A stretch of 64,000 bases of DNA, from IMG/VR virus record IMGVR_UViG_3300043410_001892, positions 62,001 through 126,000 of that record; one strand, given 5' to 3'. Shown piece by piece: positions 1 to 64,000 of the stretch. The notes under the pieces were generated by a model, which saw only the letters and a program-made list of their open reading frames with translations, ran no database searches and was not told where the DNA came from. The translations under genes and the position numbers were made by a program. Each line of letters starts with the position of its first letter. The stretch's first letter is position 1.

Positions 1-1003
1 CATCTTCTCTAATAATTGCAGAAAGTCCGGGATGTTTTCTTATTGCAAGATTTCTAAAATTAGGATAATCTTTAATAATATCTCCTGGAGCTCTTAAAAT
101 ATCAATTGGATACTTTTCAATTTGAGTTTCAATTAAAACAGGTTTCTGTTCTGCAACAGTTCGTAGGTCATTAGCAGATAAATCAAAAACAGAAAAGTCA
201 TTAGCAGGTTGGTAAGAATATCTACTACTAATGCCTGAGATTAAATCGCTCAGTATTAGTGCAAGTATATACGGATGGAATTTATTCCCAGGTTTAGCAT
301 TAAAAGGACCTTTTGATTGATAAAGCAATTTATCATCTCTATTCCATTCAAATGTCAATACAGGCCAAACTGGTTTTAAACTGCGAAGACTTAGTAGATA
401 ATTTTCAGATCTTGATGCATTACCGCAGTGTCCCATAGCTTTTGATTCTAGTGGGTGCGTTGAGTGCGGTAACACCCACCAGTTATATTTTCCAACTGGC
501 AAGATTATTGAGTCACCTTCGAGAAGTTCAATATCTGGACGATTATCTAATTCTTGTTGTTTTTTATTATCAGCAATTATCTTTTGTTCTGCTGCAGTTG
601 CATTTGCTATCAATGCGTTTACTGTAGTAGTAGCAGGGCGAATAGCTTTAAGTACATTAGACATGTGTTGATTATTGCCGTAATTGCCTGCAAAGAAATG
701 TGTTAAATCTGTTTGTAGTTTATCAAATCCTTGAAACTGATATTCACCCTCGCCCCACATTTTATTAAATTCTGTTTGAAATGCTGGGTCTTGTGTTTCA
801 TTAAATCTTACAAAATTATTGTACAACAATGTAAACCATTGCAATGCTTGTTCTTTAATAAGTGTAGTTTTAGCCCATGATACTCGTGTGTCAAGTTCTT
901 GTTCACCTGAAGTACCAGGTGCACAGCTAGGTAGGTCAAGTTTCATCTTCCTAACTGTACTAGCATGATTTTCTAATAGAATTTTAAATTCATTAAATCT
1001 CAT
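1..1003 (-). CDS. PcfJ-like domain protein, paralog of 1000..3711; runs off the left edge and is not in the ORF track
   Basis: Manual translation from ATG at 1003 (ATGA overlap with the upstream stop): MRFNEFKILLENHASTVRKMKLDLP...ELDTRVSWAK...LLEGDSIILPVGKYNWWVLPHSTHPLESKAMGHCGNASRSENYLLSLRSLKPVWPVLTFEWNRDDKLLYQSKGPFNAKPGNKFHPYILALILSD. Open to base 1 and colinear with the neighbouring 903-aa protein. Confidence 0.85.
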   Translation of the reverse strand, partial: MRFNEFKILLENHASTVRKMKLDLPSCAPGTSGEQELDTRVSWAKTTLIKEQALQWFTLLYNNFVRFNETQDPAFQTEFNKMWGEGEYQFQGFDKLQTDLTHFFAGNYGNNQHMSNVLKAIRPATTTVNALIANATAAEQKIIADNKKQQELDNRPDIELLEGDSIILPVGKYNWWVLPHSTHPLESKAMGHCGNASRSENYLLSLRSLKPVWPVLTFEWNRDDKLLYQSKGPFNAKPGNKFHPYILALILSDLISGISSRYSYQPANDFSVFDLSANDLRTVAEQKPVLIETQIEKYPIDILRAPGDIIKDYPNFRNLAIRKHPGLSAIIRED

Positions 1004-3711
1004 TGTTGTCCCTCAAACGGATCTGGCCGCCATTGCTGTTGTTCAATGCTTTCTTTCATTTCTCTGATATAATCTTGAAATGCTTCCTCTTCAGTTGGGT
1101 GGCCAGCTATATCACGTAATTCGTTTAATTCTTCCTCACTAAACTTATCCGAGGCTACAACACCATCTATCTGATACATATGAAGTCGCAACGCGGTTGC
1201 AGCTAATTCAAACGTTTGATATCTACTTGGAATTGCAGCAAACGCTCCCCCGTTTTCGCCATTATTGCTATGTTGTATTGTTTTTAAATGTAGCTCATCA
1301 ATTTCTTCGGGAGTAAGAATCTTTGTAAAAACGTTATAATTTAGCCTGTTAATAATACAATCATTGTCAACATCATCATCATGTTCTACACCGGTAAACA
1401 ATACATGTTTTATCAAGTTACGATCAAGTAAGTGATACGGTAGCCAATCAGAAGTTATTAGGTATAATGAATTATTCGCGTCGTCTTCGGCAACAAACTC
1501 TAATGCATCAGTCCAAACGTCTCGAATTTCTTCAGTAGTAAAACTTTCGGGCGGAGTTGGGTTTTCTTCTAACTCAAGGAATTTCCAAGTGTTTCTTGTC
1601 ATCATAAGATTTATACCCTGTAATCTAAGATCCCCGTCTATTAGTTCAGGGTCGGCATACTCTAGTTGGTCTGGGTCTTTTTCAATTGCGTCTTTAGTTA
1701 TTGATTTTAGAAGCTCTATGTTAAACAATCCTTTTGGGATTTCATTTAACTTAAATGGATTATACATTTTACTAGAAAATACTGCAATCCAAGCTTTTTT
1801 TAATATTGCTTTATTTTTAAGAAGATGTTCTGGAAATTCTCTTAAATTATCTGGTTTTGCATAGCATCCCCTGACCCAAAAGTCTGCTTGGGTTTCGTCA
1901 CCATATGAATCAATATACGGGGCAATATTTACGTATTCAGGATGGTTACGTAATGTTTCATTTACAAACTCGTGTTTAAGACTGTTAGATATTAAGGCAT
2001 CTGGTAAATACCTTATTAAATTTGGGAGGCGCCTAATTGCATGTAACCATAGTCTTTCTCTTTCATTTTCGTCTTCAACTAAATCGGGTCTAAATCTTTC
2101 AATATACTCGCCTTGATTGTTACGTACTGCTTTATTTCTTATTTTATCTTTTTCTTCTTCTGGTATTGTAGCATTGACAAACGATTTGTGAACTACTAAA
2201 TGATGATTTTGATCAACTGCTGCGTTCCATAATTCAACTAAATCAGCACCGTCAAACAATCCATTAGGTAGTTTAGTTATTATGCTGCCTTCATCCCGAA
2301 TTTGGCTTTTCCATATATCTTTTTCATCATCTTCTGTGAATAAGTGTACTGGCCAGTCGGGTGTATTCAGATAAAATTTTGCAGCTTTCAACCATGCGGC
2401 TTTAACTTCTTCTCTAGTCCAACCGTCAGTGTTCATTCCTTTAATCAATTGAGGTTGTCTTGATAATGCTAGGTGTGCTAATTCTTTATAATGAGGAGCT
2501 CTATATGGCACTAGTTCAATTGCTGCTGGATTAGCGTTTTCAATTACTGACTTCATTATGTTATAGTTAGCACGTATACGATTATCACAATAACCTAAAT
2601 CACGAGGGTGAGCTATCATATATCTAGTAACTCGTTTTTCCCAATCTTGAAGTGTATTTGGAGCGTAGATAATCATCAGTGGATGTGATTTAATCGATTG
2701 TTCCCAAGTAGCTTCGTCAGTAGAAACATTTCCACTAGTATCAACTAATAAATTAATCCCTGGTAATCTCGTAATAGCAACCTTTCTATAATCTGGATCA
2801 GATCTTACCGATATAGGTGATCGTAAAAAGTCAATTGGGAATTTGTTAATTTGATCTACTATAAGCTTTGGTTTTGCTTGACTAATTTGGTTTATCAAAT
2901 CTTCTTTCATATCAAATATAGAAAAGTCACTACTAGCTTGGTATGATGTTCCGTATATACCTTCAACTATATCACTTAGTAATAATGCTAAAATTGCATA
3001 ATGAAATTTATTTGCTGGTTTAGAATTAGATCTTCCCTTCATTTGATGAAGTTCTTTCCTTTCAGGATTATATTCCATCGTAACCCAAGGCACTGGGGTT
3101 TTATCACGTAAACTTAATAATACACTTGAGCTCTGTGCAGCAGTACCACAATGCCCCATAAACTTAGATTCTGGTTCATGTGATCTAGTAGGTAATAACC
3201 ACCAATCACCTTGCTTACCAAGTGGTAATACTACATGGTCGCCTTCTAATATATCAATTGGAGTTTTATTTTTTAATTCTTCTTCATCAGCTTTTTTAAT
3301 ATCCTCTTCTACTGCTATCAAGTTTTTAACCAATGAATCAACTGTAGTAGTTTGTGCATTGATTCTTGAAAGTAATTGTATAGCGCGATTATCTCTCATA
3401 AATCTTGGAGTACCTAACCAATGATTTAACTCACTTTCAAAAACAGCAAAGTCGTCGATAGGATTTGCACCACCAAGCATACGCTCGTATACTGCTTTAG
3501 CTTTTGGATCAGTATTTTGTTTTAGCCAAGCTTCGTATAATGAAATATACCAAAGCATTGATTGATTTCTATCATTAAATACTTGTTTAGCCCAATTTAC
3601 CCGAGCGTCAATGTCTGCTACGTGGTCTGGAAGTTCAGTTTTAAGTTTGTTTAGTTTGCCATTATAATTTTCAAATAACAATAAATTTTCATATAATTCT
3701 CTTAGGAACAT
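1000..3711 (-). CDS. PcfJ-like domain protein with C-terminal DUF4116-like helical repeats
   Basis: ESKFMGHCGTAA...LLSLRD...VTMEYNP...LHQMKGRSNSKP fits the PcfJ E-x3-M-x-HC...SLR...TxE...QxKGxxN pattern. The C-terminal half has repeated P-x-x-L/I-x-Y/F-x-P units (PNLIRYLPDAL, PDNLREFPEHL, PDQLEYADPEL). Confidence 0.7.
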   Translation of the reverse strand: MFLRELYENLLLFENYNGKLNKLKTELPDHVADIDARVNWAKQVFNDRNQSMLWYISLYEAWLKQNTDPKAKAVYERMLGGANPIDDFAVFESELNHWLGTPRFMRDNRAIQLLSRINAQTTTVDSLVKNLIAVEEDIKKADEEELKNKTPIDILEGDHVVLPLGKQGDWWLLPTRSHEPESKFMGHCGTAAQSSSVLLSLRDKTPVPWVTMEYNPERKELHQMKGRSNSKPANKFHYAILALLLSDIVEGIYGTSYQASSDFSIFDMKEDLINQISQAKPKLIVDQINKFPIDFLRSPISVRSDPDYRKVAITRLPGINLLVDTSGNVSTDEATWEQSIKSHPLMIIYAPNTLQDWEKRVTRYMIAHPRDLGYCDNRIRANYNIMKSVIENANPAAIELVPYRAPHYKELAHLALSRQPQLIKGMNTDGWTREEVKAAWLKAAKFYLNTPDWPVHLFTEDDEKDIWKSQIRDEGSIITKLPNGLFDGADLVELWNAAVDQNHHLVVHKSFVNATIPEEEKDKIRNKAVRNNQGEYIERFRPDLVEDENERERLWLHAIRRLPNLIRYLPDALISNSLKHEFVNETLRNHPEYVNIAPYIDSYGDETQADFWVRGCYAKPDNLREFPEHLLKNKAILKKAWIAVFSSKMYNPFKLNEIPKGLFNIELLKSITKDAIEKDPDQLEYADPELIDGDLRLQGINLMMTRNTWKFLELEENPTPPESFTTEEIRDVWTDALEFVAEDDANNSLYLITSDWLPYHLLDRNLIKHVLFTGVEHDDDVDNDCIINRLNYNVFTKILTPEEIDELHLKTIQHSNNGENGGAFAAIPSRYQTFELAATALRLHMYQIDGVVASDKFSEEELNELRDIAGHPTEEEAFQDYIREMKESIEQQQWRPDPFEGQQ

Positions 3712-3738
3712 TATAAATCCTTTAAATATAATTTATTA

Positions 3739-3746
3739 TATTTATT
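3739..3746 (-). promoter_or_regulatory. T4-late-like promoter motif (AATAAATA) upstream of the PcfJ-like gene
   Basis: ATAAATA core about 30 nt before the ATG, followed by AAGGA Shine-Dalgarno. Confidence 0.45.
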
Positions 3747-3750
3747 CCAT

Positions 3751-5145
3751 TTAGTAGTCGTCTACGTCTAAATTATTGATCAAATCTCGCAGTGCAGAGC
3801 TTTGTATACCGGGTTTAACTTTAGCAGTTTCTTCTACTGTAGTTCTGTTTTTAATTGAATTTAATAATGCATTACCTGCTGTTGGTGCAGATGCATTACC
3901 GTACCCTTGATCTTCTTCTATGTCAGTAATTCGTAAAGTATCAATATCATAACCAAGATCAATTTTCATACCAACACCTGAGCTGCTACGTGTTTTCATA
4001 AGTTGGATTTGATATCTACCACGTTCGCGCATTGCTCTACTTGTAAAAATACCAAACACGTTATCAGCAGTTTGAATTTTACTTAACCCACCTGAGATAT
4101 GACTATGGTCAAATTCAACTTCCTCTACCGCTCCTCTATTAAGCTGTGCCGCAGTAACAAATACACAGTTCTTTTCAACTGCTAGATTTCTTAATTCCTC
4201 ACTAACATATTTGTCTTTAATGAATAAGTCAGCTGGACTAATCTTTTTAGATATTGGCATTAGCAAATCTAAATAATCTACTAATAGTACGTCAACTTTA
4301 ATGCCTGATTTAATTTCGTATTCTTTTAAATAACTTCTAATATCGTTAGCTGTTTTGCCTGACGGCATATATTTAACTTGGAATGATCCGGATTTCTTAC
4401 TAATCATTCTAACTTTAAGTTCTACATCATCAATATTTTTAAATACTTCTCTAGTTGAAATACCTGTAAGCATACTATCAATACGCATTGAAACAAGTTC
4501 TTCACTAAGTTCTAATGTTAAGTAAACTACATTCATTCCTGCTAATGCCCAGTTTACACCTAAGTTAGCTAAGAATAATGATTTACCAGCGCCCGATCCA
4601 CCTGCAAAGATATTAAGTTCTCCTCTGTTCATACCGCCAAAGAGTCTATCATCCATGTTTTTCCAACCAGTAGATACTTGTCCGTTTTTATCTTTAATCT
4701 TCATTAGCCGTTCTCTTGGATTAGCAAAATAATCAGTACCAAGATCTTTTTGTAATCCTATTTGTACAGCCTTTTTAATTTTATCTTCAACTGGGCCATA
4801 TTCACCTTTTTCAAGTAAATCAGCTGATTCATTAATAGCTCGCTCGAGGCCTTTATGTCTAATAAATGTTTCAAAGTCTGAAAGTAACCAATCGTAATGC
4901 TCTTCTTTAAGGTTATCAATTTCTTTAAGATCACCTTTTGTTGCTGCATTGATAATATCAAATGTTGGCATTACATTATGTTCGTTTACGTAGTCGTTTA
5001 TAAATTCTGCAGGTTTTTGTAATTTGCGATCAAACAAGGAATGATCAAAAATTGATTGGCATCTAACAAACGTAGCTGCATCACTTATCATCATTTCTAA
5101 ATATAATTTTTGTATATCATAACCATAGTCTACGTTTTGTTTCAT
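3751..5145 (-). CDS. gp41: DnaB-like replicative helicase (T4 gp41-like)
   Basis: Walker A GGSGAGKS, LTLELSEE, VDYLDL, TAAQLNR, KIQTAD and QLMKTRS motifs. Confidence 0.95.
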   Translation of the reverse strand: MKQNVDYGYDIQKLYLEMMISDAATFVRCQSIFDHSLFDRKLQKPAEFINDYVNEHNVMPTFDIINAATKGDLKEIDNLKEEHYDWLLSDFETFIRHKGLERAINESADLLEKGEYGPVEDKIKKAVQIGLQKDLGTDYFANPRERLMKIKDKNGQVSTGWKNMDDRLFGGMNRGELNIFAGGSGAGKSLFLANLGVNWALAGMNVVYLTLELSEELVSMRIDSMLTGISTREVFKNIDDVELKVRMISKKSGSFQVKYMPSGKTANDIRSYLKEYEIKSGIKVDVLLVDYLDLLMPISKKISPADLFIKDKYVSEELRNLAVEKNCVFVTAAQLNRGAVEEVEFDHSHISGGLSKIQTADNVFGIFTSRAMRERGRYQIQLMKTRSSSGVGMKIDLGYDIDTLRITDIEEDQGYGNASAPTAGNALLNSIKNRTTVEETAKVKPGIQSSALRDLINNLDVDDY

Positions 5146-5166
5146 TTAATATCCTGTTGAAAGAGT

Positions 5167-5194
5167 AGTACGTTATGCACCTACATAACGTACT
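5167..5194. terminator. Inverted repeat between the DUF2490-like gene and the helicase
   Basis: AGTACGTTATG-cacctA-CATAACGTACT, 11-bp stem; no clear U-tract. Confidence 0.45.
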
Positions 5195-5204
5195 CGTACA
5201 TCAA

Positions 5205-5903
5205 TTACTTAAACACGTCGCCGTATAGTGATACACTTAAGATATGCGCCATTCGATCGTAATTATTTTCACGATTCATATATTGATTTAAATAACCAAT
5301 TTCAGTTCTGTAGTTATCGTTAAATTTATAACCAACTCCAACAAACCCTCTATTTTGATCAAAACCAGATACTGGACCCCAGTTAGTTTTATTAACATTA
5401 GCAAAGAATTCTTCTGATGCAATCAGTGACCATTTTTTGTTAAGGTTATGTGTTAGTTTAGCTTGTTCACGGAATCTAACACTAGTATCGTCACTAATAT
5501 CTACAGTACGTTCTTCTAAGCGTGATCTAAAGGTTAGCGTATCAGAGTTATCAAAGTTATATCTATATTCATGTTGTTGCCAAGCACGTTGTTCATCTAG
5601 TGGTTTTTTAGCGTATGGCGGTTCACCGTACTGATATGCATAACCAAAGATTACTTTATTGTTATCTGTAAGTTGATAGCCTAACCCAATCCGCCCAACT
5701 AAGCCGTGAATATCAAATCCAGGATCATGAATTGATTTAGGGTTATCTGTTGCACGAGCAGAACCTTCTGCATAATACAATGCTTTTGAATTAGCAATGT
5801 TACCAGAAAGTACAACTGTCCCCCATGTTCCAAATAATTCTTCAGTACTAGCAGTTGCTACTACTGGTAATAATAATGTCAATAATAATAAAAGTTTTTT
5901 CAT
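5205..5903 (-). CDS. DUF2490-like outer-membrane beta-barrel protein with signal peptide
   Basis: Signal peptide MKKLLLLLTLLLPVVATA. Amphipathic strands and DUF2490-typical motifs RIGLGYQL, EQRAWQQ, RSRLEER, RFREQAKL, SEEFF, FDQNRGFVGVGYKF, EIGYLNQY. Confidence 0.85.
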   Translation of the reverse strand: MKKLLLLLTLLLPVVATASTEELFGTWGTVVLSGNIANSKALYYAEGSARATDNPKSIHDPGFDIHGLVGRIGLGYQLTDNNKVIFGYAYQYGEPPYAKKPLDEQRAWQQHEYRYNFDNSDTLTFRSRLEERTVDISDDTSVRFREQAKLTHNLNKKWSLIASEEFFANVNKTNWGPVSGFDQNRGFVGVGYKFNDNYRTEIGYLNQYMNRENNYDRMAHILSVSLYGDVFK

Positions 5904-6883
5904 AAATCTACCTCTTTAAAAAAATTCTTAGCTCTTAATTGAATTTTAAGAGCATAGCTTTGCCGTGATTCAATGATTAGCCATAGTGTAGCCAATCGTC
6001 CAAGTTTAGTAACAGCATCGTTTACGTCTTTTATGCCTTCGGGCCATTCTGGCATACTTACTGACCATCCGTAATCGATTGCTTGTTCTACAGTTTTAAT
6101 GCCTTCGTGATCTCTATCCGGAACTAATATAATTTCTTTATAAAATCTTTTTAGTAACCAATTTTGTTTATCGTTTATTTCGCAACCTAATATTGCACAG
6201 CCATCAATGCTAATTGCATCAAGTGTACCTTCGCATACTATAATAAATTTTCGATCATGTGTTTGTCGATCAAGATTAAAAACAAACCCAGGTTGTTGTT
6301 CTGATAAGTATCGTGGTCCATGATTAGGGTCAACACTTCTTGCTGTGTACCCAACTAAACGATTTTCATAGTAATATGGTATAATCAATCTTTTATTATA
6401 TTTGACATGTGAACTCCAATGAAATGGATAATCATCCAAATATAAATTTCGACTGTTCATATATTCCAATACTGGAATAAGTTTATCTGGTATATTGTTT
6501 AAGTAAGTTGTAATAGGTTTTGCGTTGTATGGCAAAGTCTTTGTTTCAAAAGACGGAATTAACGTTTCTATTTGTAGAAGTTCTGAGGCTTCTACTCTAA
6601 ATGCTTCACGTGTTAGTTTAGAAATTTCACTATCGCTTATATTAAGAAAGCGCATAAAATCTTTTACTCTTTTGCTTATATGCCGACCTGGTTGCCAACT
6701 TGCTTTAAACCCACAATTAAAGCAATGGTAAGATAAACCTCCATCATTGTTAGTAATAAAGCCACCACGACTTCTTGTATCCTGGCAACAAGGTGCGTTG
6801 CCAGTGATCCATCCGCTTGGTGTTTTTTTAGTTCGCCTACCAGTTTGCCAGTATACAAGTAATGTATCTGTAATTAAGTTCAT
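5900..6883 (-). CDS. gp61: DNA primase (T4 gp61-like): Zn-binding domain plus TOPRIM
   Basis: N-terminal CCQD...HCFNCG; TOPRIM CEGTLDA and PDRDHEG; KDVND. Confidence 0.9.
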   Translation of the reverse strand: MNLITDTLLVYWQTGRRTKKTPSGWITGNAPCCQDTRSRGGFITNNDGGLSYHCFNCGFKASWQPGRHISKRVKDFMRFLNISDSEISKLTREAFRVEASELLQIETLIPSFETKTLPYNAKPITTYLNNIPDKLIPVLEYMNSRNLYLDDYPFHWSSHVKYNKRLIIPYYYENRLVGYTARSVDPNHGPRYLSEQQPGFVFNLDRQTHDRKFIIVCEGTLDAISIDGCAILGCEINDKQNWLLKRFYKEIILVPDRDHEGIKTVEQAIDYGWSVSMPEWPEGIKDVNDAVTKLGRLATLWLIIESRQSYALKIQLRAKNFFKEVDL

Positions 6884-6909
6884 ATGGTAGGTTGGTTGAT
6901 TAAAATACT

Positions 6910-6938
6910 ATTATACTATAACACAGTAACGCTGTCAA
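6910..6938 (-). promoter_or_regulatory. Consensus sigma70 promoter for the primase-porin-helicase genes
   Basis: Minus strand TTGACA-N17-TATAAT (plus 6933-6938 and 6910-6915), mostly embedded in the 3' end of the upstream gene. Confidence 0.85.
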
Positions 6939-7719
6939 CCGTTCCGGTAGGGTTGACAGGATTGTTACCTTGATATAGTACTCTAAAATATTTAAAATCT
7001 GCGATGTTAATGTCGTTGAATGTTACGATTACTGTAGTAGCTGTTGGTAAAATACGTTCAGCTAATTTTGTTGCATGTAAGAATGAATTCACACTAATAG
7101 TTGAATTAGTTGTAGCTTCAAGCCATATTTTTCCAATAAAGCCTGTAACTGCAATAGAAAAAGATAAGCGTGTAGTAGGGATTGCTTCATAATAGGTTGC
7201 AGGTATAGCACTTGTGTGATATACAACATTGCCCATAAAATCAATTTCACCTGTAAATGTTTTATAAATTTTTTCATCACGGAATGTTGGCATGGCACTA
7301 CCGATGAGATCCATAGTCCCTACTGCTCCAAATTTAGTGTCAGCATATAGCAACACATCTTTTCCATCTTTAATTGCTGAAACGCTAAACTTTAAAAATT
7401 GAGGAGTTAAATCAGTAAGATCTTCTTGTGGTATAGTTACTACTGCAATTCCTTTCTTTTCAGTTAGTTCGAGACGATATGGGCTATTAGGCAATGCGGT
7501 ACCTGATGCATCCATGATGTTTAATTCAATAAAGGTTAGTGTAGTCAAATCGATTCTTTTTTGATCTGCATTCTTAATTTCGAATTCAATGGTATTATCA
7601 ATACCATTATATAATTTTACGTTTCTTTGATACACTGATGAAAACTCCACTGTAAATCCGGCCAGATCGATTAGAAGTAAGACTCGGTTTGGGTATAAAT
7701 AACTTGATATTTTTTGCAT
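6916..7719 (-). CDS. Hypothetical beta-rich protein, possibly structural
   Basis: Intact ORF; likely ATG at 7719 after AAGGA and a late-like promoter; no family recognised with confidence. Confidence 0.6.
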   Translation of the reverse strand: MQKISSYLYPNRVLLLIDLAGFTVEFSSVYQRNVKLYNGIDNTIEFEIKNADQKRIDLTTLTFIELNIMDASGTALPNSPYRLELTEKKGIAVVTIPQEDLTDLTPQFLKFSVSAIKDGKDVLLYADTKFGAVGTMDLIGSAMPTFRDEKIYKTFTGEIDFMGNVVYHTSAIPATYYEAIPTTRLSFSIAVTGFIGKIWLEATTNSTISVNSFLHATKLAERILPTATTVIVTFNDINIADFKYFRVLYQGNNPVNPTGTVDSVTVL

Positions 7720-7745
7720 TGGCAATATCCTTTTATATATTTATG
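7694..7745. promoter_or_regulatory. Overlapping divergent late-like promoters
   Basis: TATAAATA on plus at 7694-7701, inside the minus gene. CATAAATA on minus at 7738-7745, overlapping the ATG of the plus gene. Confidence 0.5.
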
Positions 7746-8120
7746 ACAAACCTAAGAGATAACATAGAACAAAATTTACCCTTTATAAGTGTATTAAATT
7801 ATGGAAACGACGAGTATGTTGGTATAATCATTAACCAAGATCAGTATGTAACAAGTTTTTATGATTTAAATGCAATACAATCTGCCGAAGACAAAGCTAC
7901 ATTCTTAGAAGTTGGCGAAATTTGGTGGTGGGAATCAAATAGACAATTACCAATATCAATCTTTTGTAAAGATGATATACGACCGTTTAGTTATGCAATT
8001 AAAACTTTCAATAGTAAAGATACTAGAATTATTCTAGGCCCAGTAGTTAATTTAATGAATCTAACAATTAAACGAGTCAAACGTAAATCAGTTCAACTCG
8101 TCCGTCGTCCTACACGTTAA
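7743..8120 (+). CDS. Hypothetical protein (WWWESNR motif)
   Basis: Likely start MTNLRDNIEQ at 7743; natural composition; fills the gap between two minus-strand genes. Confidence 0.7.
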   Translation: MTNLRDNIEQNLPFISVLNYGNDEYVGIIINQDQYVTSFYDLNAIQSAEDKATFLEVGEIWWWESNRQLPISIFCKDDIRPFSYAIKTFNSKDTRIILGPVVNLMNLTIKRVKRKSVQLVRRPTR

Positions 8121-8677
8121 ATAAGTTGTTCTACTAATAAATTCATTTGTATAATGATTGCCATAGAATATGCAATGGCATGTGATTTTCGAAATGAATA
8201 ACCTGCGTCAGTATCTGTAGTGTCCCAAATTTCTTTCATCACTGTAGTCCAGTCTTTCCCAATCAGATAGCGTTTCGCGGGGCGTATCATCGCAAGGACT
8301 GCAGCTAATTGTTCCACCGAAATCGGCTGCATCTGTTTCAGAATATCTATATGCCCGCTTATATGAAATAGTAGATTCACAAAATCTTCTTGAAGTAAAA
8401 GTTCCCATATTGGCTCAGTTTCCATTAGTCTAATTAAATGATCATTGTCTTTAATGTCTCTATAAATATTAACATTTAAAAAATCAATTTTAAAATAACC
8501 CCTATCTTCAGCTTCTTTGTAGTCAAGTGTACTCACATTAGTTATTGGATTATGCGGTATTCTATGACAGTAGATGCCTGTGTTGTGCTTTTTATGAATA
8601 TTGATGGCTGCTGTGATATATTTGATTTTAGACAGAGCGTCATCTCTATTTGCAAAATCAATATCTATATCTGGCAT
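8117..8677 (-). CDS. dnaE: Miniature DNA polymerase III alpha (DnaE, C-family) catalytic-core-like protein
   Basis: MPDIDIDF, HNTGIY, FKIDFLNV and FRKSHAIAYS match DnaE palm and fingers motifs; GGAGG Shine-Dalgarno upstream. Confidence 0.85.
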   Translation of the reverse strand: MPDIDIDFANRDDALSKIKYITAAINIHKKHNTGIYCHRIPHNPITNVSTLDYKEAEDRGYFKIDFLNVNIYRDIKDNDHLIRLMETEPIWELLLQEDFVNLLFHISGHIDILKQMQPISVEQLAAVLAMIRPAKRYLIGKDWTTVMKEIWDTTDTDAGYSFRKSHAIAYSMAIIIQMNLLVEQLI

Positions 8678-8725
8678 TTGTAGTGAACCTCCAGTGTAAG
8701 TTTATTTCAATCTCAATATTTATGC

Positions 8726-9418
8726 TCATAGCGAACTCTCCTTAACCACAGTTTTTACAAGTTCTACATCGCTTGCATTCTTTTTAAACTTATCAAACCA
8801 AAATGGTAAATCTAATACAGCACTAACAGCTGCCAATTGTTCGTCATTAAATTTTTTAATCATTAGCTTACCTGAATTTGAGTTTAAAATAAGCCATGGG
8901 CTAATCTTACCATCTTTAATATCATACATTGTTCTATTTAAACTAGCATATAAGAAATAATGATTCCATTGTGAATCATGAGTATCGGCCCATGTTATCA
9001 TATGCGATATACTACGTTCTAATGCAGTATCAACACATTCAGTTTTAATTAGATTAACTACGTATTTGTCATACAAATCATCTTTACACCAGTGATCAAG
9101 TTTAGCTCCACTTGTTACTACATATTCTATAAACTTTTCAGGATATAATGGTTTTACGTTACTAATAAAACTACCAAACTTTACAAACGCATTATAGTAT
9201 GGACTTTTACAAAAATCCTCATATGTTTTTGAACCATTAAAGTTTTGAGTTTTTTGAAAAAATATGTTGTATGTTCGAAACCCTATCACAACGTGTTTAG
9301 CAGATTTTGCTAATGCTCTACGTTTTTGTTCGCAGACATGCACTGCAAGAGTAGATTCTTTTACGAATTTACTTTTACAGTACTGACATACAAATGGTTT
9401 AGATGCGTCAACTTTCAT
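8726..9418 (-). CDS. Hypothetical protein with N-terminal zinc finger
   Basis: FVCQYCKSKFVKESTLAVHVC (C-x2-C-x12-H-x-C). Confidence 0.65.
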   Translation of the reverse strand: MKVDASKPFVCQYCKSKFVKESTLAVHVCEQKRRALAKSAKHVVIGFRTYNIFFQKTQNFNGSKTYEDFCKSPYYNAFVKFGSFISNVKPLYPEKFIEYVVTSGAKLDHWCKDDLYDKYVVNLIKTECVDTALERSISHMITWADTHDSQWNHYFLYASLNRTMYDIKDGKISPWLILNSNSGKLMIKKFNDEQLAAVSAVLDLPFWFDKFKKNASDVELVKTVVKESSL

Positions 9419-9912
9419 TATTTTAAATTCTTTTTAATAGTACTGTCGTCAAACCCATGCTCTTTACCAATTGCCATTATATCTTTATCTGTGTATAACT
9501 TAGCCATCATTTCAATTTCATCTATTTTCATACTTGGATAAAGATCTGCTAAAAACTTTACTCTTTTATTTGTACTGCTTGCGCCATCTTTTTTCTTATT
9601 GCCAATCCATTCATGAAAGAATTTTTCACTACCATAGTTATAACTACACATACATAGCAGCATCCAAAGTAGTTTTGGATGATTCTTTTGTATAGCATAA
9701 AAGTTCTTATTAAAAACTTCATTAACACCTAATACAAAATGTTCTTGTATTTCTCTTGATTGCCCTTTTACATTACTAATATATCGATTTAAAATAAAAA
9801 AGTCTTTTTTAATATCATTTTGTGAGTCTTCAGAAAGCGTATCCCATAATTCTCTTGAGTTAAGATCAATTGCTAATAGTTTTTCTTTAAGGGTTAGTTT
9901 GTCATCAATCAT
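9418..9912 (-). CDS. Probable clamp-loader small subunit (T4 gp62-like)
   Basis: FILNRYIS...NEVFN...LWMLL...FFHEWIGNKKK...ADLYP pattern, size and context; weak similarity judged by eye. Confidence 0.45.
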   Translation of the reverse strand: MIDDKLTLKEKLLAIDLNSRELWDTLSEDSQNDIKKDFFILNRYISNVKGQSREIQEHFVLGVNEVFNKNFYAIQKNHPKLLWMLLCMCSYNYGSEKFFHEWIGNKKKDGASSTNKRVKFLADLYPSMKIDEIEMMAKLYTDKDIMAIGKEHGFDDSTIKKNLK

Positions 9913-10415
9913 AATAATTTGTCCAAATGTATTAATTCACTTTGTCTTGAGATTTCTTTTACAAAAAATACGCACTCGGGATTTGAACCACTACTTATAG
10001 GAGTAGTTAATAAATGTCCAGGTTTCATTTTTGGAAAATACCATTTAACATCATTATAGAAATTTATAATTTCAATCTTTTTAAATTCAATTCTAAAGTC
10101 AGATAATGGATTAAACACTAATGCATTAAACCCTCTATCATTTAAGCTTGTTAGCGGTAATATCTCAATGTGTGCAGAACTGCTACTATCGCCAACTGCA
10201 ATACACCAGTCAATTGGCATTGATACTTCGTTATCGCCTATCTTTAATACCATTGCTGGTGCATTAAACGATTCTAGATAGATTAGTTGCATAAAAAAGA
10301 AATCCGGATCGTTTGGATTGCTATTGTCTAAGATATTAAATCTCATGTTATCGTCAACTTCATCTGGCAAATTGTTTAACGAAAATGCAGTATTGTTAAG
10401 TGTTAAAATATTCAT
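9909..10415 (-). CDS. Hypothetical beta-rich protein coupled to uvsW
   Basis: Intact 168-aa ORF with ATGA-type overlaps on both sides. Confidence 0.7.
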   Translation of the reverse strand: MNILTLNNTAFSLNNLPDEVDDNMRFNILDNSNPNDPDFFFMQLIYLESFNAPAMVLKIGDNEVSMPIDWCIAVGDSSSSAHIEILPLTSLNDRGFNALVFNPLSDFRIEFKKIEIINFYNDVKWYFPKMKPGHLLTTPISSGSNPECVFFVKEISRQSELIHLDKLL

Positions 10416-11875
10416 TGCCAGTCTACCTTTTTAATTTCAAATTGATATTTTGCTTCTTTATAGAATTTCTTTCTATCAGCAAGATGTTTTTTTGCATATT
10501 TACAGGTACTAGTAATATCATAAATCTGCACAAAATCTTTATCATGTGCTTTTCTAATACCACGACCAATACTTTGAATTACTCGTGTAAAACTTTTACC
10601 TGGTTCAATTAGTACTAAATTAAAAATTCGTGGAATATTAATACCAACAGCAGCTACACCATATGTTGCTACGATAATTTTATTTGTTGATGTTTTAATT
10701 TCGTCATATTCTGTTTTTCTATTTTTTGTTTTAACATTACCAGACACAAATACTGCACCTTCAATTTCATCAGTTATAATTTTACCTGATTCAATTCTTC
10801 CAACTAATACTAATGTGTTGCCGCTTTCTGCTATGTCTTTAATAACACCACTAATGTATTTCATTCTATCTAAGTTAGTAACTTGATATGAGATTTCATC
10901 AGCATACGATTTAAATTCTTTTAAGTCAATTAGTTGCATTACTCTTACATGGCAGTCTGAAAGTACACCGATCTCTTGTAACTCGTGTGCTTTAATTCCG
11001 CCAATAACTGGTCCAATGCTTGCAAAGATTTGTTCATATTCAAATTTTTCTTTAGGTACAGTTCCTGTTAATCCCCATCGAATCGGTGCGTTACATAGGT
11101 TGTGTGTTAATAGATTTTTTAGAACTTCTGCTTTAGCCATGTGAACTTCGTCAACAATAACTGCACATACTCCATCGAGAAATTCTGCTAATGTTAAAAT
11201 TTCATGTTCTGAATTTTTACTTTTCTTATCTAAAATATTAAGACTTTGCCATGTGCATATAGTATGAGTTTTGTTTAGTTCTTTTCGATCGCCATAGTAC
11301 ATTCCAACATCTAAATCAACATTAACAAAATCTTCATAAGTTTGTTCTACTAAACTTTTATTTGGTACAATAACAATAGTACGTCCATACGGTTCGCATA
11401 CATGAGCAAGTGTTGCAGTAGTAATAGTTTTACCAGCACCAGTAGCAATTTCTTGTAATGCCTGTGTATTTGACAAAAACTTATTGATTGCGTCAACTTG
11501 ATAATCACGTAGCATAATAGGTTGGCCTTCTTGTGTATGTCCTTCTGGCCATACTTTACCTTGATCTGCCCAATATGTTTCTGTAACTTCTTTAAAATCT
11601 AATTTATGATGATGTCGTAAATCTGATACTTCATCTATGTCAATACCTAATGATGATAGTATACCAAGTATTTTTTCTAAATTGTTTATATACCCTGTGC
11701 CACCTAAGCCAAATAGACTAACAGTCCCGTCCCATCTTCCTAACTTAAAGGCAGGACGGTATCTCGCAGTCGGATCTTCAAATTTAAATGCGGCTACTAA
11801 TTTTTTTCTTGCGTCAAGTGGTAAGTTTTCAAATTTAATGTTAACTTCATCTTTTATAATTAGTTTAACTCCCAT
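10412..11875 (-). CDS. uvsW: SF2 DNA helicase UvsW
   Basis: LRDYQ, ATGAGKT, VDEVH, GLTGT, ATYGVAAVGINIP and QSIGRGIR motifs. Confidence 0.95.
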   Translation of the reverse strand: MGVKLIIKDEVNIKFENLPLDARKKLVAAFKFEDPTARYRPAFKLGRWDGTVSLFGLGGTGYINNLEKILGILSSLGIDIDEVSDLRHHHKLDFKEVTETYWADQGKVWPEGHTQEGQPIMLRDYQVDAINKFLSNTQALQEIATGAGKTITTATLAHVCEPYGRTIVIVPNKSLVEQTYEDFVNVDLDVGMYYGDRKELNKTHTICTWQSLNILDKKSKNSEHEILTLAEFLDGVCAVIVDEVHMAKAEVLKNLLTHNLCNAPIRWGLTGTVPKEKFEYEQIFASIGPVIGGIKAHELQEIGVLSDCHVRVMQLIDLKEFKSYADEISYQVTNLDRMKYISGVIKDIAESGNTLVLVGRIESGKIITDEIEGAVFVSGNVKTKNRKTEYDEIKTSTNKIIVATYGVAAVGINIPRIFNLVLIEPGKSFTRVIQSIGRGIRKAHDKDFVQIYDITSTCKYAKKHLADRKKFYKEAKYQFEIKKVDWQ

Positions 11876-13050
11876 GTATTCCTCGTTTCAATTAATGGTT
11901 CAGTTGCTGAATAAGTGATCACTAAATCACAGCATTTTGCATATATTGCAGTTTTACTTTGTCGTAATGTGTTGTTTATACTAATAATACTCATTGGTTT
12001 CCAAGTTTCTTTAAGAAAGAATTTAGGTAATTTTCCTGCTCGTACACACGCTACTTGGGTACTATCACTTAAATTACAATTATACTTTCTTTTTGCGATT
12101 ACGTCATTAAATATTTTCCCATCTGGAGTATTATCTAATCTAAAATATACACCTATATCATCAGTAATATTATTTGTAGTTAGCGCATGAGAAATCTCAT
12201 TAAATTGAACAATTGTATTGAAATCTGTGGTTTGATCAAATACAAATAGTATTGGAGTTCTTTTTAATTCAATTAACGATTGAACTAAATTAGATAATGG
12301 GTGTAACCGGCTATTAACCCATAATTTAGTAGTTGGTCGATTTGCAATTGTTTCAGTTAGAGTATTGCAGTTACCTACATAGTTGTCTGTGTATTGGTAT
12401 CGATGTCTTCTATCTATAAGTAATAACGGATTAGTATTATCAATATCTTTTGAAAATATTTTATTAAAGTTATCATTTAGATTAGCTGATAAAAATCGAT
12501 TTTTTATTTCTTTTTCATCCCAAGAACAAATAGTATCATAATATTGTTGTATTTTAGGGTCAACTTCAAATTTATATTCTTCAAGAGTTTTTAGTATGAG
12601 AAAAATATTCTTTTCAGTGTAATCTGCAATGTAAAGAGAACCTGATCGTACTTGGATTATATTAGAAGATAAATGTTGTAATTGTGTTCGGATAACACTT
12701 GAAAATGAAAATTCAATTACAATAACACCGTTTCCGTCAAATTTTGATGATCGAATTGGACTTGTAGGAGAAAAATAGATTTTGCGAACTTCTGGTATAA
12801 TTCTAAAAGGATGTTCCCAAACTGGGTTATCTAATATTTCAAGTTCTTCAGGGTTAAAGAATGCTCGAATATAATCCTGATTTAAGATTTGTAGACATAA
12901 ATTACCTTGTTTTTCAGTAATGTATGTAGGGCTTGATATTGTTTCGTATAAACTATTGATTGTTTTTGTATCGCGATTTGACAGTGTTATTTCGCGATAA
13001 AATGAAGCTTTGGATACAATATGAGTAACTAACTCGTCTACTGATTTCAT
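11860..13050 (-). CDS. Hypothetical protein
   Basis: 396-aa ORF overlapping the uvsW start; no motif recognised. Confidence 0.7.
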   Translation of the reverse strand: MKSVDELVTHIVSKASFYREITLSNRDTKTINSLYETISSPTYITEKQGNLCLQILNQDYIRAFFNPEELEILDNPVWEHPFRIIPEVRKIYFSPTSPIRSSKFDGNGVIVIEFSFSSVIRTQLQHLSSNIIQVRSGSLYIADYTEKNIFLILKTLEEYKFEVDPKIQQYYDTICSWDEKEIKNRFLSANLNDNFNKIFSKDIDNTNPLLLIDRRHRYQYTDNYVGNCNTLTETIANRPTTKLWVNSRLHPLSNLVQSLIELKRTPILFVFDQTTDFNTIVQFNEISHALTTNNITDDIGVYFRLDNTPDGKIFNDVIAKRKYNCNLSDSTQVACVRAGKLPKFFLKETWKPMSIISINNTLRQSKTAIYAKCCDLVITYSATEPLIETRNTWELN

Positions 13051-13072
13051 GTGTTATACACCTCGTAGTAGT

Positions 13073-13095
13073 GATAGGCTGAGTTACAGCCTATC
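13073..13095. terminator. Hairpin downstream of uvsY
   Basis: GATAGGCTG-agtta-CAGCCTATC. Confidence 0.55.
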
Positions 13096-13102
13096 GTTGT
13101 TG

Positions 13103-13558
13103 TTAAAGGGTTGCGTCTTCCATGCCTGCACATCTTAATCGTATAATGTTGCTCAATGCATACGATTTCTGATCTAAGGCTTTAGTAATACCTAACCATT
13201 GATTTCGTAGTAATGCAAATTCGTTAATGATAAGTTCATATTCAATTACATCATCTTCACCATCGACATACTTTTCACAATCACGACTACTCAATGCTCT
13301 TGCGTATGTTTCTAAGTATTTTTTAAAATGATAACTGCGTAATCGTTTAAGTTCTATATTAAGGAACTCTAAGACAGCTTCAATCTCTTGAAGCTGTCCA
13401 TATCTGTGTTCTACAATGCCCGGCATTGCTGCAGTTGCACGTTCTACATTACCTGTTATTTTACATTCTTCTTTAGCAGTTGTCAACTCAGATTGGTAAT
13501 ATACAATACCATCGGGCAATTTAGTTATATCTTTTGAGATTGTAGAATACCAACCCAT
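13103..13558 (-). CDS. uvsY: Recombination mediator UvsY
   Basis: Helical 151-aa protein with YARALSSRDCEKYVDGEDD and KALDQKSYALSNIIRLRCAG; lies in the uvsX operon. Confidence 0.85.
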   Translation of the reverse strand: MGWYSTISKDITKLPDGIVYYQSELTTAKEECKITGNVERATAAMPGIVEHRYGQLQEIEAVLEFLNIELKRLRSYHFKKYLETYARALSSRDCEKYVDGEDDVIEYELIINEFALLRNQWLGITKALDQKSYALSNIIRLRCAGMEDATL

Positions 13559-13800
13559 TAGACCTCCCAGTCTAAGTCGTCATCATAATCGTCATCGCCG
13601 TTATCTTCAAGATAATATCCAATTGCTTGATCTAATACTGGGTCAATGCCCACTGTATTTTTAAATGTACGATCAGTTGCACCCATGTCAGCGAGTAATT
13701 CAATATATCTTTCAGCAGCATTTTCTGCTTGTTTTTTATCAATATAATCTGCAAACATTAACCATACATCAGCAATTTGTGTTTCATTCAACATTGTCAT
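13558..13800 (-). CDS. Small acidic hypothetical protein
   Basis: Coupled between uvsX and uvsY; acidic C-terminus. Confidence 0.7.
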   Translation of the reverse strand: MTMLNETQIADVWLMFADYIDKKQAENAAERYIELLADMGATDRTFKNTVGIDPVLDQAIGYYLEDNGDDDYDDDLDWEV

Positions 13801-14857
13801 CCTCCATGCTATCGTTATCTATAATGTCTTCTACTTCAACTGGTTCATCTTTAAATTCAGACATAGCTTTATCTAGTGAATTGTTAAGGTTAGCTTCCCA
13901 TTCCTTACGATATAATTTAGTTTCAGAGCCATCAGTAGCCACATATTTAAGTCTATTTCCATCTTTTGTTAAGATGTTCTTTTTCTCAAATAAGTCAACT
14001 AGCCCGCTATATGGATTCATACCTGTAGTATATGGAATCTTAATTTGTAATGATTCAAACGGTTTTGCATAGCGTGTTTTCATAATTTTACAAGAAGCTC
14101 TAATACCATTGACTTCACTAACTTTGTTACCGTCTTCATCTTCTTTCAGTTTAAGTTTTTTCATTGCAACAACGATACTTGATGCATAGATAAACCCTTG
14201 ACCACCTGAAATCTTATCATCTGGGTCAAACATATCTTGTGATGCATAACTATGATTGGTACATACTAAACCTACATTGTGACTACCAAACATGTTGACA
14301 CAATTGCGAACTAATGCAGTTAAGGCTTTAGGTTTACGACCCATATCACCTTTTAAATCACCTGCTTCAAATTGATTGATATCAGTTGGGGTTAGTAACA
14401 TACCTAATGAATCTACTACAAAGAGAACTTTAGGTTTTTCTTCCATAGTTTTATATTCTTTCATAAACTCGCTAATAGTTTTAGCTACGTCATCGATCAT
14501 AGCCATATTAAGTTTAAGAAGTTGATCTTCGCTAGTTGATACACCCAATGCATGCAGCCATGATTCGTCTAATGCATTTTCACTATCAATTAGTACAACA
14601 TAAATGCCTTGTTCTTGTGCGTGTTTGATAATATTACCAGAACATATATAACTTTTGCCTGCACCTGATTCACCTGCAAATACAGTTACTTTACCTAATG
14701 GAATGCCTTTATTAAAGTCTGAACTAATAAGATAGTTTAATGCGTAATTACCTGTACTTACCCAGTCAGTTGGATCGTTAAAGCCTACACCAAGACCGTC
14801 AATACTTTTTGTTAGTGTTTTTCTAAATTTTGTTAAATCAAATGTTTTCATTGCCAT
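13784..14857 (-). CDS. uvsX: RecA-like recombinase UvsX
   Basis: GESGAGKS, LIDSENA, VVDSLGML, CTNHSY, GGQGFIYASS and KIMKTRYAKP; start moved to the ATG after AGGA. Confidence 0.95.
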   Translation of the reverse strand: MAMKTFDLTKFRKTLTKSIDGLGVGFNDPTDWVSTGNYALNYLISSDFNKGIPLGKVTVFAGESGAGKSYICSGNIIKHAQEQGIYVVLIDSENALDESWLHALGVSTSEDQLLKLNMAMIDDVAKTISEFMKEYKTMEEKPKVLFVVDSLGMLLTPTDINQFEAGDLKGDMGRKPKALTALVRNCVNMFGSHNVGLVCTNHSYASQDMFDPDDKISGGQGFIYASSIVVAMKKLKLKEDEDGNKVSEVNGIRASCKIMKTRYAKPFESLQIKIPYTTGMNPYSGLVDLFEKKNILTKDGNRLKYVATDGSETKLYRKEWEANLNNSLDKAMSEFKDEPVEVEDIIDNDSMEDDNVE

Positions 14858-14876
14858 AAAATAATCCTGCATGAAT

Positions 14877-14906
14877 TTAACGTGGCAAGACCCCTTACCA
14901 CGTTAA
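14877..14906. terminator. Hairpin between gp32 and uvsX
   Basis: TTAACGTGG...CCACGTTAA inverted repeat. Confidence 0.5.
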
Positions 14907-14917
14907 CCTTGTAACCC

Positions 14918-15931
14918 TTAACCGCGATTACGAATTCTTGCTAAAATATCGTTAGCTCTAGAATCACTAGATGTAGTTGTTTCTACAGCAGTTGGTGGAG
15001 TAAACGCAACGATCTCAGCTGGTTCATCCCAAGGCATAGCTTCATTTTCAGATACCTGCACAGTTTCTGTAGTATGAACTACTGGCTGTACTGATACTGT
15101 TGGTGTTGGTGTTGGTGCTGATACTGTAGGTGATTCTGAAATACCATATGGTCTAAAGTATTTGCCCCAACGTTCAATATCGTATGCTTCACCATTCACT
15201 GATGCTTCAAACATTTCCATCATAACTTTAAGTTCAACTTCACCTGGTTTTTTAGGTAAATGATCTGCTAAGTTTGGTAATTGATATTGTTCAAGTGCAG
15301 CGGTTTCATCGCTTGATAATGGACGTGTACGTCTGCTCCATACTGAAGTTGAATAATCAGCGTAACCGCCTTTGGTTCCAACTTTTAAACGGAAGTCAAT
15401 ACCATTTACATAATCAGTTGGTGAATCTTCTCCAAATTCAGGATCAAGAATTGCTGCATGAATTATTTTATAAATTTGTGGTCCAATAACGAATCTACGA
15501 ATTGGATTTTCTGGTTTTTCTTTTTCATCTAAACCGTCTTCAACAACAAAGCCTTGGAAAATATAAGATTTCTTTTTCCAGTATTTGCGACCCATATCTT
15601 CTAATGAAGGATCTTTAAACCAATTGCGTACTTCTGAAAGAATTGGACAAACTGAACCGTCGTCATACATTTCAACGCATGGTACATTTACTACTATTGG
15701 TTTATTGTCGTTACGACCTTTGATACCTGCGAAAGGTAATTTGATTACAGAACGTTCAACCCAAAATAATGTATTTTTTTGATTGCCGTCTGGTAGGAAT
15801 CTAAAAACTGCTTCACCGCCATTTTTAATAGTCCAAAAAGGATAAATTGCTTTATCACCGCCTGTATTGCTATCTGTTGTACGTGTTTCTGCCGCTTTTA
15901 ATTTTGCTCTAATTTCTGCTAAAGTTGCCAT
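14918..15931 (-). CDS. gp32: Single-stranded DNA-binding protein (T4 gp32-like)
   Basis: FRFLPDG, CVEMY...CPILSEV, FVIGPQIYK, GIDFRLK...GYADYSTS. Confidence 0.9.
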   Translation of the reverse strand: MATLAEIRAKLKAAETRTTDSNTGGDKAIYPFWTIKNGGEAVFRFLPDGNQKNTLFWVERSVIKLPFAGIKGRNDNKPIVVNVPCVEMYDDGSVCPILSEVRNWFKDPSLEDMGRKYWKKKSYIFQGFVVEDGLDEKEKPENPIRRFVIGPQIYKIIHAAILDPEFGEDSPTDYVNGIDFRLKVGTKGGYADYSTSVWSRRTRPLSSDETAALEQYQLPNLADHLPKKPGEVELKVMMEMFEASVNGEAYDIERWGKYFRPYGISESPTVSAPTPTPTVSVQPVVHTTETVQVSENEAMPWDEPAEIVAFTPPTAVETTTSSDSRANDILARIRNRG

Positions 15932-15958
15932 ATTTTAATTTCCTATTGTGTTTTGATG

Positions 15959-15984
15959 TAACACACAGGTTGCCCTGTGTGTTA
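15959..15984. promoter_or_regulatory. Perfect hairpin in the gp32 5' leader
   Basis: TAACACACAGG-ttgc-CCTGTGTGTTA, about 30 nt upstream of the ATG. Confidence 0.5.
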
Positions 15985-16079
15985 TATAGCCTATGTGTTT
16001 TATTACTAATATTTTTTTGTTTTTATACTTTAATATATAATGCCTTACTGTTAAAGTAAGCGTGTATTATATACTCTAT

Positions 16080-16087
16080 TATTTATA
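16080..16087 (-). promoter_or_regulatory. T4 late consensus TATAAATA upstream of gp32
   Basis: Exact TATAAATA followed shortly by TATAAT; AAGTGAAA/TTTCACTT hairpin at 16093-16110. Confidence 0.5.
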
Positions 16088-16123
16088 AGAGCAAGTGAAA
16101 TCTTTCACTTTTTTATAGTCATT

Positions 16124-17470
16124 TTACCATTTTACTAATTGTAAAATTCTTGCTAAACTATCTTCATTTCCAAATGATACATGATTGGTTGATTCGGATA
16201 CATGTCCAACGCCTGGCATTGTAGGTGGTGCAGCCGGAGGTGTAGGTTGTTGCATTTTTGAAATTTTCCACAAGCTATCACCTGGCTTAACTATGTATGT
16301 TGAACCATTTGGCATTTTTAATTGCTGTCCTGGATATATTTTATTTGGATTTTTACCAATTACTTGTTTGTTTAAATCGTAAATTTCTTTCCAGTTATGC
16401 GATGTTTTGTTAGCTGCAGGTACTGCTGCAGTTGGTGCAGGATGCGCTGCTAATACTCGTTTAACTACTTCATTAGGTGATGGATCAGCATTAGGATTAT
16501 CTAATTCCATTGATAATGCTGCGTATGCATCTTCGGAACTCATACCAGTACCTGTGATAATTTGTTGAATAGCATCGTTCCATATATTACTTGCATCAGT
16601 AGTAGGTTTAGCACCTGCACCAGTTTCGTCACTGCCATCAATTCCAATTACTGCACCTGATTGAGGTGGAGTTCCAGTTTGTACAGGTGTGCTAGGCGAA
16701 ACAATTGGAGCTGGTGTTTCTGGAGGAGTTACATACTTATCAGGTGTTACTGGTCCATTTTGCACAGGTGTACTAGGTGAAACGATTGGAGCTGGTGGTT
16801 CTGAAGGAGTTACATACTTATTAGATGCTTCTGGTTTGTCTGCTGGTAACACAAAGTTATCAGGAGCCCCGTACTCTTGTATTAGACTATTTAATGAATT
16901 GATTGATTCGAAAAGTGTTTGTTCATTATGTTTTTTCATTTTGTTTTCCTGTATATTTTCAGCAACTTTATCAAACGGTGAAAGCGTTATTTGCCGAGGA
17001 CCGTTAGGTGTTCGTATAATTTCTCTTGGCCAATCACGTCTTGGATTCATTACCTCAGCAGGAGACTTTGTTGCTGAATCCTGACTAAAATGTGGATTAT
17101 CAAAGTAATCATAAGAAAATGCATCACCTGGTTTTACTCTAATCTCGTTTTTATCTTTAGGAGGCGGAGTGTTAGGCGGGCGTGTCCATTCGTAGTTAGG
17201 TCGTGAAACATCTTTTGGAGAATTAGGATTTACTTGATTCCATAACTTATCTTGCTGTAATGCAGAACGTGGACCAATGCTGCCAGGTGGGACTGTAGAT
17301 CTATACGAATTAGGTGGTTGACTTTGAGGATTTGGTTTTCCTTGCATCTGTTGATCTAACTCGTCTTGAGTTCCATATCTAACCGGCTGAACATCAGCTT
17401 CAATTAGTTTAATCGTTTCTTTTAATGATTTAACGGAATCTTGAAGTGTTATTTTTGTAATTTCTTTCAT
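16124..17470 (-). CDS. Pro-rich protein with C-terminal circularly permuted LysM domain
   Basis: WKEIYDLNKQVIGKNPNKIYPGQQLKMP-NGS-TYIVKPGDSLWKISK. Confidence 0.75.
   Translation of the reverse strand: MKEITKITLQDSVKSLKETIKLIEADVQPVRYGTQDELDQQMQGKPNPQSQPPNSYRSTVPPGSIGPRSALQQDKLWNQVNPNSPKDVSRPNYEWTRPPNTPPPKDKNEIRVKPGDAFSYDYFDNPHFSQDSATKSPAEVMNPRRDWPREIIRTPNGPRQITLSPFDKVAENIQENKMKKHNEQTLFESINSLNSLIQEYGAPDNFVLPADKPEASNKYVTPSEPPAPIVSPSTPVQNGPVTPDKYVTPPETPAPIVSPSTPVQTGTPPQSGAVIGIDGSDETGAGAKPTTDASNIWNDAIQQIITGTGMSSEDAYAALSMELDNPNADPSPNEVVKRVLAAHPAPTAAVPAANKTSHNWKEIYDLNKQVIGKNPNKIYPGQQLKMPNGSTYIVKPGDSLWKISKMQQPTPPAAPPTMPGVGHVSESTNHVSFGNEDSLARILQLVKW
16677..16822 (-). repeat. Two copies of an 81-bp (27-aa) coding repeat
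   Basis: KYVTPSEPPAPIVSPSTPVQ / KYVTPPETPAPIVSPSTPVQ; anchors at 16698 and 16779. Confidence 0.85.
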
Positions 17471-19829
17471 AGTTGTTTCTCATAGTTCTACGAGCTTTGT
17501 GTTTATCAATACTACTTAATTTGTATCTTTTACCAAACCCGTACAATTCTTTCATCAATAACTCGATAGATTTTCCATCATCCATTTCGTCTGGATTATG
17601 TTCATCGGTATTACCAACACCTGCTAATCTCATTATATCTGAATGTTCGCTGTCAGCATCTTCACTCGGATCTAACTGACTAACTTTTTTCATTACATAT
17701 CTAACATCATCTTCTGATACACTGCTGTCGTATTCGTTATCATCAAAATTCTTTTTAATAATAGTTTTAACACGAGTTCCGCCAATTGTGAAATTCTTTT
17801 CTTCGTTATTCCAAAAACCTTCAATTGAATCTAAGATTTGTTGAATACCTGATTTTTCAGTTTCTTTAGAATCATCAATCTCTTCATATCCAACTTCATC
17901 CGGAGTCATACCTGATTCTCTAATAAGATCACGTATAGTCATACCTTCTGCAATTTTAGTATCAAGTTTTGCACCTGCAGCTTTAGCTTTAATGAATTTA
18001 GCTTTCATTTTATTTTTCTTATGCTGCATGCCTTCATTTACTTGTGTAGGTTGTTCATAAACTATTTTTGGTTCAATGTGTTCAACTTCAACTTGTTCAG
18101 ATTCAACTTCATCTTCGCCTAATAATCCAGCAAGTTTACGGTATCTTTTTAATTCTTCTTTTACTGGTTCAGCTGGAGCTTCTGCTGGAGCTTCAGGTGT
18201 TTCTGCTGCTGCCGGACCTGCTGGAGCTGCACCTGGCGCTGCGCCTGGGGGAGGTAATTCACCCTCTGCACCTGGTTCACCTTCTGGTGGTGTTTCGTCG
18301 CCGCCTAACGGTGGCATACCGCCGCCTCCGCCTAATGCAGGTAACCCGCCAGCACCTGCTGTTGAATCAGGTGGCATATCACTTGGCTCAGAAGAGTCTA
18401 ATGGTTCACCACTATTTGCATCTGGGGGTAAGTCTTGTCCACCAATTTCTTGAGGTGTTTCAATATATAGATTTGGTAATGCTTCAAGGTCTTTTGCATT
18501 ATGACCTTTGATATAATCAGCAATAATATCACGAACTGCTTTATCTTCTGCGTATGAGTCTTGATAATCAATATTTCGAATTAGTTCAACTATGTGTTTG
18601 TCGTCAATTAACCCTTTTAATGCTAATACTCCAGTTGTTCCACCGTTCATATTATTTTTAAGACGATCATTTAATCTTTCTAATGCTGGTCCTTTATTTG
18701 GACCTGTTATTTCATTTTTATCTTCTGAAACAATAGATTCAAGCATATCTTCAATTTCAAGTTCAGGGGCACGATATTTAATTGTCTTAGTTTCTGATGT
18801 AACAGTAGTATCAGTTTTAATTCTACCCATTAAATCTTTTGCAGATAATTTACGAACTGGTAAATCACTTTCGTGTACAATGTTGTACAAGAATGGAAAT
18901 ACTGCTTTCATATCTTCATTAAATGTACGAATTGTTAAACGATCAATCCAATCGTTCATAACTGTTTCTGGTACTTTAAGTTCTTCAGCTGCAATAAATG
19001 ATTCTGCAAATTGTTCATAATATGCAGGGCGTTGCAGATTTTGTATTTCTTTTTTAACTTCATCAATACGATCAATTACTTGATTAGTAATTGAACCCAT
19101 TGCTTCTGATATTTGTGTTTGTCTACCAACGTATCCTTTAAATTTACGAAGGCTATTTAATTCTTCACTTAACTTAGTAATGTATTTTCCAATCTCGTCA
19201 TATGGGTTGCCACCATGATTGACATGTTCAGCTAATGCACGAGCACCGGATAAATGTTTATAGGGATATTTAAATCTTTCACCGTCTGCATTTTCAATAT
19301 AAATGCTTGAAATATGCATGGTTCTCCCTGCAGCTAAGTCTGGATTGATAGGTTGGCTATGTTTAACAACTAAACGTGCTTCTCCTAAATTTTGGTAACT
19401 CAATCGTGAAGTACCAAACATTTTATTTTCCATAACTGGTTCCTTATGTTTTGACTGAAATTCGTAGTCGCGTTTGTCTAAGTTGCTCTTTCCAATATTT
19501 TGCACATCAAAATTTAACAATCTACTTTTAGCAAACTGTCTAAATGAACGTATAAACTTATACGCTTTTTTGTGAGAGGCTTTGTGATCATCGTCAACGA
19601 TATCTCCGCTAACTTGAACTACAACACCATCGTCTTGGTCTAATGTAATAGTAATAGTTCCAATTGGTTCACCGTCCTCGGTGTAGTCAAATTCAAAGAA
19701 TCTGGCCTTTGGAATATCAACTTTTTTAGTTAAGACATCTGCGTTTTCGTCACCGATATTTATGTCAGTGAATCGTGTTTGTATTTTGCCATAAAGGTCT
19801 GAAGCGATTTTATCTAAATTATTGTCCAT
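17430..19829 (-). CDS. Large acidic protein, putative prohead core/internal protein
   Basis: Follows the terminase gene; GATAAATA at 19835-19842; acidic, with a P/G/A-rich linker and many L/I-x-E sites; function inferred from context. Confidence 0.55.
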   Translation of the reverse strand: MDNNLDKIASDLYGKIQTRFTDINIGDENADVLTKKVDIPKARFFEFDYTEDGEPIGTITITLDQDDGVVVQVSGDIVDDDHKASHKKAYKFIRSFRQFAKSRLLNFDVQNIGKSNLDKRDYEFQSKHKEPVMENKMFGTSRLSYQNLGEARLVVKHSQPINPDLAAGRTMHISSIYIENADGERFKYPYKHLSGARALAEHVNHGGNPYDEIGKYITKLSEELNSLRKFKGYVGRQTQISEAMGSITNQVIDRIDEVKKEIQNLQRPAYYEQFAESFIAAEELKVPETVMNDWIDRLTIRTFNEDMKAVFPFLYNIVHESDLPVRKLSAKDLMGRIKTDTTVTSETKTIKYRAPELEIEDMLESIVSEDKNEITGPNKGPALERLNDRLKNNMNGGTTGVLALKGLIDDKHIVELIRNIDYQDSYAEDKAVRDIIADYIKGHNAKDLEALPNLYIETPQEIGGQDLPPDANSGEPLDSSEPSDMPPDSTAGAGGLPALGGGGGMPPLGGDETPPEGEPGAEGELPPPGAAPGAAPAGPAAAETPEAPAEAPAEPVKEELKRYRKLAGLLGEDEVESEQVEVEHIEPKIVYEQPTQVNEGMQHKKNKMKAKFIKAKAAGAKLDTKIAEGMTIRDLIRESGMTPDEVGYEEIDDSKETEKSGIQQILDSIEGFWNNEEKNFTIGGTRVKTIIKKNFDDNEYDSSVSEDDVRYVMKKVSQLDPSEDADSEHSDIMRLAGVGNTDEHNPDEMDDGKSIELLMKELYGFGKRYKLSSIDKHKARRTMRNNYERNYKNNTSRFR

Positions 19830-19840
19830 GTTTATATTTA

Positions 19841-21433
19841 TCACATATTAGAGGAAACAAATATTGGTAGAGGTGCTTCCCAGTCCTCTAAACGTTCTTC
19901 AATTCGCATTCTTTCAAATACCATAGGATCCCATTCTGCTAATACATCCGTCATACGTACAATAAGTAGTAATGCTGAAACTAAATCATCATGTTGTCCT
20001 GGTTTACCTTTAAAACTAATTCCATGTGCGATAAATGTTTTTAATTCACTTATAAGAGGTTTACTATAAATTTGCATTTTATCTTCTTCAATAAAATACT
20101 TTAACCTTGCACATGCCGCTAATTTAGAATTAAATGTAGTATTAAATCCTTTACGAAATTTACGAACATGCCCTTTTTTGCCCGGTTCACTTACGAAATA
20201 TCCCGGAAATGTATCTTCTCCTAAATTCTCAACAACTACTAAAGCACTTTCGCCTACAGTATTATTTTCAATTGACCAATATATTGAATTATATTGTTCA
20301 TATCCTAATTCATCTTGTATATATTTTAATACATCTCTTAACAATTTAACTTGACCTTGAATGGTAGTAATGTTATGATGCCATTCGCCAATTTGTTTTT
20401 GCGATGGTAATTCAAATATTGTAATAGCAGAATAGTCGCCGCCTGTACCTAAACTTGGATCTAATGCAACCAAATATAAATTACCAGGTTTAGGATGATT
20501 ATACCATCTAACTTGGCCTAATTTTGTTAATGGTTCTTTACCTACTATCTCTGCTAGTTTCATACTGCTAATAAGCGTTTCGTCATAGATTAAGAATTCA
20601 CAACCGTATTCACGTCTAAACATCTCTTCGCCAATACGACCTAACTCAGCTTTCTTCCATTCTTCATCGCGATCCGGGTGATCCCACCAATTAGAACGAA
20701 AACCAGAAAAGCCATTAATCCCAATCTTATCTGCTTTTTCATTACCAAATTCATCAAAAAATTGTTGGCTTTCTTTCCAGATAGTTGCAAATTGGTCTTC
20801 GTCACTGTTTGGTGTTGAAGTAATAATACAACGTCCACCAGTTGCTAATGTAGGGGAAATTGAAGTCCAAAACTCTTCAGCAATGTTAGGTTGTAAGAAT
20901 GCAAATTCGTCACAGTATAATAACGAAATAGCCATACCCCGTCCAGTTGTACCTGTAGTAGTTTGACTTACAATACGTGACCCATTATCAAATTCCATTG
21001 AACCCTTGTTATAACTGATTACACCTGCACGTAAAAAATCTGGACATAGTTCGTATCCATATCTAATACGTTGCATAATCTCCTGGGCACCTGTATATTT
21101 GTGTGCTGCAATTAGCACAGTTTGATCTGGGTGAAACATTGCATACCATAGTAAATATGACGATGCACAAGTTGTTTTACCAGATTGTCTTGGTAACATA
21201 TTGATATTAAATCGATATGAATTATAACAATTTAGTAAATCAACTTGGTAATCAAAAGGTTCAAATAATAATTTACCCTTTACTGCGTGTTGTATGTGAA
21301 AGAACTTTTTTGAAAAATGTAAATAACCAATGTCAGGGTCAGAACATAGTTGTAAATCAAGAATCTGTTCTTCACTAAATTTTTCAGTCTTGTGTGCTTT
21401 TTTAGTTAGAACACCTTCTAAACTTTTAGCCAT
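19841..21433 (-). CDS. gp17: Terminase large subunit
   Basis: LPRQSGKTT, LLYCDEFAF, ITSTPN, ALDPSLGTGGDYS and HDDLVSA. Confidence 0.97.
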   Translation of the reverse strand: MAKSLEGVLTKKAHKTEKFSEEQILDLQLCSDPDIGYLHFSKKFFHIQHAVKGKLLFEPFDYQVDLLNCYNSYRFNINMLPRQSGKTTCASSYLLWYAMFHPDQTVLIAAHKYTGAQEIMQRIRYGYELCPDFLRAGVISYNKGSMEFDNGSRIVSQTTTGTTGRGMAISLLYCDEFAFLQPNIAEEFWTSISPTLATGGRCIITSTPNSDEDQFATIWKESQQFFDEFGNEKADKIGINGFSGFRSNWWDHPDRDEEWKKAELGRIGEEMFRREYGCEFLIYDETLISSMKLAEIVGKEPLTKLGQVRWYNHPKPGNLYLVALDPSLGTGGDYSAITIFELPSQKQIGEWHHNITTIQGQVKLLRDVLKYIQDELGYEQYNSIYWSIENNTVGESALVVVENLGEDTFPGYFVSEPGKKGHVRKFRKGFNTTFNSKLAACARLKYFIEEDKMQIYSKPLISELKTFIAHGISFKGKPGQHDDLVSALLLIVRMTDVLAEWDPMVFERMRIEERLEDWEAPLPIFVSSNM

Positions 21434-21458
21434 AAATTCTCCTTTATTGTTTATTTAC

Positions 21459-21486
21459 AAAAAAAAGCGGACATATTGTCCGCTTT
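21459..21486 (-). terminator. Rho-independent terminator
   Basis: AAAGCGGACA-ata-TGTCCGCTTT on the minus strand, continuing into a T-run. Confidence 0.8.
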
Positions 21487-21490
21487 ATGA

Positions 21491-21793
21491 TTATACTGTA
21501 GGATCTTTAAATGTATCTCTAATTTCGTAATTTTTATTAGCCTGATCTGCATAATAGTTTGCTTTATGCCGAGCTTTATGATGTGCAGCTTTGTGTTCTG
21601 CAGTTCCTTTTACACCGCCAGCAAACACCATAAATGGAACATCAGTTCCTGGATTAAATAACCCAACATTTACAGTCTTACCTAAGTCACGTATTGCAGG
21701 ATGGACTTTATTTGCATCATCATAAGAAAAACCGCCACGTCCGCCGTAGACATGATCATGTTCTTCAGGACCGTGTATACGATTCTCTTTTAT
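21491..21793 (-). CDS. Unannotated 100-codon frame lacking ATG/GTG/TTG at its start; -1 extension of 21790..22284 or ATA-initiated gene
   Basis: IKENRIHGPEEHDHVYGGRGGFSYDD...EIRDTFKDPTV* fills the gap to the terminator; an in-frame TAA lies a few codons upstream of the A9 run. Confidence 0.6.
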   Translation of the reverse strand: MKENRIHGPEEHDHVYGGRGGFSYDDANKVHPAIRDLGKTVNVGLFNPGTDVPFMVFAGGVKGTAEHKAAHHKARHKANYYADQANKNYEIRDTFKDPTV

Positions 21794-22284
21794 CTTTTTT
21801 TTTGAGGACGAGCTTTAATATCTTCGTATAAAGAAGAAAGCTGATTTACTAACGATTCATGTTGTAATTTAAATGGATTTTCTCCACCGTTAGCTTTTAC
21901 TGCGCCACGGCCTTTACTTGCTAAATCGTCGCCTGTAAAAATAACAGAATCTAAACCATGAACTTTTGGTCCTTTATCGTTATGTTTTGCGTTTTTAAAA
22001 TCGTCGCCAATGACAATTTCATGTTCTTCGTCATCTGATGCCATTTCAGAATCGCTACCACTGATACCTTTTAAAATATCCATTAAATCGCGTATTCCGT
22101 CAACACCTTTACTACTGATTGAAATATTCATTTGTGTATCGCTAGATGAATTGTCACCTTGTATAACCATAGGTTCCATATCACCACCGCATTCTTCAAC
22201 ATCCATTTCAGCAGCTGATTCGATATCTAAATCACCGCCATCTTGAATCTCTTTTAATTTTCTTGCAAGTTCTGTAAAATTCAT
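21790..22284 (-). CDS. Acidic protein, putative prohead core component
   Basis: D/E-rich 164 aa in the head-gene cluster. Confidence 0.6.
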   Translation of the reverse strand: MNFTELARKLKEIQDGGDLDIESAAEMDVEECGGDMEPMVIQGDNSSSDTQMNISISSKGVDGIRDLMDILKGISGSDSEMASDDEEHEIVIGDDFKNAKHNDKGPKVHGLDSVIFTGDDLASKGRGAVKANGGENPFKLQHESLVNQLSSLYEDIKARPQKKR

Positions 22285-22901
22285 TATAATTTTCCTAAGT
22301 TAGCAGTTGGCAATTTAACTTGGCGAGATCCAATTGGACTTGTTGTTCCAACATTTGTACATACTGATGCCGGTTTTTCCGATGGTGATTTTTTAGCTAA
22401 TAATGAATCATTAACACCTGTATATTGATCGCCTTGAGTTTTAACTTTACCTAACTCTTTTAGCAATGACATAGTGTGAGCATCGCCTACTATTTTTTGG
22501 TTGTTTTCGTTTTCATAATCTTTTGTAAGTAATGATTCACCAGATGCAGTATTAAATTTGTTATTAAGATCAATTTCTTGTTCTTCTAACATACTACGAA
22601 CTTTGATGCAGCATTCTGACAAGCCCATAGTTTCGGCTGCCATTTGATGTATTTGAAAACTAGTTGCCGGATATCCTAAGACTACATCATAAACTGTAGC
22701 TGCAACATTTTTATGTGAAGGAAAATCAACTTGAGTTTCCTGTATTGGTGTACGTGTGCCTGAAGAAAATGATTCAACAGAGAACCTCGCTAATGCACCT
22801 TTAAGTTTATCGAGTTGGCAAGTAGTAAGTTCATCTATTACTTTAATTTTAAACTCGTACACTTGTTTTGATTCTAATAAGTATTGTTTAAATGATTTCA
22901 T
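22284..22901 (-). CDS. Putative internal head protein with capsid-targeting-like N-terminus
   Basis: MKSFKQYLLES resembles the T4 IPII/IPIII targeting peptide MKTYQEFIAE; AATAAATA at 22920-22927. Confidence 0.55.
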   Translation of the reverse strand: MKSFKQYLLESKQVYEFKIKVIDELTTCQLDKLKGALARFSVESFSSGTRTPIQETQVDFPSHKNVAATVYDVVLGYPATSFQIHQMAAETMGLSECCIKVRSMLEEQEIDLNNKFNTASGESLLTKDYENENNQKIVGDAHTMSLLKELGKVKTQGDQYTGVNDSLLAKKSPSEKPASVCTNVGTTSPIGSRQVKLPTANLGKL

Positions 22902-22922
22902 ATTATATCCTTGATAATATAT

Positions 22923-23402
22923 TTATTTCATATTCTTTAATTTTTCAATCAGACTATTTCGATCAGAAACAATAAATCCTTCACCAGAAATATTGATCCC
23001 AGGGTCTTCTGGATGGGCATCGTAATCTAGTTTTTGTTTCTTAAGTTGCAAATCGATCATTTTAAGTTTTTTATCTATTTTTGCAGCTTTTGCATCGATT
23101 GCATTTTTTAACATGCTTGATGCAACTTCAAAAATTCTGCCACTATATCTTGCTTCTACGTTCATACCTAAGTCCATTAGATCGTCGTAAGCATCAGTTG
23201 CGCGTTGTGCTAGTGCGTCAAATTCTGTATCGCTTACGTCACCTAAGCCTTTTACTTGCGGCAATGCTGCTGATATTTTATCAAATTCGGCCATATCACG
23301 AAATAACGGTACTGGATCAGTAGGTACAGTAGCAGGTTCTGCTTCTGATATTATTTTTTTATTTTCTGGTAAATTTAGAAGTTCTTCTAATTTGCGAGTC
23401 AT
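22923..23402 (-). CDS. Probable terminase small subunit (gp16-like)
   Basis: Helical core DLMDLGMNVEARYSGRIFEVASSMLKNA, coiled coil, and short C-terminal strand/helix FIVSDRNSLIEKL. Confidence 0.55.
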   Translation of the reverse strand: MTRKLEELLNLPENKKIISEAEPATVPTDPVPLFRDMAEFDKISAALPQVKGLGDVSDTEFDALAQRATDAYDDLMDLGMNVEARYSGRIFEVASSMLKNAIDAKAAKIDKKLKMIDLQLKKQKLDYDAHPEDPGINISGEGFIVSDRNSLIEKLKNMK

Positions 23403-23438
23403 GATGTATCCTTTTATAGTATAAGTGTACTATTTAAG

Positions 23439-23879
23439 TTATTTGGAACCATTATGAAAAATATCATTTTCATTAATGACTCTAAATACAAGACCATTTT
23501 GTTTACAATATGCAGAAGCAGCAGCCCATTTGGCTTGATTTTTAATAAATTGTGCTTGATTGTATTTGTTTTTTCCTACACGTTCTAATATTTGCTGACT
23601 TGCAGGTTTTATTTCAATCAATTCATTATGTATGTGATTATTTTTATCTACGTATTGAATAAAAAAATCAGGTAGATAAATGGTGTTACGATTAGTCAAT
23701 GGATCTCTATATGGAATAGTTACTGCTTCACTTGCCCATTTTTGTACTGCAGGGTTAGTATCGCACATGTGCATAAATGTCATTTCCCATGAACTTCTGT
23801 AATATGGTATTTTGGTTCCTATGTATTTGTCAGGGTGTTTAAATTTAAAAGACCCCTTGGCAAATTTTCTACTACTCAT
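23439..23879 (-). CDS. gp4: Head completion nuclease (T4 gp4-like, TnsA-type PD-(D/E)xK)
   Basis: KHPDKYIG, YRSSWE, WASE, YLPDF, IEIKP, NQAKWAAA. Confidence 0.9.
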   Translation of the reverse strand: MSSRKFAKGSFKFKHPDKYIGTKIPYYRSSWEMTFMHMCDTNPAVQKWASEAVTIPYRDPLTNRNTIYLPDFFIQYVDKNNHIHNELIEIKPASQQILERVGKNKYNQAQFIKNQAKWAAASAYCKQNGLVFRVINENDIFHNGSK

Positions 23880-24247
23880 ATTACTACATTCCTTAATTCG
23901 TATGCGTTATTTTCTACAGAAGTTCTATATCCAAGTAAACTTGTTTTTTCTCTATATGCATTTAATATTTGAGTTACTACACGAGATAGTTGAATAGCTG
24001 GTACTAATGTTAATGTATCTAATAATTCAAATACATTTACATTTTCATTTCTAGCTTGATTTAATAACATAATTGTAAGTGATCTTGCACTTTCTAAATC
24101 AAAATCTCTACGCTGAAAGAACCCAACCACTGCGTCAATTTCGTTACTTGGAAATGTAACATCTTCAATATAAAATTTATCAAAGAATTGTTTTATTTCT
24201 TGATAACTTGTTTCTGGAGTAAGTGGTAAATTTGCAGTAATTGTCAT
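23876..24247 (-). CDS. Hypothetical protein in the tail/head cluster
   Basis: Coupled 123-aa ORF. Confidence 0.7.
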   Translation of the reverse strand: MTITANLPLTPETSYQEIKQFFDKFYIEDVTFPSNEIDAVVGFFQRRDFDLESARSLTIMLLNQARNENVNVFELLDTLTLVPAIQLSRVVTQILNAYREKTSLLGYRTSVENNAYELRNVVI

Positions 24248-24253
24248 AATAAT

Positions 24254-25291
24254 TTATATTTTGTTTGTATAACTGGGAGATGTCCCTGTTGTAGCTGTAG
24301 TAGTTGGTGTATTACCGGTTGTAACTTGTGTAGCTGTTATTGTATTTGTAGAACTACTTGCTTGCGGAACTGATATTCCATTTAATCCTGATGTTGTGTT
24401 AGTTTGCCCATATACTAATGTCGATGCAGTTGTTCCTGCTGTCTTAGTAACGGCTGTTGTACTAACGGTAGTAGTTGCTGCGGGATCTCGTTTCCCGCCA
24501 AACGCAGTATTAGCAAATGATGGATACGGTGCAGTATCTTGAGGCCAACTACTTGTTAATGGTGACGGTGTGAAGTCATAATGTAATGATCCAAACCCTT
24601 CCATATCTCCTGAACTAACAAAACCAACATCATAATAAACTGATTCATATGCTATTTTAAAATCAAAATGATGAGAATTACCGTCAGCGTATGCAAGTTT
24701 ATTTCCATTCCATTGTGTTATAACAGGATTCATTAATTTGTAACTAACATATTCATGTCTTGACATTTGATATATCGTAATATAATTAAAAAATGCAGGT
24801 ATGTGGCCAACATAACCATATGGTGATTTAATTGCTGACGATGCTAAAGTTGCATTTTTCTTATACGCACCTTTTACATTTGATGCCACAGGATCAGCAT
24901 AATAATATTTGTAATATGTTTGCCATAATTTATTTATTAACCCCATATTATCATCATGAAATGACATGTTTATTTCATTATATTTGTGCTGATATTGTGC
25001 TATTCGTTTTCTATTATATTGATTTAGCACATCGTGGCTTACTGTATACGAAGGTAAATCAGTAGACTTAACAAGAAGGTTTATTTCATCTTTCAATGTT
25101 AAAATCATTTGCGTATCGATGTTTTTAATATTCAGCGCAGGCCAATTGATATTAAATGCAACATGATACAAGAATTTTGTTTTTGGTAATAATCTGAAAC
25201 TATCGTCAACAAAAGTTCTCGCAGCGTGTTGTTGGCAGCGAAAATGTTCTACAGGATCAGCTTTTAAATATTGATTAGGACTAAATGACAT
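24254..25291 (-). CDS. Tail-tube-fold protein (tube initiator/cap-like gp19 paralog) with Thr-rich tail
   Basis: LLVKSTDLPSYTV...NQYNRKR...YNEINMSFHDD parallels gp19 VSKASRPNVKF...WDPISVTIRDD. Confidence 0.7.
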   Translation of the reverse strand: MSFSPNQYLKADPVEHFRCQQHAARTFVDDSFRLLPKTKFLYHVAFNINWPALNIKNIDTQMILTLKDEINLLVKSTDLPSYTVSHDVLNQYNRKRIAQYQHKYNEINMSFHDDNMGLINKLWQTYYKYYYADPVASNVKGAYKKNATLASSAIKSPYGYVGHIPAFFNYITIYQMSRHEYVSYKLMNPVITQWNGNKLAYADGNSHHFDFKIAYESVYYDVGFVSSGDMEGFGSLHYDFTPSPLTSSWPQDTAPYPSFANTAFGGKRDPAATTTVSTTAVTKTAGTTASTLVYGQTNTTSGLNGISVPQASSSTNTITATQVTTGNTPTTTATTGTSPSYTNKI

Positions 25292-25335
25292 ATATATATT
25301 TATCCATTTAATAAGGTGTGTGGTTAAATGATCAT

Positions 25336-25362
25336 AAAAAAAGCCCGGAATACGGGCTTTTT
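25336..25362. terminator. Bidirectional Rho-independent terminator after the tail tube gene
   Basis: AAAAAAAGCCCG-gaata-CGGGCTTTTT. Confidence 0.85.
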
Positions 25363-25375
25363 ATAAGTTGAGTTA

Positions 25376-26014
25376 TTAGCCCAACGGACCGCCACCCATA
25401 ATTTGTGGGGACGAAGTAACTGCTGGACGTTGTGTATCTTGAGCACCAATTGCACCACCTGCTGTTTGAATACAGTTGTCAGGTTGGATTGACATTTGGA
25501 TTTCCATTGGACTTGCGTCTGAATACACTAATTCGCCAAATGATGATGAAACAATGTAACAACCATAGCATTCCCAAGTTTCTAAAATGTTAGCTTCAGA
25601 ATAGTTGTTATTGTTAGCACCGTCTAGAACGTAAATAGTCATTCTAAATTTGTAATCACCTGCAGCAGCAGCAGAACTTTGTTCAAAGAAATCAAATTGT
25701 TTCTGATTTTGTTGACCAACAATTCTATTAACTGTACCGCCGGCATCGTCACGAATAGTAACAGAAATTGGATCCCATGTTGGTTTCCCAGCATAGTTAA
25801 TTTTACTGTTGTAAACGTCAATTACTTTAGCTTCAAACTTCACATTAGGACGTGAAGCTTTAGAAACCTGTTTAGTTAATTCTGTTGTATCAGTTTCAGC
25901 ACCTAAACCATCGAAGATAATTTTAAAACGGTACTTTAACTTAGGCATTAACAGGCCTGTATTATCACTTCCGTTAATAGGAACTGAAAAGTTTGATAAT
26001 GATGATATTGACAT
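25376..26014 (-). CDS. gp19: Tail tube protein
   Basis: PKLKYRFKIIF, YAGKPTWDPISVTIRDD, ETWECYGC; directly follows the sheath gene. Confidence 0.9.
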   Translation of the reverse strand: MSISSLSNFSVPINGSDNTGLLMPKLKYRFKIIFDGLGAETDTTELTKQVSKASRPNVKFEAKVIDVYNSKINYAGKPTWDPISVTIRDDAGGTVNRIVGQQNQKQFDFFEQSSAAAAGDYKFRMTIYVLDGANNNNYSEANILETWECYGCYIVSSSFGELVYSDASPMEIQMSIQPDNCIQTAGGAIGAQDTQRPAVTSSPQIMGGGPLG

Positions 26015-26028
26015 ATATTATTCTCCGA

Positions 26029-29000
26029 TTATTTACCAATAGTTTTAACTTCACCGGTGTTCGCTAAACGTAATGGAATATAAATGAATTCCACAGCTTT
26101 TGTCGGTTCGATTGCAATGTCAAGATATAATTCGCTTCTGTCTACTCTTGCTGGTGTGTTATTAGAAGTATCACATTGAACAACAAAGTCGTAAATTGCA
26201 CGTTGTCCTTGCAATTCGAGTAATAAACTTTCAGCAGCATGTTTGATTTGTTTGCGTGTTGCATCATCATTTGGTTGGAACAAATACGCTTTTGACATCA
26301 ATGATAATCTACGACGTAAACTTACTACCAATCTTGCAACATTAATACGATCTAAAGAAGTAGTTTCTGGAGAACGAGTATATTGGGCCATGTTAACTAA
26401 GCCTGATCCAGCGATAAATGTAATTGGATTAACTTTAATGCCAGCTAACGTATCACGTTGTCCAGTGTTTAAAGCAACTGTTTGCCATTCACCATTTTGA
26501 TCAATGTATCCAACTGATGTTGCATTTGAAATAGTACCACGTTGTGTACCTGCAGGTGCATACCATGGGAAGCTTGCAGCATCACTCAATGCAATTGTAC
26601 GTAACATCATGTGGCTTGGAGGAACAACTATGTTACGACCTAAGTTGTCACTTGTGTAACCCCATGGATAAAAGAATGCCAAGTATGGATCAGCTGAAAC
26701 TAAACCATTATCGTCATCTTCTGAAGTTCCGTTAACATTATTTCCCCAGTTTAACAATGTAGTTGCATCTGGTTTCAATCTTGATGGAGTATCACCGATA
26801 ACAAATGCTGTAAGACCACGTGAAGTATTCAAGTCTTTCATTTCGCCAACAAGTTCTGGATATCCAGGTGCTGCAATCAAGTTAAATACGCGATATTCTT
26901 CTTCACGAATTTCTACATTGCTGTTAACTAATGCTTGTAATGATTGAACAACTACTTTACGTTGTGCTTTACGACCAAATGATCCTGATCCATTTTCGTT
27001 ATTACCTGATTCAGTTACCCATCTGTCTGGGAAATAATTAATCATTGATTCATTGTTATAACGTGTGTTGTGATCTAAGATGTTAACGTAGTTTTTACGA
27101 TATTTTTTAACATTGTAACCACTTCTACGTAAATTCCACAATAAACAACCTTCTGGATATAATGCAGGGTTTGGTGCATCAAAGTCAACAAAGTTAGCAG
27201 CTTCAATTGCATCAAGTGATAATTCAGATGGAGGACCACCTAACAAATCAACAATTGCCGAAGGACTTGAAGAAATACCATCAATGTTCCAACGTGCATC
27301 AGCAAAAACTATACCATCTTCTGTTGTTTGATCAGTTGTATCAATTTTAACCCATTTTTTAGTAAAGTTGATATATCTGTAAATTTGTGGATAGTTTTCT
27401 AAATCTGATGTATCAATCCATAAATCACCTTCAACTAACAATGATTTATCAGCGTCAGTTTGTGTAGTTGGTTTAGTTGGGCTTAAGATTGGACCAGTTT
27501 TGTTAGTAGCACCAAGACCTTGTCCATGATCGACACTACGATATGCCATCCATTTATGACCATGGTTGATCATAATGTCAACATCTTCAATGTTGCTATC
27601 ATACCATAATAAGCCATCAGATGCATTACCAATTGGTGTTGAATCACTTGGTTGAATGAACGATTTTGTTCTGTCAGCGCCGTATTCAGACCAAAGACTT
27701 GCAAGGTAATGGTTACTAATACCATTTGGGTGATGGAAGAAGTTAGTTGTTTTGTTAGCATCGAACAATTTTGCAATTGGTTCGTTTGTACCATCAACTA
27801 ATCTAATTTCACCGCCAGTTACATGGGTAATAACAATTTTGTTACCATCTAATTGCGATGCATGTACGTTAGTATCACCTGAACTTGAGTTAATTTTTGA
27901 TTCAATTTCATCTAACATTGCTTGAATAACAACTGCATCTGAATCAGATTCACTTGGTTCGTCAATGTTAAATTGAACTAATCGTGTAGCCAACAGTGTA
28001 CTACCAATAACACTTTCACCAATTGCAAAATTGTATGTTCCTGATTGGAATGACGATCTTGTGAATTTTTTAGAAATGATTTTAGTAGTAGATGATGCAG
28101 TACGACGATATATTTTAAAGTTTGCAAACAATGTTGGGCTTTCAGATGTATTGTATTTCACATACACTGTGTTTCCAGCAAGATTTAACCCACCATTAGT
28201 AGGATCTAATGCCGCAATTGCTGCTTCGTTATTTTGGAATATAGGAGCAGAAATAGTTACCCATGATTTAATGCTTGCATCATAGCGTTTAACATTCCAA
28301 TCAGCACCTTTATTAACAACTGTTGTTTTGATCCATAATGAACCAGTTGGACGACCGTTAACAGTAGTTGGTAAATCTTTACGTTTGTATGTTGGGATAG
28401 TAACATGATTTGAAATTGTCAAAGCAGGTGCTTTGTAAATACCAATTTCAATACCAATTTTAAGAGCAGTATCAACATCAGTACCATTTATATCAATATC
28501 AACTCCTGTTGAATACAAATATAATCTGTGATTTGAAACAACGGCAAAAATACCATCATCGATTGCATCAGTATTAATCAGTAACGCTAATTCGTCTAAT
28601 GTTGAAAAACCAATAAATGGGTTATAACCATTAATTACAAATACATCAACATCAGGATCTAATGGGCTTGCAAATGCAAGTTCCGAATTTACACCTTGTG
28701 CAGTTGGAATACTTGAAACCCAAGCTTCACTACCAATCTCAACCCAAGATGATGTTCTTTTTGATTTATACCAAAATGATACAAGACTTGACGTTGCAAC
28801 TACTGCATATGAACCAGTAGCACCAATACTTGCTTTTGGTGCACCTGTAAGGTCATCAACTTTAGAAATTTCAGTAATTACAGTTGGTGTGACATTTGTA
28901 AATGTTTGTCCGTTTGCTGTAGTAGCAGCGGCAGAGTCCCATGAAAATAAACCCCAATGCGAACTTGCAGTGTCAAACCAGAATGTGTTATCATCTGGTG

Positions 29001-29397
29001 TACCAGTTGGGATCGAAGTAGAAGCCTGAATTGCATCTAAATCAATATCTGCACGTACTACAAATGCACGGTTACTAACATTCAAATAACTATAAGCAGC
29101 TTGTAATCCATATTCATTTTGTTCATGACCATGGATAGGTTTGTTGTTTGAGTCGGTTTTAAAAACCGGTGTACCGAATGTATCGGTTAATTCTTTTGGA
29201 CTAGTAAGTAATCTTACTTTTCCATAATCTTTATCTGTTTTTAATGTGCCTGGGGCAATTCCAGTCCCAGAACCGTTTAGTTTGTTTGCTGCAGTGGCAA
29301 CAAAGATCAACGGAATTGTTCCAGCGCCAGCTGATGTATACATGCTATCATCAGTAACAGATATACTTACGCCTGGTGAACTAAGTGTTTGAGCCAT
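26029..29397 (-). CDS. gp18: Tail sheath protein with large inserted domains
   Basis: SPGVSISVTD N-terminus; FPWYAPAGTQRG, KVNPI, LDRINVARL, LFQPND, PTKAVEFIYI C-terminus. Confidence 0.97.
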   Translation of the reverse strand: MAQTLSSPGVSISVTDDSMYTSAGAGTIPLIFVATAANKLNGSGTGIAPGTLKTDKDYGKVRLLTSPKELTDTFGTPVFKTDSNNKPIHGHEQNEYGLQAAYSYLNVSNRAFVVRADIDLDAIQASTSIPTGTPDDNTFWFDTASSHWGLFSWDSAAATTANGQTFTNVTPTVITEISKVDDLTGAPKASIGATGSYAVVATSSLVSFWYKSKRTSSWVEIGSEAWVSSIPTAQGVNSELAFASPLDPDVDVFVINGYNPFIGFSTLDELALLINTDAIDDGIFAVVSNHRLYLYSTGVDIDINGTDVDTALKIGIEIGIYKAPALTISNHVTIPTYKRKDLPTTVNGRPTGSLWIKTTVVNKGADWNVKRYDASIKSWVTISAPIFQNNEAAIAALDPTNGGLNLAGNTVYVKYNTSESPTLFANFKIYRRTASSTTKIISKKFTRSSFQSGTYNFAIGESVIGSTLLATRLVQFNIDEPSESDSDAVVIQAMLDEIESKINSSSGDTNVHASQLDGNKIVITHVTGGEIRLVDGTNEPIAKLFDANKTTNFFHHPNGISNHYLASLWSEYGADRTKSFIQPSDSTPIGNASDGLLWYDSNIEDVDIMINHGHKWMAYRSVDHGQGLGATNKTGPILSPTKPTTQTDADKSLLVEGDLWIDTSDLENYPQIYRYINFTKKWVKIDTTDQTTEDGIVFADARWNIDGISSSPSAIVDLLGGPPSELSLDAIEAANFVDFDAPNPALYPEGCLLWNLRRSGYNVKKYRKNYVNILDHNTRYNNESMINYFPDRWVTESGNNENGSGSFGRKAQRKVVVQSLQALVNSNVEIREEEYRVFNLIAAPGYPELVGEMKDLNTSRGLTAFVIGDTPSRLKPDATTLLNWGNNVNGTSEDDDNGLVSADPYLAFFYPWGYTSDNLGRNIVVPPSHMMLRTIALSDAASFPWYAPAGTQRGTISNATSVGYIDQNGEWQTVALNTGQRDTLAGIKVNPITFIAGSGLVNMAQYTRSPETTSLDRINVARLVVSLRRRLSLMSKAYLFQPNDDATRKQIKHAAESLLLELQGQRAIYDFVVQCDTSNNTPARVDRSELYLDIAIEPTKAVEFIYIPLRLANTGEVKTIGK

Positions 29398-29429
29398 ATT
29401 ATAATCTCCATATATACAAGTTCTAACTG

Positions 29430-29437
29430 TATTTATA
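29430..29437 (-). promoter_or_regulatory. T4 late consensus TATAAATA upstream of the sheath gene
   Basis: Exact match, followed by GGAG and the ATG at 29397. Confidence 0.7.
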
Positions 29438-29458
29438 GGAAAATGGCATTTTATGGCA

Positions 29459-30076
29459 CTATAACTTAACTATAGCTGTAACTTTATCATATAACTCTTC
29501 AAGTGTTCCGTTGTTATCAATTACATGATCTACATGTAATCCATACCATGCCCACTCACTTTCATGAATTTTATATTCTTTTAATATTGCAATTGATTCT
29601 AAATCACCAGTCAACGCTAATTCAACAAATTGATGCCATTCTGGTTCTGGTCCTCGTTTTACACGAACAATAATTCCTCCTGCATTTCTAATAGCAGAAA
29701 ATTCATTTGGAAATCTACAATCGCTGATTACGACATTACCGTTAGATTGTCTTAATCTATTTTCTAAACTTGCAATCCAAATATCATCATGGAAACTTCT
29801 TCTAGCTACTTCTGTACCCCATAATTGTAACACTAATCGTGGTGTTAAATCTGGCATATTTAAACGGTGTGCCCACCACGGATCGACTTGTTCTCTCCAT
29901 GCTCTTGATTCTGCAGTTTGACCTTCTAATAGAGTTCGATCCCATCCAAAAACTGATGACACTGCGTCTTTTAATGAATTTGCAAAACTTTCTCTTGCAA
30001 AATTATAATTACTAACTAAGTATTCAGCAACTGTATCCTTACCTTCACCTATATTTCCAACAATTCCTATAATCAT
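29459..30076 (-). CDS. gp1: Deoxynucleoside monophosphate kinase
   Basis: IIGIVGNIGEGKDT, FANSLKD, PRLVLQLWGTEVAR, ISDCRFPNE. Confidence 0.93.
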   Translation of the reverse strand: MIIGIVGNIGEGKDTVAEYLVSNYNFARESFANSLKDAVSSVFGWDRTLLEGQTAESRAWREQVDPWWAHRLNMPDLTPRLVLQLWGTEVARRSFHDDIWIASLENRLRQSNGNVVISDCRFPNEFSAIRNAGGIIVRVKRGPEPEWHQFVELALTGDLESIAILKEYKIHESEWAWYGLHVDHVIDNNGTLEELYDKVTAIVKL

Positions 30077-30095
30077 ATTATTCTCCTAAAAAAGC

Positions 30096-30124
30096 ATTAT
30101 ATGATCATTTTATCAAAAAGTCAA
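30096..30124 (-). promoter_or_regulatory. Sigma70-type promoter for dNMP kinase
   Basis: TTGACT-N17-TATAAT, then AGGAG and the ATG. Confidence 0.8.
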
Positions 30125-30125
30125 G

Positions 30126-30896
30126 TTATCCTATTATAAATGCATACCCTGTTCCACCAGAAATAAGTGTTTCAAGTTCTTTATCAAGTTTTTCAATTTC
30201 TTCTTTGCCAGCTGTTTTTAAATCATTGCCATTCATTGTAATGCCACCGCCCGGTCCTGCAATACTTGAAAATAAACTACGAGCTTCACCTAACATAATT
30301 TTACAAGTAGCAAGCGTGTAATCACGTAACCATTGTTTAGCATATATGTCAGTTAGTAAGACAAAGTCAGGGCGATAGTTATGTGATTTAATTAGAATCT
30401 GTTCACCTTGCGCAAACGGACGTTGTAAAATTGTTAAAATATGACTTTGTGGTTTCCATTTAAATTCAATATAACTACCAAACATTCTACCAACTAATTT
30501 TTGGTATCCTGAAAATAGTTCATAAGTTGCAAGTCCGCCCATCATACTACCACTCATTAGATATGTGTTAGTATATGCTAAGTTAAATGGTTCAAATAAT
30601 GTACCACCTGCACCAATACCTGACCGTGAGCCAATTGCTCTTCTAAATACACTTTGTACTTCAATAATTTCGTCAGGTAATCTATATTCGTTTTGATCTT
30701 GTATTAATTCTAAAAAGCTGTAACTTTCTTCTACTGCATTTGGACTGCGTTGTCTAAAGCGTGTTAACGCTCTGTCTAATGCGGTTTCGTAATGAATTGG
30801 ATCTAAGTCTATGTCAATGAGGCCATCTCCCAACATTACTCGTACATAATCAAATACTTTATTTCGTTCTATTAATGAGGTTGTTTCATCAGACAT
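30126..30896 (-). CDS. gp13: Neck protein (T4 gp13-like)
   Basis: RVMLGDGLIDIDLDPIHYETALDRAL, WLRDYTLA, GPGGGITMNG; start MSDETT after GGAG. Confidence 0.85.
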   Translation of the reverse strand: MSDETTSLIERNKVFDYVRVMLGDGLIDIDLDPIHYETALDRALTRFRQRSPNAVEESYSFLELIQDQNEYRLPDEIIEVQSVFRRAIGSRSGIGAGGTLFEPFNLAYTNTYLMSGSMMGGLATYELFSGYQKLVGRMFGSYIEFKWKPQSHILTILQRPFAQGEQILIKSHNYRPDFVLLTDIYAKQWLRDYTLATCKIMLGEARSLFSSIAGPGGGITMNGNDLKTAGKEEIEKLDKELETLISGGTGYAFIIG

Positions 30897-30920
30897 ATAT
30901 TGCTCCATGTTAATCGTTGT

Positions 30921-30989
30921 GATAAATAAAAATGTAGCTCGCGGAACGGCAATTCCCAACTACCTTAATGCCTCAGGAGGACATCAACA
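30921..30989 (+). promoter_or_regulatory. Late-like promoter plus two-hairpin leader of the endonuclease gene
   Basis: GATAAATA at 30921; stem GTAG..GGAA-cggcaa-TTCC..CTAC at 30934-30963; stem ATGCCT-cagg-AGG(a)CAT covering the GGAGG Shine-Dalgarno. Confidence 0.55.
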
Positions 30990-31631
30990 ATGATATTTAT
31001 CAATAATAAATATACCAACATCTATTTTAATATAATCAGATCTGCACAAATACGAGAGTCATTAACTGGATATACTGAAAAACACCATATCATACCAAGG
31101 AGCTTATGCGGCTCAAATAAAAAAGATAACTTAGTTATTTTAACTGCTAGAGAACATTTTATCTGTCACTGGTTACTTACTAAAATGGTAGCAGGCGATA
31201 ATCTAAGAAAAATGAAACACGGGTTATGGAGAATGTTAGTTCAAGGTGCAACTTTTCAAATAAGATATAAACCAAATTCTCGTACATATGAAACACTAAG
31301 ATACAAATACGGATCATTACGAAAAGGAATAAAAACTTCAGATGAGGTTAAAGCAAAAATCTCAAAAGCAAATAAAGGTAGATTAAAAGGTGAAAATAAC
31401 CCAATGTACGGAAATACTCATACTGCAGAATCTAGAAAGAAGATATCAGAAAAAGCACAAGGTAGAACGCCATGGAACTTAGGTGTCACACATACTTATG
31501 AAGTAAAACAGAAAATGTCAATATTAGCATTACAAAGAACAAAATATAAATGTGAACATTGCGGTGTAGAATGTGTTAAATGTAATTATAATAGATGGCA
31601 TGGAGCAAACTGTAAATCTATCGTAAGATAA
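30990..31631 (+). mobile_element. Free-standing HNH homing endonuclease with NUMOD3 motifs
   Basis: EKHHIIPRSLCGSNKKDNLVILTAREHFICHWLL; HTAESRKKISE and NPMYG NUMOD3-type motifs; C-terminal CEHC..C..H..C. Confidence 0.9.
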
Positions 31632-31657
31632 ATATCATAATACCAAGGAGAAGTACT

Positions 31658-33073
31658 ATGCCGAGACTTAGTCTTTATAAGCCGGAGAAAGGAAATAATT
31701 ACAGATTTATTGATCGACAAATATCAAGAATGTTTCAAATTGGCGGAACTGACGTTCATTTTCACAAATATTTAGGTCCAAAAAACCAAACAGAAGGAAC
31801 AGCAGATCAACCAGTTTACGATGTAATAAAAGAAACTAACATTCAAGATTTGTTGTTTTTAGAAAATAGAGATCGAAAATACGAAGAAGAAATATATTTG
31901 CTTAGAGGGCATTATCAAGTTCAAAACATTGATTTTAGTTTAAGTCAATTTGGGTTGTTCATTGATAACGACACAGTGTTTATGACTGTGCATATCAACG
32001 ATTTTATTACATCAATTGGTCGTAAACCACTTACAGGTGATGTTATAGAATTACCACATTTACGAGATGATTTTGCTTTAAATGAATTAGATTTAAGTGT
32101 TCCAAGATTCTTTGTAATAGAAGATGTTGGTAGAGCAAGTGAAGGATATAGTGCAACATGGTATCCACATTTATATAGATTAAAGTTGAAAAAAATTACA
32201 GACAGTCAACAATATTCTGACATCCTTGATCAACCTGCGGGCGAAGATGCACCGTATGCATTACGTGAATTATTAAGCACTCGTAATAAAGAGTTAGAAA
32301 TAAATGATGCTATTTTACGTCAAGCAGAAGCTGATTCTCCAATGAGTGGATTTGAAACTCGTCAATTTTATACAATAGCAGTTGATCCTATAACAGGTGA
32401 AACATTATTATCTACGGTTGACAATGCAGATTTATATGCAAGTTCAAATGGCGCTTCAATAAATTCAAGCAGTGTAAATGCAATACCATTAAGATCAGGA
32501 TATACTGGTTACTTATTTGGTGACGGATATCCGCCAAATGGTTATCCATTTGGACAAGGTATACATTTTCCAGAAAATCCAGCAAAAGATGATTATTATT
32601 TACGATTAGATTTCGTACCAAACAGATTATTTGTATTCAATGGTCAAAGATGGCTTAAAGTTGAGGATAACTTAAGAATGACAATGACTAATACTGATAC
32701 AAGACGAACACCAAAAACTAGCTTTATTAACAATAGCAATTATACATATAATGACGAAGTTGCAACTGATTACGTTAGACTTATTTCTGGTGTTACTACA
32801 TTTACTACTAAAATTGATTACACTACAGAAGCGTTATATTTGGTTCTAAAATTAGAAATTACTCGTTTAGAATTTGTTATAGCAGACACTGATAATTTAA
32901 TTGAATCGTACAGTCTTAATGGAGTTGATAAAATAAAAATCAACTTACCAGTAGTAAAAGATACACAACTTACTATACCATATGATGGAGCATGGAGAGT
33001 TAGTTTATATACCTATAGAGAAGCAGAGCGTCAAAGTCTTTCTAAAGCTCTTAGACCAAAAGCAGACTTGTAG
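31658..33073 (+). CDS. gp14: Neck protein (T4 gp14-like) with C-terminal extension
   Basis: LSQFGLFIDND, PLTGDVIELPHL, FFVIEDV; GATAAATA at 31627-31634; lies between gp13 and gp15. Confidence 0.8.
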   Translation: MPRLSLYKPEKGNNYRFIDRQISRMFQIGGTDVHFHKYLGPKNQTEGTADQPVYDVIKETNIQDLLFLENRDRKYEEEIYLLRGHYQVQNIDFSLSQFGLFIDNDTVFMTVHINDFITSIGRKPLTGDVIELPHLRDDFALNELDLSVPRFFVIEDVGRASEGYSATWYPHLYRLKLKKITDSQQYSDILDQPAGEDAPYALRELLSTRNKELEINDAILRQAEADSPMSGFETRQFYTIAVDPITGETLLSTVDNADLYASSNGASINSSSVNAIPLRSGYTGYLFGDGYPPNGYPFGQGIHFPENPAKDDYYLRLDFVPNRLFVFNGQRWLKVEDNLRMTMTNTDTRRTPKTSFINNSNYTYNDEVATDYVRLISGVTTFTTKIDYTTEALYLVLKLEITRLEFVIADTDNLIESYSLNGVDKIKINLPVVKDTQLTIPYDGAWRVSLYTYREAERQSLSKALRPKADL

Positions 33074-33109
33074 AACTGCAATATGTTTAAATAAAAGAAG
33101 GAGAACGCA

Positions 33110-34594
33110 ATGCAACATTTTTATGACGGTGCCATAAGACGGTACCTTACTCAAACAATTCGAGTTTTTAGTGAATTTACAGTACGATACGGTGACGGAA
33201 CGCTGCATCGTGTACCTGTCGGTTACGGTGACGGTGATCGGCAAACTACTAGTGTTATTAGACAAAATTCAGAAAACACTCTAAATTCAATACCACGTAT
33301 CAGTATATACATATATGGTCTTGATTTAGACCGAGATCGTCTTGCAGATTCAACATTTGTTAGTAAAAAAAGTATAAGAGAACGAGATATCAACGGAAAC
33401 GCTTACACTAATAATCGAGGTAGAAATTACACAATCGAACGCGTAATGCCAACCCCATTTAAATTAACTATGAAAGTTGATATTTGGTCTGCAAATACTG
33501 ATCAAAAATTACAAATTTTAGAACAAATTTTAGTGTTATTCAATCCAAGTTTAGAAATTCAGTCGACTGATAATTATATTGATTGGACGAGTATTTCTGT
33601 GTTAAATTTAGATAGTGTTGCTTGGACAAGTAGATCAGTTCCTGTAGGAAATGATAGTCCTATTGATATTGCTACATTAACAGTAGACTCACCAATATGG
33701 ATTAGTCCTCCTGTTAAAGTTAAACAACTTGGTGTTATTACTAAAGTTATTACTGGAATTACTGATGCAAATGCAGCAGGATCAACTGGATTTGGTACAG
33801 ACTATGTAGTACCTGATTATATTCAATCTGCACTGTTAACTGAAGTTATTTCGTGTGTAGAAAATTACACAATTGAAGTATTAGGAACACAAATCACATT
33901 ATACAGTTCACATGAATCAGATTTAGCAAATTACGTTTCATTTGATATGCCATCTCATAGCGAATATCCACGTAAATGGGAAGAAATATTTGAAAAATAT
34001 CCTAAAAAATTTATACCAGGAGTTACTCGTGTTTTCCTAATGCAACGCAATGGTACAGAAATTAATGGTACTGTATCACTTCATCCAACAGATGACGGTA
34101 TTTTACTAGTTGATTGGGATTATGATACATTAAATCCTAATACTGGTATTAACAGTCAAGGTTATTTAGATACCGATGATACAAGTTTGTATAATCAATC
34201 TCCGCAATATAGACCAAATAGCCCTGGAACATTTGATGCAATTATAGATCCGTTATCATATGATCCACATAGACCATTAAAAGAAAGCACAGATCAGCCT
34301 ATTCCAGTTGGTTTAAGATATTTAATAATTGAAGATATTGGTAGTGATATAAATGCCGACGGAGCAAGTGCTTGGAAATCTAATAACGGAAGTGATTTAG
34401 TTGCTCATGCTAATGATATTATTGAATGGACAGGCAGTCAATGGAATGTTGTTTTTGATTCGATACATGAAACAGATACTATGATTTGGCAAACTAATAC
34501 ATATACAGGTATACAATATCTATGGAATGGTATTTCATGGGTTAAAAGTTTTGAAGGAATTTATCCGGTGGGAAAATGGCGATTAGAACTGTAA
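33110..34594 (+). CDS. gp15: Tail terminator / sheath stabiliser (T4 gp15-like) with C-terminal extension
   Basis: FYDGAIRRYL, RVPVGYG, PRISIYIYGLDLDRDR, MPTPFKLTMKVDIWS, QILEQILVLFNP. Confidence 0.88.
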   Translation: MQHFYDGAIRRYLTQTIRVFSEFTVRYGDGTLHRVPVGYGDGDRQTTSVIRQNSENTLNSIPRISIYIYGLDLDRDRLADSTFVSKKSIRERDINGNAYTNNRGRNYTIERVMPTPFKLTMKVDIWSANTDQKLQILEQILVLFNPSLEIQSTDNYIDWTSISVLNLDSVAWTSRSVPVGNDSPIDIATLTVDSPIWISPPVKVKQLGVITKVITGITDANAAGSTGFGTDYVVPDYIQSALLTEVISCVENYTIEVLGTQITLYSSHESDLANYVSFDMPSHSEYPRKWEEIFEKYPKKFIPGVTRVFLMQRNGTEINGTVSLHPTDDGILLVDWDYDTLNPNTGINSQGYLDTDDTSLYNQSPQYRPNSPGTFDAIIDPLSYDPHRPLKESTDQPIPVGLRYLIIEDIGSDINADGASAWKSNNGSDLVAHANDIIEWTGSQWNVVFDSIHETDTMIWQTNTYTGIQYLWNGISWVKSFEGIYPVGKWRLEL

Positions 34595-35025
34595 CAGACA
34601 GTATTGTATGTAGTGGATCGTTGATTTATTCAAGATCTACTCATAGATTTTTACTCATTCAAAAGTCTTCAGGCAAACATCAAGGAACTTGGGGATTAGT
34701 AGGAGGCACAAATTTAGCCAACGAAAATCCCTGGCAGGGTCTTACCCGTGAAATTGAAGAAGAAATAGGCTTTTTACCAGACATTAAAAAAACTCTACCA
34801 TTAGAAAAATTTGTATCAAATGATAGTATTTTTAATTTTCATACATATTTTTGTTTAGTTGATAACGAATTTGTTCCAATTCTAAGTGATGAACATATTG
34901 CTTGGGGTTGGTTCAGTATGTCTGCATTACCAAAGCCAATACATCGAGGGTTAAATCTTAGTTTGCGTAATAAAATTATTCAAACTAAGATTCAAACTGT
35001 AATTGACATTATTGATAGTTTATAA
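34576..35025 (+). CDS. NUDIX hydrolase
   Basis: WGLVGG-x5-E-x7-REIEEEIG Nudix box. Confidence 0.9.
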   Translation: MAIRTVTDSIVCSGSLIYSRSTHRFLLIQKSSGKHQGTWGLVGGTNLANENPWQGLTREIEEEIGFLPDIKKTLPLEKFVSNDSIFNFHTYFCLVDNEFVPILSDEHIAWGWFSMSALPKPIHRGLNLSLRNKIIQTKIQTVIDIIDSL

Positions 35026-35943
35026 TTTTGCTTTAATATCAGCTAACATATTGTCAATTAGTCGTTTTGTTTCGTCTTCGTTAAAATCCATTGCAGTATC
35101 GTTTAGCTGATCAGCTTCAAACGACGAAAACATGTTAATTCTAATTGGACTATATCGTTTATTAAATCCTTCTTTTTCAATGATATTAAAATGATTTGGA
35201 TAAGTTACATTTTCAGCAAATGTACTTCCTAAAATTACAGTTCCCGGTGTATTAACTGCGTAAGCTAAATGTTGTCCTACACTATCACACCCTATAAAAT
35301 AATCAGCATGTTGAATAATTGAACCCCAAGTACGCAACGGAACATTTTCTGGGTGTCTTGTATATTCATTATTTGGTATTTGAAATTCTGACATACTGAT
35401 AATATTATAATACTTGCTTAATTCTTTTGCAATTGATATAAATGTAGATAAATTTAAACTTCTACTCATTGGGTCAATTACTGTATTAAGATCAGTGCAT
35501 TCTTCAGAACTGCGACCAAATGGTTGAATTACAATAGTTTTTTCTTTGTTAAACTGTTCTTTTGCTCTTAAACATGCTACTTTCCCAGTAATATCGTCTT
35601 GTTTGTTAAACATAATATTAGGTCGGTAATCAAAATCTTCTCTAATACTACCATTTATTAATTTATCAAATGCCTGTGAGATATTAATTTTTTGATTATA
35701 GTATTCATAATCAGCATACGGTTCTGGTATAATTAATTCACTACCTTTAATAATATTTTCAAATATGCCTTTAGTTGATGATTCGTACATCCTATCTTGT
35801 AATAACGGATTGCCTAATAAAAATTCAGACCCGCCATCAAGAATAATATACGAATCTGGGTTTTCAATAATAAACCGCTCTAACGCCGGAATAGCGCATA
35901 TTACTCTCCCCATACCACCGTTGATTAAAATTGTCTTTTTCAT
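35020..35943 (-). CDS. Glycosyltransferase family 9-like (heptosyltransferase fold)
   Basis: GGMGRVICAIP N-terminus, IVIQPFG, and ADYFIGCDSVGQHLAYAVNTPGTVILG C-terminal motif. Confidence 0.8.
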   Translation of the reverse strand: MKKTILINGGMGRVICAIPALERFIIENPDSYIILDGGSEFLLGNPLLQDRMYESSTKGIFENIIKGSELIIPEPYADYEYYNQKINISQAFDKLINGSIREDFDYRPNIMFNKQDDITGKVACLRAKEQFNKEKTIVIQPFGRSSEECTDLNTVIDPMSRSLNLSTFISIAKELSKYYNIISMSEFQIPNNEYTRHPENVPLRTWGSIIQHADYFIGCDSVGQHLAYAVNTPGTVILGSTFAENVTYPNHFNIIEKEGFNKRYSPIRINMFSSFEADQLNDTAMDFNEDETKRLIDNMLADIKAKL

Positions 35944-36379
35944 AAATCCTCAATTTGTTTTCATTATTTACACAGTATGATAGCAAGATATCTCTAATAT
36001 GGTTTGACCAAAATTCTGCATCTTGTGTGCTAACTCTAACATTGTAAGTTATTGGCGGTTGAAATATTTGATTAGTATTTTGGTATTTACAAAATAAACA
36101 TGTATCAACAAATACTGTAAAATCTGCATTAAATAAGTTTCTTATTTTAGCAGTAGGCGCAATAAAATCACAAATAACATATTTTGATTTAGATTCATCT
36201 GCTAATGATTTCATTCTAATGCCTTGTCGTAACCGACCTTCATCACTAAAATCCCAATCATTATAAAGTGATCGAATAGTATCACCGTTATAATATGTTG
36301 AATTTGGTAATTTTTCTATTAATTTACGAGCTAATGTAGTTTTACCGGCCCCTGATAATCCCATAATTAAAATTTTCAT
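35864..36379 (-). CDS. cysC: Adenylylsulfate (APS) kinase-like protein
   Basis: GLSGAGKTT, NGDTIR, DFSDEGRLRQ and DFIAPT mirror CysC motifs. Confidence 0.8.
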   Translation of the reverse strand: MKILIMGLSGAGKTTLARKLIEKLPNSTYYNGDTIRSLYNDWDFSDEGRLRQGIRMKSLADESKSKYVICDFIAPTAKIRNLFNADFTVFVDTCLFCKYQNTNQIFQPPITYNVRVSTQDAEFWSNHIRDILLSYCVNNENKLRIYEKDNFNQRWYGESNMRYSGVRAVYY

Positions 36380-36897
36380 ATATTAAAAAAGTCAGTAGCA
36401 CTGTTTCTAATGTTTTCGCATTTATCGTATAATGCAACATAGTCGTATCCTAACTCTTCAAATGCTTCGTGTCTAATAGCATTTTCAAAATCAGTTTTAG
36501 CCTCAACGGTATAACCCCATCGTCTATAAGCTTCTTGTCGTATTTCTAACGATTGATCATTTACTGCTTCTGGCGGATATCCAAATGTTCGATACGCAAG
36601 TCTACGAATAAAGAAAAACGGACTTTCGCAAGCTTCTAGTTTAATACCAGTAAATGCCCAATATCGCATATTATAACTTAAATCTGGATCAGGTAATGTA
36701 AATGTGTTTAAAGCCATACTTGCTTCCCATCGAATATCCGGATCTGGATCAGTTAGTGCCGCTTCTGTAAATCCGTTTGTTCGATATGCATATTCACGAA
36801 TTTGGTAATCTGGGTCGTCGTATGCTTCATCTGTTATTCCGTTTTCCTTGTAGTATTGTAGTCGTTGTTTTGTTGTTAACTCACTCATTTCTGTCAT
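36376..36897 (-). CDS. HEAT-like helical repeat protein
   Basis: About six 21-22-aa units D-x-x-x-x-I-R-x-x-A (DPDYQIREYA, DPDPDIRWEA, DQSLEIRQEA, DFENAIRHEA). Confidence 0.7.
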   Translation of the reverse strand: MTEMSELTTKQRLQYYKENGITDEAYDDPDYQIREYAYRTNGFTEAALTDPDPDIRWEASMALNTFTLPDPDLSYNMRYWAFTGIKLEACESPFFFIRRLAYRTFGYPPEAVNDQSLEIRQEAYRRWGYTVEAKTDFENAIRHEAFEELGYDYVALYDKCENIRNSATDFFNI

Positions 36898-37678
36898 AAA
36901 ATTTTCTCCAGTATTCTAAATCTGAGTATCGTTCTATAATATCATCAGGCAAAAGCATATGATTATTTATTTTGTTAACACTTGGTCGAACATCATGTAA
37001 TCCTGGTAGATTAACTTCGGCATCGCAACCGTTATCGTTAACTGTTGGAAGATTTGTAAAATCGTGTTTAAAATTTTCTATTTCTAAAAACTGATATAAT
37101 GCATTAATCTCAAATTCTGTATTTGAAACTAACGATTCATATTCTATCAAATATATAGAATGCGAATATTTTGAATGTATTGCTTGTTTTAACGCATTTA
37201 AACTATATCCAACTACACCATTCCAATCCATTAAGCATTCAGCTCTTGAATATACATTTACATATTGTGAACCATATACTTGTGAATATATTGAATACGG
37301 ATTTTTTCTGTATATAGTTTCAAACGAATTTAATATATCACATATTGAGCGTACACAGCAAATAATTTTTACATTAGGCATTGCGTTGTATAATATATCA
37401 ATGTGTCCAGCCCACATACGATTTGTATCAAAAATTATTTCATTTGGTATAGATTCATAGACTGTATCAAACACTAATTTTATAAGTTTTTGTGTATGTT
37501 CAGTAGTAACTATATGATTTGTTCCTGAATAATCAGGTTTAAGAAGTGAATCAACTAATGGCCCTACTCCTGATGTAATATTTGCATAGCATTTTGGATT
37601 CTGTGATAAGATTGACGATAATAATGTTGACCCAGATCTTGGTAATCCAGATATAAAAAAATATTGTTTGTTAGACAA
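36881..37678 (-). CDS. PAPS-dependent sulfotransferase
   Basis: 5'-PSB motif SGLPRSGSTLL, 3'-PB motif CCVRSICDILNS, IEYESL; TTG start overlapping the fibre stop. Confidence 0.9.
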   Translation of the reverse strand: MSNKQYFFISGLPRSGSTLLSSILSQNPKCYANITSGVGPLVDSLLKPDYSGTNHIVTTEHTQKLIKLVFDTVYESIPNEIIFDTNRMWAGHIDILYNAMPNVKIICCVRSICDILNSFETIYRKNPYSIYSQVYGSQYVNVYSRAECLMDWNGVVGYSLNALKQAIHSKYSHSIYLIEYESLVSNTEFEINALYQFLEIENFKHDFTNLPTVNDNGCDAEVNLPGLHDVRPSVNKINNHMLLPDDIIERYSDLEYWRKFYDRNE

Positions 37679-40241
37679 GTGCTCCTCCTCGATAGCCTTT
37701 TGTTACCCATGTTACATTGCTGTTTCCGCATACTGCTGCTCCTCCGGTACCGCCCGGTCTTCCTCCACCATAATACACAGTTGTATTTTGAGCAGTACTT
37801 TGTCCGCCACCCTGGCCACCAGAACCGCCATATGTGCCTCCACCGCCACCACCTCCACCGCCGAGTCCGCCAGTAGAACAAAACCCACCAGATGATCCAC
37901 CAGAACCGCCAGTTTGCGTACAGCATATAGTATCAGTAGCATTAGTAGTACATGCTTTCCACCCTCTGCAGCCTCTTCCTCCTGGATTACATGATGATCC
38001 AATGCCTCGTCCAAATCCACCATTACCGCCATTGCCAGCGTAGTAATACGAATATGATGAGCACCAACCAGCTGCGGTACCGGCAGTACCTGCTGTTGAA
38101 CCAGCATAGTTACCGGATGTTTTATATGCTGCTCCATATGTTCCACCTGCTCCTCCTGGTATACCACCACCGCCTCCACCGCCACCACCGTGCCACGCGT
38201 CGCCACCACCACCACCGCCACCACCACCGCCAATTGTGCAGTTGTTTATTATACGCAATGGGATATTAGTCCATATTGCTGGGCCACCATTAAAACCAGC
38301 AACACCTGTGCTTGTTCCTTTACACCCTCTTCCGCCAGCACCGCCGCATCCCATTACTGTTCCATAATTAATAAATGTAAGTGATTTACGAGCAGGCATT
38401 GTGATTCCACAGAAACAGAACATAGGATTAATGTTTGATGAGCATAGTCTGCTACCAGAACCTATACAAACATTAACTGCTTTTATCCCGTCCCATCCAT
38501 AATTAGATAATGTAGAACTATTAAAGAGTATGTTACCTGAACATGAATAGTATGTTATGTTTAAAACAGTTGGTACTCCGGCAATTGTTGGTCCAGTTTC
38601 GTATGTTTGAAATGAAGAACCAGTAGCTGTACATGCAGTTAACGTGTAATAGTAGGTATTTCCGTTAGTTAATGGGCCCACACATACTGGAGATACTGTA
38701 GTAACTGTATTTTTAACAGTGTCTAAATATGTTCCACCGTTAGCTATATTTGCATTTGATTGCGAAGTATATGCACGAAGTGTATATGAGTTAATAACGC
38801 TATATGGGTCATATGGTACATTAAATAACAAGTATGTACATTGATTATTAGGTTCTACTATAATCGATGACGGTGCAGACGGGGCTGCACGAACAGTTAC
38901 CGCAGACGATGTTGCAGTACCTCCGGGGTTTGATGCTTTTAAATAAACAGTATTATCAAGTGCCGGTGTTAATCCGCTAATTGTAAAATTTGTAGACGAA
39001 AGCTGTGTACTAATATAGAAAAATACTAATGAACCAATAGATCCACTTGCAGTAGTCGTAATTGGAGGGCCGTTAAATGTTGCAGATAACTGAAATTGAT
39101 TAGAATATACTGATGTATTAACAATATAATATGTAGTTGGGTTAACATATCCAGTTATTGTTCCTGGACTCGTACCAGAAACCATTATAGTAGCACCTCG
39201 TTCATAAGAAACTGTAGTAGTTGTAGTAGTAAACCAACCATTTGTTACTGCGTTAATTGATACACTAGATAATATAGTCGCGTCATGACAATATGTAAAA
39301 GTATATCCACTTGTAGATCCACCATTTGTAGTAGTGATTGCTGCTCCGCCTTGTGTTGCTGATAATTGAAATGTAGTAGGATTAGAAGATCCTATTACAT
39401 AGTAAGTTTTAGGATTTGAGTATCCAGTAATAACTGCTGCACCGGTACCACTTATTATTACTCTACAACCAACTGAGATATTTGGATAATAAATATCGCC
39501 AGTACCGCCGCATGCAAAATTCCCAGTTGTGCTTGTAATAGTTACACTTGATAATGGAAAAATACCAATATTAATAGGTACAAGTGTGCTTCCAACCCAT
39601 GCAGTATAATACCCACCGGATCCTGTAAAATTAAGATATGCAGAATTTGATCGTATATTACCGGTTGAACTATATACTGGTGCATTAGGTATTGTCCATG
39701 CAATTAAAACATCTGATGATGTTGATCCAGACGAATTAGTTGCATATACATACATATTATATGAAGTATTTGCAACAGGTGATAGATTAGTTGAACTATT
39801 AATAGTAGTTCCAGTGTATGCTGGTGTAACACCGGTTATTAGCGTAGAATTATTATAAATTGAATAAGTTAATCCTGAAACATTTGTCCATGATATTATA
39901 AATGATGTTTGCGTTGAACTAGAATATGCCAATCCTGTTGGTGCAACAGGTGCAGTTAATACTGTATAGTTTGCCGAATCAGTATATGCTGTTCCTAAAA
40001 ATGCTCTAACTCTCATTACATATGATGTATTTCCAGTAAGTCCACTAATTGATGAACCGGTATTGCTAGTAGCTCCTACAACTTCAACACCTGCTTTATA
40101 AACCTTATAAGTTATGCCCGGAATTGATGCAGCATCCCATGTAAGAATAAATCCTGTACTTGTAATCGACGATGCAGCTATATTTGTCGGTGGAGGTGGT
40201 CCGCCGGCACTACCTACTAATATTAAGTTATTTCCACTCAT
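37671..40241 (-). CDS. Distal tail fibre / receptor-binding-like protein with FN3-like domains and Gly/Cys-rich C-terminus
   Basis: FN3-like units (PPTNIAAS..FILTWD..YKVY; APVAPTGL..FIISWT); two YY(V/I)...FQLSAT modules; poly-Gly end; start MSGNNL. Confidence 0.7.
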   Translation of the reverse strand: MSGNNLILVGSAGGPPPPTNIAASSITSTGFILTWDAASIPGITYKVYKAGVEVVGATSNTGSSISGLTGNTSYVMRVRAFLGTAYTDSANYTVLTAPVAPTGLAYSSSTQTSFIISWTNVSGLTYSIYNNSTLITGVTPAYTGTTINSSTNLSPVANTSYNMYVYATNSSGSTSSDVLIAWTIPNAPVYSSTGNIRSNSAYLNFTGSGGYYTAWVGSTLVPINIGIFPLSSVTITSTTGNFACGGTGDIYYPNISVGCRVIISGTGAAVITGYSNPKTYYVIGSSNPTTFQLSATQGGAAITTTNGGSTSGYTFTYCHDATILSSVSINAVTNGWFTTTTTTVSYERGATIMVSGTSPGTITGYVNPTTYYIVNTSVYSNQFQLSATFNGPPITTTASGSIGSLVFFYISTQLSSTNFTISGLTPALDNTVYLKASNPGGTATSSAVTVRAAPSAPSSIIVEPNNQCTYLLFNVPYDPYSVINSYTLRAYTSQSNANIANGGTYLDTVKNTVTTVSPVCVGPLTNGNTYYYTLTACTATGSSFQTYETGPTIAGVPTVLNITYYSCSGNILFNSSTLSNYGWDGIKAVNVCIGSGSRLCSSNINPMFCFCGITMPARKSLTFINYGTVMGCGGAGGRGCKGTSTGVAGFNGGPAIWTNIPLRIINNCTIGGGGGGGGGGDAWHGGGGGGGGGIPGGAGGTYGAAYKTSGNYAGSTAGTAGTAAGWCSSYSYYYAGNGGNGGFGRGIGSSCNPGGRGCRGWKACTTNATDTICCTQTGGSGGSSGGFCSTGGLGGGGGGGGGTYGGSGGQGGGQSTAQNTTVYYGGGRPGGTGGAAVCGNSNVTWVTKGYRGGALV

Positions 40242-40258
40242 ATTTTTAATTACCTTTT

Positions 40259-43200
40259 TTATGAAATTCCGGATCCGGAAATGACCCAAGAAGTAGAACC
40301 TATCTTAAGTAAAGTAGCAAGTCCGGATGCTCCTAATGTTCTTGTTTTTGTAGTATCTGAAGTTCCTGCCCAAAATAAATTATCAGTTGTTGTAATAGAT
40401 AATGCAGCTGATGTTACATCATTAACAATCGTAATTGCAGTTCCTATTGGAAATGCAACTGACGAGTTTGCAGGTATTGTATAAGTATGCCCAGTTGTTG
40501 CACTACTATGGAAAACATGTTTTCCAGAATCAGTTAATGCAAAACTGTATGATCCTACTTGTGCATTTTGAGGTACTTCTAAATAACCAACAGTAAATGT
40601 TCCAGCCGGTAATGTAGCATTTGTAGTAGCCGTTGATGTTAATGTTATCGAATTTGCACCAGCTGTTATTAATGAAGAACCATTTGCAATTGTTAGTGTA
40701 GTAGTTCCAGATGCTCCAGGATCTGTAATCACTAAGTTATTTACTTTAGTAAATGTACCAGTGCTTGCAGTAGTTGAACCAATTGGTGTATTTTGAATAC
40801 TTAAAGCTTCAAATCCAACATTACTAACCCATCTTCCTGATGTAGATGACCAAGTTAATGTTTTATCAGTAGCACCTTTTAATGTAATACCGCCACCATT
40901 TGCCGTTGCATCAGACGGAGTAGTAACTACACCTAATTCTATATTTTTATCATTAACTTGAATTGTAGTAGAACTAATAGTAGTTGTTGTTCCGGATACG
41001 GTTAAATTACCATTAATAGTTGTTGTTCCTGATGACGAACCAATTGATATAGTTGTCGCAGCACCAAATGCATTTATAGTTGTTGCTGTAGTATTAAACA
41101 CTGAAAATACAGTTGAATCTGTAACAACTGATGTTGTAAATGTTGGGCTTGTTGAAAGTACATTATTAGTTGAACCGGTTGATGTAGTAACACCTGTACC
41201 TCCATTAGCAACTGCTAATGTTCCAGTAACGCCAGTTGTTAATGGTAACCCGGTACAGCTTGTTAATGTACCTGATGTTGGTGTTCCTAATGCAGGTGTT
41301 ACTAATGTTGGACTTGTATTGAACACTAATAAACCAGAGCCAGTTTCATCTGAAATAACACCAGCTAATTCAGATGAAGTTGTTGCAGCAAATACTGATA
41401 ATTTGTTTGTTGTGTAAGTAACGGTACCACCGCCACCTAATGAAATTGTTGCTGAATCAGTTCCACTAAATGTAAGAGTATTGTTTATACCAAGTGTTTT
41501 TCCATCTACAATAGTAATTGTAGATCCTGTAGCTACTGCAGTAAATGCAATCTTATTAATTGAAGTTGCAGTTGCAGCACCAAGTACTGGAGTTGTTAGT
41601 GTAGGACTTGTTGATAACACGTTGTTACCAGAACCAGTTGATGTAGTAACACCTGTACCGCCATTAGCAACTGCTAATGTTCCGGTAACACCAGTTGTTA
41701 ATGGTAATCCAGTACAGCTTGTTAATGTACCTGATGTCGGTGTTCCTATTGCTGGTGTTACTAATGTAGGACTATTACTAAACACTAATGATCCAGTACC
41801 AGTTTCATCTGAAATAACACCAGCTAATTCAGATGAGCTTGTTGCAGCAAATACTGATAATTTGTTTGTTGTGTAAGTAACGGTTCCACCAAGTCCAAAT
41901 GACACTGCTGCAGCACCGGTAGCATCGTTTGAAGTTAATGTTATTGAATTACTAACTAACAGTGTTTTACCGTCTGCAATAGTTAATGTTGATCCAGTAG
42001 CCGGAGCAGTTATTGTAACTTTGTTAATTGCACCTGATGTTAATGAACCGTAAATTGTCGCTGACGTAGTGCTTGCAGTTCCAATAACTGTAGTGTTTGG
42101 TCCTGCTCCAATTGCATTTGCACCAATAACAATTGTATTACTGTCTGCCGGAGCAGCACTAGTTGTATTATAACCTATAAATGTGTTATTATTACCGCTA
42201 GTTACTGAATTTGATCCATTTGCATACCCTGCATACCATCCTACTGCAACGTTGCCGGCACCGTTTAATACATCGTGTAGTGCATAATGGCCTACTGCAG
42301 TATTGTTGCTAGAAGTTGATGTTTTAAGAGCATAATAACCAATTGCAATAGAACTTGATCCAATTAAGTTAGCCGATAATGCACTACTACCAATAGAAAT
42401 ATTATTACTTCCAGTAGTATTTGCAAGTAATGATTGATGACCAAATGCAACGTTATCTGAACCAGTTGTTGCTGCTTTAAGAGTCTGATATCCAGATGCG
42501 GTATTTCTTGCACCACTTGAAACTGCAGCAATTGACGATAAACTTTGATATCCAAATGCAGTATTTGTTGCTACTGAGTTAGCACCTAACCCAACTGTGA
42601 GTGTATGCAGAGATGCATCTGTTGTTGTTGTAATTGTGCTTGACCAAGTACCTGTTGTAATTGTACCAACTGAAACTAATGATGATAATGTTGTTACATC
42701 AGTATTAACTAATGTACCAGTAGTAGGCAATGTAACAGTAGTTGCACCAGTAGAAGTTAGTGTAATTGAATTTGCACCAGATGTTGCTAATGTTGATCCT
42801 TGTGCTAATGTTAATGTTGCACTTGTTGTTGGTTCAGTGATTGTAACTTTGTTTACTGATGTTGCAATTAATCCACCAATTTTTAAACTATCATATGTAG
42901 CTGAAGTAAAATCAACTACATTTGATGCAGGAGCAGTAGGTACTCCGCTGAATATTTTCCACACAGAATCACTTGCGTCTCTAATAACCCCTGTATAATA
43001 CTGTGTTGAATTTTGTCTATAAGTTGAAACGATACCAATATCAACTAGATCTTGTAAATTAGTGTAACCGGAAAATACGTACGAATTAGAAATTCCTTTA
43101 TTTAATGTTACAGTATTTTTAATTGTAGTTGCACCGGTGCTTGCACCAATATTAACTACAGTACCTGCACCTGCAAAGTTTACAGTAGTGGCAGTTGTAT

Positions 43201-43954
43201 TAAGTAAATCAAAACTAGTAGATGCAGTAGTTACTGAAATTGCTATATTTGGACTTGTTGTAGTTAGTGTATTAGCAACAGTTGTGGTACCAGTGCTTGC
43301 ACCAATACTAACCAAAGTACCTGCACCTGCAAAGTTTACAGTAGTGGCAGTTGTATTAAGTAAGTTAAAACTGGTAGATCCAGTAGTTATTGAAGTTGCT
43401 ATATTTGGACTTGTTGTAGTTAGTGTATTAGCAACAGTTGTGGTACCAGTGCTTGCACCAATACTAACCAAAGTACCTGCACCTGCAAAGTTTACAGTAG
43501 TGGCAGTTGTATTAAGTAAATCAAAACTAGTAGATGCAGTAGTTATTGAAGTTGAAATACTTGGGCTAATACTGAATACAGCTTTTGCACCAGTAGAATA
43601 ACCAGTTTCGTCTGTTAAGTTACCAGCTAAATCTGCAGAACTGCTTGATGATAATGCAGTTAAATTATCGGATCTATAAACACCATTTGTAACAGTTGCG
43701 GCATTTCCGCCAATATTTAAATTAGCAACAGCAGTAGTTGATAAAACAGTGAACGGTGCTGTGCCGGTTGCAACAGTTGAAACAAATTGTGTTCCTGTAA
43801 CTGTGCTACTTGAATATATTTTTTTACTAACACCGATACCACCAGTAACTATTAAAGCTCCAGTAGAAGACGATGTTGAGTCGGTTGATAACTTCAAACT
43901 TACAAGTTCGTTAACTGTTAAACCGTTTTGTACAATAAAATCGACTGCTGCCAT
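40259..43954 (-). CDS. Thr/Ser/Gly-rich long tail fibre protein
   Basis: Internal repeats, 14-residue N-x-A-x-G-Y-x-A-L head repeats, and C-terminal VPQN..SY.FALTDSGKH..YTIPANSSVAFPIGTAITIVN domain. Confidence 0.8.
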   Translation of the reverse strand: MAAVDFIVQNGLTVNELVSLKLSTDSTSSSTGALIVTGGIGVSKKIYSSSTVTGTQFVSTVATGTAPFTVLSTTAVANLNIGGNAATVTNGVYRSDNLTALSSSSSADLAGNLTDETGYSTGAKAVFSISPSISTSITTASTSFDLLNTTATTVNFAGAGTLVSIGASTGTTTVANTLTTTSPNIATSITTGSTSFNLLNTTATTVNFAGAGTLVSIGASTGTTTVANTLTTTSPNIAISVTTASTSFDLLNTTATTVNFAGAGTVVNIGASTGATTIKNTVTLNKGISNSYVFSGYTNLQDLVDIGIVSTYRQNSTQYYTGVIRDASDSVWKIFSGVPTAPASNVVDFTSATYDSLKIGGLIATSVNKVTITEPTTSATLTLAQGSTLATSGANSITLTSTGATTVTLPTTGTLVNTDVTTLSSLVSVGTITTGTWSSTITTTTDASLHTLTVGLGANSVATNTAFGYQSLSSIAAVSSGARNTASGYQTLKAATTGSDNVAFGHQSLLANTTGSNNISIGSSALSANLIGSSSIAIGYYALKTSTSSNNTAVGHYALHDVLNGAGNVAVGWYAGYANGSNSVTSGNNNTFIGYNTTSAAPADSNTIVIGANAIGAGPNTTVIGTASTTSATIYGSLTSGAINKVTITAPATGSTLTIADGKTLLVSNSITLTSNDATGAAAVSFGLGGTVTYTTNKLSVFAATSSSELAGVISDETGTGSLVFSNSPTLVTPAIGTPTSGTLTSCTGLPLTTGVTGTLAVANGGTGVTTSTGSGNNVLSTSPTLTTPVLGAATATSINKIAFTAVATGSTITIVDGKTLGINNTLTFSGTDSATISLGGGGTVTYTTNKLSVFAATTSSELAGVISDETGSGLLVFNTSPTLVTPALGTPTSGTLTSCTGLPLTTGVTGTLAVANGGTGVTTSTGSTNNVLSTSPTFTTSVVTDSTVFSVFNTTATTINAFGAATTISIGSSSGTTTINGNLTVSGTTTTISSTTIQVNDKNIELGVVTTPSDATANGGGITLKGATDKTLTWSSTSGRWVSNVGFEALSIQNTPIGSTTASTGTFTKVNNLVITDPGASGTTTLTIANGSSLITAGANSITLTSTATTNATLPAGTFTVGYLEVPQNAQVGSYSFALTDSGKHVFHSSATTGHTYTIPANSSVAFPIGTAITIVNDVTSAALSITTTDNLFWAGTSDTTKTRTLGASGLATLLKIGSTSWVISGSGIS
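41178..41890 (-). repeat. Two copies of an about 250-bp fibre module, 459 bp apart
   Basis: TYTTNKLSVFAATxSSELAGVISDETG...GTPTSGTLTSCTGLPLTTGVTGTLAVANGGTGVTTSTGS occurs twice. Confidence 0.85.
43135..43570 (-). repeat. About three tandem 156-bp (52-aa) coding repeats
   Basis: Anchor GTACCTGCACCTGCAAAG at 43161, 43317 and 43473. Confidence 0.9.
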
Positions 43955-43967
43955 TCTAAATTTCCTT

Positions 43968-46900
43968 TTATATAATTGTTAAACTACTTATTACGCGAAC
44001 TGAAATTGTATCAGTAGCTGCTGCAGCTTGGGCAAGAATTCTTACATTTCCGCTATTAATATCACAGGTAAATGTTGCTAACATAGCACCACCTGATACT
44101 GTTGATATATCACCATATTCTACCATATATGCATTTGTTCCATTATGCAATACAAGTATTTCTGCAACTTGATATGTATTCAAATTTGATCCAGAACTTG
44201 CTGTACAATTAGCTTGTACTATGAACTTAGCACTTCTATATGTTGTCGCTGAAAATGATTTAATAGTAGTAGGAGTAGTTGTAATTCCAGTTACAACTGT
44301 ACCTTGTACTTCCAGATCAGTTTTAATTACTACTGAATTTACAAAAGTAGCAAGGCCATTCCCGTCAATTGTTAATCTTGTAGTAGCACTTTGTGTAATA
44401 TCACCTGATGTTCCAGGAGCTCCTGTTTTAATTATAAAGTTACCAGTGGTACCTGTTCCTGTTGCTAAACCTGGAGTAATTGTAAAATCACTTGCGGAAA
44501 TATTAGTTCCAACTGCATTTTCACCTTTAAGGGTTGCAGCAACTGGTGTTGCACTTGCTTCGCTACTACCTAATGTAACCGTTTTATTTCTTAATAATAA
44601 TGTATTGATTTTTTCAATAGTTCCAACACGCGGTGACGATGACAATGTAATTATTGTTGCTATTTTAACAGTAAATGACGATGATGAACTACCTGCACTT
44701 GTCACAGGCCATGTTCCGTCTAAGTTAGCAATGCCTGATGAAGCTATTGTTACTTGATCACCTGCTTTAATACCTAAACTTGTATTGGTATGTGCAAAAA
44801 CAACGGTTGTTAATGAAGTAAGATCAGTTGAAATTGCGTTGCTAAGATACACCGATGTTGCATCAATACCTGTTACAAGTGTATTTGATGGTATACCTGC
44901 TGCAGATTGAACTAATTGTCCAATTACAATTCCAGTTGTACCTGAAAATGTTAATTTTGTACTTGAGCTTGTGGCTGCTGTGAATAGAGCAAATCCAGTT
45001 CCGCCTGTATATACAGTACCAACACCTGCGACCGTGCTTAATGTAGTACCAGTATTTGCATACGTAAATGTTGTTGTATTAACTACCGTTACTACTGATA
45101 AATTTAATCCATTAAATGTTGTATTGTTACATACAATCGTAACAGTATCACCAGAAGTTAATCCATGTGCAGTTGAAGTAACAATAGTTGCAATATTGCT
45201 GCCATTTCTTGCAACAGTTGAAATTACTAATGCTGATGATATAACTGCACTAATTGAAGTTGTAGCACTACCTGATGTGGTATAATTCTTAACGATTGTA
45301 GTAAATGATCTAGTATTTGAACTTGCACCAATTACTACACTGCTTGCAGATCCACCTACATTTATTGATAATGCATTAGTGTTGAATACATTTGCAGTAC
45401 CTGTGGAAACAGTTTGTATTTCTCCAGAATTAGTTTTAACTATAGTTGCTAATGTTAATGAATCTGCCCAGTATGGCAATGAACCATTACTGCTTAAAAT
45501 TGTATTTGCTGGGCCAATTGCTAATTTACTAAGTGAAGATGCATTATTAGCATAGAGTAAATCGCCTGCTGTATAACCAGTTAAACCAGTACCACCTTTA
45601 TCTACTGGTATTGAACCAGTAAAGTTAGCTGGATCTAAGAAGTATGATGAATCATAAGTATCAAGTGTACCTGCATCAACAACACCGGCTTTAATAAACA
45701 CACGCCCAGCGGTATTTCCAGTACCAACATCAAATTGCAAGACGTTAAATTGTGCTACACCCATAGTTGAATAATCACTATTATCAGTTGGGAAAGTTGC
45801 TTTTGCAATATCCATTGTAACTGCACCGTAGTACGGTGATACACCAGTTCCGCCAAGTGTTATTATAGATGTGTTAGATTTTAAACTGGCAACAGCAGTT
45901 GCCCAAGATGAATCACCTCGTAAATATGTACTTGAATTTGCAGTTCCAGAACTTGCTAATCGACTAGTTGAAATTGTTCCAGAAACGATGTTACTTGCAT
46001 CAACACCTGATGTAGTTAAAAGTCCCCAGTTTGATAAATTTTTACCACTAGTATTTGAGAACCCAATTATTTGTACTTGATCATGAATTAACCAATAAGT
46101 GTTTGAACCGGTTGAACTAAAATCAACTGCTGCAATAGTAGAACCTGATACACTTACTAACGAATCTGCTCTATAAAAATGTAAAGTAAATGAATTAGTA
46201 GTAACTGATCCAATAAAGAATGTTTGTCTATCAGTTATTTGTATAATAGATCCAGATAACAAATAAGACGGTAACGTTGATCCTGTAATCGTTACAGCAT
46301 CACCTGTTGCTAATCCATGACTTGCAACATATATTCTGTTGTTAGTGGTATTAACTGTACTAATTGTTAAAGTGTGGCTACCTGTTGAACTTGTACCTAA
46401 TGTTACATACGTAGCACCATTGTATTCAGTTGATAATCTAAATGTATTAGCCGATAGCACTATAATATAATACGGTGTAACAATAGATAAATTACCAATT
46501 GCAGGATTTACACCTGGGCTATATATAACTGGGTCACCATTTGATAATCCATGTGAGTTAATTGTGATTATATTATTAACATAATCAACTGCTGATGCAG
46601 CATTAAATGTTTTTGTTATAGTAGTACTAACAGTTATTGGTAACCAAGAACTATTGTTATCAGTAACAAAATCTGGTGAATTTGAAGATCCAGTAAACTG
46701 CCCACCTGTCATATTATTGATATACAGTCTAGTTTCAACTGTTGATACTGTTATACTAAATCCAGAACCAACCGGTAATGATGCTGATAATGTATTGCCA
46801 ATTCCGTAACCTGTACCTGCATATACTAAATCAACTGCGGTAACTGCTCCACCTGTTACTGTAATATTTGCTAATGCGCCAGACCCTGCACCGCCTGTAA

Positions 46901-49900
46901 GTGCAACACGAGAGTAAGATCCATTAGTGTATAATGATCCACCTGATATTGTTAGATTGTTTACAACAACTACCATTCCTCTGCGCACTTCATATACTTC
47001 GCCTTGTGCTTGAGAACTTGCTGCAGTGATTACAGAATTTACAGTTCCAGTTTCAGATACTGGGGTAATAAATGTTAATGCTGCCGTGCTTGTTGATGTC
47101 ACTGACGATGTTGTTGGAAAAGTAACAGTAAAGGTACGTGGACTTGCAGACATGTTAACTGCAGAAATAATAGATCCAAGAGGTAACCCGCCACCAAACA
47201 CATAATCATTTACATTTATAGTTCCGGATAATGCAGCACTTGCTACTGTTCCAGTTGTAGTTGATGCATTTGATGCTGCATTGATAGTTGCTGTAGCAGT
47301 AGTAGTTGCTGATGCAGTAGTTGCAGTATCAGTATTTGGATAACTAAACTTCGTTGTTGTTAAAACAGTAACATACGGTGAAGTGTTATACGATGTCAAC
47401 GTGGTTGCAGTAACCTTAACTTGATTATTTGTAACTAAATTATGAGCTGCAGTTGTGATCACATAAGCAATATTGTTATATCGTATTACTGAGCTGATAG
47501 TTGCATTTGTATAGGTGTACGTACCGTTGTATGGAATTACTAAGTATTGATTAGTTGATGAATCTCTTAATACGTTTGTATCATTTGCTTCAACTGCGGC
47601 GCTAACTGCAGAACAATAAACTGAAGTATTTGTTGTGCTTGGTGTTGCATCTCCGCCAATTGTTAGTATATGTGCGCTGTTAGTATCAAATGATACGCTA
47701 AAAGTTTCATATTGACTTGCAATTACTACAGTTGTACTGTTCGTAACATCACCTTTAATGTAACCAGTTGCTCCACTTGTATCTTGTGTAACTAATGCAA
47801 AATCTAAAGCAGTAATTGGTAGGCTTAACGTAATAGTAACTGTTTGGAATTTTTCAGTACAAGTGTCGCCTGCTATAAAACTAACAGACGGAACATCTTC
47901 GTATGCAGTTAACCGTGAATGATAACCTAATCTAATAAGTGCAGTTGGTGCTCGTTGTGCCGGAATCAAATCATTATTAATTTGTCCAGCCGAGTTAAGT
48001 TGAACAACTGCACCTGGTACTGCGTTTGTGCTAACTGATTTATCAATAAATGATCCTAATCGAGTTTTAAGATAAGTCCACATAGCAAGCTGTGTGCTTA
48101 ATTTATTATTAGCTGGTCCACTGATTTCGTTTTCACCTAATCCAATATCGCTGCTAATTGCATCAATTGAAATATCACTTAATGCTAATTTTAATACATT
48201 TAACTGGCTAACTGTAACTGTATTTTTAAATACGATATTACCTGTTCTGTTGTAAGCAGTAATAAAGTTACCAACTTGGAAGTCACCTAATTCGTTAGTT
48301 CCTGATGAGTAAACTCGTCCTGCGTTCTCTTCAAATTGTTGGAAAGCAGGGTAACCTTGTCCACCGTTAACTGGTAATGCATTATAGTCAATACCAGAAC
48401 CTGCATATTCCCATGTATGACCTGATGAGTTAACAATACTTGGTCTATGGAAATAAACTTTCTTACCTGGTAATGAGTTAATATTGTTTAATGATCCATC
48501 TAACAATGATGGCATTACTGTAAATGTTGCACCATATAAGTCACTTCTTAATGTTACAGAAGTAACACTAATTGCTGGACTAAACACATCTGAACCAGCT
48601 TTAGTTATAGTTGATCCAGCTGCAAATAATTTTCTAATTGGATTGTTATAAATGGTAACAACATTGATTGCAACTACTAATGTATTTTCTCCATCAAAGC
48701 TATAAACGTTTGCACTATTTGGTTGTCCAGTTGTTACACCTTCAAGTTTTTGTCCAGGAACAAATGTATAGGTATTGTTATTAAGAACAATAGTTTGGAA
48801 TACATGATGTGTTTCTATTACATCATCAACAAATAATTCGTAGTCGTTTTTAACGATTGAATGTAAACCGGTACTAGTGCGTGTAACATTAAGTAATAAT
48901 GATAAACTATTATCATGTGCCAATTTAAATTGTGTAGTGTTCAAAAATACTACATAGTATTGGCTACCTGTAAACATACCACCAAGCGGTACTTGATTAT
49001 TTGTATTGTAAACAACCGCATCACCATTTACAAATCCATGTGGACTGCTTGTTGTGAAGATATCATTTACTATATCAATTTCAGTTGCAGCATTAAATGT
49101 CACTTCTAAGTAACTTGGTGATCTTGTTTTATAATTTGAAGTAAGATCAAGTGGTCCAAATTGTGTAGAAATATAATCAGTTACAAATGTTTTGATTGCA
49201 TCTTTATTAGTTTGTAAAATTGTACTTTGAACTACTAAATTCGTATCTTCAACCCAACCTACACCTGGTTCAAATACTGATGGTTCAGTCCCAGTGCTAA
49301 CCATTATGCGTAACTCTTCAAGTCTTGCAACAACAAATGCAGTTGCATCTACTGACCCTGGATTACCACTAATGTATTGCCCATTACCAGCTCCGTATCT
49401 TAGTGCAACATAGTTAGATATTTCAGTTTGACTTGCACCTTTATTAGAAACTAAGTTGCTGTTTTGAGTAGTTAAGTTTGAACTAACCCATGATGTACTT
49501 GGAGAAATAACAGTTGGTTCAACACCTGTACTAACCATTACACGCAATTCTTCTAAACGAGCAACTGCAAACGTAACTGCATCTGATGAAGCAGCAGTTC
49601 CACTAATTACTTGTGTTGCACTACCAGTAACTGAAGTTATATAAGTTGTAACTGCAGTTTGACTTGTTGATTTATTTGTAACTAGTGTACTATTTTGAGT
49701 AGTTAAGTTTGAACTAACCCAAGTAGTGCTAGGCGAAATAACACTTGGTTCAGTTCCGGCACTAACCATTACACGTAATTCTTCTAAACGAGCTACTGTA
49801 AAAGTAACTGCATCAGTAGAACCTGCATTTCCGCTTACTACTTGAGTTGTTACATTTCCAGTTGATTTAGTCCAAGATGTATTATTAGTTAGAATGCTTC

Positions 49901-52900
49901 CAATGATTGCTTTTAGTCTTACATAAACTGCAGTCAATGCAGTTTGTTGATCACCTACTTCAACTAGTGTGCCTGTTTGTTGATTTTTATATAATCTAGC
50001 ACATACTGCAGTTTCTAAGTTGCCACCATATACTAAATCATAACGTATGGCATCAACAATATAACCTATATCACGAGTACATAATGATTTTTGAGTTTGT
50101 GTAAACCCAGACCAAAGTGTGTTATAATTTGTGTTTAAGTACGCAGTTACTTCGTCTTGAATAAATGCTTTATTTGCATAAAGTAATCGGGCTGCATCTG
50201 AAAAACCAGTTAAAATGTTAGATGGTTCAGGCAAAACTACCGCAGGAACTACACTTAAACCATTGTTGATTATATTGATAATTGTGTTTAAACTGTTAGT
50301 AACTGATGTTGCAGCAGGTGCATATCCGCTAACTTGTGTAGCTAAGTAATCTCTCAAATAAGTAAATGCATCAACTGTGATTGCTTTTTCAGTACTTAAT
50401 AAGTTAGCTGATTGAGCAGTATAATAGCTCATACCAGCTTTAATAGATCTAAAGTTAGATCCAAACATCATATCATATCGCAACGCATCGATAACAAATC
50501 CAACATCTCGCTGACATAAAGATGAGTCATAAACAAATGCACTTGTTGTCCAAGATGTATTATTGGTTAAAATATTGCCAATAATTGCTTTTAATCTTGC
50601 GTATACCGCAGTAACAGCAGTTAGTTGGAGTGCAGGTTCAACTAATACACCAGTTTTTTGATTTTTATATAATCTAGCACATACTGAAGTTTCTAAGTTA
50701 CCGCCGTAAATTAAGTCATAACGTATGGCATCAACAATATAACCCATATCGCGCTTACATAATAATTTTTGAGCAGGTGTTAAACCTAACCAAGTTGACG
50801 TGTAGTTAGCCAGTAAATACCCACTTACTTCGTCTTGTATAAATGCCTTGTTAGCATTGATTATACGAGCTGCGTTTGAGAAACTTGCAACGATGTTAGA
50901 TGGTTCAGGTAATGTAATAGTAGGAACAGCACTTAAACCAGTATTGATAATACTAATAATAGTGTTCATATTATCAGTTACTGATGTTGCTGCAGCTGAG
51001 TAACCACTAACTTGTGCAGCAATATAATCTCTTAAGTGTGTAAATGCATCAATTGACGCAGCTTTTTCATCACCGACTACTGCAGATGCTTGGGCAGTAT
51101 AATAGCTCATACCTGCTTTAATAGATCTAAAGTTAGATCCAAACATCATATCATAACGAACTGCATCAATAATAAAACCAACATCTCGTTGACACAGTGT
51201 TGGATCATATGCAACTGATGATTTAGTCCAAGATGTATTATTAGTTAGAATATTTCCAATAATTGCTTTTAATCTTGCGTATACCGCAGTTACTGCCGCT
51301 TGTTCTGATGAATCTTCAACTAACACTCCAGTTAACTGATTTTTATATAACCGTGCTGCTACCGCAGTTTCTAAGTTGCCACCGTATATTAAGTCATACC
51401 GTATTGCATCAACAACATAGCCCATATCACGTTTACATAATGTGCGTTGATTATCAGTTAAACTAGTCCATAATGATTGGTAATTTGCATATAAGTAAGC
51501 AGTTACTTCGTCTTGAATGAACGATTTATTAGCATAAAGTAGTCGAGCTGCATCTGAAAAACCTGATAATAACGTAGGTGGTTCTGGAAGTACAGCAGTA
51601 GGAACAGCACTTAACCCATTAGTAATAATATTGATAATGGTATTCATGTTATTGACTACAGAAGTACCAGCAAGTGGGTCACCATTTACTGCGTTTGCTA
51701 TATAATCTCTTAAGAATACATACGCTGCAATGGTTGCATCTTTTTCAGATCCAATTACATTTGATGATTGTGCAGTGTAGTAACTCATACCTGCTTTAAT
51801 AGATCTAAAGTTAGATCCAAACATCATATCATATCGAATTGCATCAATAATAAAACCAACATCTCGTTGGCAGATATCAACATCATAAGTAAAGTTAGCT
51901 GTATTGCTGTATACTCGAATAATATATTGTTGTACAGGACCATCTGGTCTAGTAAAACCAATAACGGTTAACGTTTGGTTAACTCCTGAGTAACCAACTT
52001 CAGTAACAATACCTCTATCAAATGTAAATGAAGTAGGTGAAAACCCTGACGATCTAAGAGCATATATACCAAAGTTAGTAGCAGAATTAGTAATAGACGC
52101 ATAACCGCCGCTTTGTGTATACACACCATTTAATGCAAACAGTTGGAAACATGATACTAATTGAACGTAAGCTTCGTTAACAACACGCCATGCAGTACCA
52201 CCAAATAAGATCATTGTAAACGCTGCAGCAACCATTGACTTACATTGTACTGGAACAGCACCGGTTGGATTAACTTCAACCTCTAATAAGCTAACTGGAA
52301 CGTTAGGGTTAGCAATCTTTCCACCATCAATGTATGCTCCGTTACCACCTAAGAAGCTAAGAGCTGTACAGTTTTGAATATACGGTGATAATGTCATTAA
52401 TGGTTTAGTTGTAGGTAAGTTAATATACCCACTACGATCGGTGTTTGTATCAAAAACATCGTCAAATGCAACAGCATAGTCCCATGTGTATGATGCAATC
52501 CCATTTGCATCAACACCATCTCTAAATGTAAATTCAGAAAAGTAACAACCATTTCTAACTCTAAATAAGTCTTTATTTGCGTTTAATGGTCGGAAGATAC
52601 ATGAACGCAATGCTGCACCAATAACACTTACGTTATCTGGTATAATAATTGGGTTATCTTCAATATATTCACCAGCAGCTACGTTGACTACTACTCTTGT
52701 ACCGTTTGGTGCTTTTACTGAGTTGTAAACAAGTCCTGATGCAATTTGCAAACCTCGTTTAAGTGTTCTTACTGGAGAAGTAATACCGTCATTAGTATCA
52801 CTACCTTTAGTGGCTGAAACGTAAATGCAGTTACCTCCAAAGGTATCAGAGTCAGTAAATGCTAAATTTCCATTACCATCAGTTGATATTATTTGTCCTG

Positions 52901-53483
52901 CTAACCCTGTACTTGAAGGAAGTGTTAATGTATAATCAGCAGCTAAGTTAGCTGGTGATCTAAGTCCAATAAAGTTTACACCGTTAATAGTTGATTCAAA
53001 GAATTTAACTGACCCACGGTTTGTAACTGACACAGATGAAGCTGATGCATCACCTATTGTTGGTGAAATCAGTACAGGATTGTTAGAAAATACAACTTTA
53101 CCTGTGCCTGTTTCATCGGTAAGAATGCTTGCAAGTTCTTCAGATGAAGTTGCAGTAAATGCTGATAACTTATCTTCTAAGTAAGCAGCAGTGCCGCCTG
53201 TTCTAAACGTAACAGTTGAACTATCAGTACCAGAAAATGTTAAAGTATTGGTTACAGATAGAGTTTTACCACCAGTTAATGTCAAAGTTGCATCTGATGT
53301 AGGCATAGTGAATGCAATCTTATTAATAGTTGTTGCAGTTGCAATTCCTAAGTCTGGAGTAATCAATGCTGGATTAGTTGATAGAACTACCGCACCAGTA
53401 CCTGTTGAAATAGTTACACCAGTACCTCCGTGGATAACCGGAAGTGTTCCTCCTTTTAGAATGCTTGAAAGAGTTTTTGACAT
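43968..53483 (-). CDS. Giant multidomain tail fibre/spike protein (beta-helix, phycobiliprotein-like repeats, small beta modules)
   Basis: IYVSATKGSDTNDG...VAAGEYIED pectin-lyase-like start; six CxRD repeats; YY(V/I)..F(K/R)L modules; C-terminal YRSAKFIVQ..EILVLHNG..EYG domain. Confidence 0.8.
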   Translation of the reverse strand: MSKTLSSILKGGTLPVIHGGTGVTISTGTGAVVLSTNPALITPDLGIATATTINKIAFTMPTSDATLTLTGGKTLSVTNTLTFSGTDSSTVTFRTGGTAAYLEDKLSAFTATSSEELASILTDETGTGKVVFSNNPVLISPTIGDASASSVSVTNRGSVKFFESTINGVNFIGLRSPANLAADYTLTLPSSTGLAGQIISTDGNGNLAFTDSDTFGGNCIYVSATKGSDTNDGITSPVRTLKRGLQIASGLVYNSVKAPNGTRVVVNVAAGEYIEDNPIIIPDNVSVIGAALRSCIFRPLNANKDLFRVRNGCYFSEFTFRDGVDANGIASYTWDYAVAFDDVFDTNTDRSGYINLPTTKPLMTLSPYIQNCTALSFLGGNGAYIDGGKIANPNVPVSLLEVEVNPTGAVPVQCKSMVAAAFTMILFGGTAWRVVNEAYVQLVSCFQLFALNGVYTQSGGYASITNSATNFGIYALRSSGFSPTSFTFDRGIVTEVGYSGVNQTLTVIGFTRPDGPVQQYIIRVYSNTANFTYDVDICQRDVGFIIDAIRYDMMFGSNFRSIKAGMSYYTAQSSNVIGSEKDATIAAYVFLRDYIANAVNGDPLAGTSVVNNMNTIINIITNGLSAVPTAVLPEPPTLLSGFSDAARLLYANKSFIQDEVTAYLYANYQSLWTSLTDNQRTLCKRDMGYVVDAIRYDLIYGGNLETAVAARLYKNQLTGVLVEDSSEQAAVTAVYARLKAIIGNILTNNTSWTKSSVAYDPTLCQRDVGFIIDAVRYDMMFGSNFRSIKAGMSYYTAQASAVVGDEKAASIDAFTHLRDYIAAQVSGYSAAATSVTDNMNTIISIINTGLSAVPTITLPEPSNIVASFSNAARIINANKAFIQDEVSGYLLANYTSTWLGLTPAQKLLCKRDMGYIVDAIRYDLIYGGNLETSVCARLYKNQKTGVLVEPALQLTAVTAVYARLKAIIGNILTNNTSWTTSAFVYDSSLCQRDVGFVIDALRYDMMFGSNFRSIKAGMSYYTAQSANLLSTEKAITVDAFTYLRDYLATQVSGYAPAATSVTNSLNTIINIINNGLSVVPAVVLPEPSNILTGFSDAARLLYANKAFIQDEVTAYLNTNYNTLWSGFTQTQKSLCTRDIGYIVDAIRYDLVYGGNLETAVCARLYKNQQTGTLVEVGDQQTALTAVYVRLKAIIGSILTNNTSWTKSTGNVTTQVVSGNAGSTDAVTFTVARLEELRVMVSAGTEPSVISPSTTWVSSNLTTQNSTLVTNKSTSQTAVTTYITSVTGSATQVISGTAASSDAVTFAVARLEELRVMVSTGVEPTVISPSTSWVSSNLTTQNSNLVSNKGASQTEISNYVALRYGAGNGQYISGNPGSVDATAFVVARLEELRIMVSTGTEPSVFEPGVGWVEDTNLVVQSTILQTNKDAIKTFVTDYISTQFGPLDLTSNYKTRSPSYLEVTFNAATEIDIVNDIFTTSSPHGFVNGDAVVYNTNNQVPLGGMFTGSQYYVVFLNTTQFKLAHDNSLSLLLNVTRTSTGLHSIVKNDYELFVDDVIETHHVFQTIVLNNNTYTFVPGQKLEGVTTGQPNSANVYSFDGENTLVVAINVVTIYNNPIRKLFAAGSTITKAGSDVFSPAISVTSVTLRSDLYGATFTVMPSLLDGSLNNINSLPGKKVYFHRPSIVNSSGHTWEYAGSGIDYNALPVNGGQGYPAFQQFEENAGRVYSSGTNELGDFQVGNFITAYNRTGNIVFKNTVTVSQLNVLKLALSDISIDAISSDIGLGENEISGPANNKLSTQLAMWTYLKTRLGSFIDKSVSTNAVPGAVVQLNSAGQINNDLIPAQRAPTALIRLGYHSRLTAYEDVPSVSFIAGDTCTEKFQTVTITLSLPITALDFALVTQDTSGATGYIKGDVTNSTTVVIASQYETFSVSFDTNSAHILTIGGDATPSTTNTSVYCSAVSAAVEANDTNVLRDSSTNQYLVIPYNGTYTYTNATISSVIRYNNIAYVITTAAHNLVTNNQVKVTATTLTSYNTSPYVTVLTTTKFSYPNTDTATTASATTTATATINAASNASTTTGTVASAALSGTINVNDYVFGGGLPLGSIISAVNMSASPRTFTVTFPTTSSVTSTSTAALTFITPVSETGTVNSVITAASSQAQGEVYEVRRGMVVVVNNLTISGGSLYTNGSYSRVALTGGAGSGALANITVTGGAVTAVDLVYAGTGYGIGNTLSASLPVGSGFSITVSTVETRLYINNMTGGQFTGSSNSPDFVTDNNSSWLPITVSTTITKTFNAASAVDYVNNIITINSHGLSNGDPVIYSPGVNPAIGNLSIVTPYYIIVLSANTFRLSTEYNGATYVTLGTSSTGSHTLTISTVNTTNNRIYVASHGLATGDAVTITGSTLPSYLLSGSIIQITDRQTFFIGSVTTNSFTLHFYRADSLVSVSGSTIAAVDFSSTGSNTYWLIHDQVQIIGFSNTSGKNLSNWGLLTTSGVDASNIVSGTISTSRLASSGTANSSTYLRGDSSWATAVASLKSNTSIITLGGTGVSPYYGAVTMDIAKATFPTDNSDYSTMGVAQFNVLQFDVGTGNTAGRVFIKAGVVDAGTLDTYDSSYFLDPANFTGSIPVDKGGTGLTGYTAGDLLYANNASSLSKLAIGPANTILSSNGSLPYWADSLTLATIVKTNSGEIQTVSTGTANVFNTNALSINVGGSASSVVIGASSNTRSFTTIVKNYTTSGSATTSISAVISSALVISTVARNGSNIATIVTSTAHGLTSGDTVTIVCNNTTFNGLNLSVVTVVNTTTFTYANTGTTLSTVAGVGTVYTGGTGFALFTAATSSSTKLTFSGTTGIVIGQLVQSAAGIPSNTLVTGIDATSVYLSNAISTDLTSLTTVVFAHTNTSLGIKAGDQVTIASSGIANLDGTWPVTSAGSSSSSFTVKIATIITLSSSPRVGTIEKINTLLLRNKTVTLGSSEASATPVAATLKGENAVGTNISASDFTITPGLATGTGTTGNFIIKTGAPGTSGDITQSATTRLTIDGNGLATFVNSVVIKTDLEVQGTVVTGITTTPTTIKSFSATTYRSAKFIVQANCTASSGSNLNTYQVAEILVLHNGTNAYMVEYGDISTVSGGAMLATFTCDINSGNVRILAQAAAATDTISVRVISSLTII
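49140..51890 (-). repeat. Three 678-bp (226-aa) A+B repeats followed by three 77-78-aa repeats
   Basis: CxRD anchors at 51861/51183/50505 (A) and 51426/50748/50070 (B); ARLEELR anchors at 49777/49546/49312. Confidence 0.92.
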
Positions 53484-53504
53484 TTAAAATTCCTTATTAT
53501 ATTT

Positions 53505-55139
53505 TTATCCAGTAACTTCAACATAGTTGCAGATAGCTACCCATTTAATTGTTTTGTTTGTTTCGCCTACTACTGTTATAGATAACCCGCCATTAGTAGT
53601 ATCAATTGAAATATTGCAGTCCCAACCAGTTGTATCTTTGCCTAAAACGGTTTTTACGGGTGTTCCTACAAATGCAGTTGATGCAGCATTAGCATTTCGA
53701 TCTATTACCCCTTCAAACTTAAATCCTGCTGATTCATCGTCAGCATCAGTGCGTCTAGCTGATACTAATATTGAAAATGTTTGAGTGCTATCATTTCTTA
53801 AAATTAATTGATTTGTTGCGGTTGCAGCACCAGAATCAGTCGTTAAAACTGCTGGAGTACTGCTAGTTGTAGTGTTACGAGTTATAATTCTTCCATTAAT
53901 ACTTGTTAAACCGTTGCTGCCACTTACTGGTCCTAATGGTGTTTCTTGTAGTTTCCAATTACTAATTGCACTAACATATACAACAGTTGAAAAAGCACCA
54001 TCTAAGTCTAAAATTAATGAAGTATCGCTCTCAATTGTGGTGCCTGAATTAGGAACAAGCGTTACTGGGTTTGTATTAAATGTATTTGCGATATCAATTA
54101 CACCAACAACATCACCGTCGTTTGGACTGTCTGGTAAAAAGATTGAGAATGCACCAGCAGTTGAGTCTGCTCTAACTAAATTATTTGCTAAAGCGTTGTA
54201 ATTTTCAGTTGCAATGCCTAAACTTGATTGCAATCCGCCGCCAACTAATCCCCATAAAGTTCCATTATACCCTTCAAATGATCTTAATTGTGTGTTGTAA
54301 CGAATGTTACCTGCGGTTGCATCACCGGGTCTTGCACCGGTATTGCCAACCGGCACAGTCATTGAAGTAGTTGTGGTTAATTTAGTGAATTTACCAGTAC
54401 TTGGCGTAGTTGTACCAATTGCTAAATTATCAATTGACCCAGTAGTACCTGATGTAATAGTAATAGTTCCTGCACCGGTAGTTGAGAATGATTGATTATT
54501 AGTAGTGGTGTTAAATGCAATAGTACCTGATGCTGTAATGCCTTGTGTTGAAATACCTGAAGTTACGTATGTAGTGACGTATTTTTTAGTAGTAAGGTCA
54601 TTATCTGTTATTCTACTTTCGTATGGAACTGAGTTGTAAGTAGAGTTAGCAATCGATATAGTTGCTTGAGAATTCTTTAGATTAAAAACGATGCCATCGG
54701 TGTTAGCTGTATTACATGCAATACCAGTTACTTCAAGTGAGCCAAGTTGCAAACTGGCTAAAATTGTTGAAGATCCTCTGGTAGTTTGTGCTACAAAGGT
54801 ACCGTTTATATCCATATTAGTTGATGGATCAAAATGACTTACTGATTCGTTAAAGACAAGTCTCGCTGATAATGGAATGCTTACATCTTTACCTCGATCT
54901 ATTTCAATACCAGATGTACGAAGAGAATTACGAGCAGTAATACCATTACCAAGTTCACCCTTGTTTAAAATAATAATGTTATCTTTAACAGTTGTATCAG
55001 TTGTTGTGATATAAGTTGCAGCACCTAATATATTAAGATCTCCAGAAACAACAACTGCGCCTGCTTCAAAGATAATAGAATTTGAGGTCGATGCTTGAAC
55101 CTTATAATCACCTTGGCTAATTTTTAATATTCTTGTCAT
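53505..55139 (-). CDS. Tail fibre / baseplate-associated structural protein
   Basis: DNIIILNKGE, GNIRYNTQLRSFEGYNG, ADSTAGAFSIFLPDSPNDGDVVGVID fibre-type motifs. Confidence 0.7.
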   Translation of the reverse strand: MTRILKISQGDYKVQASTSNSIIFEAGAVVVSGDLNILGAATYITTTDTTVKDNIIILNKGELGNGITARNSLRTSGIEIDRGKDVSIPLSARLVFNESVSHFDPSTNMDINGTFVAQTTRGSSTILASLQLGSLEVTGIACNTANTDGIVFNLKNSQATISIANSTYNSVPYESRITDNDLTTKKYVTTYVTSGISTQGITASGTIAFNTTTNNQSFSTTGAGTITITSGTTGSIDNLAIGTTTPSTGKFTKLTTTTSMTVPVGNTGARPGDATAGNIRYNTQLRSFEGYNGTLWGLVGGGLQSSLGIATENYNALANNLVRADSTAGAFSIFLPDSPNDGDVVGVIDIANTFNTNPVTLVPNSGTTIESDTSLILDLDGAFSTVVYVSAISNWKLQETPLGPVSGSNGLTSINGRIITRNTTTSSTPAVLTTDSGAATATNQLILRNDSTQTFSILVSARRTDADDESAGFKFEGVIDRNANAASTAFVGTPVKTVLGKDTTGWDCNISIDTTNGGLSITVVGETNKTIKWVAICNYVEVTG

Positions 55140-55154
55140 TTATGATCCTAAAAT

Positions 55155-55176
55155 TAGAGGGTCTTACGACCCTCTA
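55155..55176. terminator. Hairpin terminator candidate
   Basis: TAGAGGGTC-ttac-GACCCTCTA. Confidence 0.65.
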
Positions 55177-55188
55177 TAACAGTTGTTA

Positions 55189-56205
55189 TTAACCGTTTGC
55201 AATCTTTACTACGCCAGTTACAGCAGTAGCAAATGACCATGGAGCTTGTTGTGCAACACCGTCTGCAAGCAGTGGAAATTCGTGTCCATTTGTTCCGTAA
55301 GGAACAATCATTGCTTTACGAGCAGTTAATTTTTGAACATAATAAGTTTTACCTAAACTGTCAGTTGCAGTAATAGTCATTTCATCAGACGCACTTGCAG
55401 CTGCTGATGTTTTCAACTTAGCAATAAAGAATGTAGAACCATTAGTTGTTACTTTATAACGGTCTTTTGCTACTTGTTTAGCAATATCAGCCAATGCATT
55501 AGTTGCACCAGCATACGCAATAATTGCAGGTTCAGAACCAGTTGTTGAAGAAGCAATAACTGAAGTTGCAGTTAATACTGGAGTCAATGTTGTAGTACCT
55601 TGTGTACCAGTATTTAATGTAATAGTTGGTGCAGCAGTATAACCAGAACCTTGATCTGTAATTGTAATGCTTTTGATTGCGCCAGTTGCAGTAACAAAAG
55701 TTGCAACAGTTAAAGTTAAATCGTTAGTAACGTCGGCTCCTCCTAATGCACTACCAAGAATTTTGATTGTGTTAGTTAATGCATAGCCAGCACCTGGATC
55801 TACAACAGTTACAGTGATTGTTGAGCTATATGCTGTACCGGAAGTTTTTGTTACAATAAATGTAGCACCTGTTCCAGATTGTGCCGAAGTTGATGCTAAA
55901 GGTGCTGATGCAGAACCATATGTTGCTGCAGCAGTAACACCAGTACCGCTTGCAGTAAAAGTAGTTTTATCAGTTAATGCACCTACTGAATGCGTTACGA
56001 TTGTACCAGTGGCAGTAACACCGCCTGGTGTAGTTGGTGCAGAAAATACTGCTTGTGTTGTTGAACCGTTAGTGTAACCAGATGAGTTGTTAACTGCAAT
56101 AGTAACACTTGCTACACCTTTACCGCCAATTCCGTCGTCAGCAGTTGTTGAACTTGTACCAACGTTACGGTTACCAAAGTATTTTTTATTTAAGGGACGT
56201 CCCAT
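55189..56205 (-). CDS. Virion structural protein (possible head decoration/fibre)
   Basis: Start MGRPLNKKYFG after AGGAG; ITDQGSGYTAAP and VDPGAGY structural repeats; GATAAATA at 56288-56295. Confidence 0.65.
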   Translation of the reverse strand: MGRPLNKKYFGNRNVGTSSTTADDGIGGKGVASVTIAVNNSSGYTNGSTTQAVFSAPTTPGGVTATGTIVTHSVGALTDKTTFTASGTGVTAAATYGSASAPLASTSAQSGTGATFIVTKTSGTAYSSTITVTVVDPGAGYALTNTIKILGSALGGADVTNDLTLTVATFVTATGAIKSITITDQGSGYTAAPTITLNTGTQGTTTLTPVLTATSVIASSTTGSEPAIIAYAGATNALADIAKQVAKDRYKVTTNGSTFFIAKLKTSAAASASDEMTITATDSLGKTYYVQKLTARKAMIVPYGTNGHEFPLLADGVAQQAPWSFATAVTGVVKIANG

Positions 56206-56290
56206 TTTATTTCTCCTATGACGTTCTATGTCATTACGCATTAGACTATGCATAAGTCTGCAAGATACAGCACTTAAAATGACTAAGTAT

Positions 56291-56875
56291 TTATCCGTAG
56301 GTAATACCTATTCCTACTCGATTTATAACTGGAATATCTCGATGTGGGTAAACTTTATTGCTTACAAACCCAATGACAATACCAAAAGATGAATTAGAAA
56401 CATCTGCATTTGTTAATCCATTAGCACCCCAAAGATTATCAGGCCCACCGTATATATTGTAGTCTTCCACTATTGGTGCTACTAAATTGTTATCGCCGGT
56501 ATACATATTAGCTTGAACTGGGTACACTGGATCTGCAAAATTATCTCCAATTAGTTCATCATTTAATGTTAATTGAATTGTTAAGTCTTCAATTCTTGAC
56601 TTTCTGTCAATATCTAATAAGAATTCTATACCTGCAATAGGTCGAGTATCTAATGGAATGTTAAGATTAGTACACCAAAGTTGATTAGTTTTACTAAGAA
56701 ATTTTTCCATCCATAGACCACTTATAGTGTATAATGGTTTTGATGTATATGCTTTGCTGTTTTCGTTAATGCTATTATTATTAATTACCCACTCAACTGA
56801 ATCAGAAATGCTTTCAACTGAATCAGGTATTGGGCGTTGTATAATATTTGTAGGAGTATAAAATATTGTGTTCAT
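56291..56875 (-). CDS. Hypothetical beta-rich protein
   Basis: GATAAATA at 56880-56887 immediately upstream; follows the capsid terminator. Confidence 0.65.
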   Translation of the reverse strand: MNTIFYTPTNIIQRPIPDSVESISDSVEWVINNNSINENSKAYTSKPLYTISGLWMEKFLSKTNQLWCTNLNIPLDTRPIAGIEFLLDIDRKSRIEDLTIQLTLNDELIGDNFADPVYPVQANMYTGDNNLVAPIVEDYNIYGGPDNLWGANGLTNADVSNSSFGIVIGFVSNKVYPHRDIPVINRVGIGITYG

Positions 56876-56889
56876 ATTATATTTATCAT

Positions 56890-56916
56890 AAAAAAAGGGC
56901 TCAATGAGCCCTTTTT
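56890..56916. terminator. Rho-independent terminator after the major capsid gene
   Basis: AAAAAAGGGCTCA-a-TGAGCCCTTTTT. Confidence 0.85.
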
Positions 56917-56941
56917 AAATATAGTTATAACTAAAAAAATC

Positions 56942-58117
56942 TTAGCTAAATTTAACACTTGTATGTGTGATACCAACACGACCTAAGTAGTCAGCAGCGT
57001 TACCCAAAGATGACGCAGTGTTAGAAAGTTCAACATAACCATAACGTGTCATGAACGATACAACTGGTTCAAATGTTGATGGATCAAGTACAACACCTGA
57101 TGACATCAATGGAATATATGGACAGTAGAATGCAGGTGCATCTGATTCTGAACCACCTTTGTAACCAATTAAGATTGAAGTATTGTCTGTAGCATAGCTG
57201 TTTACATATACTTTTAATGAGTTGTTTAAAGTACCAACGAATTTTGTATTAGTTGGAGCTTCAAATGTACCTTCAGTTGTACGAGCAAATGCTGAAGTTG
57301 TAGCAGATTGCAAAATAGTTAATGCAAATGGAGATACAACAGCATAGTTACCAGCACCACGACGTGTACGTTGTGCAATCAAGTTGCTTACACGGTTGAT
57401 TTGAACAGCTAATGCAGCGTGTTCGTCACCTACGAATGTAGCAGTACCTGATACTGCAGATTGATTGTATGTTTCAACATCTGATCCAGCCAATGTTAAT
57501 AATGAAGCGATAATTTCTTGATCGATCTCAGCGGTAATTTCTTGAGCCAAAGCAGCCATAATTTCTGCTTCAACGTCAATACCTTGTTGTGCTTGCGCAT
57601 CTTGAGCAGATTCAAATGTCCAGCGAGCTGACAACTTACGTGTTTTAGCTTCAACTGTTTGTTTCAAGATTTGAATGCTCATTTTTTTACCAGCTTGTCC
57701 TTCTAAAGTTGCAGTTGACGTAGCTTTTGCTGCGTTTGCATTTTCATTACCTGAATATGCTTCTGCAATTTTGAATGGGCTTAACGCTTCTTCGCCTGCT
57801 AATACACCTGCTCCAGTGCTTGTGTCTGCATAACGAACGCGCAATGTGTGGATTTGACCAACAGGACCAGTCATCGGTTGTACCCCAACCAATTCGTTAG
57901 CGATAACGGTTGGCATAACACGACGGATTACTGGTAAAATCACGCGGTTTAAAGTTGCAACGTTGCCAGCAGATGTAGCACCAGCAGTTGGACTTTCCAT
58001 CAAATACTTACGTGTATTTTCAAGTGTTACGCCCATTACTGATTTTTTTGTACCTTGCAAGCCTTCTAAAAGAGCTTGTTTTGTTTCTGCCCAACGGCCA
58101 TTAAGTAGTTCTGACAT
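56942..58117 (-). CDS. gp23: Major capsid protein
   Basis: VIRRVMPTVIANELVGVQPMTGPVGQIHTLR, VEAKTRKLSARWT, AFYCPYIPL, FMTRYG. Confidence 0.98.
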   Translation of the reverse strand: MSELLNGRWAETKQALLEGLQGTKKSVMGVTLENTRKYLMESPTAGATSAGNVATLNRVILPVIRRVMPTVIANELVGVQPMTGPVGQIHTLRVRYADTSTGAGVLAGEEALSPFKIAEAYSGNENANAAKATSTATLEGQAGKKMSIQILKQTVEAKTRKLSARWTFESAQDAQAQQGIDVEAEIMAALAQEITAEIDQEIIASLLTLAGSDVETYNQSAVSGTATFVGDEHAALAVQINRVSNLIAQRTRRGAGNYAVVSPFALTILQSATTSAFARTTEGTFEAPTNTKFVGTLNNSLKVYVNSYATDNTSILIGYKGGSESDAPAFYCPYIPLMSSGVVLDPSTFEPVVSFMTRYGYVELSNTASSLGNAADYLGRVGITHTSVKFS

Positions 58118-58135
58118 TTAAATTCTCCTAAATTT

Positions 58136-59227
58136 TTATAGTCCAGCGAGGCGGCGGATATCAATAATGTTTGATTCATCTTCGCTGCTACGGTTGGTGT
58201 TGGAAATTTTATTTCCGGTTATTTCTTTAGCTTCTACAAGAGCTTGTCTTTTTTGTGGTGCTTGTTTACCAGAAATTACTGCTGGTAAATATTTTTCAAA
58301 GCTTTCATTAAGTTTTGAAGTTTTCACACTCGTCATCAATTCGCTCATGATATCACGTTGCTCTACGCTAAGAGGAGCTAATAACTCACTCATGATATCT
58401 TTTCTTTCTTGCGTTTCTTTCAACGCACGGATTTCTGCTTGTTTGCTTTCTAATATTTTTTCAGCTTTGATAACTGCTTTAGCAGCTTCATTGATGGCCA
58501 AATCTTTCATGTCTATGACTTTGAGCAATTTTGCAGTTTCCGATTTATCATTCAAGTAACTTGCTTGATATTCAGAAGCAAATGCTTCAAATAACTTACG
58601 ACCAAAATCACTACGGCGAGCTGATTCAATGTCTTCTTTTAATGAAGTAATTTCAGCGTTTAAGGTTTGACCTACAACACTTTCAACCATTGTAGCTGCA
58701 CGTTGTACAAATTGTTGTTTTACTCGTTTGATTTCTTGACGACCTTCACGAATTAGACGAACTTTTGATTCGGCTAAATCCTGTTTGTCTTTATAAAATT
58801 CTGTAATTTCTTGAGCCAAAGCTTCTACTACAAAATGTTCCAATGTGCTAAATTTATTTGCCATTGACATTTGATCTTCGTGCAATTCTTTAACTTCTTG
58901 TGCTAATTGACGTGTAACGAATTTGTTAACCGTGTTTGCACTTTCAGTCATTTTCTTAGCAAATTTAACTTTCATTTCTGCTAATTGCATACGATCTGCA
59001 ACGAATTCGCTAAGTTCATCAGATAGTTGTTCAGAGATCATACGATCAACTGCTTCAACCATGATGTTTTTGTCATGCTCATACTTTTGAGCGAATTCTT
59101 CGCGTAGTTGTTGAGCAACAATTTCACGGTTTTCAACGATACGTTGTTCCCATGCTTGCTCAATAGACTCTTTGATCTCTTGCGAAACCACATTGTTTTC
59201 AAATAATGTTTTTAATGCATCCAACAT
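58136..59227 (-). CDS. gp22: Prohead scaffold/core protein
   Basis: Coiled-coil, E/K-rich protein between protease and capsid genes. Confidence 0.85.
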   Translation of the reverse strand: MLDALKTLFENNVVSQEIKESIEQAWEQRIVENREIVAQQLREEFAQKYEHDKNIMVEAVDRMISEQLSDELSEFVADRMQLAEMKVKFAKKMTESANTVNKFVTRQLAQEVKELHEDQMSMANKFSTLEHFVVEALAQEITEFYKDKQDLAESKVRLIREGRQEIKRVKQQFVQRAATMVESVVGQTLNAEITSLKEDIESARRSDFGRKLFEAFASEYQASYLNDKSETAKLLKVIDMKDLAINEAAKAVIKAEKILESKQAEIRALKETQERKDIMSELLAPLSVEQRDIMSELMTSVKTSKLNESFEKYLPAVISGKQAPQKRQALVEAKEITGNKISNTNRSSEDESNIIDIRRLAGL

Positions 59228-59241
59228 GTGATTCTCCTTTA

Positions 59242-59868
59242 CTATTGGAGTCCGTTTATTATATTTAATAAACTTTCTTTAAGGTATTTTTGCGCCTTTG
59301 GATCACCTCTTACCTCTTCCGCTAAACGAATTGAATTAAGACCACCTTTACTATTCATTAAGTGTTCGTAGATTGGGGTAGGATAAGCTCCTGGTGCACT
59401 TGGTTGAGCTACCATATCAACTGTGATAATCTCAAAATCTGATACTTCACCGGATCCGGAATCACTAACATTGCCAGATCCGCGTGAGCTAACGCCAAGT
59501 TTCACACCACTTTCTAACATGGTTTTAATTAGTTGACCCATTGGTGTTGGTAAAATTTTAAGTTTACCATAACCATTTGGACCTTCCATCCACATGTTAG
59601 TTATCATATGTGAAACTCGGTCTAAATTAATTTTTAGATCATCTGGGTGATCTACTTCTCCTAGTACAGAATAACCATTTTGAATTTGATCGTTGAGGGT
59701 CTTAACAGCCTTGCTAATCTCACTCACAGGGTACACACGTTGATTTGCGTTTCGGATGCCACCTTGTATACAGATACCGCTCATATACAAGTTTTTTCCT
59801 TCCTTATCGTCAGATTCAACGATCATTTGCGCTTCGTTGAAGCTAAGGTTTTCTCGGAGATGTAACAT
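59242..59868 (-). CDS. gp21: Prohead protease
   Basis: NANQRVYP, LGEVDHP, KLGVSSRGSG, DMVAQPSAPGA. Confidence 0.96.
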   Translation of the reverse strand: MLHLRENLSFNEAQMIVESDDKEGKNLYMSGICIQGGIRNANQRVYPVSEISKAVKTLNDQIQNGYSVLGEVDHPDDLKINLDRVSHMITNMWMEGPNGYGKLKILPTPMGQLIKTMLESGVKLGVSSRGSGNVSDSGSGEVSDFEIITVDMVAQPSAPGAYPTPIYEHLMNSKGGLNSIRLAEEVRGDPKAQKYLKESLLNIINGLQ

Positions 59869-59871
59869 AAA

Positions 59872-60753
59872 TTACTTGCTGCCTCTTCCGCGGAATACAC
59901 TTGTAGTGTTTTGTCCGTTGTCAGGACTTTTTCCTTTTGTTTCAGGACCATGACCTGGTTCTCTTTTCTTAAATGCGGTTTTTCCAGCTTTGCTGTCTGG
60001 ACGATTTTGGATTGTGCCTAAGCCTGAAGTTAAATCGCCTGCTTTAGGGCTTAACAATCCACCTTGGGTGCCTTCACCTTTAGATTCACCTGCAAATTTA
60101 GGTGCTACGCCGCCCATGTCGTTATATTTTGCTTTGTTAAAAATACTTTTGTTATTAACACCGTTGTCACCGTGTTTAGGTAATGCAACTTTGTTTACGT
60201 ATTCAAACATGCTTTGGAATTCATTTTCTTCTTCACCGGCTCCAAATTCGTCGCCGCCCATGCCCATGTCGTCATCGCCCATGCCCATTTCGTCGCCGCC
60301 AAACATGTCGTCGTGTTCTGGTTCATCTTCTTCACCAGCTAATAATTGTTCAAATTCTGATTTTAATTCGTCTAATGCATCTTCAAGATCTAATACACGA
60401 TTTTCTAAATCGCCATCTTCTTCATCACCAAATTCGTCATCACCGAATTCATCACCTTCTTCATCACCGAATTCATCGCCTTCTTTATCGCCAAATTCAT
60501 CGTCTTCGCCTTCTTCGTCATCACCAAAGGTGTCGCCGCCAAAGTCATCATCGCCTTCATCTTCGTCATCACCAAAGCTATCGGTGTCGTCTTCTTCAGA
60601 CTCTTCTTCTTCTTCAAATTCTTCTGCTAATAATTTTTCGTAAATCTCACGTGATTTACCTACTACGATATTGTGAAAAATATCTTTTGCTGCTTCATGA
60701 TCTTCATTGATCAAAGCCTCAAGCATGGCTTCAAATTTGGTACGGTCAGTCAT
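59872..60753 (-). CDS. Highly acidic prohead core protein (gp67/gp68 position)
   Basis: Start MTDRTKFE after AGGAG; D/E/G/F low-complexity tract of imperfect DEFGDEEG repeats. Confidence 0.65.
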   Translation of the reverse strand: MTDRTKFEAMLEALINEDHEAAKDIFHNIVVGKSREIYEKLLAEEFEEEEESEEDDTDSFGDDEDEGDDDFGGDTFGDDEEGEDDEFGDKEGDEFGDEEGDEFGDDEFGDEEDGDLENRVLDLEDALDELKSEFEQLLAGEEDEPEHDDMFGGDEMGMGDDDMGMGGDEFGAGEEENEFQSMFEYVNKVALPKHGDNGVNNKSIFNKAKYNDMGGVAPKFAGESKGEGTQGGLLSPKAGDLTSGLGTIQNRPDSKAGKTAFKKREPGHGPETKGKSPDNGQNTTSVFRGRGSK

Positions 60754-60863
60754 GTTTCTCTCCTGTGATATCATTTTCTACAAGGCTGTCTTATATTTAC
60801 ACTACTTATAAAAAATATTGCAAATATGGCGCCAAAGCGATGGTTTTTGGCATGTTCTTTAGA

Positions 60864-61103
60864 CTATATACCAGTTGGCGCAGGTGTTGAATACATTGTA
60901 TGAATAAAATTTAATTCAACTTCTTGTTCTAAGATATGAGCTTCACTACTCTTCCGAAGTTCATTAATCTGTCTAAGCGATAATCTTGTTTTTCTCGTAT
61001 CAGAACGATGAACTAACGATTTATCGTTATCAGAATTATACCTCATATCACTGGCAACATGCTTTGAGTTTGGGTCGTTATAAAAAAGTTCTCTAAGTAT
61101 CAT
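60864..61103 (-). CDS. Small head-module protein
   Basis: MILRELF...DTRKTRLSLRQINELRK; GATAAATA at 61109-61116. Confidence 0.7.
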   Translation of the reverse strand: MILRELFYNDPNSKHVASDMRYNSDNDKSLVHRSDTRKTRLSLRQINELRKSSEAHILEQEVELNFIHTMYSTPAPTGI

Positions 61104-61114
61104 AGTATTATTTA

Positions 61115-62860
61115 TCACATTGGAGGCGGTGCCATACCCGGTGCAGCAGGTGGCGGCATAGCTCCTGGCATACCGCCAGTCATTGGATCAGGTGGCATAA
61201 CCCCTGGAGGTGCTGCTAAGTTACTTGCAGAGTTCATATCTTGTTCCATACCAGCAGCTGATAGCCCAGCTCCGCGTAATTCTCCTGCTGCATCTGTGTG
61301 AGTTGGCTGGCCTTTACCTTGTTCTTCACCCCATAGACGTTCATTTTCTGCCATTTCGTCTTCAGTTAATCCTAAAAATCTTTTTAATGCAAAGCGTTTA
61401 CTCATATAAGGCACTGCTTGAATAGTATTAAAGGTATTAATTCTTTCGGAATCTAAACTTGCTTGACGTGCGCTTGCGAAGTTCATTGGTGGGTTAAATT
61501 GTAATTCAAATAAATTTGAATCAATATTTGCACCGCGCGAGTACATGTACATTTTAAATTCATTTGTAAATACATCTGTGATTAAACTTTGCAATCTTTC
61601 GCAGTATTTGTTAAATCTTAACTCTTGAATATACGCTGTACCAACACGCCCGTCTTGAAAACTTGATTGACTATCGTCTGCACCAGTTGGTAAGTAGCTA
61701 CTTGGAATACGTAAGCCACGGAATAACTTGTTTGTAAAGAATTTTAAGTCATCAATTTCACCTAAATTAGTTCCGCCCGGTAATGTTTCTACTTTAGAAC
61801 CGCGTCCTTCTGCAGTTTGTGGGAAGAAATAGTCTTCATTTATACTTAAAGGATTGTAAGCACTGTCAATAACGTTCTGTCCACCGCCACTTTGGCTTGG
61901 AATTCTACGTTGATGTATTTCATTTTTAACTCTTTCTACAAAGGCCATAGCTAAATGGCTTGGCATATTACCAACATCGATATGAAATACGCGTCTTTCT
62001 GGAGCTCTTTGTATACGATATATTAAAATAGCATCTTCTAATAGTTCTTTTTGCTTATAAACTTTAAAAATATTCTCTAATAAGCTGTTACCAAACGGAT
62101 AATTGTTATCTAACCCTTCAGAAAGTGATAAATGAACAACATGTTCTGCATCAACTGCGTGTTCTGTATCGCCTAAACCAAATCTTGAACCTGCTCCTGT
62201 ATTAGGATATGGACCAGATGCACCATATTGAGCACCAGATGTTCCCATATAACCTGCACCTGATGTCATTCCACCGCCGGATTGTTTTGGATTTATGTTA
62301 GGTGTAATGCGTGTTGCTACGAGATTTTCAAAGTTAGGAGCTAAATCTTTAATGATATACTGTACAGGCTTCTTTCCTTCGCTTTCATTTACGATTACAG
62401 TTTCAATTTTACTAGGATCAATCCAGTTCCATTTTTGATTTTCAGGATCTCTAATGAAAAAAGCATCACCGTATTTGAATACATTTCGAACAATCCTAAA
62501 GATTTTAGTATCAAAATTCTGTAATTTGTTCCATTGTTGTAGATATTCACCTAAAATTCTAATTTCTGAATTAGTTCCTCGATTATTCCAACGAACTGTA
62601 AATGGACTTTTACCATCTTTTAACTTTTGTGTACAAAATTCAGCGAGAATATCAAGTGCTGCGTTGATTTCAGGATCACTATCCATTACTTCGTACTGTT
62701 GATAACGATCAACACGATTAGGGCTTCCGGTATAAACATCTGGCAAGTAACTTGAATAATTTTTTCTTGCAGGTCCTGCTTTTGATGTTAAACCTAGTGT
62801 AGGAGTAGTATTAAGTTGTGTTGTACTGGATATTTCAGTGAAATGTTTACGCCAGGCCAT
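61115..62860 (-). CDS. gp20: Portal protein
   Basis: YRIQRAPERRVFHIDVGNMP, EDYFFP, TLPGGTNLGEIDDLKFF, IQELRFNKY. Confidence 0.97.
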   Translation of the reverse strand: MAWRKHFTEISSTTQLNTTPTLGLTSKAGPARKNYSSYLPDVYTGSPNRVDRYQQYEVMDSDPEINAALDILAEFCTQKLKDGKSPFTVRWNNRGTNSEIRILGEYLQQWNKLQNFDTKIFRIVRNVFKYGDAFFIRDPENQKWNWIDPSKIETVIVNESEGKKPVQYIIKDLAPNFENLVATRITPNINPKQSGGGMTSGAGYMGTSGAQYGASGPYPNTGAGSRFGLGDTEHAVDAEHVVHLSLSEGLDNNYPFGNSLLENIFKVYKQKELLEDAILIYRIQRAPERRVFHIDVGNMPSHLAMAFVERVKNEIHQRRIPSQSGGGQNVIDSAYNPLSINEDYFFPQTAEGRGSKVETLPGGTNLGEIDDLKFFTNKLFRGLRIPSSYLPTGADDSQSSFQDGRVGTAYIQELRFNKYCERLQSLITDVFTNEFKMYMYSRGANIDSNLFELQFNPPMNFASARQASLDSERINTFNTIQAVPYMSKRFALKRFLGLTEDEMAENERLWGEEQGKGQPTHTDAAGELRGAGLSAAGMEQDMNSASNLAAPPGVMPPDPMTGGMPGAMPPPAAPGMAPPPM

Positions 62861-62910
62861 ATATTTCTCCTAATGTTTGTTCTTTTTGTTGTATATTCAT
62901 TTTTTCATCC

Positions 62911-64000
62911 TTAATAGAACCTATTAGACATATTATTCGTAGCTTTCACTTGTTTTTGACTGCTTGAACTAATAGATTCAGTATGTGAAGCCATTTGTGA
63001 CATTGTTTTATTTAACTGTATCACTGCATCGTATATCTCTTTTAGGCTAACTGTATGAGATGTTTGTGATGATGCAGGTTTTGCATTTGATTGTTGCTCT
63101 GTATGCATTGGCTCCGGTGCATGTACCGGTGCAGGTTTGGTTGTTAGTTCATGTGTTGACGGTGCAACTTGATTTTGTGTCACATCTTTAATCTGAGCAT
63201 GTGAACTTTTAACACTTTCAGCATCTTTTCTTGCATTAAACTCTTGCCAAGACTCTAAACCACCAATATGATGTGGTGCAGGTTTAGCAACACCTGCAGG
63301 TTCTGCCGATTTTGCTGATTGTCCTTTAGCTTTATCTTCATTAACTATAGATTTCCAAAGATCGTCATGTTTATACAAACCAGAATTTTTTATTTGTTCT
63401 CTATATATGTTTGCCGGATCATTTGGGTCTGCTTTTCTTGCTGCAATAGCCTCTGGTGTATTCTCTGCGGCAAGTTTTGCTGCATTTTCTTCCGGAGTTT
63501 CTTGTTTAACATTTTCATACCGTACATTTCCGCGTGTAAACAATGGACTATTGTCAGGTTTGAACATATCTCCTATTTTATCAAAGAATCCTTTTGATTC
63601 TGTTGGCTGATTTGCTTCAAGTTTTTGTTCATTTTCAACTGGAACTGGAGTTTCTTGATTAGGAGCTAATGTTTCTGATACTTTTGCAGATTCATCTTGT
63701 AATTTTGCTGCAGTAACATCTTTATTAGTTGCACTTTCAGCAAATTTATCACCAAGACTGTTAAATGACGCAGAATAGTCTGGAGATTTAAATGTTTCCA
63801 TTGCATTTGTTAGCTTTTCAGTATTATCCTCTGGTTTAACAACATTAGTAGAAACAGATTCTGTAAGTTTATCACTTAAATTGTTAAATGACTTATCTAA
63901 AGATGATTCTTTTTTCTCTTCTGGTTTTTCTGTGCTAATTTCTTTAAAGTCTAAACCGGTTGACAGTACATCTTTCTCTGCAGTTTTAATTTGAGCTTTT
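62911..64000 (-). CDS. C-terminal part of a long protein, probably tape-measure-like; starts beyond the window
   Basis: The frame of 62911..63801 stays open to base 64000; low-complexity helical end LNKTMSQMASHTESISSSSQKQVKAT. Confidence 0.5.
   Translation of the reverse strand, partial: KAQIKTAEKDVLSTGLDFKEISTEKPEEKKESSLDKSFNNLSDKLTESVSTNVVKPEDNTEKLTNAMETFKSPDYSASFNSLGDKFAESATNKDVTAAKLQDESAKVSETLAPNQETPVPVENEQKLEANQPTESKGFFDKIGDMFKPDNSPLFTRGNVRYENVKQETPEENAAKLAAENTPEAIAARKADPNDPANIYREQIKNSGLYKHDDLWKSIVNEDKAKGQSAKSAEPAGVAKPAPHHIGGLESWQEFNARKDAESVKSSHAQIKDVTQNQVAPSTHELTTKPAPVHAPEPMHTEQQSNAKPASSQTSHTVSLKEIYDAVIQLNKTMSQMASHTESISSSSQKQVKATNNMSNRFY

What the first reader, a model, noticed from the sequence alone, without database searches (positions are those of the whole stretch)
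1..3746. Tandem PcfJ-like repeat paralogs that look like head-packaged, ejected proteins
Seen: two adjacent, clearly homologous but diverged genes joined by ATGA. A late-like motif lies upstream, and the N-termini MFLRELYENLLLFE-N and MRFNEFKILLE-N end in L-x-E. Known: T4 internal proteins use a short N-terminal targeting peptide removed by gp21 after Glu. PcfJ-like domains are functionally uncharacterised. Inference: an expanded family of virion-delivered effectors with a conserved HC-containing domain and a variable helical-repeat binding region, possibly acting in anti-defence or host takeover.
Basis: partly seen in the sequence, partly recalled or inferred. Interest (0 to 1): 0.6.

Follow-up and report, generated by a model that had tools for sequence, protein, structure and literature searches.

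The report
Leader-tagged PcfJ-like jumbo-phage head cargo
Two neighbouring genes of an uncultured 372-kb T4-like jumbo phage belong to a five-copy family of large enzyme-like proteins that carry the same kind of short N-terminal address tag that phage T4 uses to load proteins into its head, so they are probably packed into the virion and injected with the DNA, although nobody has yet seen them there.

Summary
Window 1000-3711 (903 aa) and 1-1003 (start of a 952-aa gene) are minus-strand paralogs joined by ATGA. They are two of four tandem copies, and a fifth lies 70 kb away in a complete 372-kb phage genome. Each has three parts: a short leader ending in L-x-E, a roughly 320-aa module with an invariant His-Cys-Gly, and a variable DUF4116 alpha-solenoid.

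"PcfJ-like" holds only at fold level; the Pfam score is below cut-off. The core looks GNAT-like.

The head-targeting idea gains indirect support:
- The phage encodes a T4-type S77 prohead protease.
- 66 of 72 N-terminal copies of the module have [L/I]-x-Glu 8-18 residues from the start. Copies buried inside polyvalent ART-containing proteins lack that Glu.
- Twenty unrelated proteins of the same genome share the leader, including a head-cluster protein whose PA5oct ortholog is virion-detected.
- Leader-bearing genes are 14-fold enriched for the ATAAATA-type motif that precedes tail and head genes. The first gene of the array has it.
- AlphaFold leaves only residues 1-12 unplaced.

Virion presence, cleavage and function remain untested. 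Verdict: a new cargo family of a known T4-type capsid-targeting mechanism. Interest is moderate to high.

The parts
1000..3711 (-). Gene D, 903 aa (P0001). It is the first gene of the four-gene tandem array. Layout: leader, helical N-domain, PcfJ-like core, DUF4116 solenoid.
   Evidence: ORF list and translation; AlphaFold models
1..1003 (-). The first 334 codons of gene C. The full gene is 952 aa at genome 60145-63003, and the rest lies beyond the window's start. C is a paralog of D.
1000..1003 (-). ATGA overlap of D's stop codon with C's start codon, which suggests translational coupling.
3670..3711 (-). Predicted leader of D, residues 1-14 (MFLRELYENLLLFE), ending in L-F-E. The proposed S77 protease cut is after E14.
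   Evidence: Residues 1-12 are the only stretch with pLDDT below 50 in the full-length model.
971..1003 (-). Predicted leader of C, residues 1-11 (MRFNEFKILLE), ending in L-L-E.
2722..3270 (-). PcfJ-like alpha/beta core of D with its flanking helices, residues 148-330. The fold is GNAT-like.
   Evidence: Atlas TM 0.71 to a viral PcfJ cluster; BFVD Foldseek matches to PcfJ-like proteins; VIA match to HAT1, Z 6.7
3145..3153 (-). Codons for the invariant His187-Cys188-Gly189.
   Evidence: invariant in 79 of 79 sequences
1003..2706 (-). Variable C-terminal region of D, residues 336-903. It is made of degenerate DUF4116 repeats and is predicted to be an all-helical hairpin solenoid.
   Evidence: Pfam 30.3 and 33.2 bits against a 24.9-bit cut-off; DSSP of the model
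3739..3745 (-). ATAAATA late-promoter-like motif, 28-34 nt upstream of D's ATG.
3718..3723 (-). AAAGGA, a Shine-Dalgarno-like site 7 nt before D's ATG.
3751..5145 (-). DnaB-like replicative helicase. It is the upstream neighbour on the same strand and is context only.
   Evidence: Pfam DnaB_C 65.7 bits
59242..59868 (-). T4 gp21-type prohead serine protease (Peptidase_S77), the proposed processing enzyme.
60864..61103 (-). 79-aa head-cluster protein between the portal gene and the protease gene. It starts MILRELFYND, the same leader type as D. Its PA5oct ortholog, EST35_0150, was detected in virions.
58136..59227 (-). Scaffold-position protein of 363 aa starting MLDALKTLFE|NN, which carries an L-F-E motif like that of D.
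56942..58117 (-). T4 gp23-type major capsid protein, with L-M-E|S near residue 41.

Best explanation
The two genes belong to a five-member family in a T4-like jumbo phage. Four copies are tandem and co-oriented, and one is dispersed. I propose that they are cargo of the phage head.

Each protein starts with a short leader of 11-14 residues here and 8-18 across the family. Its pattern, M-[R/K]-x-x-E-[L/F]...[L/I]-x-E, resembles the 10-residue T4 capsid-targeting sequence MKTYQEFIAE.

Inferred steps:
1. The array is transcribed late from the ATAAATA-type promoter in front of gene D.
2. The leader takes the protein into the scaffolding core of the prohead.
3. The phage's S77 (gp21-type) prohead protease cuts after the Glu of [L/I]-x-E.
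4. The mature 75-108 kDa acidic protein stays in the head and enters the cell with the DNA.

The mature protein has three parts: a helical domain, a PcfJ-like core of GNAT-like fold, and a DUF4116 alpha-solenoid. The core carries invariant Glu, His-Cys, Ser, Arg, Lys, Asn and Asp. The solenoid differs between paralogs.

My best guess is that the core is a Cys/His-dependent transferase-type enzyme or a ligand-binding module, and that the solenoid selects the target. Paralog expansion would then diversify the targets. In other phages the same module is built into giant polyvalent proteins next to ADP-ribosyltransferase and acetyltransferase domains, which fits a role in the first minutes of infection.

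Shown here: gene structure, paralogy, domain layout, leader conservation and its statistics, presence of the protease, and the promoter-motif association. Inferred: packaging, cleavage, ejection, and any enzymatic or anti-host function.
For: 1. The phage has the machinery. Peptidase_S77 scores 88.5 bits and a gp23-type capsid protein 318 bits. The head gene order is portal, small protein, 300-aa protein, protease, scaffold, MCP, as in PA5oct.

2. The leader is conserved and positioned like a T4 capsid-targeting sequence.
- In alignment A2, 66 of 72 N-terminal copies have [LIVFMY]-x-E at one column. Leader length is 8-18 residues (mode 9). The next residue is Ala in 49, Asn in 11, Ser in 5 and Gly in 1.
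- Only 1 of 7 internal copies has that Glu, so the fold does not need it.
- The T4 sequence MKTYQEFIAE is cleaved once at its end (PMC8442874). Its residues 4 and 7 target and residues 8 and 10 direct processing (PMC9026906). T4 propeptides are 10-20 residues and cleavage follows Glu (PMC5694885).

3. The leader is portable.
- 25 of 540 predicted proteins of this genome start with the motif, against 1.5 expected at control offsets.
- 20 of them are unrelated to the family and to each other.
- They include the 79-aa head-cluster protein, whose PA5oct ortholog MKINDIITE|G was detected in virions by ESI-MS/MS.
- They also include an endonuclease VII/HNH-like protein and a weak T7 gp0.7-kinase-like hit.

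4. Timing.
- [AC]TAAATA lies within 60 nt upstream of 13 of 22 leader-bearing transcription units, against 49 of 525 other genes (odds ratio 14, p 3e-8).
- ATAAATA precedes tail sheath, tail tube, head-closure and virion structural genes.
- D has the motif and E has ACTAAATAC.
- Early-type motifs are confined to 0-46 kb and 352-372 kb and are absent from the window.

5. Structure. In the full-length model (pLDDT 87.5) residues 1-12 are the only segment below 50. In the domain model residues 1-10 average 65 against 94.6 overall.

6. Co-occurrence. Of IMG/VR records at least 90% complete that carry the family, 9 of 10 encode an S77 protease.

7. Relative with a proteome. In PA5oct, 9 of 93 MS-detected proteins carry a leader-like start against 6 of 366 others (odds ratio 6.4, p 7e-4). 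With one start rule for both sets the figures are 6 of 90 against 6 of 366 (p 0.017).

8. Conflict context. Internal copies sit in 1,600-3,100-aa proteins with ART-PolyVal, GNAT and deoxyribosyltransferase-like domains. Iyer et al. 2017 predict that this protein class is packaged and injected (PMC5512222).
Against: - There is no direct evidence of virion presence or cleavage. The phage is uncultured, and the only GenBank phage with a homolog, Salicola SCTP-2 gp31, has no virion proteome known to me.
- PA5oct, the relative that does have a proteome, lacks the family.
- The array lies directly downstream of the DnaB-like helicase and primase on the same strand, and paralog E lies downstream of a recombination-nuclease-like gene. 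Earlier read-through transcription is therefore possible.
- The promoter assignment rests on motif enrichment only.
- The proteins are acidic (pI 4.9-6.0), unlike the basic T4 internal proteins.
- PA5oct's MS list also contains obvious non-structural proteins such as ribonucleotide reductase and thymidylate synthase, so that test is noisy.
- A 700-950-aa protein contains many internal L-x-E triplets by chance, so it might be degraded rather than kept.
- GNAT-fold matches are modest (Z at most 6.7), and no cofactor motif was identified.
Confidence: 0.55

Rival explanations
1. The proteins are cytoplasmic, non-virion enzymes or adaptors made in the infected cell, for example for host takeover, DNA metabolism or counter-defence. 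On this view the conserved N-terminal helix serves another purpose, such as partner binding, a stability signal or efficient translation initiation.
For: - The genes sit in replication and recombination blocks. D follows a DnaB-like helicase and E follows a gp46-like gene.
- A relative, P0100, lies among queuosine and nucleotide-metabolism genes.
- The proteins are acidic, unlike the T4 internal proteins.
- No proteomic evidence places them in virions.
Against: - This view does not explain why 20 unrelated proteins share the leader.
- It does not explain why the Glu is lost exactly when the module is internal.
- It does not explain why leader genes are enriched for the structural-gene promoter motif.
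- It does not explain why a head-cluster virion protein carries the leader.
- T4 internal-protein genes also lie outside the head cluster (my own knowledge).
- In PA5oct, MS-detected 'structural proteins' are encoded just downstream of the primase and helicase genes.
Confidence: 0.27
2. The proteins are prohead core or scaffold accessories. They are targeted into the prohead by the leader and then chopped up by the protease and expelled, so they serve assembly, for example head-size or core organisation in a jumbo capsid, and are not delivered to the host.
For: - All the leader and protease evidence above applies equally.
- The scaffold-position protein has a similar L-F-E start.
- Long helical solenoids could act as structural rulers.
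- Many internal L-x-E triplets are expected by chance in proteins this long.
Against: - The invariant His-Cys, Glu, Ser, Arg, Lys, Asn and Asp set in a compact alpha/beta core looks like an active or ligand-binding site, not a scaffold.
- The module occurs inside polyvalent proteins next to ART and GNAT enzymes.
- Copy number and C-terminal regions vary rapidly between phages, which is unusual for assembly parts.
Confidence: 0.13
3. The resemblance of the N-terminus to a capsid-targeting sequence is a chance or compositional effect of an AT-rich genome rich in Lys, Ile, Glu and Leu, and the ORFs are ordinary paralogous hypothetical genes.
For: - The genome is about 34% G+C.
- MK- starts are common in phage genes.
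- The regular expressions were designed after seeing the family, so they were chosen post hoc.
Against: - The same pattern at 38 control offsets averages 1.5 hits against 25 at the N-terminus.
- Family members from many other phages keep [L/I]-x-E at one alignment column (92%).
- The association with the upstream motif is an independent variable (p 3e-8).
Confidence: 0.05

Closest known systems
Phage T4 internal proteins IPI/IPII/IPIII and Alt: cargo carrying a capsid-targeting sequence and processed by the gp21 prohead protease
   Same: - A short N-terminal leader of about 10 residues with Glu-hydrophobic-hydrophobic-x-Glu followed by Ala, Gly, Ser or Asn.
- A gp21-type S77 protease encoded by the phage.
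- A leader shared by otherwise unrelated proteins.
- Genes scattered outside the head cluster.
- Family content that varies between related phages.
   Different: - The cargo here is 75-108 kDa, acidic, and built of a PcfJ-like core plus a DUF4116 solenoid. T4 internal proteins are small and basic, and Alt is an ADP-ribosyltransferase.
- The leader has Glu at position 5 rather than 6, and its length varies from 8 to 18 residues.
- Packaging and cleavage are not demonstrated.
Pfam PF14284, PcfJ-like proteins (named after PcfJ of Enterococcus plasmid pCF10; function unknown)
   Same: The alpha/beta core, residues 148-321, superposes on predicted structures of PcfJ-annotated viral proteins (atlas TM 0.71; Foldseek probability 1.0, E 5e-6 to 1e-4). 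13 of 17 close homologs give weak PcfJ hits over the same profile end.
   Different: - No member tested reaches the Pfam cut-off: best 15.7 bits against 25.
- Only the last third of the profile (positions 95-145) aligns.
- The family has its own N-terminal helical domain and leader.
Polyvalent proteins of phages and conjugative elements (Iyer, Burroughs, Anand, de Souza, Aravind 2017, PMC5512222)
   Same: The same module occurs inside phage proteins of 1,600-3,100 aa next to ART-PolyVal, GNAT and deoxyribosyltransferase-like domains. One such gene lies near a baseplate gene. That class is predicted to be packaged and injected.
   Different: The window's proteins are 'solo' versions with one enzyme-like module plus repeats. 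The 2017 paper does not name this module, PcfJ or DUF4116.
DUF4116 (PF13475) repeat proteins
   Same: The C-terminal regions match the repeat model: 167.6 bits for A, 166.2 for B, 52.7 for E and 30-33 for D. They are modelled as an alpha-solenoid, as predicted for the family (PMC8078820).
   Different: The repeats in D are degenerate, and those in C fall below the cut-off (17 bits). The function of DUF4116 itself is unknown.
GNAT-fold acyl-CoA N-acyltransferases (HAT1, ESCO1, MYST and bacterial GNATs)
   Same: Most of the top 50 structural matches to solved chains are GNAT-fold proteins covering residues 153-300 (HAT1 Z 6.7, ESCO1 Z 5.6). BFVD also returns 'NAT_SF' and acetyltransferase proteins.
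   Different: - Z values are under 8 and sequence identity is 5-12%.
- The loop that would bind CoA pyrophosphate reads N-S-K-P rather than Q/R-x-x-G-x-G/A, by my reading of the sequence and DSSP.
- The invariant His-Cys has no standard GNAT counterpart.

Membership tests
T4-type capsid-targeted, gp21-processed head cargo | The phage encodes a gp21-type (Peptidase_S77) prohead protease and a gp23-type capsid. | tested here: met
   PF03420 scores 88.5 bits at window 59242-59868. PF07068 scores 318 bits at window 56942-58117.
T4-type capsid-targeted, gp21-processed head cargo | An N-terminal propeptide of about 10-20 residues ending in (L/I)-x-Glu. | tested here: met
   D ends in L-F-E14, C in L-L-E11, A and B in I-L-E13 and I-F-E13, and E in L-F-E14. 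66 of 72 family members with an N-terminal module have the motif at the same column.
T4-type capsid-targeted, gp21-processed head cargo | The leader is portable, meaning it is shared by otherwise unrelated proteins of the same phage. | tested here: met
   25 proteins carry it against 1.5 expected. The 20 non-family members are unrelated to each other by BLASTP.
T4-type capsid-targeted, gp21-processed head cargo | Late expression. | tested here: inconclusive
   An ATAAATA motif lies 28-34 nt upstream of D. The same motif precedes structural genes, and leader-bearing genes are enriched for it 14-fold. No transcript data exist, and read-through from the helicase gene is possible.
T4-type capsid-targeted, gp21-processed head cargo | The protein is present in virions with an N-terminus created by cleavage after Glu. 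| not testable with these tools
   The phage is uncultured. The only indirect evidence is from PA5oct.
Pfam PF14284 PcfJ | HMM score at or above the 25-bit gathering cut-off. | tested here: not met
   Scores are 13.5-15.7 bits, covering only profile positions 95-145. Of 79 family members, 2 match at E of 0.01 or better and none passes the cut-off.
Pfam PF14284 PcfJ | The same fold as proteins annotated PcfJ-like. | tested here: met
   Atlas TM 0.71 over 156 residues to a viral cluster in which 21% of members carry PF14284. Six PcfJ-like BFVD models match at Foldseek probability 1.0 or 0.99.
Pfam PF13475 DUF4116 | HMM score at or above the 24.9-bit cut-off in the C-terminal region. | tested here: met
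   D scores 30.3 and 33.2 bits, A 167.6, B 166.2 and E 52.7. C scores only 17 bits, below the cut-off.
Polyvalent proteins (Iyer et al. 2017) | Two or more distinct effector or enzyme domains in one polypeptide of a phage or conjugative element. | tested here: not met
   The window's proteins have one enzyme-like module plus repeats. Homologous modules do occur in true polyvalent proteins with ART-PolyVal and GNAT domains: P0054, P0064, P0070 and P0130.
GNAT acyltransferase superfamily | GNAT fold together with the acyl-CoA-binding motif. | tested here: inconclusive
   Fold matches reach Z 4-6.7 and dominate the list. No Pfam GNAT hit was found, and I could not recognise a Q/RxxGxG/A motif in the sequence.

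The most novel reading that the evidence does not exclude
The leader may be a general capsid-targeting code of a large uncultured clade of T4-like jumbo phages. In this genome it would tag at least 21 unrelated protein families: the five PcfJ-like/DUF4116 proteins, an endonuclease, a kinase-like protein and many unknowns. That would define a large injectable 'effector-ome' that can be read directly from sequence. On this reading the PcfJ-like module is a previously unrecognised Cys/His-dependent enzyme of GNAT-like fold. It would exist both as leader-tagged solo proteins and as a domain of ART-containing polyvalent proteins.
Probability: 0.3. Interest if true: 0.8.

Novelty: new member of a known kind. 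Interest (0 to 1): 0.6.

Why it matters
If the leader really is a capsid-targeting signal, ejected proteins of uncultured jumbo phages could be listed from sequence alone. Here that would mean about 25 candidates in one genome.

A family with thousands of members and no known function would gain a testable role: it would act at the moment of DNA entry. It would also link solo PcfJ-like proteins to the polyvalent proteins of phages.

There is a practical use too. T4 capsid-targeting leaders are used to load foreign proteins into heads, and a family of natural leaders of different lengths would widen that toolbox to jumbo capsids.

Tried and rejected
- Near-identity DNA search of window 1-8000 against GenBank phages found no match.
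- PHROGs gave no family for either protein.
- Foldseek against PDB found nothing at E of 0.001 or better.
- tblastn of two family members against 50,697 phage records found only Salicola phage SCTP-2 gp31.
- The A2 profile found no member in PA5oct.
- The PA5oct 482-aa 'structural protein' from the BFVD list (E 2e-3) is probably EST35_0205. hhalign shows no homology to the family (probability 0.15), so I dropped it as evidence.
- Complex prediction with the S77 protease and D residues 1-40 returned 'no answer' (score 0.01). This is not evidence either way.
- The search for related loci on genome contigs failed for lack of a conserved stretch, so occurrence in bacterial genomes and prophages was not surveyed.
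- The pCF10 record, which would have provided a PcfJ reference sequence, is not in the plasmid collection. No direct profile comparison with bona fide PcfJ was therefore possible.
- The literature holds no functional data for PcfJ or DUF4116.
- The exact T4 late promoter TATAAATA is rare here (25 copies, 7 upstream of ORFs), so I rejected it as this phage's consensus in favour of [AC]TAAATA.
- I considered that the N-terminal helix is simply the first helix of the fold. I rejected this because internal copies lack the Glu and AlphaFold does not place residues 1-12.

Full report
WHAT IS THERE

The window is bases 62001-126000 of a 372,173-bp virus record with direct terminal repeats, rated 100% complete. 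The finding covers two minus-strand genes.
- Gene D is window 1000-3711 and encodes 903 aa.
- Gene C starts at window 1003 and runs off the window. In the genome it encodes 952 aa.
- D's stop and C's start overlap as ATGA.
- D and the in-window part of C are 38% identical over 327 residues (E 1e-67).

Searching the whole genome shows five paralogs.
- A (791 aa), B (760 aa), C and D form a head-to-tail array. The spacings are 13 nt, 8 nt and a 4-nt overlap.
- The array lies directly downstream of a DnaB-like helicase. Further upstream are a DUF2490 protein and a Toprim primase.
- E (687 aa) lies 70 kb away, downstream of a gene resembling the recombination endonuclease subunit of phage PA5oct.

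ARCHITECTURE

All five paralogs share an N-terminal module of about 320-330 residues and differ more in the rest. A and B are 72% identical in the N-module and 38% in the C-region. Other pairs are 30-47% and 23-39%.

The C-terminal regions are DUF4116 repeats of varying preservation: A 167.6 bits, B 166.2, E 52.7, D 30-33, and C 17, which is below the cut-off.

A full-length AlphaFold model of D has mean pLDDT 87.5. Residues 336-900 form an unbroken series of helical hairpins. This fits the alpha-solenoid predicted for DUF4116 (PMC8078820).

The N-module alone models at pLDDT 94.6. It has a helical domain (residues 16-148), an alpha/beta core (about 157-250) and further helices.

Across 79 diverse homologs the invariant residues are W54, W170, E181, H187, C188, G189, S200, R202, T211, K225, N229, P232, F263 and D267.

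IS IT PcfJ?

By Pfam's own criterion it is not. Scores are 13.5-15.7 bits against a 25-bit cut-off, and only the last third of the profile aligns.

At fold level it is.
- The core superposes on a viral cluster partly annotated PcfJ (TM 0.71).
- Foldseek against viral models returns a run of 'PcfJ-like protein' entries at probability about 1.0.
- A language-model search agrees.

Against solved structures there is no significant Foldseek hit. An exhaustive aligner lists mostly GNAT-fold acetyltransferases over residues 153-300, led by HAT1 at Z 6.7 and ESCO1 at Z 5.6. I read this as a probable GNAT-like topology, not as proof of acetyltransferase activity.

HOW BIG IS THE FAMILY?

A profile search of 1.84 billion representatives finds 3,210 proteins at E of 0.001 or better and 373 at E of 1e-30 or better. 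IMG/VR holds 188 relatives, many on contigs of 200-560 kb. Tandem copies recur in 11 of 77 loci, and one ORF carries three copies. Among GenBank phages only Salicola phage SCTP-2 has a member.

In several very long proteins the module is internal. It is flanked by ART-PolyVal, GNAT and deoxyribosyltransferase-like domains, in one case near a baseplate gene. These are polyvalent proteins in the sense of Iyer et al. 2017. Those authors argue that such proteins are packaged and injected (PMC5512222).

THE LEADER

1. The phage encodes a T4 gp21-type S77 prohead protease and a gp23-type capsid. The head gene order is T4-like.

2. All five paralogs start M-[R/F]-[L/F]-[R/N]-E-[L/F] and reach [L/I]-x-E at residues 11-14.

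3. The motif is conserved across the family.
- 66 of 72 N-terminal copies have [LIVFMY]-x-E at one alignment column.
- That column lies 8-18 residues from Met-1 (mode 9).
- The next residue is Ala, Asn, Ser or Gly.
- Typical starts are MRAREFITE|ASYD and MRAYEFITE|AAYD.
- For comparison, the T4 capsid-targeting sequence is MKTYQEFIAE, cut once at its end (PMC8442874). Its positions 4 and 7 direct targeting and positions 8 and 10 direct processing (PMC9026906).

4. When the module is internal, the following Y-[D/E]-x-M-F helix is kept but the Glu is replaced (1 of 7 keep it). The Glu therefore belongs to the N-terminal position, not to the fold.

5. AlphaFold leaves residues 1-12 as the only low-confidence stretch of the full-length model.

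6. The leader is portable.
- 25 of 540 predicted proteins of this genome begin M-x-[LIFVAM]-x-E-[LFIM]-[LIFMYTK].
- The mean at 38 control offsets is 1.5.
- With leaders removed, the 20 non-family proteins are unrelated to one another.
- One is the 79-aa protein between the portal and protease genes (MILRELFYND, window 60864-61103). Its PA5oct ortholog, MKINDIITE|G, is annotated as detected in virions by ESI-MS/MS.
- Others are an endonuclease VII/HNH-like protein and a weak match to the T7 gp0.7 kinase family.

TIMING

The exact T4 late promoter TATAAATA is rare here. ATAAATA is strongly concentrated upstream of ORFs: 43 of its 92 copies, peaking 25-30 nt before the ATG. It precedes tail sheath, tail tube, head-closure and virion structural genes.
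- D has gaATAAATAt 28-34 nt before its ATG, at window 3739-3745.
- E has ACTAAATAc.
- Leader-bearing transcription units carry [AC]TAAATA in 13 of 22 cases, against 49 of 525 for other genes (odds ratio 14, p 3e-8).
- Two other enriched upstream motifs are the sigma70-like TTGCTATAAT and an unexplained CCAGTGAG(A/G)GA. Both are confined to the genome ends and are absent from the window.

This is motif evidence, not transcript evidence. Read-through from the helicase gene remains possible.

OUTSIDE SUPPORT

Of the family-carrying IMG/VR records that are at least 90% complete, 9 of 10 encode an S77 protease.

PA5oct is related to this phage (capsid protein 70% identical) and has a virion proteome.
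- 9 of 93 MS-flagged proteins have a leader-like start, against 6 of 366 others (p 7e-4).
- With a single start rule for both sets the result is weaker: 6 of 90 against 6 of 366 (p 0.017).
- The MS list includes some obvious contaminants, so I weight this test lightly.
- PA5oct also encodes MS-detected 'structural proteins' immediately downstream of its primase and helicase-position genes. That location is therefore compatible with virion proteins.

WHAT IT PROBABLY DOES

My best reading has confidence about 0.55 for packaging and processing, and lower for the function. The array is transcribed late. The leader docks the proteins to the prohead core. The S77 protease removes 11-14 residues after Glu. 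The mature acidic proteins (pI 4.9-6.0) travel in the head and enter the host with the DNA.

The His-Cys core would act on or bind a host or phage component, and the solenoid would choose the partner. Paralog expansion would then diversify targets. The recurring fusion with ADP-ribosyltransferases in polyvalent proteins points to early host manipulation or counter-defence, but nothing here tests that.

RIVALS

- Cytoplasmic proteins whose N-terminal helix serves another purpose (0.27).
- Prohead core accessories that are degraded and expelled (0.13).
- A compositional artefact (0.05).

LIMITS

- Gene calls outside the window are my own simple longest-ORF calls using ATG starts.
- The motifs were defined after seeing the family, although I checked them with offset controls and an independent variable.
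- The complex prediction gave no answer.
- No bona fide PcfJ sequence was available for a profile-profile test.

NOVELTY

The mechanism, a capsid-targeting leader plus a gp21-type protease, is textbook T4, and varied CTS-bearing proteins are known in T-even phages (PMC9026906). What is new is the cargo: a very large, uncharacterised PcfJ-like/DUF4116 family in uncultured jumbo phages. The apparent breadth of leader use in one genome is also new. I therefore file it as a new member of a known kind, with a plausible and more novel extension.

Noticed in passing
window 5205-5903 (minus strand): A 232-aa protein with a signal peptide and a strong DUF2490 match (149 bits) lies between the phage helicase and primase genes. 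DUF2490 is a family of bacterial proteins, so this is an odd passenger in a replication module.
   Followed up: partly
genome G000 0-7 kb, 41-46 kb and 352-368 kb (outside the window): The motif CCAGTGAG(A/G)GA occurs 24 times, almost always on the plus strand just upstream of small ORFs, and often at a spacing of about 200-230 nt. It may be an unknown promoter or regulatory RNA motif of the early regions. It is absent from the window.
   Followed up: partly
genome G000 3-40 kb and 364-369 kb (outside the window): TTGCTATAAT, an extended -10 sigma70-like motif, occurs 19 times. 18 of the copies are on the plus strand, and all but one lie near the genome ends. These are probably host-RNA-polymerase early promoters. 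There are none in the window.
   Followed up: partly
genome G000 132851-133795 and 349981-350700 (loci L011, L027): An endonuclease VII/HNH-like protein (start MKATEILE) and a protein weakly matching the T7 gp0.7 kinase PHROG (start MKIEEILSE, with ATAAATA upstream) carry the same leader type. They are candidate packaged enzymes.
   Followed up: partly
loci L036, L055, L067, L077, L093 and L098; proteins P0047, P0055 and P0164; PA5oct 127321-128817: Some family members carry a second leader type: [I/L]-x-x-L-A-G-[I/L/V] followed by L-x-E. The same type occurs on PA5oct's MS-detected protein EST35_0203 (MFNINDILRLAGVQAVKE). It is not present in this genome.
   Followed up: partly
locus L075 5149-10617: One 1,822-aa ORF of another viral contig contains three consecutive copies of the N-module, and a fourth copy lies just upstream. 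The module therefore also multiplies within a single polypeptide.
   Followed up: no
genome G000 245218-245385 (locus L008): A second, weak Gp23-family match (20.7 bits, below the cut-off) lies in a 171-aa ORF far from the head cluster. It could be a capsid-protein fragment or a decoration-like relic.
   Followed up: no
window 58136-59227 and 59872-60774 (minus strand): The scaffold-position protein (363 aa, phrog_10922) starts MLDALKTLFE|NN. The 300-aa acidic protein next to the protease has no family match. Both are probably prohead core components of this clade.
   Followed up: partly

What the first reader, a model, noticed from the sequence alone, without database searches (positions are those of the whole stretch)
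5205..5903. Phage-encoded outer-membrane beta-barrel inserted between primase and helicase
Seen: a signal peptide and DUF2490-like barrel whose start overlaps the primase stop, downstream of a perfect sigma70 promoter. Inference: expressed early and inserted into the host outer membrane, so the host is diderm. It could increase nutrient or ion uptake during infection, or mediate receptor interference or superinfection exclusion. An envelope gene inside a core primosome pair is unusual.
Basis: partly seen in the sequence, partly recalled or inferred. Interest (0 to 1): 0.62.

Follow-up and report, generated by a model that had tools for sequence, protein, structure and literature searches.

The report
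Methanotroph jumbo phage carries outer-membrane barrel
A 372-kb phage of methane-oxidising bacteria carries an intact, host-derived gene for a small outer-membrane barrel protein of an uncharacterised family (DUF2490). The gene sits in a frequently swapped cargo slot between the phage's primase and helicase genes, which makes it a rare but not unprecedented kind of phage "accessory" gene.

Summary
Window 5205-5903 (minus strand) encodes a 232-aa protein with a Sec-type signal peptide and a full-length DUF2490 domain (PF10677, E 1e-43). Its ATG overlaps the primase stop (ATGA), and a perfect sigma70 promoter (6938-6910) lies upstream of the primase.

- **Fold:** the AF2 model (pLDDT 92) is an outer-membrane beta-barrel, closest to 12-stranded barrels (PcoB, NanC, KdgM; Z 14-15).
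- **Genome:** a complete 372-kb jumbo myophage that also carries pmoC, 86-87% identical to Methylomicrobium PmoC. The host is therefore a diderm gammaproteobacterial methanotroph.
- **Phage clade:** the gene belongs to a phage-only DUF2490 clade of 15 protein clusters found in three genomic contexts. It is under purifying selection, its GC matches the phage's, and it is sister to Methylococcaceae homologues.
- **Rarity:** no relative is found in INPHARED or PHROGs.
- **The slot:** among 78 related phages, 61 carry a carbamoyltransferase-like gene between primase and helicase, 14 carry nothing, and none carries DUF2490. The position is a cargo hotspot, not a breach of a fixed pair.

Function is unproven. 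Most likely the protein keeps the host's DUF2490 channel-like role during infection; superinfection exclusion is the main rival. I rate it a new member of a known kind, of moderate interest.

The parts
6910..6938 (-). Host sigma70-type promoter (TTGACA-17 nt-TATAAT, 12/12) driving the primase-barrel-helicase unit
   Evidence: There are 25 perfect sites genome-wide. The site is conserved upstream of the primase in 46 of 79 relatives at no more than 1 mismatch, against 1 of 400 control windows.
5900..6883 (-). DNA primase (Toprim), 327 aa
   Evidence: phrog_47 E 6e-44; Toprim_2 E 2.4e-7
5911..5914 (-). GAGG Shine-Dalgarno of the barrel gene, inside the last codons of the primase, 7 nt before the ATG
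   Evidence: Read from the sequence
5205..5903 (-). DUF2490-family outer-membrane beta-barrel gene, 232 aa; its ATG overlaps the primase stop (ATGA)
   Evidence: PF10677 E 1.2e-43. AF2 pLDDT 91.8, pTM 0.84. Z 13-15 to 12-stranded outer-membrane barrels. dN/dS 0.04-0.30 among phage copies.
5850..5903 (-). Signal-peptide coding part (residues 1-18, cleavage predicted after A-T-A)
   Evidence: Sequence inspection. The signal peptide is conserved in all phage copies. The barrel starts at residue 20 in the model.
5167..5194 (-). 12-bp RNA hairpin in the 59-nt spacer after the barrel gene (attenuator, terminator or stabiliser)
   Evidence: Minimum free energy -17.8 kcal/mol, z -2.96. It is kept in the 79%-identical relative L002 through compensatory changes and is followed there by a T7 run.
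3751..5145 (-). DnaB-like replicative helicase, 464 aa
   Evidence: phrog_19 E 6.4e-69; DnaB_C E 5e-18

Best explanation
The gene is an intact, selected, host-derived cargo gene of a pmoC-carrying jumbo myophage that infects gammaproteobacterial methanotrophs (Methylococcales).

Proposed mechanism:
1. Host RNA polymerase starts at the conserved sigma70 promoter at 6938-6910 and transcribes primase, barrel gene and helicase together.
2. The barrel gene is translated from its own GAGG ribosome-binding site, coupled to the primase stop (ATGA).
3. The precursor is exported by host Sec and cleaved after Ala18.
4. Host BAM assembles it into the outer membrane as a compact barrel of about 214 aa. All its loops are short (10 aa or fewer), and one face of the strands, by alternation the lumen face, carries an invariant Arg/Glu network.
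5. The phage copy is collinear with bacterial homologues and keeps every family-invariant residue. It therefore most likely does what the host's own DUF2490 paralogue does, a specific small-solute or ion pathway (TCDB lists the family as a putative porin). It would top up or replace that envelope function during infection, as the same phage's pmoC is thought to do for methane oxidation.

Shown here: the gene, its family, the signal-peptide features, the fold class, promoter conservation, purifying selection, the phage clade, and the host group.

Inferred: outer-membrane localisation, early or middle timing, and channel activity.

My confidence that this is a functional phage-borne DUF2490 barrel gene is about 0.9. 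The 0.5 below is for the whole mechanism, including 'retains the host-like channel role'.
For: - **Family and fold.** PF10677 at 149 bits. AF2 pLDDT 91.8. The model agrees with independent ESM Atlas models at TM 0.90 and 0.84. The best solved matches are all outer-membrane barrels: PcoB Z 15.2, VhGalP 14.5, NanC 14.4, KdgM 13.7, COG4313 13.2.
- **Conserved residues.** E104, R126, R128, E130, R132, R143, R145, E165, R185 and E201 are invariant in 60 sequences and alternate with hydrophobic positions within the strands. A published census reports a buried 2-Arg/2-Glu/Tyr network in 238 modelled DUF2490 proteins and Sec signal peptides in 51 of 60 sampled ones (bioRxiv 10.64898/2026.07.29.741452).
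- **Retention of ancestral form.** There are no length differences in the mature barrel apart from one loop residue, and only four clade-specific substitutions at conserved sites.
- **Selection and residence time.** dN/dS is 0.04-0.30. GC 34.6% and GC3 20.6% equal those of the flanking phage genes, whereas the bacterial sisters have 57-59% GC.
- **Phage clade.** 15 protein clusters form a clade with 98% support, found in three contexts: primase-helicase, MazG-RNR, and a small-ORF region.
- **Host.** pmoC is in the same genome at 404 bits and is 86-87% identical to Methylomicrobium/Methylotuvimicrobium PmoC, against about 50% to Nitrosomonas AmoC. The sister sequences come from Methylococcaceae MAGs.
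- **Promoter.**
- **Not an assembly chimera.** An independent contig is 99.93% identical over 11.9 kb, and a 79%-identical relative is collinear across both junctions.
Against: - No DUF2490 protein has a demonstrated function or a solved structure, so 'channel' rests on fold class and a TCDB label.
- The invariant charge network may be a buried structural core that closes the lumen rather than a conduit.
- DSSP counts 11 strands in the model, an odd number that is atypical for bacterial outer-membrane barrels, while the matched folds have 12. I could not inspect coordinates, so strand count and pore size are unresolved.
- Bacterial gene neighbourhoods show no conserved partner that would point to a substrate.
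- The gene is absent from close relatives of the same phage, so it is dispensable.
Confidence: 0.5

Rival explanations
1. Superinfection exclusion or receptor interference. The barrel is placed in the infected cell's outer membrane to block adsorption or DNA entry of competing phages, or of progeny. It might do so by masking or displacing a receptor, possibly the host's own DUF2490 paralogue.
For: - Presence is patchy even among near relatives and the slot turns over rapidly, as is typical of conflict cargo.
- The same gene has spread to at least three phage genomic contexts and a second phage lineage.
- It is expressed from a host-type promoter.
- From established knowledge, envelope proteins made by phages often serve exclusion (T5 Llp, Cor).
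Against: - All loops are 10 aa or shorter and are not remodelled relative to bacterial homologues. Conservation is concentrated on the charged face of the strands rather than in the loops, which fits a retained intrinsic activity better than a new surface interaction.
- No PADLOC match.
- dN/dS is low throughout, with no sign of diversifying selection.
Confidence: 0.2
2. A non-conducting envelope barrel. The Arg/Glu network plugs the lumen, and the protein acts as a structural or anchoring element, for example to stabilise or remodel the outer membrane during the long jumbo-phage cycle or to prime it for lysis or vesiculation.
For: - The published census describes the network as buried, with relative solvent accessibility 0.04-0.05.
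- In a sister phage context the gene sits next to a Band_7/SPFH membrane-scaffold gene.
- The barrel is very compact, with minimal loops.
Against: - The nearest solved folds by Z are mostly open 12-stranded channels: PcoB, NanC, KdgM, GalP, COG4313.
- TCDB lists the family as a putative porin.
- No periplasmic or peptidoglycan-binding domain is attached.
Confidence: 0.2
3. A functionless passenger or an artefact: a recently captured host fragment, a decaying gene, or a chimeric assembly.
For: The gene is missing from most relatives, and no expression data are available.
Against: - The ORF is intact, with a signal peptide and all invariant residues.
- dN/dS is 0.14 against a 75%-identical syntenic copy.
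- Its GC matches the phage's.
- The same junctions appear in an independent 99.93%-identical contig and in a 79%-identical relative seen on 8 contigs.
Confidence: 0.03

Closest known systems
Bacterial DUF2490 family (Pfam PF10677; TCDB 1.B.81 'putative porin', function not established)
   Same: Full-length HMM match, the same length, a Sec signal peptide, all 21 invariant residues, and the same predicted barrel (TM 0.84 to a bacterial cluster model).
   Different: It is encoded by a lytic-type jumbo phage and forms a phage-only clade with phage-like GC. It carries four clade-specific substitutions: D23L, Q131E, G137S, D174N.
Phage-encoded outer-membrane proteins (lambda Lom of the Ail/Lom family, the porin Lc of phage PA-2; other barrels in BFVD such as DUF481, OmpC-like, Opa-like and the Aeromonas phage phiAS5 'outer membrane protein')
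   Same: A phage genome encodes a Sec-exported beta-barrel destined for the host outer membrane. BFVD holds several such phage barrels. Lom and Lc are from established knowledge.
   Different: It belongs to a different family: no Pfam hit other than DUF2490, and only TM about 0.5 to any BFVD model. Lom and Lc are prophage lysogenic-conversion genes, whereas this gene sits in a replication operon of a 372-kb phage. No DUF2490 is found in PHROGs or in 50,697 INPHARED genomes.
12-stranded outer-membrane channels PcoB, NanC/KdgM/GalP and COG4313 (PDB 7pge, 2wjr, 4pr7, 8xua, 4rl8)
   Same: The best structural matches, Z 13-15, rmsd 2.9-3.8 A over 158-204 residues, spanning the whole mature protein.
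   Different: Sequence identity is 7-11%, with no sequence or profile homology. DSSP finds 11 strands in the model, not 12. The Z values are tied, so no substrate can be transferred from any one of them.
pmoC-phages: large freshwater phages carrying host-derived pmoC (Chen et al. 2020, PMC7674155)
   Same: This genome carries pmoC and falls in the reported size range (159-527 kb). The predicted hosts there include Methylobacter and Methyloparacoccus. The barrel gene is a second host-derived membrane-protein gene in such a phage.
   Different: The paper's main text does not contain the terms 'outer membrane', 'porin' or 'primase'. The DUF2490 cargo is not a described feature of these phages.
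Superinfection-exclusion envelope proteins (T5 Llp, phi80/N15 Cor)
   Same: A phage-made envelope protein expressed during infection; a possible functional analogue under the rival explanation (established knowledge).
   Different: Those are small lipoproteins that bind the receptor FhuA. This protein has no lipobox, is a full barrel, and is homologous to a widespread bacterial family.

Membership tests
DUF2490 (PF10677) | Score above Pfam's gathering threshold over the whole domain | tested here: met
   149.4 bits against a 29.8-bit cut-off, HMM positions 1-184 of 186
DUF2490 (PF10677) | Family-invariant residues, including the Arg/Glu network | tested here: met
   21 invariant columns in a 60-sequence alignment, all present in the window protein
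DUF2490 (PF10677) | N-terminal Sec signal peptide | tested here: met
   By inspection: MKK, then a 12-residue hydrophobic core, then ATA|S. It is conserved in all phage copies. SignalP itself was not available.
Outer-membrane beta-barrel (fold class) | Closed antiparallel barrel resembling solved outer-membrane proteins | tested here: met
   pLDDT 91.8. The top 13 VIA-align hits are all outer-membrane barrels, Z 11.8-15.2. ESM Atlas models agree at TM 0.90 and 0.84.
Outer-membrane beta-barrel (fold class) | Even strand number, with both termini periplasmic | tested here: inconclusive
   DSSP gives 11 strands, the first 16 residues long, while the matches have 12 strands.
Outer-membrane beta-barrel (fold class) | Localisation in the outer membrane | not testable with these tools
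   Needs fractionation or heat-modifiability assays
Porin / channel (TCDB 1.B.81) | Solute or ion conductance | not testable with these tools
   The TCDB label is itself putative (PMC4827864)
KdgM/NanC, PcoB/CopB, Ail/Lom, general porin families | Sequence-profile membership | tested here: not met
   No Pfam hit other than DUF2490 at E <= 0.1. The profile search of PDB sequences finds no homologue.
Known anti-phage defence / exclusion proteins (PADLOC) | Match to a PADLOC model | tested here: not met
   No family at E <= 0.01
Known phage protein families (PHROGs v4) | Match to a PHROG | tested here: not met
   0 families at E <= 0.01. tblastn against 50,697 phage genomes gives no match.
pmoC-phage (genome-level class) | The phage genome encodes PmoC affiliated with methanotroph PmoC | tested here: met
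   PF04896 at 404 bits, at G000:C1:249671-250387. It is 86-87% identical to Methylomicrobium/Methylotuvimicrobium PmoC.

The most novel reading that the evidence does not exclude
The barrel is a true auxiliary metabolic partner of the phage's pmoC. It would be a phage-supplied outer-membrane conduit that raises the flux of something limiting for methane oxidation during infection.

Two candidate substrates, both only leads:
- Copper: the top structural match is the copper channel PcoB, tied with others.
- A small C1 or anionic metabolite such as formate: in 7 Methylococcaceae loci the host homologue lies directly downstream of group-4 [NiFe]-hydrogenase-like genes.

If true, phages would reprogramme not only a methane monooxygenase subunit but also envelope permeability in methanotrophs. 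It would also give the first functional handle on the DUF2490 family.
Probability: 0.1. Interest if true: 0.75.

Novelty: new member of a known kind. Interest (0 to 1): 0.45.

Why it matters
- Phage-encoded outer-membrane proteins are known, but mostly from prophages of enteric bacteria. This is a host-derived barrel of an uncharacterised family, kept under selection in large lytic-type phages of environmental methanotrophs, in the same genome as pmoC.
- It adds independent support for the host assignment, marks the primase-helicase junction as a cargo hotspot in a phage family with more than 600 matching IMG/VR stretches, and gives a compact, tractable entry point for working out what DUF2490 barrels do.
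- If the protein alters envelope permeability during infection, that would bear on how phages modulate methane oxidation in lakes.

Tried and rejected
- **Sequencing runs.** No read-level check of the junctions or of expression was possible, and read laying was not used. Independent contigs were used instead.
- **Single-sequence fold.** The AF2 fold of the mature protein, meant to settle the strand number, failed (pLDDT 32) and is uninformative.
- **Searches that found nothing.** The profile search of PDB sequences found no solved homologue. NCBIfam and PADLOC gave no hit. PHROGs and tblastn against INPHARED gave no phage relative.
- **Bacterial neighbourhoods.** Clustering neighbours in 80 genomes found no conserved partner; the largest neighbour cluster occurs in 8 loci. 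Guilt by association therefore gives only a weak lead: hydrogenase-like genes upstream in 7 loci.
- **Literature.** Three papers mention DUF2490 and a fourth mentions PF10677 only by accession. None is about phages and none establishes a function.
- **Rejected: loop trimming or surface remodelling.** I looked for shortened or remodelled surface loops in the phage copy and found none.
- **Rejected: an ammonia-oxidiser host (amoC-phage).** The phage PmoC is only about 50% identical to Nitrosomonas AmoC, against 86-87% to methanotroph PmoC.
- **Rejected: DUF2490 fixed in this lineage.** The two carriers are not sisters on the primase+helicase tree.

Full report
**1. The observation**

The finding's coordinates frame a minus-strand ORF, 5205..5903, of 232 codons.

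- The N-terminus reads MKKLLLLLTLLLPVVATA|STEE. It has two lysines, a 12-residue hydrophobic core and an A-x-A cleavage motif. The protein contains no cysteine, so this is a Sec/SPase-I type signal and not a lipoprotein signal (read from the sequence; SignalP was not available).
- Pfam gives one hit, DUF2490 (PF10677): E 1.2e-43, 149 bits against a 29.8-bit cut-off, over HMM positions 1-184 of 186.
- Upstream on the same strand is a Toprim primase, 5900..6883 (phrog_47, E 6e-44). Downstream is a DnaB-like helicase, 3751..5145 (phrog_19, E 6e-69).
- The barrel gene's ATG overlaps the primase stop (ATGA at 5903-5900). A GAGG Shine-Dalgarno lies 7 nt upstream, inside the primase's last codons.

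The 'perfect sigma70 promoter' is real: TTGACA-17-TATAAT at 6938..6910 on the minus strand. It lies about 20 nt before the primase ATG, so it would drive primase, barrel gene and helicase together.

- One perfect site in 64 kb is not significant alone (expected 0.16; 15 of 100 shuffles have at least one).
- The 372-kb genome has 25 perfect sites, against about 1 expected when that rate is scaled.
- The site upstream of the primase is conserved across relatives while its spacer varies. Of 79 loci, 26 are perfect and 46 have at most 1 mismatch, against 1 of 400 control windows.

I take it as a genuine promoter read by host RNA polymerase.

**2. What the genome is**

The window is bases 62,001-126,000 of a 372,173-bp IMG/VR virus record with direct terminal repeats, rated 100% complete, at 35.5% GC.

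- The window also encodes a DEAD-box helicase, UvsX-like recombinase, SSB, large terminase, tail sheath and virion proteins. This is a jumbo myophage.
- The helicase DNA is distantly similar (about 67%) to Pseudomonas PA5oct-like jumbo phages.
- Outside the window the genome carries pmoC/amoC (PF04896, 404 bits). Its product is 86-87% identical to PmoC of Methylomicrobium and Methylotuvimicrobium, and about 50% identical to Nitrosomonas AmoC.
- It is therefore a 'pmoC-phage' of the kind described from freshwater lakes (Chen et al. 2020, PMC7674155). Its host is a gammaproteobacterial methanotroph, which is diderm.

**3. The protein**

With a 60-sequence alignment, AlphaFold2 gives a confident model (pLDDT 91.8, pTM 0.84).

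- The model has a signal-peptide helix, then beta-strands joined by loops of only 4-10 residues.
- ESM Atlas models, an independent predictor, superpose at TM 0.90 (own cluster) and 0.84 (a bacterial cluster).
- Against 48,161 PDB representatives the best matches are all outer-membrane barrels. The top of the list is 12-stranded: PcoB Z 15.2, VhGalP 14.5, NanC 14.4, KdgM 13.7, COG4313 channel 13.2, then FapF and autotransporter barrels (Foldseek agrees). These Z values are tied, so no substrate can be inferred.
- There is no solved homologue by sequence profile.
- DSSP counts 11 strands, the first 16 residues long. That parity is atypical, and I could not inspect coordinates, so strand number and pore remain open. 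A single-sequence refold failed.
- Conservation is striking. E104, R126, R128, E130, R132, R143, R145, E165, R185 and E201 are invariant and alternate with hydrophobic positions. By that alternation they should face the lumen.
- A 2026 preprint independently reports a buried two-Arg/two-Glu/Tyr network in 238 modelled DUF2490 proteins and Sec signal peptides in 51 of 60 sampled ones.
- TCDB lists the family as a putative porin (1.B.81) of unestablished function.

**4. Relatives and history**

The word search found 226 relatives.

- A maximum-likelihood tree of 137 sequences places the window protein in a clade of 15 clusters (98% support). Wherever context is known, these are phage-borne.
- That clade lies within a 38-row clade (100% support) whose cellular members are Methylococcaceae MAGs.
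- The phage clade occurs in three contexts. The first is primase-DUF2490-helicase: this phage, a 99.93%-identical contig L012, and the 75%-identical L002 seen on 8 contigs. The second is between MazG and ribonucleotide reductase, sometimes next to a Band_7 gene (L006, L007, L011). The third is a small-ORF region (L004, L005).
- A second, 39%-identical lineage sits in a 259-kb viral contig beside a metallophosphoesterase and a GT4 glycosyltransferase (L013, L014).
- The ESM Atlas cluster holding this protein has 63 members; 63% of those with a taxon record are viral.
- In contrast, PHROGs v4 has no matching family, and tblastn against 50,697 deposited phage genomes finds nothing.
- Among phage copies dN/dS is 0.04-0.30 (0.14 against the syntenic L002 at dS about 1.0).
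- The gene's GC and GC3 (34.6% and 20.6%) equal those of primase and helicase, whereas the bacterial sisters have 57-59% GC.
- The mature barrel is collinear with bacterial homologues. It has only four clade-specific substitutions at conserved sites (D23L, Q131E, G137S, D174N) and no loop remodelling.

Taken together, this is an old, functional, host-derived gene circulating among large phages of methanotrophs.

**5. The slot**

More than 600 IMG/VR stretches match this helicase; I examined the best 80.

- Of the 78 loci that also show the primase, none has DUF2490 between the two genes.
- 61 carry a carbamoyltransferase-N-like gene (phrog_1601). 14 have nothing, among them four of the closest relatives. 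In one of these, L097, I checked that the primase ORF overlaps the helicase start.
- A few loci add a 2OG-Fe(II) oxygenase, an FkbM methyltransferase or unknown genes.
- On a primase+helicase tree the nearest clade (7 rows, 100% support) mixes all three states, and the two DUF2490 carriers are not sisters. The slot changes state at least 11 times over 79 rows.

So the gene does not break into an inviolable primosome pair. It occupies a recombination-prone cargo site.

The cassette brings a 59-nt spacer with a 12-bp hairpin (5167-5194; -17.8 kcal/mol, z -2.96). L002 keeps this hairpin through compensatory changes and follows it with a T7 run. It may attenuate read-through into the helicase or stabilise the transcript.

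**6. Mechanism**

The most likely sequence of events (confidence 0.5 for the whole chain) is as follows.

1. Host polymerase transcribes the unit from the conserved promoter.
2. The precursor is exported by Sec, cleaved after Ala18, and inserted by BAM into the host outer membrane.
3. There it performs the same, still unknown, small-solute or ion function as the host's DUF2490 paralogue, supplementing the envelope during infection much as pmoC is thought to supplement methane oxidation.

The family, fold class, signal-peptide features, promoter conservation, selection and host are shown. Localisation, timing and transport are inferred.

Rivals:
- Superinfection exclusion or receptor interference (0.2). 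The patchy distribution and slot turnover favour it. The loop-poor, unremodelled surface with conservation on the charged strand face, and the lack of a PADLOC hit, count against it.
- A sealed, structural barrel (0.2). The published 'buried network' description and the Band_7 neighbour favour it.
- A passenger or artefact (0.03). Selection and independent assemblies count against it.

Bacterial neighbourhoods give no conserved partner. The only recurring pattern is that in 7 Methylococcaceae loci the gene follows group-4 [NiFe]-hydrogenase-like genes. That is a lead only.

**7. Comparison and novelty**

The protein is a bona fide member of DUF2490.

- It works like, but is not a member of, the 12-stranded channel families.
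- As a phenomenon it belongs with phage-encoded outer-membrane proteins. Lambda Lom and the PA-2 porin Lc are examples from established knowledge, and BFVD holds various phage barrels.
- It also belongs with the host-derived membrane genes of pmoC-phages.
- It appears to be the first DUF2490 noted in phages. Only four papers in the library mention the family by name or accession, and none in a phage context.

Rating: new member of a known kind, interest 0.45.

**8. Limits**

- No reads or transcript data could be obtained.
- Several members of the sister clade are short metagenomic contigs of unknown origin. Two 'MAG' contigs in it (L018, L019) have phage-like GC, so the exact bacterial donor is not fixed beyond Methylococcaceae.
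- The tree was built with the 'quick' method and rooted at the midpoint. The direction of transfer (bacterium to phage) is inferred from the family's broad bacterial range, 4,234 UniProt members according to the preprint's census.

Noticed in passing
G000:C1:249671-250387 (-), outside the window; locus L176:1489-2259 (-): The same phage genome carries pmoC (PF04896, 404 bits). Its product is 86-87% identical to Methylomicrobium/Methylotuvimicrobium PmoC and about 50% identical to Nitrosomonas AmoC. This makes it a pmoC-phage of a gammaproteobacterial methanotroph.
   Followed up: partly
Whole genome G000; in the window 6910-6938, with one-mismatch sites at 13458-13486 and 30096-30124 (all minus strand): There are 25 perfect TTGACA-N16-18-TATAAT sites in 372 kb, about 1 expected by scaling. 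Most are on the minus strand between 180 and 350 kb, and many have a TG-extended -10. The phage evidently relies heavily on host sigma70 promoters.
   Followed up: partly
Related loci L095-L174, between primase and helicase (e.g. L096:3823-4764): In 61 of 78 related phages the primase-helicase slot holds a carbamoyltransferase-N-like gene (PF02543, phrog_1601). Others add a 2OG-Fe(II) oxygenase (L128:2851-3396), an FkbM methyltransferase (L151:4184-4864) or unknown ORFs. The junction is a hotspot for cargo, possibly including DNA- or nucleotide-modification genes.
   Followed up: partly
window 5167-5194 (-); L002 about 8705-8735: A 12-bp hairpin lies after the barrel gene. It is conserved in a 79%-identical relative through compensatory base changes, and a T7 run follows it there but not in this window. 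It may be a terminator or attenuator that travels with the cassette.
   Followed up: partly
L018 (CAIVQX010000176.1) and L019 (CAJAHC010000002.1): Two contigs binned as Methylococcaceae MAGs have 35-38% GC. They group in the tree next to the clade that holds the viral contigs L013/L014. They are probably phage contigs mis-binned with their host.
   Followed up: no
L013:5507-8083 and L014:5953-8469 (the L014 contig is 259 kb): A second, 39%-identical phage lineage carries DUF2490 immediately upstream of a calcineurin-like metallophosphoesterase and a GT4 glycosyltransferase. Its neighbours include a SegE-like GIY-YIG endonuclease, NT5C and an M15 peptidase.
   Followed up: partly
L009, L010, L023, L024, L025, L041, L063: In these Methylococcaceae-type loci the bacterial DUF2490 gene lies directly downstream, on the same strand, of group-4 [NiFe]-hydrogenase-like genes (Proton_antipo_M, Complex1_49kDa/NiFeSe, Oxidored_q6). 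This is a possible functional lead for the family.
   Followed up: no
L006:4459-5304 and L011:5350-6195: In the MazG-RNR context phages, a Band_7/SPFH membrane-scaffold gene lies next to (L006) or within one short ORF of (L011) the DUF2490 gene.
   Followed up: no
window 1000-3711 (-): A 903-aa ORF lies just downstream of the helicase. It has no PHROG hit and only a weak DUF4116 repeat hit. It is conserved in the near-identical contig L012, while L002 has a 588-aa gene at the same position whose relationship was not checked.
   Followed up: no
window 43968-53483 (-): A very large ORF of 3,171 aa lies in the structural region. It was not examined.
   Followed up: no

What the first reader, a model, noticed from the sequence alone, without database searches (positions are those of the whole stretch)
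21491..21812. Hidden 101-codon frame reachable by -1 slippage on an A9 run (or by an ATA start)
Seen on the minus strand: ...CCT CAA AAA AAA AGA TAA. The -1 frame (AAG ATA AAA GAG AAT...) is open for 101 codons up to the terminator, is closed by a TAA just upstream, and has no canonical start until codon 56. Known: A-rich heptamers support -1 ribosomal frameshifting, and A9 runs support transcriptional slippage. Inference: two isoforms of a head-core protein (164 and about 262 aa). The His-rich extension begins with IKE-N, which looks like a gp21 cleavage site. Alternatives: an ATGA overlap mutated to ATAA, ATA initiation, or a homopolymer assembly error.
Basis: partly seen in the sequence, partly recalled or inferred. 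Interest (0 to 1): 0.66.

Follow-up and report, generated by a model that had tools for sequence, protein, structure and literature searches.

The report
Conserved A9 slippage site extends phage protein
A run of nine adenines at the end of a jumbo-phage packaging-module gene is a conserved recoding signal that most likely lets some transcripts or ribosomes shift into the -1 frame and add a 101-residue tail, and the same phage clade uses the same signal at a second gene.

Summary
The 164-codon gene (21790-22284, minus strand) ends CAA AAA AAA AGA TAA, with A9 at 21795-21803. The -1 frame is open for 101 codons from the run to 21491, and its first ATG or GTG is at codon 56. The frame shows the genome's coding signature and is under purifying selection (omega 0.17-0.46). 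Nine diverged lineages of uncultured jumbo phages keep the same layout: C-A9-GATAA (once A11), a homologous 76-119-codon ORF always in frame -1, no conserved start codon (none at all in one lineage), and a junction K-I-x-E conserved at protein level. Relatives without the extension also lack the A-run. A second gene of the same genome has the same layout (TCA-A9-G-TAA, junction K-[VI]-x-E) in 79 of 80 relatives. There the codon after the run is mostly GTA, which argues against ATA initiation. Best explanation: programmed -1 recoding giving a 164-aa product and a 264-aa product. RNA-polymerase slippage on A9 is favoured over purely ribosomal -1 frameshifting. No transcript, read or peptide evidence could be obtained. 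It is a new variant of a known kind of recoding. The functions of both protein parts are unknown, and the "head-core" label is unproven.

The parts
21790..22284 (-). Upstream gene, 0-frame product of 164 aa. It is acidic (pI 4.55), mostly disordered with three short helices, and ends ...LYEDIKARPQKKR*.
   Evidence: ORF list. Family of 71 IMG/VR loci. No Pfam or PHROG hit. AF2 mean pLDDT 58 with helices 2-13, 61-73 and 136-156. pI.
21795..21803 (-). A9 run (T9 on the + strand), the proposed slippage site. In the 0 frame it reads C-AA AAA AAA A-GA, which contains the heptamer A_AAA_AAA.
   Evidence: C-A9-GATAA/G is conserved in 8 other lineages, and L036 has A11 through a G-to-A change. The chance of keeping the run is 0.27 per lineage even if the residues QKKR are fixed.
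21790..21792 (-). 0-frame stop TAA, one codon after the run. It overlaps the -1-frame Ile codon ATA (21791-21793).
   Evidence: The position is conserved in all A-run lineages.
21491..21796 (-). -1-frame extension of 101 codons plus stop. It comprises the junction K-I-K-E, a disordered His/Gly-rich linker (EHDHVYGGRGGF...) and a beta-beta-alpha-beta domain of about 60 residues. It is basic (pI 8.9).
   Evidence: Coding score. Homologues P0003-P0005 and the loci. HMM hits are always in frame -1. Omega is 0.17-0.46. AF2 gives pLDDT 82-90 for residues 40-100.
21785..21796 (-). Junction motif K-I-K-E (AAG ATA AAA GAG). It fits the [IV]-x-E pattern of a candidate prohead-protease cleavage site.
   Evidence: K1, I2 and E4 are invariant columns of alignment A4, though for L013 (KINWHDEE) the E column is matched only through an alignment gap. 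The E is encoded by both GAA and GAG. The same motif occurs at the second site in 53 of 54 distinct sequences.
21464..21486 (-). Intrinsic terminator (10-pair stem plus T8) closing the transcription unit after the extension. It is nearly identical in relatives, where it directly follows the upstream gene when the extension is absent.
19841..21433 (-). Large terminase subunit (530 aa), the next gene downstream. It anchors the locus in the head and packaging module.
   Evidence: PF03237/PF17289 and phrog_36964. It is 53% identical to the PA5oct TerL.
59371..59835 (-). T4 gp21-type prohead core protease (Peptidase_S77). It is the enzyme that could cut at the junction motif.
   Evidence: PF03420 match at G000:C1:121371-121835 (-), 88.5 bits, above the family cut-off. 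Window coordinate = genome coordinate minus 62000.

Best explanation
The A9 run is a programmed -1 recoding site. Most expression ends at the TAA and gives the 164-aa acidic, disordered protein. In a fraction of events the reading frame moves to -1 inside the run. The result is a 264-aa fusion: residues 1-163 of the upstream protein, then K-I-K-E and the 101-residue extension ending in a small beta-beta-alpha-beta domain.

Two routes give the same protein. In the first, RNA polymerase slips on the nine-base homopolymer and adds one A to the mRNA. In the second, ribosomes make a -1 tandem slip on A_AAA_AAA. I favour polymerase slippage as the main route, about 60:40.

What is shown: the anatomy, its conservation, coding selection on the extension, the absence of any conserved start, and the joint gain or loss of run and extension. 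What is inferred: that the shift happens, its route and its efficiency.

A further inference at lower confidence concerns the conserved [IV]-x-E just after the junction. It may be a cleavage site for the phage's gp21-type prohead protease. In that case the upstream protein would carry the extension into the prohead, where the extension would be released.
For: 1. Anatomy is confirmed.

2. The extension is a real coding sequence. It scores +55 nats in its own phase. It has homologues at 37-49% identity. Omega is 0.17-0.46 in eight pairs with pS 0.46-0.70. AF2 predicts a confident domain.

3. Coupling to the upstream gene:
- In nine lineages the upstream gene ends C-A9-GATAA/G, or C-A11-TAA in one (window/L008, L009, L013, L014=L018, L016, L017, L026, L036, L037).
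- In all nine the homologous ORF starts at the run, always in frame -1.
- No in-frame, differently phased or free-standing copy was found in IMG/VR.

4. No start codon is available.
- The first ATG, GTG or TTG lies at codon 14, 20, 34, 42, 56 or 75, and L016 has none.
- The GTG that gene callers used in relatives is GTC in the window.
- Residues upstream of it (EHDHVY and K-I-x-E) are conserved through synonymous changes.
- The -1 frame is closed 3-4 codons upstream of the run.

5. The five relatives in the same clade that lack the extension also lack the run. Their gene stop sits next to the same terminator.

6. The terminator lies after the extension, so both frames are on one transcript.

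7. A sister site exists. A second gene of the same genome ends TCA-A9-G-TAG with a 109-codon -1 ORF. In 79 of 80 relatives this is TCA-A9-G-TAA/G or A10-TAA followed by 105-123 codons. The junction is K-[VI]-x-E, and the second -1 codon is GTA in 45 of 54 distinct sequences.

8. Reasons to favour polymerase slippage:
- Run length is always 9 or more, but its codon phase differs between the two sites.
- Bases outside the ribosomal heptamer are invariant: the third base of TCA in 54 of 54 sequences although TCA is only 37% of Ser codons, and CAA in all ten site-1 sequences.
- No conserved downstream RNA structure exists.
- Bacterial RNA polymerase slips efficiently on runs of 9 A or T, and the RNA-DNA hybrid is 9-10 bp (PMC5009743).

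9. Protease idea: a Peptidase_S77 gene is present. T4, phiKZ and SPN3US prohead proteases cut after Glu in x-X-E motifs (PMC5694885).
Against: - There is no direct evidence of expression. No RNA or DNA reads could be laid, there are no peptides, and no cultured member of the clade exists.
- No relative carries the two parts fused in one frame, which would be the classic corroboration of a trans-frame product.
- A_AAA_AAA is a weaker ribosomal shift site than A_AAA_AAG, and no stimulator was found, so ribosomal efficiency could be low.
- The polymerase that transcribes these genes and its slippage behaviour are unknown.
- The lineages are related, so conservation counts are not independent.
- ATA is present after the run in every site-1 lineage, so ATA-dependent initiation cannot be excluded from site 1 alone.
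- L013 lacks I-x-E at the junction.
Confidence: 0.8

Rival explanations
1. The extension is a separate small protein. It would be initiated at the ATA that overlaps the stop (ATAA in place of ATGA), either by non-canonical initiation on an A-rich leader or by termination-reinitiation.
For: ATA follows the run in all ten site-1 sequences. ATGA/TAATG overlaps are used elsewhere in this operon, for example at 22284. A-rich leaders can favour initiation without a Shine-Dalgarno sequence (general knowledge).
Against: - ATA is forced by the 0-frame A + TAA/TAG, so its conservation is not independent evidence.
- A single A-to-G change would create a canonical ATGA overlap while keeping a stop for the upstream gene. 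None of nine lineages has it, despite near-saturated synonymous divergence.
- No Shine-Dalgarno-like sequence precedes the ATA.
- At the sister site the equivalent codon is GTA, which is not a start codon, in 45 of 54 distinct sequences.
- This model does not explain why the run is exactly 9 or more and invariant.
Confidence: 0.06
2. The switch is at the DNA level. Replication slippage makes the run vary between A9 and A10 in the phage population (phase variation). Some genomes would then encode the fused gene, and consensus assemblies would show A9.
For: Homopolymers of 9 are hypermutable in replication (general knowledge). No read-level data were available to exclude minority A10 genomes.
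Against: Every one of more than ten independent consensus assemblies at site 1, and 54 distinct ones at site 2, shows the out-of-frame length. Length changes occur only by substitution, which preserves the frame relation. A lytic jumbo phage gains little from heritable on/off states of a virion-module protein. A fixed product ratio is the usual reason for recoding in structural genes (PMC5009743).
Confidence: 0.07
3. Assembly or sequencing artefact: the true run is A10 and the gene is a plain 264-codon ORF.
For: Homopolymers are the classic site of length errors. The window and L001 could derive from the same data.
Against: A9 is found in assemblies from different projects and assemblers: IMG/VR, Logan ERR14949506-09 and SRR21620666, and an ENA MEGAHIT contig. 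It is also found at the second site in 79 of 80 contigs. A systematic one-base under-call at every one of these is not credible.
Confidence: 0.03
4. The frame is a decaying remnant of a once independent gene that lost its start. It is not expressed, or only the 46-aa ORF from codon 56 is made.
For: The window has no canonical start before codon 56. Gene callers annotate only a 46-aa ORF (P0002). Five related lineages have lost the segment altogether.
Against: The frame is intact in all nine lineages. Omega is 0.17-0.46, including residues upstream of codon 56. There are no indels or stops between the window and the 98% identical variant. Codon usage is fully gene-like. The predicted domain spans codon 56, so the 46-aa piece would be half a domain.
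Confidence: 0.03

Closest known systems
Thermus thermophilus dnaX (transcriptional slippage on a run of nine A/T giving tau and gamma)
   Same: Both have a homopolymer of exactly nine, the length of the RNA-DNA hybrid, inside a coding region. Both give two products with a common N-terminus, need no RNA structure, and have nearby stops in the alternative frames (PMC5009743).
   Different: In dnaX the long product is the 0-frame one and slippage truncates it. Here the 0 frame stops right after the run and slippage extends the protein by a folded domain. The gene here is a phage virion-module gene, not a replication gene. Slippage here is not shown experimentally.
E. coli dnaX and IS-element -1 ribosomal frameshifting on A_AAA_AAG / A_AAA_AAA
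   Same: An all-A slippery heptamer lies in the 0 frame. The sister site even has A_AAA_AAG followed directly by a stop.
   Different: There is no upstream Shine-Dalgarno-like stimulator and no conserved downstream hairpin or pseudoknot. Conservation extends to A's outside the heptamer.
Phage structural proteins with a C-terminal domain added by frameshifting (T7 10A/10B, T3 and Lactobacillus A2 coat proteins with Ig-like domains, lambda G/GT)
   Same: A minor, longer isoform of a morphogenesis-module protein is made by a -1 shift near the end of the gene, with a fixed ratio of short to long forms (PMC5009743). Distant relatives carry other C-terminal modules in frame. This fits the 'domains land in or out of frame' picture.
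   Different: - The shift signal is a 9-nt homopolymer, not a heptamer with a structure.
- The added domain is not Ig-like and has no fold match.
- The carrier is a disordered acidic protein of unknown role, not a coat protein or a tail chaperone.
- Two genes per genome use the same signal.
T4 capsid-targeting sequences and gp21 processing of internal proteins
   Same: A gp21-family protease is encoded. A hydrophobic-x-Glu motif sits exactly at the boundary between carrier and cargo, conserved at two independent junctions.
   Different: In T4 the targeting peptide is a 10-20-residue N-terminal leader in the same frame. Here the putative carrier is a whole protein joined by recoding. Cleavage and head location are untested.
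Potyvirus P3N-PIPO and paramyxovirus P/V editing (polymerase slippage on short A-runs)
   Same: A trans-frame fusion arises from polymerase stuttering on an A-run and yields a set minority product.
   Different: Those are RNA-virus polymerases acting on GA6-type motifs. This is a DNA phage transcribed by a DNA-dependent RNA polymerase.

Membership tests
Programmed transcriptional slippage sites (A9/T9 type) | Homopolymer of about 9 or more A or T in the sense strand within a coding region | tested here: met
   A9 at 21795-21803. All relatives with the extension have A9 or A11.
Programmed transcriptional slippage sites (A9/T9 type) | Run conserved at nucleotide level beyond what the encoded residues require, independent of codon phase | tested here: met
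   The chance of keeping the run is 0.27 per lineage with QKKR fixed. At the sister site TCA-A9 is found in 54 of 54 distinct sequences, although TCA is 37% of Ser codons. The run starts at codon position 2 at site 1 and at position 3 at site 2.
Programmed transcriptional slippage sites (A9/T9 type) | A conserved ORF lies in the frame reached by adding one base | tested here: met
Programmed transcriptional slippage sites (A9/T9 type) | The mRNA population is heterogeneous in run length while the DNA is uniform | not testable with these tools
-1 programmed ribosomal frameshifting (X_XXY_YYZ with stimulator) | Slippery heptamer in the 0 frame | tested here: met
   A_AAA_AAA at site 1. A_AAA_AAG at the sister site.
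-1 programmed ribosomal frameshifting (X_XXY_YYZ with stimulator) | Conserved 3' stem-loop or pseudoknot, or a 5' Shine-Dalgarno-like stimulator | tested here: not met
   Folds of the 70 nt after the run in ten lineages share no structure, with z-scores from -2.3 to +0.9. No GGAGG-like element occurs in the 36 nt upstream.
Frameshift-appended C-terminal domains of phage structural proteins | The carrier is a virion or morphogenesis protein | tested here: inconclusive
   The gene lies between a TerS-like gene, a phrog_14802 'virion structural protein' and TerL. The PA5oct genes at the same position are MS-detected structural proteins, but they show no detectable homology.
Frameshift-appended C-terminal domains of phage structural proteins | The appended part is an Ig-like domain | tested here: not met
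   AF2 gives a beta-beta-alpha-beta domain. There is no PDB fold match at E<=0.001. The weak sequence hits to Big_3_5 and DUF11 repeat proteins (E about 1e-6) cover only 34-51 residues.
Substrates of T4 gp21-type prohead protease | A Peptidase_S77 protease is encoded by the phage | tested here: met
   PF03420, 88.5 bits, at window 59371-59835.
Substrates of T4 gp21-type prohead protease | A conserved hydrophobic-x-Glu motif lies at a domain boundary | tested here: met
   K-I-x-E follows the run in 8 of 9 site-1 lineages; L013 is the exception. [ILV]-x-E occurs within 9 residues in 53 of 54 site-2 sequences and is kept when displaced by one codon.
Substrates of T4 gp21-type prohead protease | Cleavage after the Glu is observed, and the product is in the head | not testable with these tools
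   This needs virion mass spectrometry.
Overlapping-gene coupling with a start codon over the stop (ATGA/TAATG type) or ATA initiation | A start-capable codon is conserved at the overlap | tested here: not met
   ATA is never ATG at site 1. At the architecturally identical sister site the codon is GTA in 45 of 54 sequences.

The most novel reading that the evidence does not exclude
A whole clade of uncultured freshwater-type jumbo phages uses a fixed 'A9 + stop' cassette as a stoichiometry-setting loader. RNA-polymerase slippage would fuse a small cargo domain to an abundant disordered prohead protein in a set minority of molecules. The fusion would be built into the prohead, and the gp21-type protease would then cut at the [IV]-x-E placed directly after the junction and free the cargo inside the capsid. 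That would be a trans-frame version of the T4 capsid-targeting sequence, used at two or more genes per genome.
Probability: 0.25. Interest if true: 0.8.

Novelty: new variant of a known kind. Interest (0 to 1): 0.62.

Why it matters
Gene callers miss the extension entirely in this genome. They call a 46-aa fragment here and GTG-started fragments in relatives. The true proteome of this jumbo-phage clade therefore contains at least two unannotated trans-frame proteins per genome.

The case is unusually clean. A nine-base homopolymer next to a stop is conserved across dozens of diverged genomes at two unrelated genes, with the run in different codon phases. That makes it a good natural system for separating polymerase slippage from ribosomal frameshifting in phage late expression.

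If the junction motif is a prohead-protease site, the arrangement would show a new way of delivering a fixed small dose of a protein into a capsid. It also gives a simple search rule for other phage genomes: A9 or longer at an ORF end, followed by an open -1 frame.

Tried and rejected
- **Phage collection:** megablast and tblastn of the region, the extension and the 164-aa protein found nothing. The clade has no cultured relative. The nearest TerL is PA5oct at 53% identity.
- **Family scans:** Pfam and PHROGs gave no hit for either part.
- **Word-index protein search** with the extension found nothing. Only the exhaustive search found the family.
- **Metagenome-contig scans** with P0001 and with alignment A6 found nothing.
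- **Alignment A4** was too diverged for pattern scanning.
- **Viral-contig scan with A6** returned only loci already known.
- **PA5oct gp281**, the positional counterpart, shows no similarity by BLASTP or hhalign.
- **Fold and look-alike searches:** the PDB fold search of the extension model gave nothing at E<=0.001, and the ESM Atlas gave no usable hit.
- **Upstream protein model:** it is too disordered for a fold search.
- **Downstream RNA stimulator:** none is conserved. The hairpin at 21735-21755 is specific to the window lineage.
- **Ig-like leads:** the hits P0006 and P0007 are Big_3_5 and DUF11 repeat proteins. I rejected them as a weak, short resemblance.
- **Fused 264-aa product:** it was not folded or searched, because a -1 fusion has no reference form in these tools and I did not type it.
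- **Sinorhizobium phage Phosso**, a weak hit to the site-2 carrier, shows no comparable architecture in its annotation.
- **Literature:** searches found no description of A-run recoding in jumbo phages. This covers only the held library.
Full report
**Context.** The window is bases 62001-126000 of a 372,173-bp virus record with direct terminal repeats and 35.5% GC, a jumbo phage. On the minus strand the gene order is:
- a head-closure/TnsA-like gene (23439-23879);
- a TerS-like gene (22923-23402);
- a 205-aa gene with a weak 'virion structural protein' PHROG hit (22284-22901);
- the 164-aa gene (21790-22284);
- the hidden frame;
- a strong terminator (21464-21486);
- the large terminase (19841-21433);
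- an 804-aa structural-like protein.

The nearest cultured phage by TerL is Pseudomonas phage PA5oct at 53% identity, followed by Phosso and the Rak2-like phages CBB and XbC2. Neither the 164-aa protein nor the hidden frame has any match in 50,697 phage records.

- The 164-codon gene ends CAA AAA AAA AGA TAA, with nine A's at 21795-21803.
- The -1 frame reads AAG ATA AAA GAG AAT... and stays open for 101 codons to the TAA at 21491-21493.
- It is closed six codons upstream of the AAG by a TAA embedded in ATT AAA, so no upstream start can serve it.
- Its first ATG or GTG is at codon 56 or 57.
- A codon model trained on 194 long ORFs of the genome prefers this phase over the other two by 55 and 71 nats.

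**The frame encodes a conserved protein.** The word-index search found nothing. The exhaustive search found three proteins of 86-100 aa at 37-49% identity, plus the 46-aa fragment called in a near-identical contig. Their contigs are syntenic with the window: TerS-like gene, about 208-aa gene, 162-172-aa homologue of the upstream gene, small ORF, the same terminator, then TerL. The 'M' that begins each called protein is a GTG. It aligns with Val21 of the window frame, where the codon is GTC. Upstream of that GTG, the relatives' -1 frame is open back to the run. It encodes the same residues as the window (K-I-x-E-N and E-H-D-H-V-Y) through synonymous differences. The called starts are therefore artefacts of gene calling.

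**A wider, unbiased sample.** I scanned IMG/VR with an alignment of the upstream protein and obtained 71 loci. I classified each by its 3' end.
- Every locus whose gene ends in a run of 9 or more A's has a 76-119-codon ORF beginning at the run. The tail is C-A9-GATAA, once GATAG, and once C-A11-TAA through a G-to-A change.
- An HMM of the extension hits all of these at E 1e-19 to 1e-45, and always in frame -1.
- No locus without a run has the domain in any frame.
- No in-frame fusion or independently phased copy exists. A further IMG/VR scan with the extension family returned only these same places.

With the Logan and ENA contigs this makes nine lineages. The first canonical start codon in the extension ORF lies at codon 14, 20, 34, 42, 56 or 75, and one lineage (L016) has none in 106 codons. 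Pairwise omega over the extension is 0.17-0.46 with pS 0.46-0.70. The 98% identical variant from the same sample differs by five synonymous and five non-synonymous changes and no indel.

On a tree of the upstream protein, all A-run rows fall in one clade of 15 rows (support 95/84). Five rows in that clade lack both the run and the extension. This fits one gain and three or four joint losses. In those five the stop is followed within about 20-30 nt by the same terminator. Given QKKR as fixed residues, the genome's codon usage would keep an unbroken run with probability 0.27 per independent lineage.

**A second site settles the main ambiguity.** I listed all A8 and longer runs in the genome and found another A9 at an ORF end, at G000:C1:331363-331371 on the minus strand, outside the window. 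There a 329-aa protein with a weak 'virion structural protein' PHROG hit ends TCA AAA AAA AAG TAG. The -1 frame then runs 109 codons. Of 524 ORFs of 80 aa or more, only these two end with A9 or longer, and both have the long -1 ORF.

In 79 of 80 IMG/VR relatives of that protein (43-74% identity), the tail is TCA-A9-G-TAA/TAG or TCA-A10-TAA. A 105-123-codon -1 ORF follows, with junction K-[VI]-x-E-...-D-P-L. Among 54 distinct sequences:
- the codon after the run is GTA in 45 and ATA in 9;
- [ILV]-x-E lies within the first nine residues in 53, and is kept even when displaced by a codon;
- the first canonical start is scattered from codon 3 to codon 96.

GTA cannot initiate translation. For this architecture, ATA initiation or an 'ATGA gone to ATAA' overlap is therefore not the general mechanism.

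**Mechanism.** Both known routes produce the same 264-aa protein: residues 1-163, then K-I-K-E and the rest of the extension. I favour RNA-polymerase slippage for four reasons.
- The conserved quantity is a length of 9 or more. This matches the 9-10-bp RNA-DNA hybrid and the run length at which bacterial polymerase slips efficiently (PMC5009743).
- The run sits in different codon phases at the two sites.
- Positions outside the ribosomal heptamer are invariant: the third base of TCA in 54 of 54 sequences although TCA is only 37% of Ser codons, and CAA in all ten site-1 sequences.
- No downstream structure or upstream Shine-Dalgarno-like element is conserved.

Ribosomal -1 slippage on A_AAA_AAA, or on A_AAA_AAG plus stop at the sister site, may well contribute. 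Sequence alone cannot apportion the two routes. The terminator placed after the extension shows that both frames lie on one transcript.

**What the parts are.**
- *Upstream protein.* It is acidic (pI 4.55). AF2 predicts mostly disorder with three short helices (mean pLDDT 58). Distant relatives carry unrelated in-frame C-terminal modules after the conserved ...LYE-IK-R end, and one lineage (L037) has such a module, then the A9 site, then the -1 extension. The C-terminus thus seems to be a docking point for extra modules.
- *Extension.* It is basic (pI 8.9). It has a disordered His/Gly-rich linker that is absent in three short-form lineages. Its confident beta-beta-alpha-beta domain of about 60 residues (pLDDT 82-90) has no PDB fold match or Atlas look-alike.
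- *'Head-core' label.* It rests only on position. The PA5oct genes at the same place are MS-detected structural proteins but are not detectably homologous.
- *Protease idea.* A T4 gp21-type protease gene lies at window 59371-59835. Proteases of this family cut after Glu in x-X-E motifs (PMC5694885).

**Limits.** The lineages share ancestry, so the counts overstate independence. The fused product was not modelled, because it has no reference form in these tools. Literature searches of the held library found no report of this arrangement in jumbo phages. That does not prove it is undescribed.

**Verdict.** It is a conserved programmed -1 recoding site of the A9 type and a new variant of known mechanisms. 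Three things make it notable: it is used twice per genome, it is conserved across a large uncultured jumbo-phage clade, and a protease-like motif sits at both junctions.

Noticed in passing
G000:C1:331363-331371 (minus strand; locus L088:637-1958), outside the window: A second A9 recoding site lies in the same genome. A 329-aa structural-like protein ends TCA-A9-G-TAG and is followed by a 109-codon -1 ORF. The layout is conserved in 79 of 80 IMG/VR relatives, with junction K-[VI]-x-E...DPL.
   Followed up: yes
window 21451-21490 (minus strand) and the same place in L003-L006, L009, L013, L014, L019, L021, L029: The stretch TCATAAAGCGGACA-TATGTCCGC-T8-GTAAATA before TerL is almost identical at nucleotide level in relatives whose flanking proteins are only 45-50% identical. 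The TGTAAATA after the terminator resembles a T4-type late promoter (TATAAATA). This may be a conserved terminator-promoter unit.
   Followed up: no
L006:3535-5267: In one relative the TerL reading frame breaks off after 308 codons. A 264-aa ORF with a GIY-YIG-like N-terminus follows, and TerL similarity resumes about 1.2 kb later. This looks like a mobile intron or homing-endonuclease insertion in the terminase gene.
   Followed up: no
L029, L037, L044, L071, L072, L076, L082 (upstream-gene homologues): Distant homologues of the 164-aa protein carry unrelated in-frame C-terminal additions of 60-190 residues after the conserved ...LYE-IK-R end. L037 has an in-frame module, then the A9 site, then the -1 extension.
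   Followed up: partly
window 59371-59835 (minus strand): A T4 gp21-type prohead core protease (Peptidase_S77, 88.5 bits) is encoded in the window.
   Followed up: partly
window 17430-19844 (minus strand) and L088:963-1949: The 804-aa protein after TerL and the carrier protein of the second site both contain long Pro/Ala/Gly low-complexity stretches of the GGAPAPAPGG type.
   Followed up: no
G000:C1:189431-189439 and 200218-200226 (minus strand), outside the window: Two further A9 runs lie inside sense ORFs. One is 80 nt before the end of a 227-aa ORF and the other is in the middle of a 603-aa ORF. Neither has a long alternative frame behind it. They may be sites of unselected slippage.
   Followed up: partly
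window 21735-21755 (minus strand): A hairpin with a T-rich tail lies about 40 nt downstream of the A-run (z = -2.3). It is present in the window and weaker in its 98% variant, but absent in other lineages.
   Followed up: partly
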